A stretch of DNA of 51,182 bases, counting the filler, from Jimgerdemannia flammicorona (Eukaryota): the NCBI GenBank assembly GCA_003990765.1. It is 2 parts of 2 records of this genome, joined end to end, with 100 filler letters (N's around TTAATTAATTAA, not from the genome) between each part and the next. Parts side by side here need not be neighbours in the genome. Positions count along the whole stretch, not along the records: positions 1 to 25,545 come from RBNJ01000820.1; 1 more part is not named here. The stretch is one strand, 5' to 3'. Numbering within the stretch: position 1 is the stretch's first letter; each line of letters opens with the position of its first letter. The notes beneath the pieces are model-generated. The model saw only the letters and a list, made by a program, of their open reading frames with translations, was not told where the DNA came from and searched no databases. Below are positions 1 to 51,182 of the stretch, one piece after another. The position numbers and the translations under genes were made by a program.

Positions 1-1
1 C

Positions 2-130
2 ATCTCCTATCTTAGTACAATGTTGCCAGATTTCGGAGCGAGGATTGCGTGGAAGGTGTGGAACTATCAGGGATGTTTGACTTGAAGCATCATCGGTACT
101 GTGAACTGTTGAAGACTGATCTGTCAACAT
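2..130 (-). CDS. N-terminus of a probable transposase (start of a BED zinc-finger-like motif), partial
   Basis: Manual translation gives MLTDQSSTVHSTDDASSQTSLIVPHLPRNPRSEIWQHCTKIGD, open to the window edge. RSEIWQH resembles the S-x-[VI]-W-x-[HY] start of BED fingers. It lies inside the TIR element. Confidence 0.55.
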   Translation of the reverse strand, partial: MLTDQSSTVHSTDDASSQTSLIVPHLPRNPRSEIWQHCTKIGD

Positions 131-197
131 GTGTGTTTGCATGTTTGTGTGTGCATATGTATGCGTGTGTGTGTATGTGTGTGTGTGTGTTGTGTTG
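130..197. repeat. Imperfect (TG)n microsatellite
   Basis: Direct reading: gtgtgtttgcatgtttgtgtgtgc...gtgtgtgtgttgtgttg. Confidence 0.9.
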
Positions 198-227
198 TGG
201 ACGCGTCCGGCATATGAGTCATGTGGA

Positions 228-600
228 GGATTTGGATTGGAGGATTCGGTTGAAGGATTCGGATGAGGATTCAGATTGAAGGATTCGAATTGGAGGATTC
301 GAATTAGAGGATTCGAATTGGAGGATTCGAATTGAGTGATTCGGATTGAGTGATTCGGATTGAGTGATTCGGATTGAGTGATTCGGATTGAGTGGTTCGG
401 ATTGGAGTGGTTCGGATGGGTGATTCGGATGGGTGATTCGGATGGGGCGATTCAGATGGGGCGATTCGGATTGAGTGATTTGGATTGAGTGATTTGGATT
501 GGGGTGGTTCAAATGGGTGATTCGGATGGGGCGATTCGGATGGGGCGATTCGGATTAAATCCGAGTTGATCCGGATGGCTTTGGATTTGAGATTCGAATC
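228..600. repeat. Subterminal tandem array of ~14-15-bp units (GATTCGGATTGAGT and variants)
   Basis: Many head-to-tail GATTCGGAT/GATTCGAAT-core units with no unique spacers, next to the TIR. Related GGATTCGAATCC motifs occur in the MITE arms. Confidence 0.9.
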
Positions 601-660
601 AAACCATTATGTGATGAATCGAATCCGGATTTGATTCGAATTGACTCATTCGGAGCACTA

Positions 661-2690
661 GTTTACAGTATATGCTGTGATAATTTGTTTTATGATAGAG
701 TTAGTAACTAAGATGAGAGTTTGAATAACTTCTTCAATTGGTGGTCTGAAAATTACATTGGTAATAATATTTATCTTATCAGAACAATACTAGATTTCAT
801 AATCAAAATTAGTGAGGACTTTTATCTATCTGGCTTGCTTTCAAGAAAGAGTAGCCTGAGTCTTGATATAAACTAATAATTTATAGACTATTAATACTGT
901 AAAGTATACTTCTTTGAGATATGATTGCCATTTGATCAGAGTGTCTACAATAGCTAATATTTCCTTCTCATGGATTATATAGTTGATTTTGGCATCATTG
1001 AACTTATAAGAGTGATAGGTGACAGGGTATCTTTTCTATATAAATATTGCTCTAAGAGCTAGATCAGAGACATCAGTGGTAATTTCATATAGAAGAGCAG
1101 GGTTTGTCACTTGAAGTACTAGAGTGGTTATTAAGACATCCTTTAGTACTTAAAAGGCTATATTTTATTCAGATCTCCAATTTGTAAGATTGTTGAAGTC
1201 TTATTCTTGTTTTATAGTCTGAGGTTGTTCTTCTTGCTTACTATACTTAGTCATTTGGATTAGAGCAGTAGTGATCTTGGCAAAGTTTGCAATAAATTAC
1301 TGGTTATAGTTTACTAATTCTAGGAATAACTGGAGGTCCTTCAACTTCTTGAGTTGGGCCATTTCTTGATTATGGAGATTTTGCTGAAGTTAACTTTGAT
1401 TCTATTGAGAGTAACAATATATCTAAGGTATTGAATTTCCTTTAGGAGGAATTCACATTTGCTGAGTTTTGTAAAGAGTTAGTTTTCTTAAAGTTTCAGT
1501 AGTACTAGTTTAAGATGTTCAAGATGTTCCTCCAAGGTTTTGCTGAAGACTAGAATATTGTCAATATAGATAATAATAAATTTGTCTAGATATAGATGTA
1601 GGATAGTATTCATCAGTATCTGGAAGATTGTAGAAGTATTAGTAAAGCTAAAAGATATAACTAGAAACTTGAAATGTCCATAGTAGGTTTGGAAAGCAGT
1701 TTTGTAAATATCTTCTTCCTTTATAGCAATCTGCAAATAGCTATTTCATAGGTCAAAAGAGCTCATAAACTATGGGTTAATAAGTCTATTAAATATTTTA
1801 TCAATTTGAGATAGTGGGCAATAGCTCTTGATGATCTATTTGTTGAGGTCTCAATAATTAATATATATTTGTAGGTCTTCTCCTTTCTTGACAACAAAGA
1901 GGACTAGTATACTATATGATAATATACTAGATCTAATTAATCCTTATTCTAGAAGTTCATCAATTTCTTTCTTGAGTATATCAATTTCTCTAGGAGATAC
2001 ATATATGGTAGATTGACTTGAAGGTAGGCTTAGAATCTGAGATAGTCTTGATGGTATAGTTTACTGCTTGTTTAGACAGTAGGTCTTTCAGGAGTTTCTT
2101 TGAGAATATGTTTTGGAATTTCTGAAGTAGGGGTTTAACACAACTGTCAACTTTGGAAAAGTCTTCTTCATTATTCTTGGGTTCTCCTTAGATGGTCAGA
2201 TGGAGATAGCAAAGAGAGGATATTTCTTGGCCAATTTCTTAAGTTGCAGTTTGTTAATAAGAGTGATCTTTAGGCCTAGATTGTTAGAACTGAGTGAGTC
2301 CTTTTTACCTTATAGTTTGAAATTGTGGTGTTCTTTCTTGATAATTAGAGAATGATTTATCCAATCAATCATAAGGTTCTCTTATTTTAACCATAGAGTC
2401 TCAAGAATGATTTCATTATCAGGAAGTAGTATAATCTAGAGTATAATATATACTTGTTAGTCACCAATTCAGAAGGGTAGGTTGTAGACTTTCTTACTAA
2501 TGATATGGGAAGTTTTATCAGCTATAGTAACAGCTTGAGTCTATTGTTCTAGAGAGATCAGGACCTTGAGTCTGTTGGCTATTTCTTTATTAATAAAGTT
2601 GCCTGAGGTACTACTGTCTATCATAATCTTGACAGGTGCTCTATTGTCAAAAGCTTAGAGTATAAGCAGTTTGTATGATCCAATAGTAGT
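661..2690 (-). pseudogene. pol: pol remnant (aspartic protease, reverse transcriptase, RNase H)
   Basis: Motifs as above, with many stop codons from G>A/C>T transitions. Confidence 0.85.
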
Positions 2691-2889
2691 GATTTCAGTT
2701 ATAAGAGCTTTCCTTCTATTGGTTCTCCTTTGGACCAGTTCATTGATACAAGAGAAGCAATTATTAATTATTCAAGAAGAGTATATTCTAATGTCATGGG
2801 GTCATCAGCCACTTGGTCTAAATCCATCTTCAATTTACTTATAGAATTATTCTTTCTTATTCATGGTGGATTGGGCTGAGGTCTTGTTA

Positions 2890-3290
2890 GATGAGCCAAA
2901 TCCTTTGGATCCTTGGATGGTAGACAGTAGTTCAGGAACTTCCTTAATGGTCAGAGTTAACTTGATTTTTTTGAATAGGATCTGAGTAATGCAAAAACCA
3001 ATAGAGATCTTGAATAGTGTCTAACTATGGTTTTAGATAAGGATAATAATTTTGTCTATATAATCTTTATCAATGACTCCTCCTTCTACTGAGAGTCCTT
3101 TTAATGCTGGCTGCTGTGACAGCATATTCTTTCAATATGTCCTTCAGGGATTTGAATGCTGATTCCTGTATAGACTTACTTGACTTAGTTAGAAACTATG
3201 ACTTATTTGGCTATATATAGATCATATCTAGCTGCCTTTTGACTTTCTTTACTTGGGGCTGTAACATTTGGCCTTAACTTAACAAAGTCT
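2890..3290 (-). pseudogene. Retrotransposon-encoded trimeric dUTPase upstream of the protease
   Basis: Manual translation gives DFVKLRPNVTAPSKESQKAA(G)YDLY (motif 1), GLSVEGGVIDKDY (motif 3) and STI(R)GSKGFGSS (motif 5). Confidence 0.85.
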
Positions 3291-3339
3291 AATATCTTGA
3301 TAATTAGATTATTGAGGTAATGCAGAGTAGTAATAGTTA

Positions 3340-4800
3340 CTTGTGTTGCTGTTTGGGGTTTTTGATTGAGGTAGGTACTGGCTATATATCCTGTCTTTCA
3401 GTAATAGAAGTATACTTTACTTCTACAGAGTTCATTTCTTTCTCCTTCAGTGAGTTTCTTAAAGATACTTAGCTAGATAGGTTCAGGATTTTGGAGTGTC
3501 TAAGAGGTGGATGTGGAGGGAGCTTAGAATACTTCATACTTGGGTTTTTCTTTCTTGGTCTAAGTTTTTTCTTTATTGTTGAATTATCTTCAAGGCAGAA
3601 TTGGTCCAGCTGTCAGAATTTACTTGACTATAGTCTTAATTCTTATTAGACACTATTGTTGGTGATCATAATCCACTAAGTATTCTTGTTCTTAGATCTT
3701 TCTTATAAGCTATTTAGGTAGTATATTGAATAAATGGTCTGCTCTTATACTATTTTGTACTTTGTCATTGGTAATATATCCTAGGTCAATGATATTCAAA
3801 AGTGACTCAAGTTTTGTATAGAAGGTTTTAAATTTCTCCTTACTATATATATTAAATTTGAGATTACAGAGTTTAACTTGAAATTTGATAATCAGAGTTT
3901 CACTATGATATTGAGCAATCATGAGTTGTTTGAGTCTGGGGGGAACAGGATGGTCTTTATATCCAGGGGTATTATTTGTTGTATTTTGGGCAATGACTGC
4001 AGATTGGGTATCCTATGTGAGGGATTTTTCAGAAAAGGTTTATCACTATTCTTCAGCAGATCCTTAGAAGAATATAACAACTCAATAGACATAGGCTGTT
4101 GTAGTAGCAAAGAATTATTCCAGAGTGTGGTCTTGGTTGTTTGTCAGAAGATGGTCAGTAACTTGCTTATTGGTCTATTGGTTGGCTTTGAAATTAGTAT
4201 CAACTATACTAATAAAGCTTTGTACTTTCTGTATAATACTATTAAAGATAAGTAGACTCAGACTTTTTGTTGGTTGGGTCTGTTTGGCTAAGGCAGTAAT
4301 AGTTGTTACCATTATGGCTATCTGCACTGTAAGGTCTAGAATCTGTTAATTTGTCATATTGTTTACTGGAGGTGATTGGACTACTGATAGTAGGGTTACT
4401 AGTATAACTTGAGGTACTGATGCAGAGTGTAATGATGTTCTTTGAGTCTATATAAGTTGCTGGAGTAACTACTGTTGTGGGTCTGGTGTAAGAGCTTGAT
4501 AGATAACTATCTATTACTATATAGGTGTGTTTTGTCCTGATGGAGGTACATCTCCTTCAGTAGTATATCAAGAATTTAATTTACTGAGATACTCCTCCTC
4601 CTCTTCACTTTGATTCCTATGTAATTGAGTTTGCTCAGCATTGAAGTAGATAGTATCAGTTATATATCAGATTTTAGATAAGCTTAATTCAAAAGCTGGT
4701 TTAGGTTTAGTATTGGCTTCAGTTTCAGATAAGGTTATAGCTAGGCCTACTTCTGGCTCAGAGTCAGATTGTTGATAAAGAGTTTCTCTGGCTTCTTATT
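3340..4800 (-). pseudogene. gag: gag remnant with decayed CCHC zinc knuckle
   Basis: V(C)FY(C)(R)KTG(H)IAST(C) near 3370-3420, with Cys/His codons mutated TGC>TAC and CAT>TAT. Fragments 3710-3922 and 3919-4110 are on the same strand. Confidence 0.65.
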
Positions 4801-4864
4801 TTAGAATATGGTAGGCCTTATAATTCAAAAAAGATAGTATAAGGTAGTCTTGGCCCTGATATGG

Positions 4865-5560
4865 TGATAGTCAGTAGAGTTGAGCTACTTAGCTACAGAG
4901 GCTCAGGCTTTATGGAAAACTAAGACTAGAAAGATAACTGCTGGTATTCTAGATTACTCAAGTTTGTAGAGCTAACAAAACTCTTATTGAGAAGAGTAAA
5001 GAAGACTTCAATAACATTTTCTTCATCTTGACTTATGGAGTGTAGAGTAAGAAGTTCAATATATAGGGTTTTACTTATCTGCTGATTTAATTAGAGGACT
5101 TCGTTTTGCAGATAAAGTCTCTCCCACTTGTTATAAGTGTGGAGGACAAATTATCCTTATATATTAGGTTCAATTTTCTCTAGATTGTCAGATAGTTTAG
5201 AATGAATTCCAGTTCAGAGGTTGGGCTTTATACTAGCTTATAGGAATTTCTTATAGAGGTTTGTAGTAGAGTGAAAAAGTATCTTGAAGTAGAATTAGAT
5301 TGTAAACCACTACTACCAAGTTATAAGAGAGTTATTTATTAAAGTACTATTATGTAGTTCTGAAAGGGTTTTCTAGAAGTTCTGAATATTCTAGAAGACT
5401 ATTTTCCTAAGGTCAAGATCAATTTCATATAGAGTACATCCTCTATACTTATTGATTTCAAGATTAGATTGATATCTCAACTAAAGTTCTTTTTTAGACT
5501 AGTTCTAGATGTTCAGAATTTTTTATATTTCAGAAATTTTAAGAAACTAAGACCAGTTTA
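4865..5560 (-). repeat. Probable 5' LTR of the family-1 Gypsy (boundaries uncertain)
   Basis: Non-coding sequence upstream of gag with TTCTAGAA-type motifs, TATATA and AATAAA-like signals. No second copy is present in the window. Confidence 0.35.
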
Positions 5561-6081
5561 GTTAAATTGGCATATCACTGCAAACAATACCCAATTAGGA
5601 AATTCCATAACTTAGTTAAAAGTAAGACCTAATGAGGTATAGATTTACTTAAGAGTAATTTGTAGATTATTAAATAGGTTTATTCACTATTCATAATATT
5701 GCTATATAAGTAGTTATATAAAGGAATATTGTAGAGAAGTGTTCAGGAGTTCTTATATGTGTTTTTGTTTATTTGAGTCTAAATTTCTGAAGTCTGGGGG
5801 AGTAGGTATTTATACTAATAGAGGGCTATCTGATCTATACTAAATATGAATATAGTACTTAGTACCTTGCTGAGTTAGAATATAGTTACATAGTACAAGT
5901 ATGAACTAATATATCAAGAGATTATCTGACTGCTGAGTTAGTATATAGTTATATTATATAAGACTAATTTAACTATATTAATGACTACTAAGCTATCTAT
6001 AAATTTAAATACTATCTGGGTAGTTTTTGATGAGATCACTATCAATGACATTATCTCTGAATGACATTATCTTTGATAATA

Positions 6082-6182
<101 letters not shown>

Positions 6183-6579
6183 TATCTCTGATAAAGTAAC
6201 TATCTAAAAAAAGTGGTTCTTGAATAATATCTTTTTATTTATTTATGTAATAGTATATTGAGACTATATCACCATTCCACAAGATAGCATCATCTGTCTC
6301 ATACATATATTAGATAAGATATTGGGGGGTAAAAAAAGAGTATATTATCTTTACTTTTATCAGATTTACTATCTGTATATCTTTTATAGGTAATAGTACT
6401 ATGAGTTGTAGAGTTGTAGTAGGCTGGTAGCCATAGCTCATTTTGTTTATACTCAGGAGATGGGGTTGTTGGTTTAATCTCAAAAGTTGTCTGAAGATAT
6501 AGGTTGTGTTCTCTGGTCTCTTCATTATAGTTGAAGTAATCAGACAGGAGTATTGAAATTGATATCTCAATAATGTGGC

Positions 6580-7200
6580 TTATATAATTATATTATCTTT
6601 GAGTTATATCACTCAATATATAAATATATTCTATCTATAATATCCCTCTTATCCCTACTCTATATTTCTAACTAAGATATAATATTATATAATACTTAAA
6701 CTAGTTATAAGATATTGAAGATATAAATTAACTTATACTTTATTGATATATAGTATAGTAAATATATATAAATACTTTCAATATTATAAGTAAATAAATC
6801 TCAAATTAAAATAGATTGATAAAATATAAGTATTCTTAATAATAAACTCATATATAACTAACTCTAAAAGTTAAAAGATAAGAATTCAAGATAATATCTA
6901 ATATATATATATTTTTTAAGTTATATATTATATATTATATTATTTATTATATTATGTATTATTATTTTTAAAACTTTAGTTATAATATTAATACTTAAAG
7001 TATTTAATTTTAATTAGCTAATATATTTTAATATGTTAATTATTTAAATATTTAATATAGTTAAATTTTTTCAATAAACTTAAAAAAATAAATAAAATTA
7101 TCTATTATTTATAGATATTATCTACTATTATAAATACAAGTGTTAAAAAAACTGTATTTATATCAAAAAATGTTTTATATTTATCTTCACTAAGAATAGG
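6580..7200. other. Extremely AT-rich decayed repeat DNA
   Basis: Almost only A/T, TpA-rich, with no ORFs. Confidence 0.6.
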
Positions 7201-7371
7201 ATAATTAGAACAGACAAATATTCTCCACTATGTTAAAAACACTCATTATCATTCCAACTGTATATTGCATCAACGGATGTAAATATCTCAAAATATAAAA
7301 CAAACTGTGCACCAATAGAATCTTTATGATACCACCAAGAGACACCTAGGTATAAGAAACTGCCCTAAAAC

Positions 7372-10300
7372 CTATGTCTCTTGCCACTCCCAGTATCTCG
7401 GCAAGGACTTGCTGAGAACATCAACCATTTCCCGAGCCCGGTCCATGAGCAGCGTCATATTCTCGGCCTGGTCTTCGTTCTCTTCGGATTCGAGGAAGTC
7501 GGACGCTGACCATGTTGGGGCCATGCCGGCGCTGAGACGTAGGTTCTCGGCGAAGCGTGTGCGCCAGCTCTGCTTGCGCATCTGCGCAACCGTTGGCCAT
7601 GCGCGCGGGTCAGCAAGTTGTTCAGACAATCCCAACGGCGACAAACCCGGTAACAACCATTTTTTTTAAAAAAAAAATTCAAATTCAACACTCACTGAAA
7701 CTTTATACATAACCGCATGCGGCTCATTGTCAAGCCTGATCTCAACGTTGCTGATGGGTGTCGGCGAATCCGAATCAATGCGCCAGATCTCGTCGCGGCA
7801 GACCTCAATAATAAAGTCGTTCTTTTCCTTCTCCCAATCGAATCGCTGGATTTTCTTTTGGCAAATGCGCTTTAACTCCACATCGGGCACTTTGGTGTAT
7901 GCTAAGCGACCCATCTGTAGTTTCTTTTTCGAATGTATATACCTCTTTCTATATAAAGGAAGGGGGTTCAACCCGACAGAGATATCAATGGATACCCTCA
8001 TTAACGAAATGTCGAAAAAAAGTGATAACGATGGCGAACCCAAGTTCGGGATCCTCAATCAACGGAAGGCGGAGACCCCCGACGAACGCCTTGACTGGTG
8101 AAAGTAACTCCGGTTCGACGCGTTGTGCCGCGGAGAGTTTGAGTTCCCAGGCGTATTTTCTGTATAGTAAAAAGGGTTAACTCGGTTAGTACAAGCTGAA
8201 TGCGAAATGACAGACTCAAAACTATTCTCATACCCTATCCACTCTGCAATCCCCTTCCCCTAATAATCACTTCTCTGCATTGAACATGCTCGCGACGAAA
8301 AAATCCGCCTTATCGATTGCACACCACCACAACCCAACCTTCCCATCTTCCTTAAACTCGCACGTAATGCGTGTGTTAAGCGTAATGGTGGGCGGGGGTT
8401 GGTTCCTCAGTCGGTCGGCGGGCGGGTTAGGATGCTCCACAGTGATTTGAGCGTCGATGGTATATTCATTAATGGGGCTGTCTTCCGTCTCGCGGATTCC
8501 GAGCGAGTCGATTTCCGCGAAGAAGTTCTTCATGTTCTCCTCCTTTTGGGCCATACTACAAGGTGGGGGGGGATTCAGAAGGAAAAGTAAGAGTTTGAAT
8601 TCGAGAGAGGGGGGTATTTGAGGACAGGAAACTTACCACGGCGCCAGCGCGGATGCGAACCTCGGGTTCATAAACTCATCAGCGACTTGGTCAATGGATA
8701 TATGTTTGCATTGGGCATCCTGCTTGGGCTTCTTGTAGGTAGTCAAGTAAATTTGGCCAAAACTATTCAGGGACGATATTGGACAGGGGCAGAGACGTAC
8801 GATACTATCAAATTCATACATTCTGCTTGAATATATATCTAAATATTACAAAATCACGAACGCGCCTACCGGAGCTTCATATCAATCTCCCAATCAAAAA
8901 TCCGAATGTTTTCGAGCGCGGCCCTTAGCGCCTCCTCCAGGCGAGCTTTGTTGCGCTCGTTCAGACTGAAAAAATTATAGAGATATGAGGAAGGTGTAAA
9001 CATGCATGAACAATCACCCAGCTCCACTGCCCCAACCAAATCTCGACGACGACCTAGCCGTGGCGAGGGTCTCGATAAAGCCAAATTGTCGATCAGGCTC
9101 GTCATCCTGAGGGGTTAAAAAACCGGAAGGTAGGTTGCCGAACCGGATGCGCAGGTCCGTCGGGGGTATGTCGCCGAACCGGATACGCTGGTCCGTCGGC
9201 TGATCGATGAGGTAGAGGGGTATGGTGTTGTCCGTGACGGGGGGGTGCGCCTGGGTGGGGGTAGGGATGAGGGGAGAGAGGACGCGGGTTACGATTACGA
9301 CGGGAAAGTTGATGGTGGGCAGACAAGAGTGTTAACGAAGGTGTGTATTCACCACTTTGAAGTAAAGATTTTTGATGCGGACTGCCGCGAGATCGACATC
9401 CTCCTTCACGTCGCCGGCGATCCTGAAGGCCTGCACATAAAACGACGCGCAAGCGATTTTAGTATAGGTGTGAACATTCGTAAAATAAAGCCGTCCTCCC
9501 CCACACAAAAAAAAAAAAAAAAAAACATACTCGCTCTCGAGGTTCGTACCACGCATAAACCTTACATTCGGCCTTTATTTGATTCAAATACCTATTCTTT
9601 GAACCTACGATCTTCTCGGTGTTCAGATGCTGGCTGTCAGGCGGGAGGCTAAAGATGCTGTAGAAAGGCATTGGTCCTGGGGGCAAGAGCTCCTCGAGGA
9701 AAACCTTTTTCTCATTCTCGGCCTTCATTAACCGTTCCTTCCGCTCTTTCGCCTTCTTGGACAGGCCTTTTTCGGGCTTCGCAAATTTCGATGCTTTGCG
9801 GTTTTTCTTCTCATCTTCCTGGATAGGTAGGTAGGTAGGTACGAAAACAAGGGAGAGTCAGGTAAAGTGGGAAAATGGTTTAAAGGAAAAGTAAATGATA
9901 TTTGCTTACGTCGCGCATGTCGACGAGTCTTTTTTCCATTTGAAGGCGGGCGTGACCGATGTGGGGTTGGACGCCCCATATTTTGACGCGCTGTAGGAAT
10001 CGTCAATTCGATGATTGATACGTTTCAAAAAAAAAAAAGGCTGAGAGGGCAATATTGGTCATTAAACGATTTCCTATAGCTTACAGAGTTTTTCGGGTCC
10101 ACCTCCAACCGAGTATGTGTGCGATCCATGAGCTGGGTAAGGAAGCTGTTCCTATCGCCCGTGAATCTTAACAGCTCCATTTCATACTGGGGCGGAATCT
10201 TGGGAGTGCAACAAAAAAAGACGCGTTTGTGGATGACAATGGTTGTTTCATGACAAGCAAAATGTTTTACAAAGACTGACCAGGAAATAATCAGTGGGAG

Positions 10301-10511
10301 AGTCGTCCCCTACAGTCTCGTTGCGGGGCAGGGGTTGCCTCCACGTCGGTTGGTCGTCATCGTCGTCAGGGTCATCGTCAGGGTCATCGTCAGGGTCATC
10401 GTCAGGATCATCGTGGTCAGCCACAGTGGCGGGAGCCTTACGGGCTTCTTCCTCAGCCTTCAGCTTGTAGCGTCCTATGTATGATGATTTAGACTTGTTG
10501 CTGAGATGCAT
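7372..10511 (-). CDS. Spliced host gene (~12 exons, ~700 aa): acidic N-terminus, two divergent KH-like domains, fungal DUF7905-like C-terminal region
   Basis: GT-AG exons with consistent phase: 10511-10281, 10198-10085, 9990-9910, 9818-9531, 9430-9353, 9250-9018, 8965-8870, 8762-8637, 8555-8271, 8159-~8000 (donor unresolved), 7914-7696, 7581-7372. KH-like segments: IPPQYEMELLRFTGDRNSFLTQLMDRTHTRLEV...RVKIWG and IVGSKNRYLNQIKAECKVYAWY...FRIAGDVKEDVDLAAVRI. MKLRFGQIYL and WRTRFAENLRLSAGMAPTW recall DUF7905 proteins (from memory, not searched). The region is CpG-rich and not hypermutated. Confidence 0.8.
10353..10415 (-). repeat. 12-bp coding repeat (DDDP)n in exon 1
   Basis: Tandem GTCATCGTCAGG units encoding HDDPDDDPDDDPDDDPDDDDD. 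Confidence 0.9.
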
Positions 10512-10699
10512 AGCGTGGATATGAGTATTTTTAGGGCTGACACAACACCTATATGTCACCTGTGTGCCTCGATGATGTCATCATGTGTAAATACATATTA
10601 AAACTTTTTGTGACGCGCATAAATATCAAGCACTGTGGCCAAAACAATGTGACTGCTAAATGGCACTATCCAACGATTTGTTCACCAGCCCTTACAATA

Positions 10700-11980
10700 T
10701 AAATATAAAATATTAGTTATATTTATTTAAATATTTCTCAGTTTACTTAAATCTCAGTATTATTTTTGAAAGGTCTATATTTTTGAAGCTATTAAGAAGA
10801 CTTTTTATAATTTTAATACTACTAAATATATAAACTTTAATATTAATAACTTAAGATATTTTATTAATTATTACTATATTATGTATAATAATTTAAGAAT
10901 ATTTCTAATTATATATATATATCTCTTTAATATAAAAATAAAATCAGTTACAAACAATATAATAAAAAATATAAAATAAATCTTATATATAAATATAATT
11001 ACTTACTATCCTTTAAAACTAATTTTTTTTTTGAGTTTATTAAATATTTTATTATATTTAAATTATTATATATTTAATAATAAAAATATTAATTAGATAA
11101 AATATTCAAATAAATTAAATTTGATTCAAATTGAATTAATATATATAAATACAAAGTTTTCAAGTCTTTTAAATTATTAATTATAGTAAAAAATTATAAT
11201 ATTTAGATAATTTATATAAAGATAATTAAAAAATAAGTTATAATTAATATTACAAAGTCTTATTAATCAAAGACTAATTAGTCTATTAAATTAGATAGAC
11301 TACTCTAAATATAATTAATAAAGTTTATCAAATTGAATAAATCTTAAGTTATTTCTAAATTAGATCTATCTTAAAAGATTTAGTTAATTACTATCAGAAC
11401 TTGGATATAACTCATATCTTATATATATATTATTAAATTATGTATTATTACTTATAAATATTAAAAACTATTTATTAATACTAGTAGCTATATTTTTTAT
11501 TTCTTTATTACTATTAGTAAAATAGCTAATACTCTCTCTTATAAAAAAATTAGAAAAATTTATAATAAATATATATATTTGTAATATTCTACTTTTAAAC
11601 TACTGAGAGTAGATATTATAAATACTATAACTTAAATAGAATAAAAGATATATTTAATAATATTAACTTTAATAATAAAAATACTAAAAATAATAATCTT
11701 TTTAATAATAAGATTATTAAGAAAATAAAATTAATTTATATTTAAAAATTATATAATATCTTTAACTATTTAAGTTTATATTATTGATATTTATTTTAAA
11801 TAATTATATTTTCTATTTTATCAGAAAAATAAAATTTAGTTTATATTTTCTAGTTTATATCTAGAGCTATTTATATTTATTGTAATAGTTGATCTTAATT
11901 AAGATTAATAATTAAAATATAAATATTTAATTATAATATCTAAATATGATTTTTAATATAGTATAGAATGATATAAAGTT
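10700..11980. other. Extremely AT-rich decayed repeat DNA
   Basis: Nearly G/C-free, TpA-rich, with no ORFs. Confidence 0.6.
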
Positions 11981-13010
11981 GAGCAATCACTTGATCTCAT
12001 AGTTATATAATTTATATAACTATATAGATTTTACAAATATATAGATATCTTAACTATATAGATTTTACAAATGTTTAGATCTCACAACTATATAAATTAA
12101 CTAATAAAAAAAGAAGTCTTAGCTTAGCTACTATATATATAGCTAGTAAAGTTATATAAATATCTCTAGTATCTAGAGTAAATAAATCTTAGATTGAAAT
12201 AGTTCAAGTAAAAAGATAAGAAACTAGTAAGTCTGTAGGTAGATATACTTCAAACTCACCTATTCCTATATCTGAGGACTCCAAGAGTTAAAGAAGAGTA
12301 AGTATTTAAAATAATAAAATCTACTGTACTTTTATCTATATATCTACCATATTATAACTTAGTACTTATTGATTTATAATTTAAGACAAATATCTTATTT
12401 TTAAGCTAAATACTAAAAACTGCTACTATCTGAACATACACTTAAACTAAATTAAGATATTTAGATAAGATAGATAAGAGATTACTAGTATATATCTTCA
12501 ATAAATTAATCATTATCTTCTTTAATAATTTTAAGTAATATACTACTATAAGAACTCAATCAGTATAATAATAAGTAGCTTTAATAGTATTCAGTCTCTG
12601 AGAACTAATAAGAGCTATATTTATAACTGTAAATTATACTAAAAATAATAATACTATAATACTGATATGTAGCTTAGAAGATCTGGTTATAAGTTATCTA
12701 CTATATAAATAAAATTAAACAGGTTTTGAAGAATTATTTCAATAATATTTATCAAGAAATAAATAAAGACTCAAATACTCCCTATTCCTGAATCTGTTAT
12801 TAGATAATCTTAGTCAATTATACTAATATCTTTAGAGATTAAGTAGCTGAAGTAATCTAATTAATACAAATAGTCCTGAACTTAGTATAAAAGATAACTT
12901 ATGCTCACTCTCAAGTCTATATAATAGAGAGAGTCACTAGAGTCAGAATTAAAATATTTAAGATAATAAGTATAATTTCTATAACTATAATCAATTGAAA
13001 CACACCTCAA

Positions 13011-13044
13011 TATAACTATAAAAAAAAAAAAAAAAAAAAAAAAA
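13011..13044 (+). mobile_element. Extremely 5'-truncated LINE insertion (tail plus poly(A))
   Basis: TATAACTATA(A)24 resembles the LINE tail GTGACTATA(A)n. It is flanked by imperfect direct repeats AAACACACCTCAA / AAACATACCTAAA. Confidence 0.5.
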
Positions 13045-13830
13045 CATACCTAAACCAAAGATCACAGAGTAGTAGAGAAACTATGATTCTATAGAGAAAC
13101 TTACCAAAAGTTTGCTGAAATAATTGCCTATCTAAGAGATATAATGAAAGAAATTAGAAAAAGAGATTATCCTTTAGTTTAAAAGTTTGTCATTATTATA
13201 GATAAGAAGAGAGAAATCTATTATATTTAGAAAAGAAAAATACTACTCCTATAAATATATAAGTAAGACTAGTATAAGGCCCAGTTAAGCGATATTATCA
13301 GAAACTACAAACAGATCAATATTATTACCTTTGAAGAAATTAGAGATTTGAAGAAAGAGAAAGAATGAAAAGCTTATTCAGCTCTCTAAGAAAGATATCT
13401 ACTAGTATTCCTACAAGAGGCCACCAGGAAGACTTAAAATGAAAGCAGTAGAATAGCCTATAAAGAATAAGAAGAAGTACTTATAAAAATCAAAACTATA
13501 GTAGAAGAAGTAGATAGTTAAATAAGTAGTTGAAGATATTATTTAAGATAATACTCTAACCAGTAAAGGTAAAAAGGAGATGAAGTTGCAAAAAGCAAGA
13601 CCTTCAAGTATGATATCTTCAAGAATATTAGCTAGTAAAAAGTTAATACATATAACTATTGGATAGTTAGTAGAAATCTCACTATTAAATAATAAATAAG
13701 ATCAAGACTAGCCAAAATAGTCAATAATTAAGAGTAAAAGATTGTTGAGATCAATAATGTATAGAAAGATTCAGATAAAAAAAGTGAAAAAGACAACTAT
13801 AAGATCTCTATCTATACTATCTATTAGATT

Positions 13831-16800
13831 CAGACTTGCTATCAATCAAGTCAATCTAATCTGATAATCAGAGATTGAATTAATTGAGGATTGAACTTGT
13901 AAGATTAGACTTGACTTAATTAGATTGATAGGATGAGGAGAATGATAGACTTATATCACTTTAGCTTAAATTACAGACAAGATTAGATAAATGATAGATA
14001 TATACCACTTCAGCTTGAATTATAGATAAGATTGGATCTGAGTAAATGATAGGAAAGTACATCTTTTTTACTTTCTAATTACCAAAGTATCATATTGCCA
14101 AATAGTGGTGAGAGTAATAAGAAAAAACAACTATAAGTTAAACTGTATTATAAGGAGAAGGGTAGACTAATATGGGAAAGAAAGAGATCAGAAACCAAGA
14201 TAAGACATGAGTTTAGTAATATAGAAATATATACTTCTCAGGTCTATCTTTCATGTATATATGTAAAGAGACCATTTATTAAACAATAACTAGAGGGAAA
14301 GGAAGTAAGGGATATATAAAACTAAAGATATAAAATATAAAATACAAATAACTACAACTATGTGCTAGGGTGAATAGTGAGAGAAATGACAGTAAACTAT
14401 TATATAAAACCAGTATACAAAATGATTGCATAAATATTCTTCAAGAAACTGATCTAACTAAGAGAAATTATTATATAAATAATATATATATTATATATAT
14501 TATATATAATAAGTGCTATTGGCTACTTTGCTGCAGTTTGAATTATATTTATAACTATATATACTATATAGTCCTCATACTTCTACTACTACTATAGCTA
14601 CTATTACCAGTCCACTATCCTAGCTCAACTCTAGCTTCTTAAATACTATAGTACACTAAGTATTTCTGGCTTAAGCTTTGAGTGACAGAGTTTTAGCAAG
14701 TTATCAGTCTTACTAAAAGCTCTTACTACATCAGTATAAGTAGTTGGAATAGTAAAAATATCTATCACCATCTAGCTAAGATGTGGAAATTTGGCATACT
14801 AAAGCTGCTACTACTAAATAGAGTTATTTATACTCTCATTATCTATAGGAACTGGATATCTCACCTTTTACTACTTGTATTCATTAATCTTATTATCATA
14901 TATCTCAGTATTGTTACTGATAAATAAGCAGAGATAGTTAGTGAAATCTGATATCATTCTGAGTACTGGCTACTATATATAGTACAGTAGACTTTAATAT
15001 AGTAGCTGAGATTTATATATAGACCAAAGCCTTTTAAATACAGTCTCACTATTGATAAGCCATTCTGATTGATCTTTTCATACATTGGTATAGTATCTTT
15101 TAAGAGCTGGATGTAGCACTACTGCTGCATAGTATGCTGGAAAATTATTGAGCAGTATATAGTAGTGATACAGCTTACTCTATGCTCTATTAATATTGAT
15201 TTTATAGTAGTTCTCTATGGATAGTTAATCTGGGAACTCCTGAGTAGCTTTTGTGATATACTCCTTTATATTCTCAAATATCTTCAGTAAATAGTCTATC
15301 TCTAGAATTATCTGCTATATTGCACTATATTGCTCTGATGTACCTCAAGTCTCAATATATTTGTAGCTTCTTTTAGAGGCTGCAAGAGCTCTATATAGCT
15401 ACAGACAATATCCCAGTCATAAGAGCTAAGGCCTCTAGTATTAATGAAGTATAGTGGCTTTAAAGTCTCTACTTTCTTGCTCTTTCTCTTTAATCTCTTT
15501 CATGTAGCAACTTTGTAGTAGTGCTCATTAATCCAGTACTGTACATATATATCTAATGGATCATATAGCTATAGTGTATAATTAAATATATTAAGATAAC
15601 TATTCTATCTAGTTTTGATTGGCCTAATTAGCTTCTGAATCTTGAAGTTTGAGTATGAAAGTACTGCATTCTCCTCTTTTTGAAACTATACTAGTAGCTA
15701 ATGATGCTGTAGAGTATTGCAGTAGCTGATGAGGTCAATTAATATTCCTAAAGAGCCCTTTTGCTGCCACTCCTTTAGGAACTTTTATTCTTCTGAAATA
15801 TTCTTTGTATTATTTTCAAAGGAGTCTTTATCTATACTAAATAGTAGTATCTGTGCTATAAGGTTGATGATATGAATAGTATAGTGAATATAGCATTTCT
15901 TTGAATCAAATTCAAATTCTTCAGCAAGATACTGAATATATATATTATTTACTTTATAGTTATTAGAGATACTATAGCTAAGCCAGTCTCTGATATTATA
16001 TTTTATAACTATAGTAGTGATAAGTTTAGAGTTATTATACTCTGAATATCAATCAAGAAGCTTTGGCATTGAGATAAAGAAGTTGATCACCTTTTTAGTA
16101 TCTATAAGGAAATAGATACAGATACCAGTAATAGTATGTTACTAGCTATATATTGACCAGTTGTCAAATGAAATATAAATCTTCAACTCTACACAAGCAA
16201 ATACCTCTATCAAAACTCCCTCATAACTTTTATATTTCTGTAAGATATAATTATTGATAGTTTGGTAGAATATAAATATATCATCAACTATATCTAGATT
16301 TGCTACCATAATCATCTCTCAAAATTCTGGAGTCTTGACTTCTCAAAGAGAGGGATTTTTGACAGTAATTTATTTAAGTATCTTCTGCTTAAAAATCTGT
16401 AATATATAAGTAGATAGAAGTGTATTTACTATACTCTAAGAAATGTGATAGTATTCTTAAAGCTGCTTGAGTATAGTGTGCTTCTGCTTCTAGCTTATCT
16501 GGAGAGGCCTGTCTTTGCTAATAGTATAATCTTCAATATCAGAGTGTGTGAGATGCTTAATAGTACTGCTAGTAGAGAGATTGCAGATATATATATACTC
16601 ATTATAATAGTATGTCTGATGGTAGTATTTGCAGATCCAGAGGATATTTTTCTTATCTTTATTTATATCTCTTTCTTGAACCCTATATCTATACTCCTAT
16701 ATCCAGCTCTTTTTCTTTCCTTTCAGAGGTCTAAATAGCTGCTGGTAGTTAGATATACATGACCAGTTGATACTCTTATATATATATATTATCTTTATTA

Positions 16801-17212
16801 GTATCAGAAATTGTACTTTAGCTCTCAGAACTGAAATCCCCAACTCTATATATACTTTCTAGATTAGATACAGAATCATCTACTACTGGATCCATATACT
16901 ATATTAGCTGTTTGCTCATATTTATAGTATAAAAGGATAGAGATATATGTATTTAGATATATCTGTATTATTATATATAATGAATACTTATCTATATTAG
17001 TTTGTACTTGTATTTCATATATAGTAAACTTTAGCAATCTGAGTATATCTATATTTATATATATATCAATCTATCAATCAATTCAAGCAGATTGATCTCT
17101 TTAGATTAAGTTGATTGAAGATTGAAGTAGTAGAGAATTGAATTGATTGTTAGCTCTTTATCAATTAATTCTCAATCAATCTTCAATTCAGAATTAATTG
17201 ATAACAAGTCTG
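13831..17212 (-). mobile_element. Decayed full-length hAT DNA transposon
   Basis: TIRs CAGACTTGCTATCAAT (13831) and ATTGATAACAAGTCTG (ending 17212). 8-bp TSD ATTAGATT (13823-13830) / ATCAGATT (17213-17220). Subterminal short repeats and transposase motifs lie inside. Confidence 0.9.
14620..16920 (-). pseudogene. hAT transposase pseudogene
   Basis: Minus-strand remnants: ISFDNWS (first catalytic Asp, ~16160), (C)xxHIINL (~15870), KTR(W)NS (~15605) and the dimerisation domain (WW)...KFPHLS.M..DIF.IP.T...V.RAFS (~14710-14830). Ends are approximate. Confidence 0.85.
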
Positions 17213-18212
17213 ATCAGATTGAGAATAAAAACTTTGGAAAACTACTCTACTTTCAACTAGCCTAGAGATGACAATTCCCAAGGAATATATTAGTATACTT
17301 AAGATAAAAAGTAGTCTAACCAAGTATGAAATTTTGATTGAAGAAAGTATTATTGATTATGATTATATTAGAGAATTCATACTTATTGCCAGAAATTATA
17401 ATTTTACAATTTTATTTATAGTTAAAAAGAAAGACTGACTTATATAAATATTGATCTTTCTAGTACTACAACCTAAGATTTTAGAGATCAAGAAGCTGAA
17501 GAAAATTGAAAGAAGGAAAGAATCTAGATCTATAGGGAGAGAAGATTTCATCAACATCAAGATTACTAAATTAGACTATAAAAAGGAGGAAAATATAGAT
17601 AAGTATAGCTATACTATCAAAAATGAATTTCTATTCAAAAAGGATCTTAAGTAGCTACTGCACAAATTTGAGGATATTCTTGCTATAAATTTTAAGAAAA
17701 TAAAAAAAAAAATACTATACTACTATTATAATATAGATATATAAAACACTAAGCCAATCTATCAAAGATCATAACTAATCTCATAAGTATATTGTAAATA
17801 ACTCAGAGAGAAAATCAAGTAGAGAGAAGAAGCTGATATCAAAAAGAAGATCGTTAGTCCTTAGTTCTGATCAATAATACTAGTTCTGAAGAAAGAAAAC
17901 AAGTTAAGAGAATTTTCCCCAAGGCTCTATATAGACTATAGAAAGCTTAATAAAGTTATCAAGAAGGATTGCCAATTACTGTCCCTTATTAGTGATATCC
18001 TGATTATACTAGGAGATAAAGTAAAATACTACCCTACCATTAGGATTCTATCAAATTAACCTCACTAAGAAAACCAGCCTTTATTACTACTGATAAAACT
18101 TATATCTATCTATAAATACTATTCAGAATATGTAATATCTCAGCAAGTTTCCAGAGAATGAAGAACAAGATCTTCTGAGAAGATATGGAAAAATGAATAA
18201 TAGTCTATATAG

Positions 18213-19989
18213 TGTAATGGTGACTCCAGAATGATGATATCAGCACAGGAGACAGTCTTTCCTTGCAAGCCACCAGATCGAAGCACAAGAAGATCATACA
18301 GCATACAAGATGAGCAATAATGACCAACTGTGAGTCATTGTGACCATAGTATAAGTATCCTGAGGAATATAAAAGAAGGATCAAGGAACTACAGTAATAG
18401 CAACCAACAAGACCCACCAATCCCAAAATAGCTCAAAGACTTACTATAAATGAAATGTCTACTGCTCACTAAACCTCAAGATCAAGGAACCACCAAGGTA
18501 TCTCAGTTGAAGAAAGGATGTTCCAAGACATCAGAAGAGCTATGAGGACCTGCTCAAAAAGGACTCCTAGTGTCAACCTGGGTACTGGTGACTCTTGTCA
18601 TTATATTCTCTACTGCTGTGAAATAGAAACAAGGATCACCATTGCTACTGAATGCCTCCAAATATGGCAGGAGTATGAAATAGGAAACCTCCTCTACCAG
18701 GAGTTCCCACAGACCAGCACTCAAGAGCTACAAGATGCTACTCTCATAGATATATGTGAAATAAGGATAGCTAAGAAGATCCATCAGATCTTCAGACATA
18801 TACCATAGTCAATCCCCAACTTAGAGTATGTTAGAGTCTCAGATTTCAGAGATCTGTCATTCTGCCATATCAATGCACTAGAAGCCAGGGTGGCTACAGA
18901 AGCCCAGTCCACTATTACCCTCAATAGTGATGAAGTAAAAGACTTCTGGCATCCTATCTTTCAGGACAACCCAGACCAATTCCTGCAAGGATTGATCTCA
19001 GTATTCCAAGGTCCAAGCATCTAGGTTAGATTTCCCCAAGACCCCACATTTGTTCCCTATTTTGTAGAAGAGAACCTCATAGATTTGAGAGCCCCCGATT
19101 TCTCCATTGAATATAATAACATCATTGGTGATGACATCATCCTATATGATATATGCAAGATGCATGATGAAGCATGCAAAGTACATGAAACATGCAACCT
19201 ATATGATGATGACAATGACAAATTTGCAAACCTCATCTCCTTTGAAGACATTCTGATCTCTGATGATGAAGCCCCCATGGTCCTGAACATTCTGCTCTAA
19301 GTCTCTTGGTTATACTGAATAATACCAGTACTGGCATTCTGATGTAATACTGAATAATGCCAGCACCAGCATTCTGATGTGACACTGAATTATACCAGCA
19401 TCCTGAACCTATATAACCATTAGTACTGACTCTGGAACTTAGCAGTTTTTCCTATCCTAGCATTTTATTTTAGTTATTAGAATTTATATATAGCTTTATA
19501 TCTTAGCAACTATTGAATTACATTTTATATAAATATCTCTCTTATTTCCTCTGAAATAAAGTCAGTTCCAGTTCACTTATACACAATCCCTTACAAGCAA
19601 TCTAAGAGATAACAAGACAGTTTAAAGATAAGAAGTTTGAGGACTATAAGACCTTGGGAAGGCACTCCAATAAGAACTTGCTTATAACAAACTTATAGTT
19701 AGTTGAAGAGATATACCTTGAAGAGAATCTGATATATTTAAAGAACTCAATGTCTACTATATGACAATGTATATAATATAGTTCCCTCAGTTCTGGTTCA
19801 CTTATACACAATCCCTTGCAAGCAATCTAAGAGTTAATAAGACAGTTAAAGATAAGAAGTTTGAGGACTATAAGACCTTAGGAAGGCACTCCAATAAGAA
19901 CTTGCTTATAATAAACTTGAGTTAGTCTAAGAGATATACCTTGAAGAGAATCTGGTATATTTGAAGGACTCAGTGACCACTACATGACA
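18213..19989 (+). repeat. 5' LTR of copy A (~1.78 kb, TG...CA)
   Basis: Starts TGTAATGGTGACTCC and ends CTACATGACA. Homologous to 40487-42242 and 31969-34487. Contains three ~35-bp repeats (~19310-19403), TATAAATA (~19528), AATAAA (~19555) and a duplicated ~220-bp terminal unit. Confidence 0.9.
18320..19300 (+). pseudogene. LTR (U3)-internal ORF3b, ~326 codons, function unknown
   Basis: One frame from ATG 18320 to TAA 19300 joins ORF-track fragments 18518-18808 and 19085-19300. It is broken only by transition-type stops, several of which are sense codons in the other LTR copies. Confidence 0.75.
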
Positions 19990-19992
19990 ACT

Positions 19993-20007
19993 TGGTACTC
20001 ATTGGTT
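19993..20007 (+). promoter_or_regulatory. Putative primer-binding site
   Basis: TGGTACTCATTGG lies 3 nt after the LTR end; copy B reads TAGTGCCAATTGG. The TGG start would pair with tRNA CCA. The tRNA identity cannot be resolved. Confidence 0.55.
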
Positions 20008-20018
20008 GGTAATTCAAG

Positions 20019-23000
20019 ATGAATCCCTCACTTTCAAGCTAAAAAATGAACAACTCCCACAATAACTATCCTGACTACAAAAGTCACCCCTATAAGAATT
20101 CAAGACAAGATAGAAATAGGTTCCCCAACATTCTATAGATATACTACTGAAGAGTCAATTCTGACCTTCATTGAAGACTTTGAACAATTCACTGCCATAT
20201 GAGCCCTTGGCATGAATGCACAATTGGCCCTCTATCAGTCAGCCTCAGAGGATCTGCCAGAGACAAGTTCAATGCAGCCACTATTGCTGATAATGGTGTA
20301 GCCAAACTTGCCAACATGAAGGCCTTTCTCAGAACAATATACTATACTGAAGAGATCAAGCAAGCTCTCAAGGATCAACTCAATACTATCTGTCAGAGAC
20401 TTAGTGAAGATCCCAACTCATTCTATATCTGAATCTGCCACCAGATTGTCTTGGCTAGCTATAATGACTGCCTTAAAGAACAAATAGTAGATTCAACCTT
20501 CCTCAAAGGAGTTCACTCTGAAATTGCCCTAGCAATCCAGTCTACCCTAGCTGCACTGACCCTTGATCAGAAAGTGGTCTTTGCACAGAGATATTGGACT
20601 ACCAGACACCCTGCTGAATACTCAATAGAGAAAATAACTGACATCAAGATGGAGCCATTGAAGCTAACCAGTATTATACCTACTACAGTTATAAATAGAC
20701 AACCATCCCTACCTATCCACAAGGTAGCCAAAACTGACTCAGTGGAAGAACTTGCCAAGCAGTTTACTGAGATGACTGCACACCTTAGTGATGTTGTTAG
20801 AGAAGTCTGAAATGCCAACAGGAGACCAGTGCAGAGATTTGCAGCTGCTACAGAAGAATGCAATATCACATGCTTCAGATGTGGAGAAGAAGGCCACTAT
20901 GTAAAGAATTGCATAACTGAAACAAGATGCAAAGCCCAACTAAGCAATACTAGCAGAACTAGAGAACAAAACAATGCAGTAGTCATTGAGGAGATTGGTG
21001 ATACTGATGATGAAGAATACTATGAGGAGCTTGAATTCTACCCTGCTACTAAAGGTACCAGAACCTGGTCTAAGCCCTATGACAAAAAGAGCAACAGCAA
21101 GCCAGTTGGAAGATCAAAGAAGACCTAAGCAGTCACTATTCAAAGCAAGACTCAACCTAAGGAGATTGATCAAGACATGAAGTTAGATGAAGCTGTCTGC
21201 CAAATCATTGAAGACACTACTCCAGTCTTAGGAGAATATGAAAGCAAGAAGGAACAGAAGCTGTATAAGACCAAGATCCACCAGTATGATATCTATAAGG
21301 ACCTCAAGGAATAGAAGGTCAATGCTACTTTTGGACAGCTAGCTGAAGTCCCTGCCTTCAGACAGCAGTTGAGAGTAGGACTTGCAACTACCACCAAGAA
21401 TCAAGAGTACAAGATTGTAGAAGCTCACAATGCACAGGAAGAATTTGACAACTTAGGTGAAGAATCCAAAGACCAGCACAAGATATCAGCCTATACTCCA
21501 TGTCAAATTGAAGACTATATCTTTGATGCCATCATTGATACTGGTGCTGGAGGATACCTCATAAGAAGACAATTGACTGCCTAGGTTGAGATATTGAAGA
21601 GTCCACCAAGATGGTCTATATTATAGCAGATGGTACATGAGCCACCCTCCTTAGCAAAATCTGAGAAGTCTCCATTAAGATAGGAGGAGCTACCATCCCA
21701 GTAGATATGATTGTTATAAGCACCACTAACTATAACATCCTCATTGACAACCAATGGCTTTACAAGACCAAGGCCATTATTGACCTCAATTCCCAGAAGA
21801 TGCAGATCAACTATAGAGGAAGAAAGGTATAAGTCTCTATCAATGTCCACAAAGAAGTCTTACTCAACATGGAGAAAGGAGATGAAGAGGATACAGAAGT
21901 CTTCATGCACTTAGTGAATAAGAACAAGAACAAGACACCCAAGCTCATAGATGAGCAGTGGTATAATAAGATCATCAATGGCTATACCCCTTAAGAAAGA
22001 TGCCCTCATAGTACTAGGATATACTGCTCTGAACACCTGAATGACTGCTGGTCCTATATCAGTGAAGTCAGGAAAATCCACCAACAGAAACATAAGCAAG
22101 AAGCTGCTGAAGCAAAAAGGAAAGCCGAAGAAGATGACCAGCCCCCAGAGCTTCAGGCTGACAGTGATGATGAAGAGGAATAAGAATCAGACATTACTCT
22201 CAAGGTCAAGAAGTTCCACCCTGAAGCCAAGATCCCAGAATATAAGACTGAAGGAGCCATAGGAATGGACCTTGCTAGCATTCAAGATGCTACCCTCAAA
22301 CCACAGACCACTACTCTATTTGGCACTGGAATAAGAGTCAAGTTACCAGAAAACCATACTGGAATTATCAAGACCAGGAGCAGTCTGGCCAAAAGTGAAA
22401 TCTCAGTTGAAGGAGGAGTAATTGACTCTGATTACACTGGTGAGATCTTCCTCATAGTCAGAAATTACAACCCCACCACTCCATTTGAAGTCAAGAAGCA
22501 TGATAGGATTGGTCAGATACTGATCCATGAAATCAAGAAACCCAAGATCATTGAAGTCATCAAACTCATCAAGACTAAGAGAGGAGAACAAGGCTTTGGA
22601 TTCACTGGAAGAGAAGCCTATGCTGCCATCAAGATTACCAAACTTGAATACAAGAAAGATAAGGATCAGAATAAGCACACATACACTATTGGAGAAAACT
22701 TTCCCCTGGAAGAACAACTTCTCAAGATCCTGCATCAGAATGAAGAAGTACTTGCTACAGACTTCAGGGATATCTATAATCAAGAACCCAAGTACTACCA
22801 TAAAGTTGATACTGGTGATACCAAGCCCATCTATCAGAAAGCCAGACCTATACCACCTGCCTACAGAGAATGGCTGTGAGCAGAACTCAAGGAAATGGAA
22901 GAAGCTGGAATTATTAAGCAAGCTATCAGTCCCTGGGCTTCACCCATTGTCCTCACCCTAAAGAAAGAAAGTAAGCCTGGAGAGTTTGTACCAAGACTCT

Positions 23001-25376
23001 GTATTGCTACAGAAAGCTCAATGCCATCACCAAGAAGAATAGGCAGCCCTTACCAAATATTCAAGAAATCCTTACCATCCTTGGAAGTAAAGCCAAATAC
23101 TACACTACTCTGGATCTGTTCTCTGGCTTTCATCAGATTGATCTCACTCAAGATACCAGTGAGAAATCAGCTTTCATCACATCTGACACTACCTATATCT
23201 ACCTGTGAATGTCATTTGGAATGTGCAATGCCCCAGTAAGTTTACAGTAAATGATGAATAGAGTTTTCAGCAATAAGATTGGAAAATAGCTCTTTGTCTA
23301 TATTGATGATGTGATCATCTTCAGCAATACTATATAATATGTCAATTACATACAGCTAGCTCTCATGAAGCTCAAGGAGCATGGCCTCTGCATCAAGCCC
23401 AAGAAATGCAAGTTTGCAGCTTAAGAAATTACCTATCTAGGACACCTCATCAACCAGACTGGAATCTACACAGACTCTATGAAGATTGAGGCTGTTGTAG
23501 CCTACCTGAGACCCAGAACAACCACAGAAGTCTATGCCTTCCTTGGACTGGCCAGCTACTACAGAAGATTCATCAAAGAATATTCCAACATTGCAGCACC
23601 TATCTACAAGCTACTGAAGAAGGAAACCAAATTCAAATGGACCAAGGAATGCCAAGAAACCTTCAATGAACTCAAGACCAGATTGACCTAAGCACCTATT
23701 CTCAGAAGACCAGATTGGAACCTAGAATTCATCCTGTAGACAGATGCAAGTACTATAGGACTTAGAGCAGTCCTAGCTCAGAAGAAAGATGGACATGAAT
23801 ATGGCATCTCCTATATAAGCTGAGATACCTGCAGAGCAGAACAGAACTATGAGTCATGCAAGCTTAAATACCTAATAGTAGTTTGGGCAGTAGACAAGTT
23901 CCACTACTACCTAGCCAGAGAACACTTCACTATTCAAACAGACTATTCCACTCTTGCCTGGCTATTCCACACTCTGAACTCTAAAGGAATATATACCAGA
24001 TGGATCTACAAACTGCAAGAGTATAACTGTACTGTCAAGTACTGCTTAGGAAGAACTAATACCAATGCTGATGCACTCTCAAGGATACCCCAAAACACTC
24101 CAAAACACCCCTATCAAGACTATTCAACATGAATAAGGAGTTATACTATGGATTAATCAGCTATCTTAGGCAGTAGAAGATGCCCAACCACCTCAAACCC
24201 TAGACAATCACCATCATCAACCAGACTTGGAAATAGTTTGAACTAGACAACACTATACTCAGAAAAGGAGGAAACCTAGTAATACTTGAACACAAGAAGT
24301 ATCAAGTAATAAAGGAAGTACATGAGCAAGGATATCTAGGAGGAACCAATACATACAATAAGGCAAGAAGAACTATATAGTGGCTCAAGATAGAAGAAGA
24401 CCTGCACCAATTTATCAAAGAGTGTGACAAGTGCCAAAAACAGAAACAAGATCAGTAAGACCAGGCACCCAGATCATTAAGAATTGAGCCTATCCCCTTC
24501 CACCACATTACAATGGATATCATTGAGCCACTACCAGTAACACTATCAGGAAACTGCTATATTATAGTTATTGTAGACCTCTTTACTAAATAGATAGAAG
24601 CAGGAGCATTACAAGAAGCCAATGCCCTCTCTATAGCTGACTTTCTGTACTGAGAAATCATCTGCCACTACAAGACACTGAAGCAAATTACAACAGACTA
24701 TGGCACAGAATTTGTCAATAGATTCTACAAGATAATGTATCAGAAATACAAGATCCAGCACATCAAGACCACCACATACCACCCTCAAGGAAATGGACAG
24801 ATAGAGAGAACCAAGAAGACCCTCAAGAACATCCTGACAAAGATCTCAGAGACATATGAGAATTGGGATAACTAACTCCTAACTGCCCTTTCTATCCTAT
24901 GAGATATACAATCACAGAGCACACACTTTACCCCAAGAGAACTGCTCTTCAGAGAAGAAGATTCTGATGGAACCTCAGCCACAAATCTAGATCTAACTTG
25001 GAGATGGGTTGATGCAGAAATCCAGAGACTACACCAAATCAGGAAGAAGGCTGAAGATTACATTATCAAGTCACAAGTGCTGATAAGAAATAATGCAGAA
25101 AAGAATCACAAGACCCTAGAACTCATTCAAATTGGAGAAAAGATCCTACTATATCAAAATATAGTAGAAGCCTCATAGTTGTGAAAACTGGAGCCCAAAA
25201 GAGAAGGACTCTTCTATGTACAAGATATCAAAGGAACTATCTTCTGGCATAGAAAAATCTCAGAGACTATACTGTCTACTATAGTTCATAGGAACAGACT
25301 TAAGAAGTATTATAAACCTATATAAGAGAAGCAAAATGTAATGACTGTCCATGAGGTTCTAGTCTGTAAATTATAA
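20019..25376 (+). pseudogene. gag-pol polyprotein pseudogene, copy A
   Basis: CFRCGEEGHYVKNC (CCHC), AIIDTGAGG (protease), dUTPase, SPWASPIVL and VYIDD (RT), TDAS and NTNADALSR (RNase H), integrase zinc finger and core, C-terminal VH(G)NRLKKY, stop at 25374-25376. Confidence 0.92.
22190..22615 (+). pseudogene. dUTPase domain between protease and RT (copy A)
   Basis: GMDLAS, KTRSSLA, SVEGGVIDSDYTGEI, DRIGQIL and RGEQGFG correspond to the five trimeric dUTPase motifs. Confidence 0.95.
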
Positions 25377-25380
25377 CAGT

Positions 25381-25545
25381 ATGTCCCATAACCAGCAGGC
25401 TATCTATCTGGACCATTCTCTAAGGGATATGGCACCAGCAACTACTCATCCATGAGACTTTCAAAGCCAGAGGAGTTCGAACTGTCAACTGATTGGTTAA
25501 GATCAGAATTAGGCCCTTGCTCTATATGAAGAGAGTGATCCTTCA
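25381..25545 (+). pseudogene. Start of post-integrase ORF3a (copy A), cut by the gap
   Basis: ATG 4 nt after the pol stop. Homologous to 34380-34796 of copy B. Confidence 0.45.
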
Positions 25546-25645
25546 NNNNNNNNNNNNNNNNNNNNNNNNNNNNNNNNNNNNNNNNNNNNTTAATTAATTA
25601 ANNNNNNNNNNNNNNNNNNNNNNNNNNNNNNNNNNNNNNNNNNNN
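25546..25645. other. Assembly gap with artificial TTAATTAATTAA six-frame-stop linker (25590-25601)
   Basis: A 100-nt N run with a centred palindromic linker. Confidence 0.95.
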
Positions 25646-25678
25646 AAAAAAAAGAGAAAACCATCGACTTTTGGTGAC

Positions 25679-27537
25679 ATGGCAAGTTAAGGTTTCTCTA
25701 GCTCTGAGCATTTGAAGAGAAGGAGACTAGGTCTGGGGATGCCCAAGAGCTTTGCAGCTGTTGTAGGGGCTGGTATAGCAGTAGGAGGGACTGGTGGTCA
25801 GGAGAGGACTGGTGGAGTAGAACTGTGGTTAGAGGCAGAAGGGTGGCAGTCAGACCCTTAAGGGTAGGGTAAGAGGGGTGTAGTGTTGACAGGAGGAGGG
25901 GTCAGGTGATGGGTCAGGTGATGGGTCAGGTGGCTGGAAAAGGACAGAGGTTGAGTGGTGTAATAAGGGGAACTGATTCTTTTATGGCTGGGCAGGTGGC
26001 TGGAGAGAGGACTGCTGGTGGTGTAGCTGTAGCTAGTATGATAATTACAAGTGTTTCAGGGACCAAGAGGAAGGTGACTCTAGTGGCTGGGATAGGCGAA
26101 TTGGTAGTGAGACTATTCTTTTACAAATCAGTATTAACGTGGACTGTTTCGGTAAATTTCTTGGAATTGTCAATGTCTGCTAGAGAGGTCCTGAGACTGG
26201 TAGAGGAGGAAGTGGTAGGGACAGAATCCCTGAAGTTCATCCCTTTGGCAGAGGCAGTGGAGATTGGATTTGTGGAGGAGGATGTGATGATAAAGGCACT
26301 GGAGAAAGAGATGGTGGTCAAAGGTATCAAGATTGGGATAGCAAGGTGTTTGAGGTGGAATCTGCAAGCTATTTGACTGGTGGTAGAGGGTTTGCCAACT
26401 CTAGGCAGACAGGAGACCAAGAAGATGGTGATGGAGGTGCTGAGTGGCTATGGAGAGATAGTGGACTTCAGATTCATGTTTTGGGAGGGTATCAAACTGA
26501 GGAATGGCAATTGCAAGGTGATGCTGTACCTGGAAGGCAAAGAGGCAACTGGCCTGGGAAGAGATTGGCTAGAAAGAATTCGAGTTGGAGGGCAGAAGTA
26601 CAAGGTGTAGAGGAGGAAAGGGGTGGAACAGGAGAAGAAAGAGTTGGTGATTGCTCTGGAGGAGAGGGAGGCTGCAAAGGAGTTGTGGAAGAGGAAGTGG
26701 GAGGAGTTTGCCAAGGATTGGGTCTGGATTCCAGCAGATGGCAAGCAGAAGAGGTAGAGGAAAGAGGATTGGGAACACCTGCAGGCAGCCCTTCAGGGGG
26801 CAGCAGTGGAAGAGAAGGCAAGAGTTGAGGTGGCTAAGAATCAGATGGAAGGTATGGAAGCAGTGGAGGTATCTTTCTCCCAGCTAGGTGGTGTGGAGAG
26901 CTCAGCATATACACCAGTGAGAGGAAAATGGGCAGATAAGGAAGAGATAGGTGAAGAAGGCTTTGAGGCAGAGGTCGAAGTGGTGCCAGAGAGACAGGTT
27001 GAGAACACCTGTATGACTGGGGTGGCAAATGTTCATTGGAAGTACCCTGAGGCTAGTGAGGTAGTATATTTGGAGAAGGTTGTGGAAGAGGATAAGCTGG
27101 TGGATGTGGCTTCGGATGTGTCAGTGGATAGAGAGCAATTGCAGGAGCTGAGTAGGACCCCTAGGCCATTGACCCCTGGGTCCCTGGTGATGACAGCGGA
27201 GAGTTGGTACCAGGCAGTACTTGAGGAACTTGCTGAGGAAGACATCAAGAAAGTGGATGTATTTCATAGATCTCAGGAGGCATGGGAGAGATTCCTTAAT
27301 ATTGCAATGCAGGGGCCTAAGCTGGTGATGGCAATGGTGGCAGCTCTTCTGGATGATAAAGGATATGATATTGATGAGAGCAGGATGGCGGACATCAGGA
27401 AGGTAGTAGCTGAAAGGGTGGATCTTTTCTGCAGCAGTGCGAATAGTGATCGAATCTGGAGGGCAATCTGTGAGGACCAGTGGGAGATCATTAGAGGAAA
27501 AGCAGAGAAAGTGGTGGTAGTCTCAGCTGAGCTTTAA
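25679..27537 (+). pseudogene. LINE ORF1 pseudogene
   Basis: Fragments 25906-26376, 26380-26610 and 26806-27537 share one frame and are homologous to ORF1 of LINE-b (CLRWNLQ / CLRWDPR). Confidence 0.75.
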
Positions 27538-27548
27538 ACATTTCTTTG

Positions 27549-30500
27549 ATGATGATGAACAGTTTACATATATTATCGATCAACATCAATGGATTGTAAG
27601 ATGGTGTTAAGAGGAGAAGACTGTTTTGATAGCTTAAAGTCAGAAGATATGATATTGTATTTCTTCAGGATGTTTGGGCATATGGAGAGGAGGACTATGA
27701 GATGTGGAGAAAAGAATGGTATGGCAGCACAGGTTGGAACAAGCAGGTGGGCATCCTGGTTGGTATTGGTAAAGGTGAGCTGGTGGAGATTGAGGTTTAT
27801 GGTGATAGATTGGTATGGGGAAGATTAAAGGGAGGGGCAGGGGATGGTCTAGCAGTAGGCTCAGTCTATCTCCCTATAGTTGGCAGAGAGCAAAAGCAAT
27901 GGGTTGAAGACTGGTGGGCTTGGGAAGGTCAGGAGGTGGTAGCATTGGACATTCTGAGGGGAGATTTCAATATAGTGCATGACCGAATACTTGACAGGTC
28001 AGATGGAGGGGCAGGAGTAGCAGTCTCTCCTGGACTATCTCAGTGGCTTCAGGTGGAGTGAGATATGGGCCTGGTGGATGGTGTCTGTCAGCATCAGGGA
28101 GATAAGTCAGGACCATTCACCTGGTGGCACCTAGTTGGAGACAAATTAGTCAGGACACAAATTGATTGAGTGCTAATAGCTGAGTGCTGGGGTAATGTGC
28201 TGGATGTTGCTGAGGTGCATTAGTACCCATGGTCAGATCATTGGGGAGTGGAGGTGTGTGGCAGATTCCAGGCAGTAGATGGTAGTGGTGGGTGCTGGCG
28301 TCTCAATGTGGCCTTACTCAGGAGGAAGGAGGAGAGAGATCAGTTTGTGGACATTGCATGACAGGAAGTAATGTAGTAGCAGAATGATGGGCAGCTAATA
28401 GCAGAATGGTGGGGTAAATTCAAATATTTGGCGGGAGCCTATTGGAGGGATGTTGGCAAAGTAGCTGGGAAGGAGCAGAAGGATAGAGTACAAAGGGTTG
28501 AAAAGGGACTGAGGTGGTGGCTGAAGTTAATGGAAGAGGGACACTTGTTTGGAGAGAAGTGCCGCCAGCTGGCAGTAGAGGTGGCAGAGCTACAGACTGA
28601 AATGAAGGTGGCTGAGGATAGGGCAGTAGATGGCCTACTCGCAAGATTATGGGTGAGATGGTTGGAGGAGGGTGAGAGACCAACTAAATATCTGTCTGGA
28701 ATCTTGAAGGCCAGGAGGGTGTGACACAGTTGGGCCTTGGTATTGTGTGAAGATGGAACAGAAGTCACAGGGATTGCTGAGATATTGGGAGAGGTCTCAG
28801 GTCAATGGCAGACTCTCTGGCAGAATGGAGGGGAGCATGAAGAGAATGTGGTACCTGGGGAGGATGATGGCAATTTGGTAGACACTTGGCCAGTAGCAGT
28901 GGTACCTGAGATAGGAGGAGCAGTGATGGGTGAAGTGTCTTTGGAGGAAGTTTTGGAGATATTGCAGAAGGTATAGGCTGGTTCTTCACCTGGGGAGGAT
29001 GGATTGCCCTGGGAATTCTGGAAGGAGTTCCAGGTGGAGTTTGGCAGCTGGTTGGTGGAGATGGCCAACTTTGTTCTGAAGGAGGGCAGCTGGATTGGCA
29101 ATGGTTCCTTGGGACTAGTTTCTCTCCTCTATAAGGAGAAAGGAGATTGGCGGGTGTGGTGGAATTGGCAGCCTATTATGCTGCTGAATGTGGATAGAAA
29201 GCTGGTCTCAAAGATTCTAGCAGAAAGAATGCAGCAGTATGTGGGCATGCTGGTTGGTGAAGAGCAGTGAGGTTTTGTCAAAGGAAGGCAGATCAGGGAT
29301 AGTACAGCTTGGGTACAGAATGTACCAGAAAGTTGTAGGAGCCAACAGATGGATGGTAGGATGGTCTTCCTGGATCAGGAGAAGGCCTATGACAGAGTGT
29401 AGTAGAACTACTTAGAGACTATTCTGAGGAAGGTTGGATTTGGAGCAGCAGAAGTAGAGAGATTGATGGGCTTGATACGGGGATACAGGGCAGCAGTTAT
29501 GATGAATGGATGGAGTGGCCCGGAGTTTGCTATGGGGCATGGTGTGCCACAGGGTAACCCTCTCTCTCCTCTCCTTTATATACTCTCTTTGGAGCCACTG
29601 CTGGCATGGCTGAAGGGACAACTCTCTGGATTGCAAATAGGCAGTGTAGTATGGAAACTGGGTGCATTTGCAGATGATATGGTGGTTGGGTTGGGTAGTA
29701 GGGAGGATGTGGACCTCTTGTAGGAAGGGGGTGGACAGTATGAGAGGCTAGCAGGAGTGAAACTGAATTGGGGCAAGTGTGAGACAATGGAACTTAGTAT
29801 TGGTCTGAGGGAACATGAACAATTTGGACATTTGGTGGCTACTGGAAGTGCCATTCGTTATCTTGGTATTTGGTTTTCAGTATATAGAACAGTCCTGCTG
29901 AAGGAGTGGTGGAGTGGCACAATTCAGAAGCTGGAAGGTGCATTGACTGGTTGGTCAGGGAGGAGTTTCTCCTTGATAGGCAGGATTGTGGTCTTGAACG
30001 TATATTGGCTGCCAAAGCTGTGGTATCTAGGATATTACTTGGACTTTCCTGATTGGGTAGTGCAGTGGCTGAAGAAGATTGTGGAAGGCTGGTTATGGCA
30101 TGGGAAGTGGCCACAAATTGGGTGGGATATACTGGTGATGCAGACAACTGATGGCGGTCTGGGGTTGGTGGACTTTAGGTGATGGCTGAAAGTACTTAGG
30201 AGCTGGTGGGGGTATTGATTGGCAGAGATAGGAGAAGGAGAATGGGGTAGGCTGGCAATGGACAATTGGAAGATTTGGTTCTGTCTATGTGGTGAGGTTT
30301 GAAAGGATATATGAGGTTTACTTCAGGTTGGAAATATCAGTCACCTGCGGTATAAGAGATTCTGGTGGGGCATGGTGGAGGCCTGGCTGGCCATGGGGTT
30401 GGTAGGGCTAGAATTGGCAGATGGTGAGGATCCTGAGCAGAGATGGTGGAGATTGGAGAACCTCTATATTGGTGGTCACAGTCTGAAGGAGTACTCACTG

Positions 30501-31162
30501 GTGGAGGCAATGGAGTGGATCAGGGCTGGCCCTCTAGAGAGGTGGCTGGCAGGTTGGCAGAAAGCAGGGGTGGGTGAAGGCTGGGAGTGGGGCCAAATCT
30601 AGAGATGGGGAGACACCTTACTTAAGGTAGTACCCCCTAAGTACTGGGTAGTGTGGTGGCACTTCTTGAGGAGAAATGTGATGTTGGGTTATCGGACAGG
30701 CTGGATGGAGGTGAATGGCTGTCAGGACTGTGAGTGGTATAGCGAGATAGATAGCGGGGTGGTCTAGTTACCAGAGCATGTTCTGGCAGCCTGCCTGGGT
30801 GTCGAAGAGTTCTGGAGATGCTTGGAAGATTACTGGCACACTGCTAACAGAAGGACTGGAGATCCTATCAGTCTGGTAGTCAAGTGCCAGCTAGTGGGGG
30901 AGATAGGAGATGTGTGGGGGAGCCTAGGTAGAGTCCTGGGGATCTGGTCCTGATGGTGGTACATTGGAGATGGGTGTTTGAGGGAGACCCATGGTTAGGG
31001 ATTGGTGAGTTGGTGGAGCAGTGGAAGGAGCTTCTTCAAGAGATGGTACAAGGGTGGTAGTATCAGGGGAGGCGGCTTCAGCCAGGGGCCTTGTGGAAGG
31101 TACAGGACATTATTCAGCAAAGCCGAGAGCACCTGGTGTTGGAGGAGCATGGGATCAGATAG
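27549..31162 (+). pseudogene. LINE ORF2 pseudogene (APE endonuclease, RT, C-terminal Cys/His region)
   Basis: SININGL, GDFN and WSDH (APE). PGEDGLP, W.PI.LLNVDRK, DQEKAYD, PQGNPLSPLLY and AFADD (non-LTR RT). Confidence 0.92.
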
Positions 31163-32874
31163 AAAGAAGGAGTTGGGTGACCAAACCTATATGTAAATAT
31201 TATATTGCTGTAGCCAGTGTGGTTAATTTCTTTGTAATTCTTGGAATAGTGTTTAGATAGTCGGAATAAAGAAGTCCAAGTGACTATAAAAAAAAAAAAA
31301 AAAAAAAAAAAAAGAGCGTCAGAACATGCAGCAAGGCTCTCCTATAGATATACACCCAACACTCACCTCATCGAATTCATCATAAGAGGGGGTCTGACCT
31401 TGAACCTTGGGTCTCATCTGAACTACCTGCTGAAAGTCACCCAGTGCCTTAGTAAAATAAGTCGTGAATTAAGTGTTTAGATTATATGATATATTAAGTA
31501 TCAAGTCTCAAATTATAATAAAAGTTTATCAGTAACTTTTATAAGATATTCTTTACTTTCTATGAGACAAAACTGAGTTTTCTCTCAGACAGAAGTCAAA
31601 CAGAGTATACTAATAGAACTCTTTTTTTTTTTTTTTATATAGTCTCTTAGACTCCTTTCTTTATTCTATCTATAATATATTACATCTAGCCCACTTCTAC
31701 CTGATCTCTCTAAGGGGTCCTCCCCCCCCCACCCCCTCTCTATTAAAGACTATTAAGTTTTTGATCATCTCTACCTACTTACTACTCTGTCTACAAATTT
31801 CTTCCACCAGCTAATAATAATATTTACTCTATAGATCTCATCCTATCTACCATCCTGTCAGCAAATTCTTCATCAATCTCTTTCATCTCAACAATCTCTC
31901 CTGCATATTTAGTCATTAGCTCTTTTCAAAAACAAAGAGCTAATATCCAGTCAGCTCTATCTATACAGTGTCACATAGTAGTTGCTGAGTCCTTCAAATA
32001 TGCTAGATTCTCTTCAAGATGTATCTCTTAGATTAACTCAAGTTTGTTATAAGCAAGTTCTTATTGGAGTATCTTCTCAAGGTCTTATAGTCCTCAAACT
32101 TCTTATCTTTAAACTGTCTTATTATCTTTTAGATTGCTTGCAAGGAAGTGTGCATATTGCACTGAGAGAAACTATATTATATACATTGTCATATAGTAGG
32201 TATTGAGTCCTTTAAATACATCAGATTCTCTTCAAGGTATATCTCTTAGACTAACTACAAGTTTGTTATAAACAAGTTCTTATTGGAGTGCCTTCCTAAG
32301 GTCTTATAGTCCTCAAACTTCTTATCTTTAAACTGTCTTATTATCTTTTAGATTGCTTACAAGGAAGTGTGTGTATTGTATTGAGAAGAACTATATTATA
32401 CACATTGTCATATAGTGGGTATTGAGTCCTTCAAATACATCAGATTCTCTTCAAGATATATCTCTTAGACTAACTACAAGTTTGTTATAAGCAAGTTCTT
32501 ATTGGAGTATCTTCTTAAGATTATATAGTCCTCAAACTTCTTATCTTTAAACTATCTTGTTATCTCTTAGATTGCTTACAAGGAATTGTATATATTGCAC
32601 TAAGAGGAACTAACTTTATTTTAGAGGAAATAAGAAGAGTATTTATACAAAATATAATTTAATAGTTGCTAAGATATAAAGCTAAATATAAATTTTAATA
32701 ATTAAAATAAAATGCCAGGACAGGAAAAACCACTAAGTTCCAGGATCGGCACTGATGGTTGTACAGGTTCAGGATACTGGTATAATTCAGTATTACATCA
32801 GAATGCTGGTACTAGCATAACTCAGTGTTATATCAGAATGCCAGTGCTGGCATAACTCAGTGTAACCAAGGAAC

Positions 32875-34380
32875 TTAGAGCAGAATATTCAAGATATAGA
32901 GACTTCATTCTCATCAGAGGTCAGGATGTCTTCAAAGGAGATGAGATCTGCAAACATCTCATCTGTCTGGTTGTCATCATTATATGTTTCACATACTTCA
33001 TGCATATCATGTGGGATGATGTCATCGCTGATGACATCATCATGTTCAGTGGCAGGGGCTCTTCAATCTATGAGGTTCTCTTCCACAAAATAGGGGACAA
33101 ATGTGGTGGGGTCTTGGGGAGGTCTAATCTGGATGCTTGGGCCTTGAAATACTGAGATCAATTCTTGTAGTGCTCTGAACAAGTCAATCCGGATGGGATT
33201 TGGATGGATTCAAATCCCATCTGGATCAACTTGGATGGGATTCGAATCCCATCTGGATGGATTCGAATCAACCATTGTTTTGATTTCCAAATTAGACAAT
33301 TAAATGTTTACATCAATACCTCGATGAATAATCATCCAAATTTGATAATATTGGTGTCATTTGAAAGCCCTTAATAAGGCCTTTCTAATGATACCAAGAA
33401 CATTAAAATCGGATTATGTGTTGCTGAGATATTAAGGAAAACGTTCCATTTGACGAAATTCCAAAATCGGCAAATTGAAGAATTTCCAAAATCGGCAATT
33501 CAGACGTTTTCCTTCATAACTCAGCAATGCATGATCCGATTTCAATGTTCTTGGTATCATTAGATAGGCCTTATTAAGGGCTTTCATATGACACTAAGAA
33601 CATCAAATTTGGATGATTATTCATCAAGTTATTGATGTAAACATTTAATTGTCTAATTTGGAAATCAAAACAATGATTGATTCGAATCCATCCTGATGGG
33701 ATTCAATCCGAATCAATCCAAATCCAATCTGGATTAAATTGACTCGTTAGGAGCACTACTTGCAGGAATTGGTCTGGGTTGTCCTGAAGGATGGGATGCC
33801 AGAAGTCTTCTACTTCATCACTATTGAGAGTGATAGTGGACTAGGCTTCTATAGCTACCCTGGTTTCTAGTGCATTGATATAGTGGGATGATAGATCTCT
33901 GAAATCTGAGACTCTAACATACTCCAAGTTGGAGATTGACTATGGTGTATGTCTGAAGATCTGATGGATCTTCTTAGCCATTCTTGCCTCACATAAATCT
34001 ATGAGAGTAACATCTTGTAGCTCATACTCCTGCCATATTTAGAGGTATTCAGTAGCAATGGTGATTCTTGTTTCCATTTTACGATAGTAGAGGATATAGT
34101 GATAAGAGTCAGCAGTACCCAGGTTGACACTAGGAGTCCTTTTTGAGCAGGTCCTCATGGCTCTTTTGATGTCTTAGAATATCCTTTTTTTGACTGAGAT
34201 ATCTTGGTAGTTCCTTGACCTTGAGGTTTGGCAAGCAGCAGGCATTTTGTTTGTGGTGAGTCTTTGAGCTATTTTGGAATTGGTGGTTCTTGTTAGTTGC
34301 TGCTACTGTAGTTCCTTGATTCTTCTTTTATATTCCTCAAGATACTCATACTATAGTCACAATGACTTATAATTGGTCAT
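32875..34380 (-). pseudogene. ORF3b copy in the 3' LTR (disrupted by the MITE and a ~50-bp deletion)
   Basis: Homologous to 18320-19300, with the same start context and the C-terminal LNILL-stop. Confidence 0.7.
33168..33758. mobile_element. 591-bp foldback MITE, termini TAGTGCTC...GAGCACTA, 4-bp TSD CTTG
   Basis: Long inverted arms (~270 bp) surround a ~60-bp centre. CTTG lies at 33164-33167 and 33759-33762. The element is absent from the paralogous LTR sites (~18985 and ~41470), where the motif occurs once. Confidence 0.92.
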
Positions 34381-34796
34381 TATTGCTCATCTCATATACC
34401 ATATGATCTTCTTGTGCTCTGATCTAGTAGCTTGTAAGGAAATACTGTCTCTTGTGCTGATATCATCATTCCAAGGTCACTATTATATCTTCCTCCTGAA
34501 TAAGGATTTTCTTGAGCATCCTTATTTATTGGTCTAATTCTGAAAAATTTACTAATCCCATAACCTCTGGCAAGGGGTTGAAAAGTGGTACTTATGGGCT
34601 GGTATCTTCTCTTTGTATTTTGATGTGATGGTGAAGGGTTGCTCCCTTCATATAGAGCAAGGGCCTGATTCTGATCTTGACTAATCAGTTGATAGTTCAA
34701 ACTCCTCTAGCTTTGAAAGTCTTACAGATGAGTAGTTGCTATTGCTGTATCCCTTAGAGAATGGTCCAGACAGATAGCCTGCTGGTCACAGGACAT
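34380..34796 (-). pseudogene. Post-integrase ORF3a (~138 codons) crossing the PPT into the 3' LTR
   Basis: ATG 4 nt after the pol stop. Includes ORF-track 34392-34700. Its stop overlaps the ORF3b start (TAATG, 34378-34382). An alternative overlapping frame also looks protein-like. Confidence 0.45.
34488..34497 (-). promoter_or_regulatory. Polypurine tract
   Basis: AGGAGGAAGA on the minus strand, immediately before the 3' LTR. Confidence 0.8.
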
Positions 34797-37554
34797 GCTG
34801 TTATAATTCACGAACTAGAACCTTATGGACAGTTATCATATTTTGCTTCTCTTATATAAGTTTATGGTACTTTTTGAGTCTGTTCCTATATACTATGATA
34901 GGTAGTATGGTTCCTGAGATTTTTCTAAGCTAGAAGGTAGTTCTCTTAATATCTTGCATGTAGAAGGGTCTTTCCCATTTGGACTCCACTTTTTATGACA
35001 ATGAGGCTTCTACTATATTTTAATACAGTAGAACCTTTTCTCTGATTTGGATGGGTTCTAGGATCTTGTAATTCTTTTCTACATTCTTCCTTTTCAGTAC
35101 TTATGACTTGATGATGTAATCTTCAGTCTTCTTTCTGATTTGGTGTAGTCTCCAGATTTCTGCATTGACCCATCTCTAAGTTAGGTCTAGATTTGTAACT
35201 GAGGTTCCATCAGAATCTTCTTCTCTGAAGAGCAGTTTCCTTGAGGTAAAGTGTGTACTCTGTGACCATATGTCTTATAGGACAGAGAGGGCAGTTGGGA
35301 GATAGTTATCCCAATTCTCATATATTTCTGAGATCTTTGTCAGAATGTTCTTGAGAGTCTTATTGGTTCTCTCTGTCTGTCTATTTTCTTGAGGGTGATA
35401 TGTGGTGGTCTTGATGTGCTGGATCTTGTATTTCTGATACATTATCTCATAAAATCCATTGACAAATTCTGTGCCACAGTCTGTTATAATTTGCTTCAGT
35501 GTCTTGTAGCAGCAGATGATTTCTCAGTACAGGAAGTCAGCTATAGAGAGGGCATTGGTTTTTTGTAATGCTCCTGCTTCTATCTATTTGGTAAAGAGGT
35601 CTACAATAACTATAATATAGTAGTTTCCTGATAGTGTTACTAGTAGTGGCCCAATGATATCCATTGTGATGTAGTGGAAGAGGATAGGCTCAATTCTTGA
35701 TAACCCAGATATCTGGTCTTGCTGATCTTGTTTCTGTTTTTGGCACTTGTCACACCCTTTGACAAATTGGTATAGGTCTTCTTCCATCTTGGGCCACCAC
35801 ATGGTTCTTCTTGCCTTGTTGTATGTATTGATTCCTCTTAGGTATCCTTGCTCATGTACTTCCTTCATTACTTGATACTTCTTATATTCAGGTATTACTA
35901 GCTTTTCTCCTTTTCTGAGTATAGTGTTGTCTAGTTCAAACTGTTTCCAAGTCCTGTTGATGATGGTAATTGTCCAGAGTTCAAGGTGGTTGAGCATCTT
36001 CTGCTGCCCAAGGTAGCTGATTCATCCATAGTATAACTCCTTATTCATGTTGAGTAATCTTGATGGGGGTGTTTTGGGGTATCCTTGAGAGTGTATCAGC
36101 ATTGGTATTGGTTCTTCCTAGATAGTGCTTGATAGTACAGTTATACTCTTGCAGCCTGTAGATCCATCTGGTATATATTTCTTTGGGGTTCAGTATGTGG
36201 AATAGCCAGGCAAGAGCAGAATAGTCTATTTGAATGGTGAAGTATTTCCCAGCTAGATAGTAGTGGAACTTGTCTACTGTCCAAACTACTGCTAAGCATT
36301 CAAGCTTGTATGACTTATAGTTCTGTTCTACTCCACAGATATCTCAGCTTACTTAGAAGATGACATATTCATGTCCATTTTTCTTCTGAGCTAGGACTGC
36401 TCTAAGTTCTATAGTACTTGTATCTGTCTACAGGATGAATTCTAGGTTCCAATCTGGTCTTCTGAGGATAGGTGCTTGGGTCCATCTGATCTTGAGTTCA
36501 TTGAAGGTTTCTTAGTATTTCTTGGTCCATTCAAATTTGATTTCCTTCTTTAGTAGCTCATAGATAGATACTGCAATGTTAAAGTATTCTTTGATGAATC
36601 TTTGATAGTAGCTGGCCAGTGTAAGGAAGGCATGGACTTCTGTGGTCATTCTGGGTCTCGAGTAGGCTACAACAGCCTCAATCTTCATGGGGTCTATATA
36701 GATTCTGGTCTGGTTGATGAGATGTCCTAGATAGGCGATTTTTTGAGCTGCAAACTTGTATTTCTTGGGCTTGATATAAAGGCCATGCTCCTTGAGCTTC
36801 TTGAGGGCTAGCTGTATATGATTGACATATTCTCATACAGTGTTACTGAAGATGATTATATCATCAACATAGACAAAGAGCCATTTTCCAATCTCATTAC
36901 TGAAGACTCTATTCATCATTTGCTGAAAACTTGCTGGGGCATTGCATATTCCAAATAGTATTTGCAGGTAGATATAGGTGGCATCAGGTGTGATGAAGGC
37001 TGATTTCTCACTGGCATCTTAAGTGAGACCAATCTGATGGAAGCCTGAGAACAGATCCAAGGTGGTGTAGTATTTGGCTTTGCTTCTAAGGGTGGTAAGA
37101 ATTTCTTGAATATTTGGCAAGGGCTGCCTATCCTTCTTAGTGATAGCATTGAGCTTCTTGTAGTCAATGCAGAGTCTTGGTGCAAACTCTCCAGACTTGC
37201 TTCCTTTCTTTGGGGTGAGGACAATGGGTGAAGCCCAGGGACTGATAGCTTGCTTGATGATTCCAGCTTCTTCCATTTTCTTGAGTTCTGCTTGCAGCCA
37301 TTCTCTGTAGGCAGGTGGTATGGATCTGGCTTTCTGGTAGATGGGCTTGGTATCACCAGTATCAACTTCATGATAGTACTTGGGTTCTTGATTATGGATA
37401 TCTCTGAAGTCTGTAGCAAGTACTCCTTCATTCTGGTGCAGGATCTTGAGAAGTTGTTCTTCTAGGGGAAAGTTTTCTCCAATAGTATATGTGTGCTTGT
37501 TCTGGTTCTCGTCTTTCTTATGTTCAAGTTTGGTAATCTTGGTGGCAGTATAGA

Positions 37555-37980
37555 CTCCTCTTCTAGTAGATCCAAAGTCTTGTTCTCCTCTCTTAGTCTT
37601 GATGAGTTCGATGGCTTCAGTGATCTTGGGTTTCTTGATTTTGTAGATCAGCATCTGGCCAATCCTGTCATACTTCTTGACTTCAAATGGGGTGGTGGGG
37701 TTGTGATTTCTGACTATGAGGAAGATCTCACCAGTGTAATCAGAGTCAATTACTCCTCCTTCAACTGAGATTTCACTTTTGGCCAGACTGCTCTTGGTTT
37801 TGATAATTCCAGTATGGTTCTCTGGCAGCTTGACTCCAATTCCAGTATCAAGTAGAGTGGTGGTCTGTGGTTTGAGGATAGCATCTTGAATGCTGGCAAG
37901 GTCTATTCCTATGGCTCCTTCAGTCTTGTATTCTGGGATCTTAGCTTTGAGATGGAACTTCTTGATCTTGAGGGTGATAT
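37555..37980 (-). pseudogene. dUTPase domain (copy B)
   Basis: Reverse-complement homologue of 22190-22615 (SVEGGVIDSDYTGEI, RGEQ.FGST). Confidence 0.92.
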
Positions 37981-39008
37981 CTGGTTCTTATTCCTCCTTA
38001 TCATCACTGTCAGCTTGAAGCTCTGTGGGCTGGTCATCTTCTTCAGCTTTTCTTTTTGCTTTGGCAGCTTCTTGCTTATTTTTCTGTTGGTAGATTTTCC
38101 TGACTTCACTGATATAGGACTAGTAGTCATTCAGGTGTTCAGAGCAGTATGTCCTAGTATCATGGGGGCATCTTCCTTGAGGGGCATTGCCATTGATGAT
38201 CTTGTTGTACTACTGCTCATCTGTGAGCTTGGGTGTCTTGTTCTTGTTCTTGTTCATCGAGTATATGAAGACCTCTGTGTCCTCTTCATCTCCTTCCTCT
38301 ATATCTAGTAGGACTCTTTTGTGGACATTGATAGAGACTTGTACCTTTCTTCCTCTATAGTTGATCTGCATCTTCTGGGCATTGAGGTCAATGATGGCCT
38401 TGGTCTTGTGAAGCCATTGATTGCCAATGAGGATATCATAGTTGGTAGTGCTTGTAACAATTATGTTTACTGGGATGGTAGCTCCTTCTATCTTGATGGG
38501 GACTTCTTGGATTTTGCCAAAGAGGGTAGCTCATGTACCATCTACTGTAACATAGACCATCTTGGTGGACTCTTCAATGTCCCAGCCTAGGCAGTCAATT
38601 GCCTTCTCACTCATAAGGCATCCTCCAGTACTGGTATCAATGATGGCATCAAAGATACAGTCTTCGATCTGACATGGAGTATAGGCTGATATCTTGCACT
38701 GGTCTTCAGATTTTTCATCTGAGCTTTCAGATTCTTTCTGTGTATTGTGAGCTTCTACAATCTTGTACTCTTGATTTTTGGTAGTAGTTGTAAGTCCTAC
38801 TCTCAACTGCTGTCTGAAAGCAGAGACTTTAGCTAGCTGTCCAAAAGTAGCATTGACCTTCTGTTCCTTAAGGTCCTTGTAGATATCATACTGATGGATC
38901 TTGGTCTTGTGTAGCTTCTGTTCCTTCTTGCTTTCACTTTCTCCTAAGACTGGAGTAGTGTCTTCAATGATTTGGTAGATAGCTTTATCTAACTCTATGT
39001 CTTGATCA

Positions 39009-39308
39009 CACGTGCAGAGGTGGTAAACAATTCAGAAGGAAGATATAATGCTATCCTCACATATGTACATATGGCAGACACAAAACCTTCAACTTACTCT
39101 CTGAACACACTAGGCTCCTTCACTTGAATCTCCCCAGGGACCTCCATTTCCTCCATCACATCTCTTGCCATATCTGGGATATTATTCTCGGCCATCAGGC
39201 ACACTTGTATGCTGGGGAGTGGGAGGTCAACAGTACCCTGGGAATAATGAGAATAGTGATGTGGATGTGTTTTTAGTGTTAGGGGGTGGGTGGAAATGGA
39301 TGGGATGG
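39009..39308 (-). other. 300-bp foreign insertion in gag-pol of copy B, resembling a gene 5' end
   Basis: Absent from copy A (~21165-21175) and has no TSD. Encodes MAENNIPDMARDVMEEMEVPGEIQVKEPSVFR, followed by GTAAGT. Confidence 0.8.
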
Positions 39309-40486
39309 ATCTCCTCAGGTTGAGTCTTGCTTTGAATAGTGACAGCTGGAGTCTTTTTTGGTCTTCCAACTGGCTTGCTGTTGCTCTTCTTGTCATAGGG
39401 CTTGGACTGGGTTCTGGTATCTTCAGTAGCAGAGTAGAATTCAAGCTCCTCATAATATTCTTCATCATCAGTATCGCCAATCTCCTTGATGACTACTGTA
39501 TTAGTTTATTGTCTTGTTCTGCTAGCATTGCTTGATTGGGCTTTGCATCTTGTTTCAGTCATACAATTCTTTTTATAGTGGCCTTCTCCATATCTAAAGC
39601 ATGTGATATTATGTTCTTCTGTAGTAGCTGCAAATCTCTGCACTGGTCTCCTGTTGGCACTTTGGACTTCTCTAACAATATTACTAAGGTATGCAGTCAT
39701 CTCAGTGAACTGCTTAGCAAGTTCCTCTACTGGGTCAGCTTTGGCTATCTTGGGGATAGGTGGGGATGGTTGTCTGTTTACAACTGTGGCAGATATGATA
39801 TTAGTTGGTTTTGATGGCTCCATCTTAATGCTAGTTATTTTCTCCATTGAGTGTTCAGCAGGATGTCTGGCAGTCCAATATCTCTATGCAAAGACCACTT
39901 TCTGATCAAGAGTCAGTGCAGCTGGGGTAGACTGGATTGCTAGGGCAATTTCAGGGTGAACTCCTTTGAGGAAGGTTGAATCTGCTATTTGTTCCTTGAG
40001 AGCATCATTATAGCCAGTCAGGACAATCTGGTGGCAGATTCAGATATAGAATGAGTTGAGATCTTTACTGAGTCTCTGGCAGATAGTGTTGAGTTGATCC
40101 TTGAGAGCTTACTTGATCTCTTCAGTATAGTATGTTGTTCTGACGAAGGCCTTCATATTGACAAGTTTGACTGCATTATTAGTAATAGTGGCTACATTGA
40201 ACTTATCTCTGGTGGGTCCTCTGAGGCTGACTGATAGAAGGGCCAATTATGCATCTACACCAAGAGCTCATACAGCAGCAAATTGTTCAAAGTCTTCAAT
40301 GAAGGTCAGGATTGACTCTTCAGTAGTATATGTATATCCATAGAATATGGGGGGGTATATTTCTATCTTATCTTGAATTCTTACAGGGGTGACTCTTGTA
40401 ATCAGAGTAGTTATTGTGGGGGTTGTTTGTTTTTTAGCTTGAAAGTGAGAGATTCATCTTGAATCACCAGCCAATTGGCACTAAGT

Positions 40487-42242
40487 TGTCATGTAGTGGT
40501 CACTGAGTCCTTCAAATATACCAGATTCTCTTTAAGATATATGTATCTCTTAGACTAACTCAAGTTTATTATAAGCAAGTTCTTATTAGAGTACCTTCCC
40601 AAGGTCTTATAGTCCTCAAACTTCTTATCTTTAAACTGTCTTGTTATTTTTTAAATTGCTTGCAAGGAAGTGTGTGTATTGCACTGAGAGAAACTATATT
40701 ATATACATTATCATATAGTGGGTATTGAGTCCTTCAAATATATCAGATTCTCTTCAAGATATATCTCTTAGACTAACTACAAGTTTGTTATAAGCAAGTT
40801 CTTATTGGAGTACTTTCCCAAGGTCTTATAGTCCTCAAACTTCTTATCTTTAAACTGTCTTATTATCTCTTAGATTGCTTGTAATAAATTGTATATATTG
40901 CACTAAGAGGAACTGACTTTATTTCAAAGGAAATAAGAGAAGTATTTATACAAAATATAATTCAATGATTGCTAAGATATAAAGCTAAATATAAATTCCA
41001 ATAACTAAAATAAAATGCCAGGATAGGAAAAACTGCTAAGTTCCAGGGTTGGTACTGATGATTGTATAGGTTCAAGATACTGGTATATGTAATTCAGTAT
41101 TACATCAGAATAACGGTGCTGGCATAACTCAGTGTTACATCAGAATGCTGATGCTGGTATAACTCAGTGTAACCAAGAAACTTAGAGCAGAATATTCAAG
41201 ACCATAGGGGCTTCATCCTCATCAGAGGTCAGGATGTCTTTGAAGGAGATGAGATCTGCAAATATCTCATCTGTCTGGTTGTCATCATTGTGTATTTCGC
41301 ATACTTCATATATGTCACACAGGATGATATCATCGCCAATGACATCATCACATTCAGTAACAGGAGCTCTCCAATCTATGAGGTTCTCTTCCACAAAATA
41401 GGGGACAAATGTGGGGTCTTGGGGAGGTCTAATCTGGATGCTTGGGCCTTGGAATACTGAGATCAATCCTTATAGAAATTGGTCTAGGTTGTTCTGAAGG
41501 ATGGGATGCCAGAAGTCTTCTACTTCATCACTATTGAGGGTGATAGTAAACTGGACTTCTGTAGCTACTCTGGTTTCTAGTGCATTGATATGGCAGGATG
41601 ATAGGTCTCTGAAATCTGAGACTCTAACATACTCTAAGTTGGGGATCGACCATGATGCATGCCTGAAGATCTGATAGATCTTCTTAGCTATCCTTGCCTT
41701 GCATATATCTATAGGAGTGGTATCTTATAGCTCTTGAGGGCTGGCCTATGGGAACTCCTGGCAGAGGAGGTTTCCTATTTCATACTCCTGCTATATTTGG
41801 AGGCATTCAGTAGTAATAGTGATCCTTGTTTCCATTTTACAGCAGTAGAGGATATAGTAATAAGGGTCAGTAGTATCCAGGTTGATACTAGGAGTCCTTC
41901 TTGAGTGGGTCCTCATGGCTCTTTGATGTCTTGGAACATCCTTTCTTCAACTGAGATATCTTGGTGGTTCCTTGACCTTGAGGTTTAGTGAGCAGCAGGC
42001 ATTTTATTTATGGTAAGTCTTTGAGCTATTTTGGGATTGGTGGTTCTTGTTGATTGCTGCTACTGCAGTTCCTTGATCCTTCTTTTATTCCTCAAGATAT
42101 CCATACTGTGGTCACAATGACTCACAGTTGGTCATCATTACTTATCTCATATGCTGTATGATCTTCTTGTACTCCAATCTAGTGGCTTGTAAGAAAAGGC
42201 TGCCTTCTGTGCTGATGTCATCATTCTGGAGTCATCATTACA
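40487..42242 (-). repeat. 5' LTR of copy B (~1.76 kb)
   Basis: TG...CA termini on the minus strand, followed by a PBS-like sequence. Two terminal units (40487 and ~40709). Confidence 0.92.
41182..42135 (-). pseudogene. ORF3b copy in the 5' LTR of copy B
   Basis: Includes ORF-track 41182-41466 (ISVFQGPSIQIRPPQDPTFVPYFVEENLIDW...APMVLNILL). Confidence 0.72.
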
Positions 42243-42884
42243 ACAGCTAATATCTAACCTACAGTGAGTCATTCATTGTCCACACCTCTCACCAATCTAG
42301 TTCTCAAGTCTTCTCAGTGATCTCTCTCCTCATCTGGCCTCCTCTTTATGTTCAGCCAGTCCTCTACTGCTATCCAAAAGTCTCCTAAAATCTCACACTC
42401 TCTCAGTCAATGTTCTGGAGTCTATACAAATCCCCTAACTTGTCCTACATTAAAGTACTCCTCACATTCCAGTAGTCTGCCATCTACTAGATGTCTAGCA
42501 CAGAAATTCAACATAACATTCCTCTATAGTATCTGCCACTATACCACTCAGAACTTAGAAGGAAGCTATCTTTACACTTCAGCACTCCATACTCAGACTT
42601 CTGCTTAATCTCACTTCTCTCTAATTCTCACTGCTTGCCAACTTTCTGACCAAAGATCCTAACTGAGTCCCCTCTGATACTTCACTCTCTAACAGAACTC
42701 TCAAGTAGATATTTAGTATTTTCTATTATTATAAATAAAATAGTTAAGATAAGTATCTTAAACTGAGTTTATCTATAATAATAGTTAACAAATCTCAACA
42801 AAAAAGATTTCTTTCTTTTTAAACTATAGGTAATATTTAAGAACTCTGAGTATTATTACAAAAATCAATAGTTTTAACAGTATA

Positions 42885-43348
42885 TGTAACAATTTCACAG
42901 TCATATTTAGTCTTAGTATATTTTTGTATCTTTTAGTTAGTCTTTTCTTGTCTTTTCTTGAACATTCTACTATATTCTATCACTTTCTACTTGCTTAGAA
43001 ACCTTCTCTTGGTGCCTAGACACTACTAGAATATTTTTGTCTTTTCTTAGCATCAAGTACCTTGTCTTAGCTAGTCATAGAACCTTTTGGAACATTGTAG
43101 AATAGTATTAGTCAGCTTTGCTGAGAACCTATTTCTTGGTATTTCTCTTTCTTTCCAAGATCCTTCTGGATCTTTCTTTCAGATCATATATAAATATCTT
43201 TGTTTTTTGTCTGAATAAAGCTCAGAATATTTTCTCCCAGAAATCCTTCAAGAATACTTGAACCTTTAAGTATCTCTTCAAGCTACTTTAGACCAACTAG
43301 AACTTCCAGATTTAACCACTTCCTCTTAAAGAAACTAGAACCATTATA
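42885..43348 (+). mobile_element. Solo LTR (464 bp) of another family
   Basis: TGTAAC...ATTATA (decayed inverted terminus) with a 5-bp TSD GTATA (42880-42884 / 43349-43353). Internal TATATAAATA is followed by AATAAA. Confidence 0.7.
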
Positions 43349-43849
43349 GTATAAGATCTTATTAAGATGATTTCTGATCTTACTAAAATAGCTAAAAATA
43401 TACTTATTAAAGCTCAAAATTAATAAGTTAAGTAAATCAATAGAAAACAAAAAGAAGCATCTTATAATATTAGATATTAAATTGGATTTAAAATAAATTA
43501 TCTTTATTTTTTTTTTATAGTTATTTGGACTTTACTATTTATTACTTATTTTATCTATTAAGATATAATTACAGAACTTCAATCTACTATTCAATTCTCC
43601 TTGAGAAATCTCTCTTTATATCTTTATAATTGAATGTTATCTTATTATCTATTATCACAACCTTCCTCTTATTCTGTCTATATATCTTTTTCATCAAGTG
43701 GTATCAATGATCTCTCTGCAGACCTAACCTATCCACCAGTCCAATAAGATATCCTCTTTTTTTTTTTTTTTTTTAGTCACTTGGACTCCTTTCTTTATTA
43801 ACACATCATCTATCTTCTATATAATACACTGTGTCCACCCCTACCCAAT

Positions 43850-46800
43850 CCCCCTAGGGGGATCTCTCTCCTCTCCCACCTTCTTTTGATGAAAGACCAC
43901 TTTGTCATTTACTATCACTATCTGCCTACTACTCTGTTCACAGATCCCTTCTACTAGATGGCAATGTTGCCCACCCAGTAGACTCCAACCAACTTACCAC
44001 CCAGCCAGCAAATCTCCCACCAACTCCTCCTACCTTAACAACTTCTCCTGTATACTCATCTGGTACTCCTTCTTAAAAACAAAGAGCCAATGTCTAGCCA
44101 GCCCTATCCATACTGCTAAAACCCACCCTACAGTAAGCCAACCATTGCCTACATTACCCACTAACTGAGATTTCAAGTCCTCCCACTGCTCTCTCTCTCC
44201 ATCTGGCCTCCTCTCCATACCTAGCTAGTCTCCTACTGCTATCCAAAAGTCTCCCAGAACCTCACACTCTCCCAGCCAATGTTCTGGCATCTATAAAAAT
44301 CTCCTAACTTGCCTTACATTATAATACTCCTCACAATCTAATCAGCCACCATCTACCAGATGCCCAGCATGGAAATTCAATATAATATTCCTCCACAGCA
44401 TCTGCCACCATATCACCCAGAACTTGGGAGGAAGCCACTACTATACCTCAGCACTCTATGACCAAACTCCTACCCAGTCCCACTCCTTGTCAATCTCCAC
44501 TCCCTACCAACCACTTGGCCAAAGATCCTGGCCAAGTCTCTGCTGATATTCCACTCCATCACCAATATCGAACTCAGCAAGTGGAATACCCCCCAGAAGC
44601 AGTCTGTCCCATTGCTACATAGCCAGACCTCACCACACCTCCCCCTTATTACTTTGCTAGCACAGGCCAATATGGTGTATACCATCCACCACCCCCCACC
44701 AGAAGCCCTTGTATGATAGCCATCAGCTCCCATTCAGACCCACCAGAGAGAGCAAATCTCCCAAGGACCCTCAAGGGGAGAATCTCATCTCTCACACCTT
44801 CCGCATCAGTAGTACCCAACCCCCTCCCTGCAGTTCAACAGCCCTTTTCAACCACCAAGCTCACAGGCAGTGCAGTCTCTTAGGGAAATCTACAAGGCCT
44901 AGTCCTCTCCTAACCACTGGTGTTGCAAGAGTATCCCACCTGATCTGGGACCTCCTCTCTGCCTAAATCCAATTACTAGCCAATTTCATCAGCCTTTTCA
45001 CCACCCAAGCTAGGAAGTCTAAGTGATAGACCACATACCATAGCTTGGGGAACTAGTAGACATTCAGAATCAATACCCACTCTGCCAGGGAGATGTAGTG
45101 ACCTCCTCAACCTCTAAGTGCCTCCCCCCAAATGGCCACCCTCCTCTCCCATCACACTCATAGCAAGATAGATCTATATACAGAAAGAAAGATACCCAGA
45201 TACTACACAACCTCTCCTGTAGAGACAATTGTTCCAATAACGTCCTCTCCTACTAGCCCATTCCCCAACACCATTATCTCACACTTATGCCAGTTGAGTT
45301 TTGCCCCAGAGTATGTCTCATACCATTCCACTGTCTCCTTAAGTGTCTCAACATCCACCACTGAGCCAAGTCCAACTACTATGTCATCTGCAAAAGCCCC
45401 CACCTTCCACACTATACTATACACTGAGAGCCCTACCACCTTCTGGTGAATTCTATCCATCAACAGTTCTAATGAAAGAGTATAGAGAATAGGAGACAGT
45501 GGATCTCCCTGAGAAACTCCTCTACCCAAGAGAAATGCCAGACTCCAGTGACTATTACACACCAACAGATTCAATATAGAAGCTTGAAATCAAGGGAGAA
45601 CACCAATTCTATCTAGCACCTTGTCCAGCCATATCCACCGAACATGGTCATAGGCCTTCTCTTGGTCCAGAAAGACCAGTCTTCCATCCAGTCTACAAGC
45701 CCATGCCCCTTCAATAATCCTGTACACCCAGGCAGTCCCATCTCTGATAGGTCTGCCTCCAATAAAGTCCTGCTGCTCCTCACCCAGCACCTGTTGGGCA
45801 ACCTTCTATAGCCTTGCAACAATTACCTTAGTCACCATCTTCCTGTCTATATCCAGAAATGATCAGTCTCCAGTTCTTCCAGTCCTCCCTCCTCTCTTTG
45901 TCTTTGTACAATAAGGCCACCAGCTCTAAGTCCTGCTCACCAACCCACTTACCATTCATAAGCACATGGTCACAGAGGGCTGCCATCTCCCCTAACACTC
46001 TAGGAACCTTTGCCATCTTCTTCCAAAAATCCCAGGGTAGCCCATCCTCTCCAGGTGCTATACTAAGCTTAGTTGCTATAAGGACTCTCTGGATCTCCTC
46101 CTCTTGAACTGGTAGAATCAAGTCACCAAGTCTCTCTACTTGCAGCAGTTCCCACTCCTCCAGTGTGTCTCCAATTATCTCTTCATCCACACTCCCTTTC
46201 TCCTCACTCTACAGACCCCTCCATCTCTCCTTCCATACCTCCAGGATCTATTATGTGCTATGTACCATTTTCCTCTTAGCATCCAAGACCCCATCTCATC
46301 AATATCACACCAGGAGCCTAGACAAGTATCTAGTAGGCCACTCTCCCTCCTCAAACCTCTGCCATCTTAGCCTGGCAGCCATTCCTTTCATGTGAATCTC
46401 CTCCTCCTCTTGCAATATCTGTTGTAGCTCCACTACCTCCAATTTTGCTCATTCTAACCTCCAATTCTCCACCTCTGTAGAAGAAAGCAAATCAGCCCAT
46501 TCTATCTGCAATCTCATCAGCCTATTAGAAACACACCTAACTCACTTCCTTCTCTGCTGCCCAGCCTCCCTATCAGCTCCTCTCTAATAAATCCTCACAG
46601 CCTCCTTCAATCTCATCCAATGGATATCTACAGATAAACCCTGATATATCTAGATAGGAATCTTTGCCTGGATGTCCTCCACCTATAGGTCCCACAATAC
46701 CTTCTCAGCCAGTAGAGAGGAGTTAAGACACTAATGTCCAGGTCCATCTCCACTCTCTCCAAACTGCCCCTGCCCTAATAGCCCCCAGTGATCAGACCAT

Positions 46801-47468
46801 GGGTACCACTCTACCTCCAAAGTCTTCCAAACATCAATACCCCAACTTTCTGCTATCAGAATCTAGTCAATCCTCATACCCAATTCATTCACCCAATGTG
46901 TGTAGATCCTCTTGTCACCTCACCTTATTCTGCCCATATTCTCTAAGGTGATAAGGTTCTCTATCTCCTTCCATATATCCAGACAACCACTCCTCCCACC
47001 TGCATTTCTCCCTCCATCAGTTCTATCTAACTGTGGCTCCCACACCATATTAAAGTTACCACCCAGAATATCTACTCCTTCCTCCAAGAGAATGCCCTCC
47101 TTCAACAGATCCCTAATCTACGTGATCCTCTCATCTCTAACCGCAGGGTAGTAGCAGGAGCTAACCCTCACTGATTCCCACTCAGGTCAATGCCATTCTC
47201 CCTAGACCAAACAGTCACCCCAGCTCCAGATGCCACCCAAATCTCCTCTACCCTTCTTCACCAGAACTACCACTTTGTCAATCCAAGTAGTAGCTCTACC
47301 TCATTCCCTAGTCTACTCCATCTGATCTTCCTCACCCTCATACTATATATTCTATAGTAAAAAGAGATCAGCCTCCAATTCCTTAAGTCAAGTAAAAATG
47401 TTCTTATATCACCCAGATCCCCATAACTCATTTACATTCAGAGAGAATATACTAGTTGGACTGTTCAT
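43850..47468 (-). pseudogene. LINE ORF2 pseudogene (APE + RT)
   Basis: MNS..IFSLNVN, GG(D)FN, WSDH, APGEDGLP, DQEKAYD, SQGDPLSPILY and AFADD. The 3' end is approximate. Confidence 0.92.
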
Positions 47469-47489
47469 AAGGAATAATATTGATTATCA

Positions 47490-49460
47490 ATCACATTCTC
47501 TACAAATTCACATTCAACTCCTCCTGTACCAAGTCTAAGTCATGTTTTGCTGCCAGTTCCTTCTCTTCAACTGCCTGTGCCTCTAACTCTATCAGAAGTT
47601 CAGCCATCACCCCATCCTCTTTTTCCTCAAAGTCCTCACGATATTCCAGACATATCTCCTGCCAGAGTTGCAACTCATGATGCTCTGCTCAACAGTAGGC
47701 AGCTTGCTCACCTGTAATGACTGCCAGCTCAGCCTCCCTTGCCTTATCAATCTCATATCCCTCCTCCTTCAGCAAAATCACAAGTATCTCTGCCTTCAGT
47801 GTCTCTATCATCCCATCTCTATACAGAATCCTCACCCAGTACTCCTCAGGCATCACATGTAGGTCCACTTCCCTCAACTCCTTAGCTATGAAGTTATCCA
47901 TCATCTTGCTCATCCACAGCAGGTTCTCTACCTTCCCTCCTGGAATCCCTGGCCTTCCTGCATCCAGTATCATAGTATCTGCCCCTACACTGGCAGTCTC
48001 ATCCCACCTCTCCTCAGAGACATCCACCAGCTCATCCTTACTAACTGCCACCATCTGTCCGCCTTTTGTCAAGTCAGGAACCCCAAAGTGTACCCACTGA
48101 GTGCCCTTCATCAACATATCCTCTGCCACCCTACCCCTTGTAGCTAGACCCCATTGGATCAGAGGGGAAGTATTGTCCAAGATCAGTTTCCAGACTTCCA
48201 ATGTGCCATCAGCAAATGGGTCAATGCATGGCATCTTCCCAGCCCCCTCCAGGCTCTCTGCCATATCTCCTCCTTCCTTATTAGTCCAGACACTCACCTC
48301 TATACCCTCAGACTTCTCAGTGCCCCCAGCCTTCATCTTTGCCTCTCCTTCCATACTTGCCAGCAGCTCCCTCTGTCTCTAGTGCCCTTGAGTCCTCTCC
48401 CACTACCTCCTGTTAGTGTGAATATACTTCCCTTCAATAATCTCCATATACATCAACTCCACATACAACTTCCAGGCCTTCGCCCTCCACTCAACAGCAC
48501 TACTCAACTCCTCTAGAGCCTCCAACAAGTCCTCCTCCTCCTCTTCACTCCCTTTTACCCTTGACACCTTACAGACAAAAGCTCCCCACATCAATACCAA
48601 AGACCAGTCACTCATCTTCCCCATTGCCTCCCTCCTAGCCAGTCTAATCCTGATATCCACATCACCCATCCTGAAGGTGGTCCCCTCCTATATCTAGAAA
48701 TCAATATCAACTATATTGCTATACTTCACCATCACCTCCTCCACCCTCCTCCTGGTCTCATTCTTCATCACCATAGGCACTCTTTTCATCAGTAACTGCA
48801 CTACCCTGGGGTCCCACCTTAAGCACCACACCATAGGAACCACCACCTCCCCTATGATTACACCAGACTTTAGAGCCTCATCCAATGGACCCACCTTCTC
48901 AAAGCCCACCTCCACCTCCTCCAACCCCTTCAGAAACTTCACTGAGGCCACTCTAGCCACCTGCTCTGATATAAGCCCCAGGATCATCCTCACCATTACT
49001 GCTAAGCTCTGGAAACACAAGGTTGCTGTGAACTCCAAAATTGACTTCTTGAGTAATAGTGCTATCACCAGCCCCATCACACTATCTGCTAGGCCCCTCT
49101 TCTGTTTCAGGCCAATCTGTCCAGCCCCACCATCAATAGTCACATCTGAATTTTTTTCCAGATTCCCAGTCATGCTACTATCAGCAGTCCCACCACTACT
49201 CCCAGCAGCTACTCTACTAGCCCTATCTCCCACTGGCTGAGGTCCAGCACCCCCAGCTTCCCCAACCTTCTGCTTCCCCTTCCCTCTCATCTGCCCACCC
49301 CAAGTTCCCGCCAGCCAGCCTCCAGCACACAGCATGTCTGCTAAGCTCCTCTCCTTCTGCTCTCCAGCCCTACCATCAGTGTCACTTCTACTGTCTGAGC
49401 TGTCCTGCCCACTTGGATCACTGAAAGACCCCATTCCAAACCTATATCCTCATCCAACAT
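47490..49460 (-). pseudogene. LINE ORF1 pseudogene
   Basis: Fragments 48694-49434, 48403-48669 and 47689-48354 lie upstream of ORF2 and are homologous to LINE-a ORF1. Confidence 0.75.
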
Positions 49461-51055
49461 GCTGCCAGTTGAAGGCCCCAGGTCCACCCAACCTAGTATG
49501 TACATCAGTACATTTGTTGCTATCTATGTTGCTAGTTGTCTTTTATCAAAAACATTGTTGAATGTGTTGCCTGAGTCTTATGTTACCTGAAATATTACTG
49601 GTGATAGTTTTGCCAACAAGATATCCTCTATCAATCCTTCTCATCTTGCTAACTACTCTCTCAAACTCAACTATCACTTTTTCTCAAAAATAAACAATTA
49701 ATGTCCAGCTAATCTTACCTATATAGCCAAAATCTACCTAACAGTAAGCTACTCATTTCTAACCTCACTCACCAATCTATTTCTCAAATTCTCCCATTGA
49801 CCCCTTTTATCATCTCTCCTCCTCACAATACCCAATCTATCTCCAACTACTAACCAAAAGTCACCAAGTGTCTCATACTCTCTTAGCCAATATTCTGATA
49901 TCTGTACAAACTTCTCTTTCTATCTTATATTATAATACTTCTTACAGTTAAATTGTCCACCTTCCACAAGGTGGCCTGAATAAAAGTTGAGCATAACATT
50001 TCTCCTCAGTAAGCACTATCAAACTACTCAGAACTTAGGTAGCAGTCAGTACTATATCTTAGTACTCTAGGACCAGACTCTCTCCCAGTTTCACTCTTTA
50101 TCAATATCTGTCATCTATCAGCCACTAGGCCATACATCCTGTTCTAACCCTCTCTGGTACTCTACTCTATTATCAATATTGAAATCAATCAGTAAAGTAC
50201 TCTCTAATAGTACTCAATCTCATCTCTATATTACTGGGCCCCATGGTATCTATCTCTTAGCTCTCTGTTAGCAAAGACCAATACAGTGTGCTCCATTAAC
50301 TACTCCTCACCAGAAGCCCCAATATCACAAATACTCACTGCCCTAAAGCCTAACTAAAGACACTAGATCCTCTATAGAGCCTTTTGATAAAAATCTTATC
50401 TTCTAAATCTTTTGTATCAGAGAAATCCAGCTTCCTCCCCTCAATTCCATAGCTCTCTTCAGCTACCATACTCTCAGACAATATAGCCTCTTTAGGAAGT
50501 CAATTAGCTTAAGATATCTTCTATCCACTGATATTGATAGAATGTCTCAACTAATCTGACTCTATCTCTTAGCTCAGATCCAGTTCTTAGTTAGCTTCAA
50601 TAGCCTCTTTACTATCTAAGTCAGAAAGTTCAAATATTATATCAAATACTATAGCTTGGAAGCCAGTAGATATTCAGGATAGAGACACAGCCTACCAAAG
50701 AGATATATTGGCCACTCCGGCTCTAAAGGACCCCTCTCCAAATAACTATCTACTACTCTTACCAAGTTCTAGGCAGGACTAATCTATAGATAGAAAGAAA
50801 AATGCCCAGGTACCTCACAGTATCTCTCTTAGGGACAATTGTTCCAATGATATCCCCACCCATCAGACCATTGCCTAATACTATTATTTTACACATATAC
50901 TAGTCGAGTTTTGCTTTAAAGTATACCTCATACTACTCTACTATTTTCTTAAGTACTTCCATATCTATAATTGATCTAAGGCCACTTATCATATTATTTG
51001 CAAAGACCCCAACCTTCTAGACAATTCTAAATATAGAGAACTCTACCACCTTATG

Positions 51056-51182
51056 TGTAAGCGCACAACCTCCAAGCCACCGAAATCACACGTCACCCTC
51101 TGGACAAGCCACTGAAATCACACGCGACCTCCGAACAAATCTAGAAATCACCTGTCTGATCATGAAGCTGAGTCAAACCGAA
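51056..51182. mobile_element. Start of a younger insertion (probable LTR, TGTAAG...) interrupting LINE-d RT
   Basis: LINE homology stops abruptly, the new sequence starts with TG and retains CpG, and it has ~33-bp tandem units AAGCCAC(C/T)GAAATCACACG. Confidence 0.5.

Follow-up and report, generated by a model that had tools for sequence, protein, structure and literature searches.

A candidate accessory gene inside the long terminal repeats of a decayed Ty3/Gypsy element from Jimgerdemannia flammicorona

Complex retroviruses are distinguished by their accessory genes; descriptions of LTR retrotransposons are mostly limited to gag-pol, with occasional internal extra ORFs. Here, we describe a reading frame in a 51,182-nt stretch of J. 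flammicorona DNA (hereafter, the window), which contains two decayed Ty3/Gypsy copies (A and B) that together provide three LTRs of ~1.76 kb. The frame resembles MMTV sag in being a complete ORF of about 300 codons within the LTR, 5' of the promoter and poly(A) elements, and in both cases the position within the LTR means that there are two copies of the ORF per provirus. The two differ in that no sequence or fold similarity was detected (no Pfam match; best E in BFVD, 0.17) and in that the window element has no env and its host appears to be a fungus. Moreover, Sag is a type II membrane glycoprotein, whereas the window protein is highly acidic and does not have a hydrophobic segment. The foamy-virus tas (bel1) and lentiviral nef genes are also accessory genes at the 3' end that reach into the LTR, but those genes have their start in the internal region and overlap U3 only in part, whereas the ATG of the window gene (18455 in copy A) lies 241 nt into the LTR in each of the three copies. 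Tas, a protein of ~300 aa that has an acidic activation domain, is made from an internal promoter; this layout would match that of the window gene and its putative promoter. Homology to foamy-virus or lentiviral accessory genes was not found using Pfam on the relatives, the PDB profile search, or BFVD. Neither Sag nor Nef was listed by the structure searches, although this is only weak evidence. The initial annotation had called the architecture "nef/sag-like"; this holds for the layout only, as neither Nef nor Sag nor another viral accessory protein was found to be similar.

The additional ORFs (aORFs) of LTR retrotransposons (Athila/Bagy2 env-like, Grande gene23, RIRE2, Retand, and Boty) are alike in that they too are conserved, uncharacterized extra ORFs, shared by all copies of a Ty3/Gypsy family and absent from genes outside the element. 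According to the review passages on aORFs, these lie, in sense or antisense orientation, within the internal region and for the most part after pol and before the 3' LTR (PMC7264820), whereas the window ORF is inside the LTR itself and not in the internal region. That article contains 0 instances of "in the LTR," "within the LTR," or "inside the LTR" (PMC7264820). By description, the dUTPase-carrying fungal Gypsy elements (PosPlaTy3 of Postia, Phanerochaete elements, and Tmt1 of Tuber) share with the window element a dUTPase between PR and RT; this position is reported for PosPlaTy3-5, and a dUTPase is also reported for Tmt1, in passages on these elements that mention no LTR-borne ORF (PMC2864245). 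More generally, the titles, abstracts, and passages obtained from full-text literature searches describe no LTR retrotransposon with an ORF inside its LTR. The matches to "LTR-encoded" that could be placed by title or abstract concern MMTV and other retroviruses.

The element and the reading frame in its LTRs

Pfam matches on read-through translations agree with the initial assignment of the family to Ty3/Gypsy. Along copy A, the matches follow the order zf-CCHC (E 2e-4), PR (RVP_2, 1.5e-3, below the curated cut-off), dUTPase (7e-28), RT (RVT_1, 4.5e-25), RNase H (RT_RNaseH_2, 4e-28), and IN (Integrase_H2C2, 4e-11; rve, 2e-9). The element thus has the PR, RT, RNase H, IN order of Ty3/Gypsy (Metaviridae) Pol and a CCHC knuckle in gag, together with direct LTRs ending in TG...CA, a target-site duplication (4 bp, CTGT, around copy B), and a polypurine tract adjoining the 3' LTR (Table 1). 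The TGTAATGG...ATGACA ends are found in all three LTRs, and mutation has changed the opening bases of the copy B 3' LTR to TATAATAG. The expected primer-binding-site position, 2 nt past the 5' LTR, reads TTGGTAC in copy A and TTAGTGCC in copy B; both carry mutations, and neither was assigned to a tRNA. A third ~206-nt unit is present in the 3' LTR of copy B. A DUF7905 match was also observed in the window; this match, the literature on dUTPase-carrying Gypsy elements, and occurrence in soil point to a probable fungal host.

Table 1. Positions of the element's features and of the LTR-borne reading frame in the window
Feature	Position	Strand	Description
5' LTR, copy A	18214..19989	+	1776 nt; TG...CA ends, TGTAATGG...ATGACA; three-way LTR alignment, self-BLAST
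First 45 codons of the frame as initially proposed	18320..18454	+	Non-coding; stops kept in 3/3 copies
TATAAAAG box	18368..18375	+	87 nt upstream of ATG; candidate promoter (inferred)
LTR-borne gene, copy A	18455..19300	+	281 codons + stop; 3 internal stops, no frameshift
35-bp tandem repeats	19312..19400	+	2.5 copies, just 3' of the ORF; Tandem Repeats Finder
TATATAAATA, then AATAAA	19526..19560	+	TATATAAATA at 19526-19535, AATAAA at 19555-19560; sequence
Two tandem units of ~206 nt	19562..19989	+	19562-19767 and 19787-19990; self-BLAST, 90.8% identity; fill the 3' part of the LTR
Internal region, copy A	19990..25545	+	Ends at assembly gap (N run 25546-25645, 100 N)
zf-CCHC, copy A	20868-20912	+	Approximate; Pfam
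PR, copy A	21656-21808	+	Approximate; Pfam
dUTPase, copy A	22223-22609	+	Approximate; Pfam
RT, copy A	22957-23445	+	Approximate; Pfam
RNase H, copy A	23638-24024	+	Approximate; Pfam
IN, copy A	24294-24785	+	Approximate; Pfam
3' LTR, copy B	31969..34487	-	LTR alignment
Gene copy, copy B 3' LTR	34245-32875	-	5 stops, 48-nt deletion, 595-nt foldback insertion (33765-33171), 1-nt deletion
Polypurine tract AGGAGGAAGA	34488..34497	-	Directly upstream of copy B 3' LTR
5' LTR, copy B	40487..42242	-	LTR alignment
Gene copy, copy B 5' LTR	42002-41182	-	5 internal stops, 1-nt deletion

One reading frame is common to the three LTRs, as had been proposed (18320-19300 on the plus strand, 42135-41182 and 34380-32875 on the minus strand). 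Over its 326 codons, the frame 18320-19300 contains 7 internal stops, compared with 13 to 35 in each of the remaining five frames. The gene itself is shorter than the 326 aa first assigned to it and does not have the proposed N terminus (MTNCESL...): the M-P-A start of the intact relatives described below corresponds to window position 18455, 45 codons further in, leaving 281 codons. Upstream of this start, all three copies have TGA as codon 8 and a further stop as codon 26, and 18320..18454 is probably promoter and 5' leader. From 18455 onward, copy A has three stops (TAA at 18470, TAG at 18806, and TAG at 19022), while ~17 are expected from base composition (Poisson P ~5e-5). The earlier statement that the ORF is wholly within the LTR and precedes the 35-bp repeats, TATA, and AATAAA was confirmed by sequence and alignment; the main TATA follows its stop (19300) by 226 nt, and the polypurine tract is upstream of the whole gene. 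The ORF lies between the 5' end of the LTR and the TATA/AATAAA elements, a position that may correspond to retroviral U3, with the U3/R boundary placed from motifs only.

Contigs from four soil-metagenome runs, presumed to be DNA, were compared with the LTR, and 194 to 1678 short contigs matched per run. At two of the three stop positions of copy A, a sense codon was found in most of the matching contigs: C (CAA) accounted for a depth of 187.7 out of 201.2 at 18470 in run X1, and G (TGG) for 353.1 out of 366 at position 18807. The absence of a frameshift in copy A agrees with the initial description. Codon 26 of the 18320 frame is still TAG by the majority letter of the contigs. Contig depth fell to near zero over 19088-19271, where the protein alignments show an indel-rich tail; we treated this drop as a mapping effect only.

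The three gene copies in the window are dead, broken by transition mutations, with intact relatives elsewhere. Neither gag-pol nor the LTR frame opened cleanly when translated with genetic code tables 6 and 4, and stops of all three types occur; the breaks reflect decay and not a change of code.

Intact relatives and selection on the reading frame

Searches of public metagenome protein sets revealed intact relatives of 271 to 342 aa. Four of the 572 word-sharing candidates scored E 2e-109 to 7e-42, and when 1.84 billion representatives were searched exhaustively with a profile, six proteins had E<=1e-3, five of these E<=1e-10. The frame is stop-free from M-P-A/P to the LNF motif in P0002, P0006, P0008, and P0015 (271-342 aa), and these four, along with P0014, start at the position of window 18455. 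All of the relatives are on short metagenome contigs and none has an NCBI or UniRef name; they form an ascertained sample of intact copies because gene callers list open frames only. The lineages share ~40 to 58% amino-acid identity and have kept the frame open, the copy A lineage and relative L001 being 58% identical in the core.

L001, a 1345-nt contig, is the sole relative with readable DNA. It has the order TATA, ORF, TATA, AATAAA and includes neither LTR end, and LTR linkage is demonstrated for the window's family only. A DNA-context scan for relatives gave one locus from 76 pattern matches in metagenomes, none from 80 in viral contigs, and none from 22 in prokaryote genomes. No fused or longer relative was found among 1919 candidates of 567 to 2000 aa. 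Like aORFs, which occur in all or most copies of a family and not in host genes, the window frame is found in 3/3 LTRs; the context of the relatives was checked for one of them only.

A comparison of copy A with L001 over 272 codons gave pS 0.714, pN 0.292, and a corrected dN/dS of 0.16, which is an approximate value because dS is saturated (pS 0.71). The pN/pS ratio for the coding frame was 0.41, while the two shifted frames gave 1.05 and 1.23, and differences in the core were distributed as 0.31, 0.21, and 0.46 over the three codon positions. This frame-specific purifying selection bears out the earlier proposal, for which a dN/dS check had been suggested, that the frame is a real protein gene. 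When the three window copies were compared with one another, the ratio was 0.41-0.53 in frame versus 0.39-1.01 in the shifted frames, and the frames were not told apart; the transition bias among these copies reaches 32:1 and drives the within-window ratios.

CpG dinucleotides are depleted in the intact L001 ORF (observed/expected, 0.08) and in the transposable elements of the window (0.01-0.11), versus 1.09 in a neighboring host gene. The mutational process is a transition-dominated, CpG-depleting decay. Classical RIP was considered and rejected, as the dinucleotide indices do not fit ((CpA+TpG)/(ApC+GpT) of 1.4-1.8, CpG observed/expected of 0.01-0.1). When mutations among the three copies were polarized by majority, a CpA preference was suggested.

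The LTR protein has no detectable relation to a known family or fold

The protein consists of an Arg-rich N terminus, a confidently modeled helical core, and a long acidic tail, with hydrophobic residues dotted through the tail. P0002 has a net charge of +8 in residues 1-60 and of -14 in residues 211-270. The structure model has a mean pLDDT of 59; its helical core comprises residues 47-160, with pLDDT of 76-92 per block of ten from residue 61. Inspection of the relatives' sequences by eye agreed with the initial annotation that there is no obvious TM segment or signal peptide, the N terminus not being hydrophobic. The Cys/His tail that it had described is, by contrast, a product of decay: the intact relatives have no conserved Cys, the Cys and His residues arose from Arg by transitions, and the extra tail residues of copy A, Cys and His among them, align to gaps in every relative.

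The protein has no detectable relation to a known protein family or fold. Pfam returned no family for the window copy at E<=0.01, and none of 14 relatives matched any retroviral family at E<=1, the best results being three single-member matches with E 0.026-0.23. The best PDB sequence by profile was an unrelated LXG protein (E 0.074). The fold check that had been proposed also gave no match: Foldseek found nothing at E<=1e-3 in PDB (best, 0.7) or in BFVD (best, 0.17), VIA-align gave no Z>=5 among 48,161 chains (best, 4.2), and in the ESM Atlas, in which the model of P0002 has a pLDDT of 0.35, the best feature score was 0.83 and the best TM 0.33. Some VIA-align rows were to helix-turn-helix DNA binders, with Z of 3-4, which is within noise. 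A relation to the element's own gag was rejected (hhalign probability, 0.6%).

From the Arg-rich N-terminal 60 residues, the helical core, and the acidic tail, we tentatively suggest that the product may be a nuclear regulator of the element, which in layout would be akin to a retroviral transactivator such as Tas of foamy viruses. This functional guess derives from composition alone, and the best structural matches do not rise above noise (Foldseek E>=0.17, VIA-align Z<=4.2).

Expression of the gene and alternative explanations

Several motifs flank the ORF. In diverged L001, too, GAATATAAAAG is found 65 nt upstream of the ATG, and both it and the ATG context are conserved between lineages with 58% core amino-acid identity. 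The TATAAAAG box has a 2-nt deletion in the copy B 5' LTR. Downstream, the arrangement of TATAAATA, ~22 nt, and AATAAA also occurs 3' of the ORF in L001. By motif, TATATAAATA and AATAAA are presumed to be the genomic-RNA promoter and a shared poly(A) signal at the U3/R boundary. None of the sequencing runs containing the stretch is recorded as RNA.

On these grounds, the most likely reading of the locus is a self-contained accessory gene in U3 that would encode a nuclear regulator. We consider this explanation, taken as a whole, reasonably probable: a selectively maintained protein-coding gene entirely inside the LTR of a Ty3/Gypsy family whose host is probably a soil fungus, with the U3 location assigned by anatomy. 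The position in the LTR, the frame and its intact relatives, and the frame-specific purifying selection are shown. That the gene may have its own promoter, judging from the conserved TATAAAAG box 65 to 87 nt upstream of the ATG and the A-rich context, is about an even call. Its own transcript would be ~1.15 kb and would end at the AATAAA of the LTR, and the 5', 3', and solo LTRs would all form complete transcription units. A further and more doubtful extension is that each LTR is an autonomous gene, with TATA, leader, an ORF of 271-342 codons, and its own poly(A) signal, such that solo LTRs too might make a trans-acting protein of new fold at a dose set by the number of LTRs in the family; such a protein could be an activator or anti-silencing factor, or else a copy-number sensor. 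To our knowledge and in the literature searched, this organization has not been described for LTR retrotransposons.

A real gene could also follow the expression route of MMTV sag and HIV nef, with a subgenomic mRNA that begins at the main 5' LTR promoter, loses gag-pol by splicing, and is read at the gene copy in U3 of the 3' LTR; complex retroviruses are known to express their U3-borne genes in this way. A possible acceptor, seen by eye in all three copies, is a stretch of pyrimidines with AAG/CAG after it at ~18258-18275. However, an intron of ~7.5 kb would be needed, whereas introns in fungi usually measure tens to a few hundred nucleotides, neither L001 nor the window has an AG separating the branch-like CTCAC/CTTAC from the ATG, and the conserved TATA is at a distance that suits an independent promoter; we consider splicing of this kind unlikely. 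Also unlikely, and slightly more so, is that the product restrains the element as a copy-number control factor, its dose rising with LTR number (solo LTRs included). Ty1 p22 illustrates that a retrotransposon can encode a self-restricting protein from an internal promoter, and an LTR-borne unit would presumably be made in proportion to LTR number. On the other hand, p22 is a gag fragment and the window protein has no similarity to gag, and sequence does not separate activation from repression.

Two explanations would deny the frame a role in the element. LTR retrotransposons are stated, in the portions of the review that bear on this, to transduce host sequences (PMC7264820), and the absence of a known TE-related domain in the protein would suit a fragment of a captured host gene that rides passively in the LTR. 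We regard this as improbable, as the frame is in all three LTRs, has been kept open in lineages at ~40-58% identity under frame-specific constraint, and has no longer or fused relative among the 1919 candidates. The CpG depletion of the L001 ORF, which is like that of the transposable elements and not of the host gene, matches long residence in methylated TE DNA. In view of the same contrast, the frame does not look like a recently captured host exon, an outcome that the initial annotation had named as refuting, and no non-TE relative was seen, the context being available for one relative only. Finally, the failure of within-window dN/dS to separate the frames would be expected if the ORF were a chance or compositional artifact of transition-mutated DNA, but the shortage of stops (3 versus ~17), the intact relatives down to E 2e-109, and the frame-specific pN/pS make this very improbable indeed.

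If the favored reading of a selectively maintained LTR gene is true, a conserved LTR-resident gene of a probably fungal Gypsy element would mean that this layout arose also outside the vertebrate retroviruses, and the protein would constitute a new orphan family in retroelement biology. Solo LTRs, usually held to be inert scars or stray promoters, could then stay protein-coding. Because LTRs are masked before gene calling, genes of this kind would be invisible in annotated genomes; every relative found here came from unmasked metagenome gene calls, which is consistent with LTR masking hiding such genes.

Two decayed copies of a Ty3/Gypsy element

Self-comparison of the window and a three-way alignment of the LTRs revealed one LTR retrotransposon present twice, as copy A and copy B. 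The 4-bp sequence CTGT is duplicated on either side of copy B, and a polypurine tract, AGGAGGAAGA, sits immediately 5' of this copy's 3' LTR; LTRs of the family start with TGTAATGG and end with ATGACA. The N run (25546-25645) stops copy A about 150 nt short of the expected start of its 3' LTR, and the truncated look of this copy is an artefact of the assembly, in which we take the run to be a gap, not biology. In read-through translation, copy A matched the Pfam domains zf-CCHC, RVP_2 (weakly), dUTPase, RVT_1, RT_RNaseH_2, Integrase_H2C2, and rve, in that order, with RT_RNaseH matching the same region as RT_RNaseH_2. These domains and their order therefore identify a Ty3/Gypsy element, as the initial annotation had it, whose dUTPase is placed between protease and RT. 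In the accessible text of PMC2864245, Gypsy elements with a dUTPase are known from Postia, Phanerochaete, and Tuber, and the protease-dUTPase-RT arrangement is described for a few fungal elements. Both copies are defunct, and no standard-code ORF in them exceeds 322 aa.

Features of the window and of the copy A LTR
Feature	Position	Strand	Remark
Copy A	18214-25545	+	ended by run of 100 N
Copy B	42242 to 31969	-	full length
dUTPase domain	22223-22609	+	copy A; Pfam E 7e-28
LTR 5' end	18214	+	copy A
TATA box of GAATATAAAAG	18368-18375	+	upstream of ATG
Leader	between upstream TATA and ATG	+	A/C-rich
ATG	18455	+	context AAAATGCC in copy B and L001
Stop codon	19298-19300	+	end of LTR gene
35-bp repeat	19312-19400	+	2.5 copies, 3' of stop
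TATATAAATA	19526-19535	+	before AATAAA
AATAAA	19555-19560	+	after TATATAAATA
Two ~206-nt units	19562-19989	+	fill rest of LTR; self-comparison
Foldback arms	33213-33473 and 33475-33735	inverted	261 nt each, 84% complementary, 1 nt apart
DUF7905-like gene pieces	~7370-8760	-	Pfam E 7e-30 and 3e-17, two frames
LINE-like (non-LTR) elements	25646-31960 and 42243-51182	+ and -	RVT_1 E 2e-22 and 7.5e-21

The LTR holds an entire conserved gene

The initial annotation had described a frame of about 326 aa at 18320-19300, common to all three LTRs. This frame has seven internal stops, versus 13-35 in the five other frames of the same stretch, and it was recognizable by alignment in both copy B LTRs. Its N-terminus, however, had been wrongly placed: codon 8 (TGA) and codon 26 are stops in all three copies, and codon 26 is still a stop by majority letter in metagenome contigs. 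Five metagenome protein relatives (P0002, P0006, P0008, P0014, and P0015) begin M-P-A or M-P-P at the equivalent of 18455. The shared upstream stops and these starts therefore define a gene of 281 codons at 18455-19300, over which copy A is free of frameshifts, as had been claimed for the longer frame. Copy A has three internal stops (18470 TAA, 18806 TAG, and 19022 TAG), versus about 17 expected by arithmetic from base composition; the copy B 5' LTR has five stops and a 1-nt deletion, and in the 3' LTR there are again five stops, along with deletions of 48 nt and 1 nt and a 595-nt insertion. We thus confirmed the LTR-borne frame as real, with its start and tail corrected.

Seeding by shared words, we searched 5.8 billion clustered proteins and obtained four relatives among 572 candidates (E 2e-109 to 7e-42, 53-74% identity), whose clusters hold more members, two 323-aa proteins included. 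When 1.84 billion representatives were searched exhaustively with a profile, only six proteins reached E<=1e-3, five of them E<=1e-10; the finds include 342-aa and 214-aa members (40-47% identity), and a last profile search added three fragments. All relatives come from short contigs (0.5-2.4 kb) of JGI or ENA metagenome sets, with no NCBI or UniRef source among them, and are named only "hypothetical protein"; longer or fused forms were not found. P0002, P0006, P0008, and P0015 cover the whole length between the M-P start and a conserved LNF motif near the end, while P0001 and P0005, which extend to the end, open at an internal Met. Because gene callers report open frames only, the set of intact relatives carries an ascertainment bias.

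One DNA locus was retrieved for the relatives, L001 (1345 nt), which encodes P0008. The dN/dS comparison that the initial annotation had proposed gave 0.16 for copy A against L001 with dS saturated (272 codons; pS 0.714, pN 0.292), and constraint was frame-specific, with pN/pS in the same alignment of 0.41 in frame versus 1.05 and 1.23 in the shifted frames. Core differences by codon position were 0.31, 0.21, and 0.46. Comparison of the window's own copies with each other was uninformative on selection. In four soil-metagenome runs, 194-1678 short contigs per run matched the LTR at 80% or above, and the differences from copy A, among those listed, were mostly A>G or T>C. The majority letter gives a sense codon at two of the three copy A stops (18470 C, 18807 G); the third (19022) is absent among the 40 differences listed (191 further) and is CAG in both copy B LTRs, in line with the earlier remark that several copy A stops are sense codons in the other copies. 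Together, the relatives, the frame-specific constraint, and the contig sense codons show that the frame is a gene kept by selection across lineages diverged to about 40-58% amino acid identity.

Predicted expression and role of the product

L001 is diverged: amino acid identity in the core is only 58%, and nucleotide identity is 63% on the upstream side and 51% on the downstream side. It nevertheless retains GAATATAAAAG 65 nt ahead of its ATG and, past its stop, carries TATAAATA, with AATAAA about 22 nt further on. The downstream pair of TATATAAATA and AATAAA is as would be expected of a U3/R boundary with a short R, and by these motifs the gene would lie within U3, as originally proposed. The reading of the architecture as a gene wholly inside the LTR, in a U3-like position, is supported. 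The ~206-nt units, the first of which closes with an LTR-terminus-like ATGACA, number two in the copy A LTR and copy B 5' and three in copy B 3' (32594-31962), so the LTRs of one element are unequal in unit number.

We consider the chances evenly balanced that the gene is transcribed from a promoter of its own at the upstream TATA box and ends its mRNA at the poly(A) signal of the LTR, in which case an mRNA of about 1.15 kb could arise from any LTR. A spliced route like that of nef or sag appears improbable: it would require a 7.5-kb intron, unusual for fungi, and from the branch-like motif up to the ATG there is no AG, in the window or in L001. An own promoter is favored because of both points and because the conserved TATA is suitably spaced from the ATG.

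The product has a basic N-terminus (13 Arg or Lys in residues 1-60 of P0002, net charge +8), a helical core (residues 47-160), and a tail of 60-110 acidic residues (net charge -14 to -27) with scattered hydrophobic motifs, e.g. DLISF and LNF. In the AlphaFold2 model, built on a 14-sequence alignment, the core scored pLDDT 76-92 in each ten-residue block from residue 61 on; the whole model has a mean of 59 and a pTM of 0.49. The helical core and acidic tail of the initial annotation thus stand, by model and composition, but not the Cys/His character of the tail, as the relatives lack a conserved Cys. By eye, the sequences contain neither a hydrophobic N-terminus nor a long hydrophobic segment, which agrees with the absence of a TM segment or signal peptide noted before. 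The three-part layout points, tentatively, to a nuclear regulator that may be transactivator-like, with a self-restraining copy-number factor as a live alternative.

The protein had been called uncharacterized, and we found no match for it in Pfam, PDB sequences, or the ESM Atlas, in Foldseek searches of PDB and BFVD, in VIA-align against 48,161 chains (best Z 4.2), or to the element's own gag. MMTV sag, foamy-virus tas, and lentiviral nef are the nearest parallels, in layout but not by homology. In the accessible text of PMC7264820, additional ORFs of LTR retrotransposons lie in the internal region, most of them between pol and the 3' LTR, and are never described as in, within, or inside the LTR. 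An LTR-borne retrotransposon ORF was likewise not found in the full-text literature as accessible, including portions of PMC10787394, PMC2864245, PMC12581995, PMC5408684, and PMC6431247; the first account of Tmt1, the dUTPase element of Tuber, could bear on novelty. In kind the gene is familiar, an LTR-retroelement accessory ORF; its position seems unreported, and its protein family is an orphan.

Decay and neighboring sequence

The copy B LTRs differ at 198 of 1698 aligned sites, by 192 transitions and 6 transversions. Transposons of the window have almost no CpG (o/e 0.01-0.11), while the neighboring DUF7905-like gene is normal (1.09), a contrast that suggests methylation-linked decay limited to repeats. 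Classical RIP does not fit (substrate index 1.4-1.8), and we therefore name the decay only transition-dominated and CpG-depleting. The two frames of the DUF7905-like pieces mean that this gene is either interrupted or intron-containing.

The 595-nt insertion (33171-33765), which breaks the LTR gene in copy B 3', is a near-perfect foldback and looks like a MITE or hairpin element. At the copy A insertion target (17900-18213), the sequence resembles, by eye, a decayed RT motif of another retroelement; if it is one, the insertions would be nested. The LINE-like elements flank copy B in opposite orientations; their strand asymmetry is very pronounced (GC skew near +0.45 and -0.45), and a run of K codons suggests an A-rich tail. 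The 10700-13000 region, which adjoins the gene-like region, is extremely AT-rich (GC 16%, TpA/ApT 1.2, no CpG).
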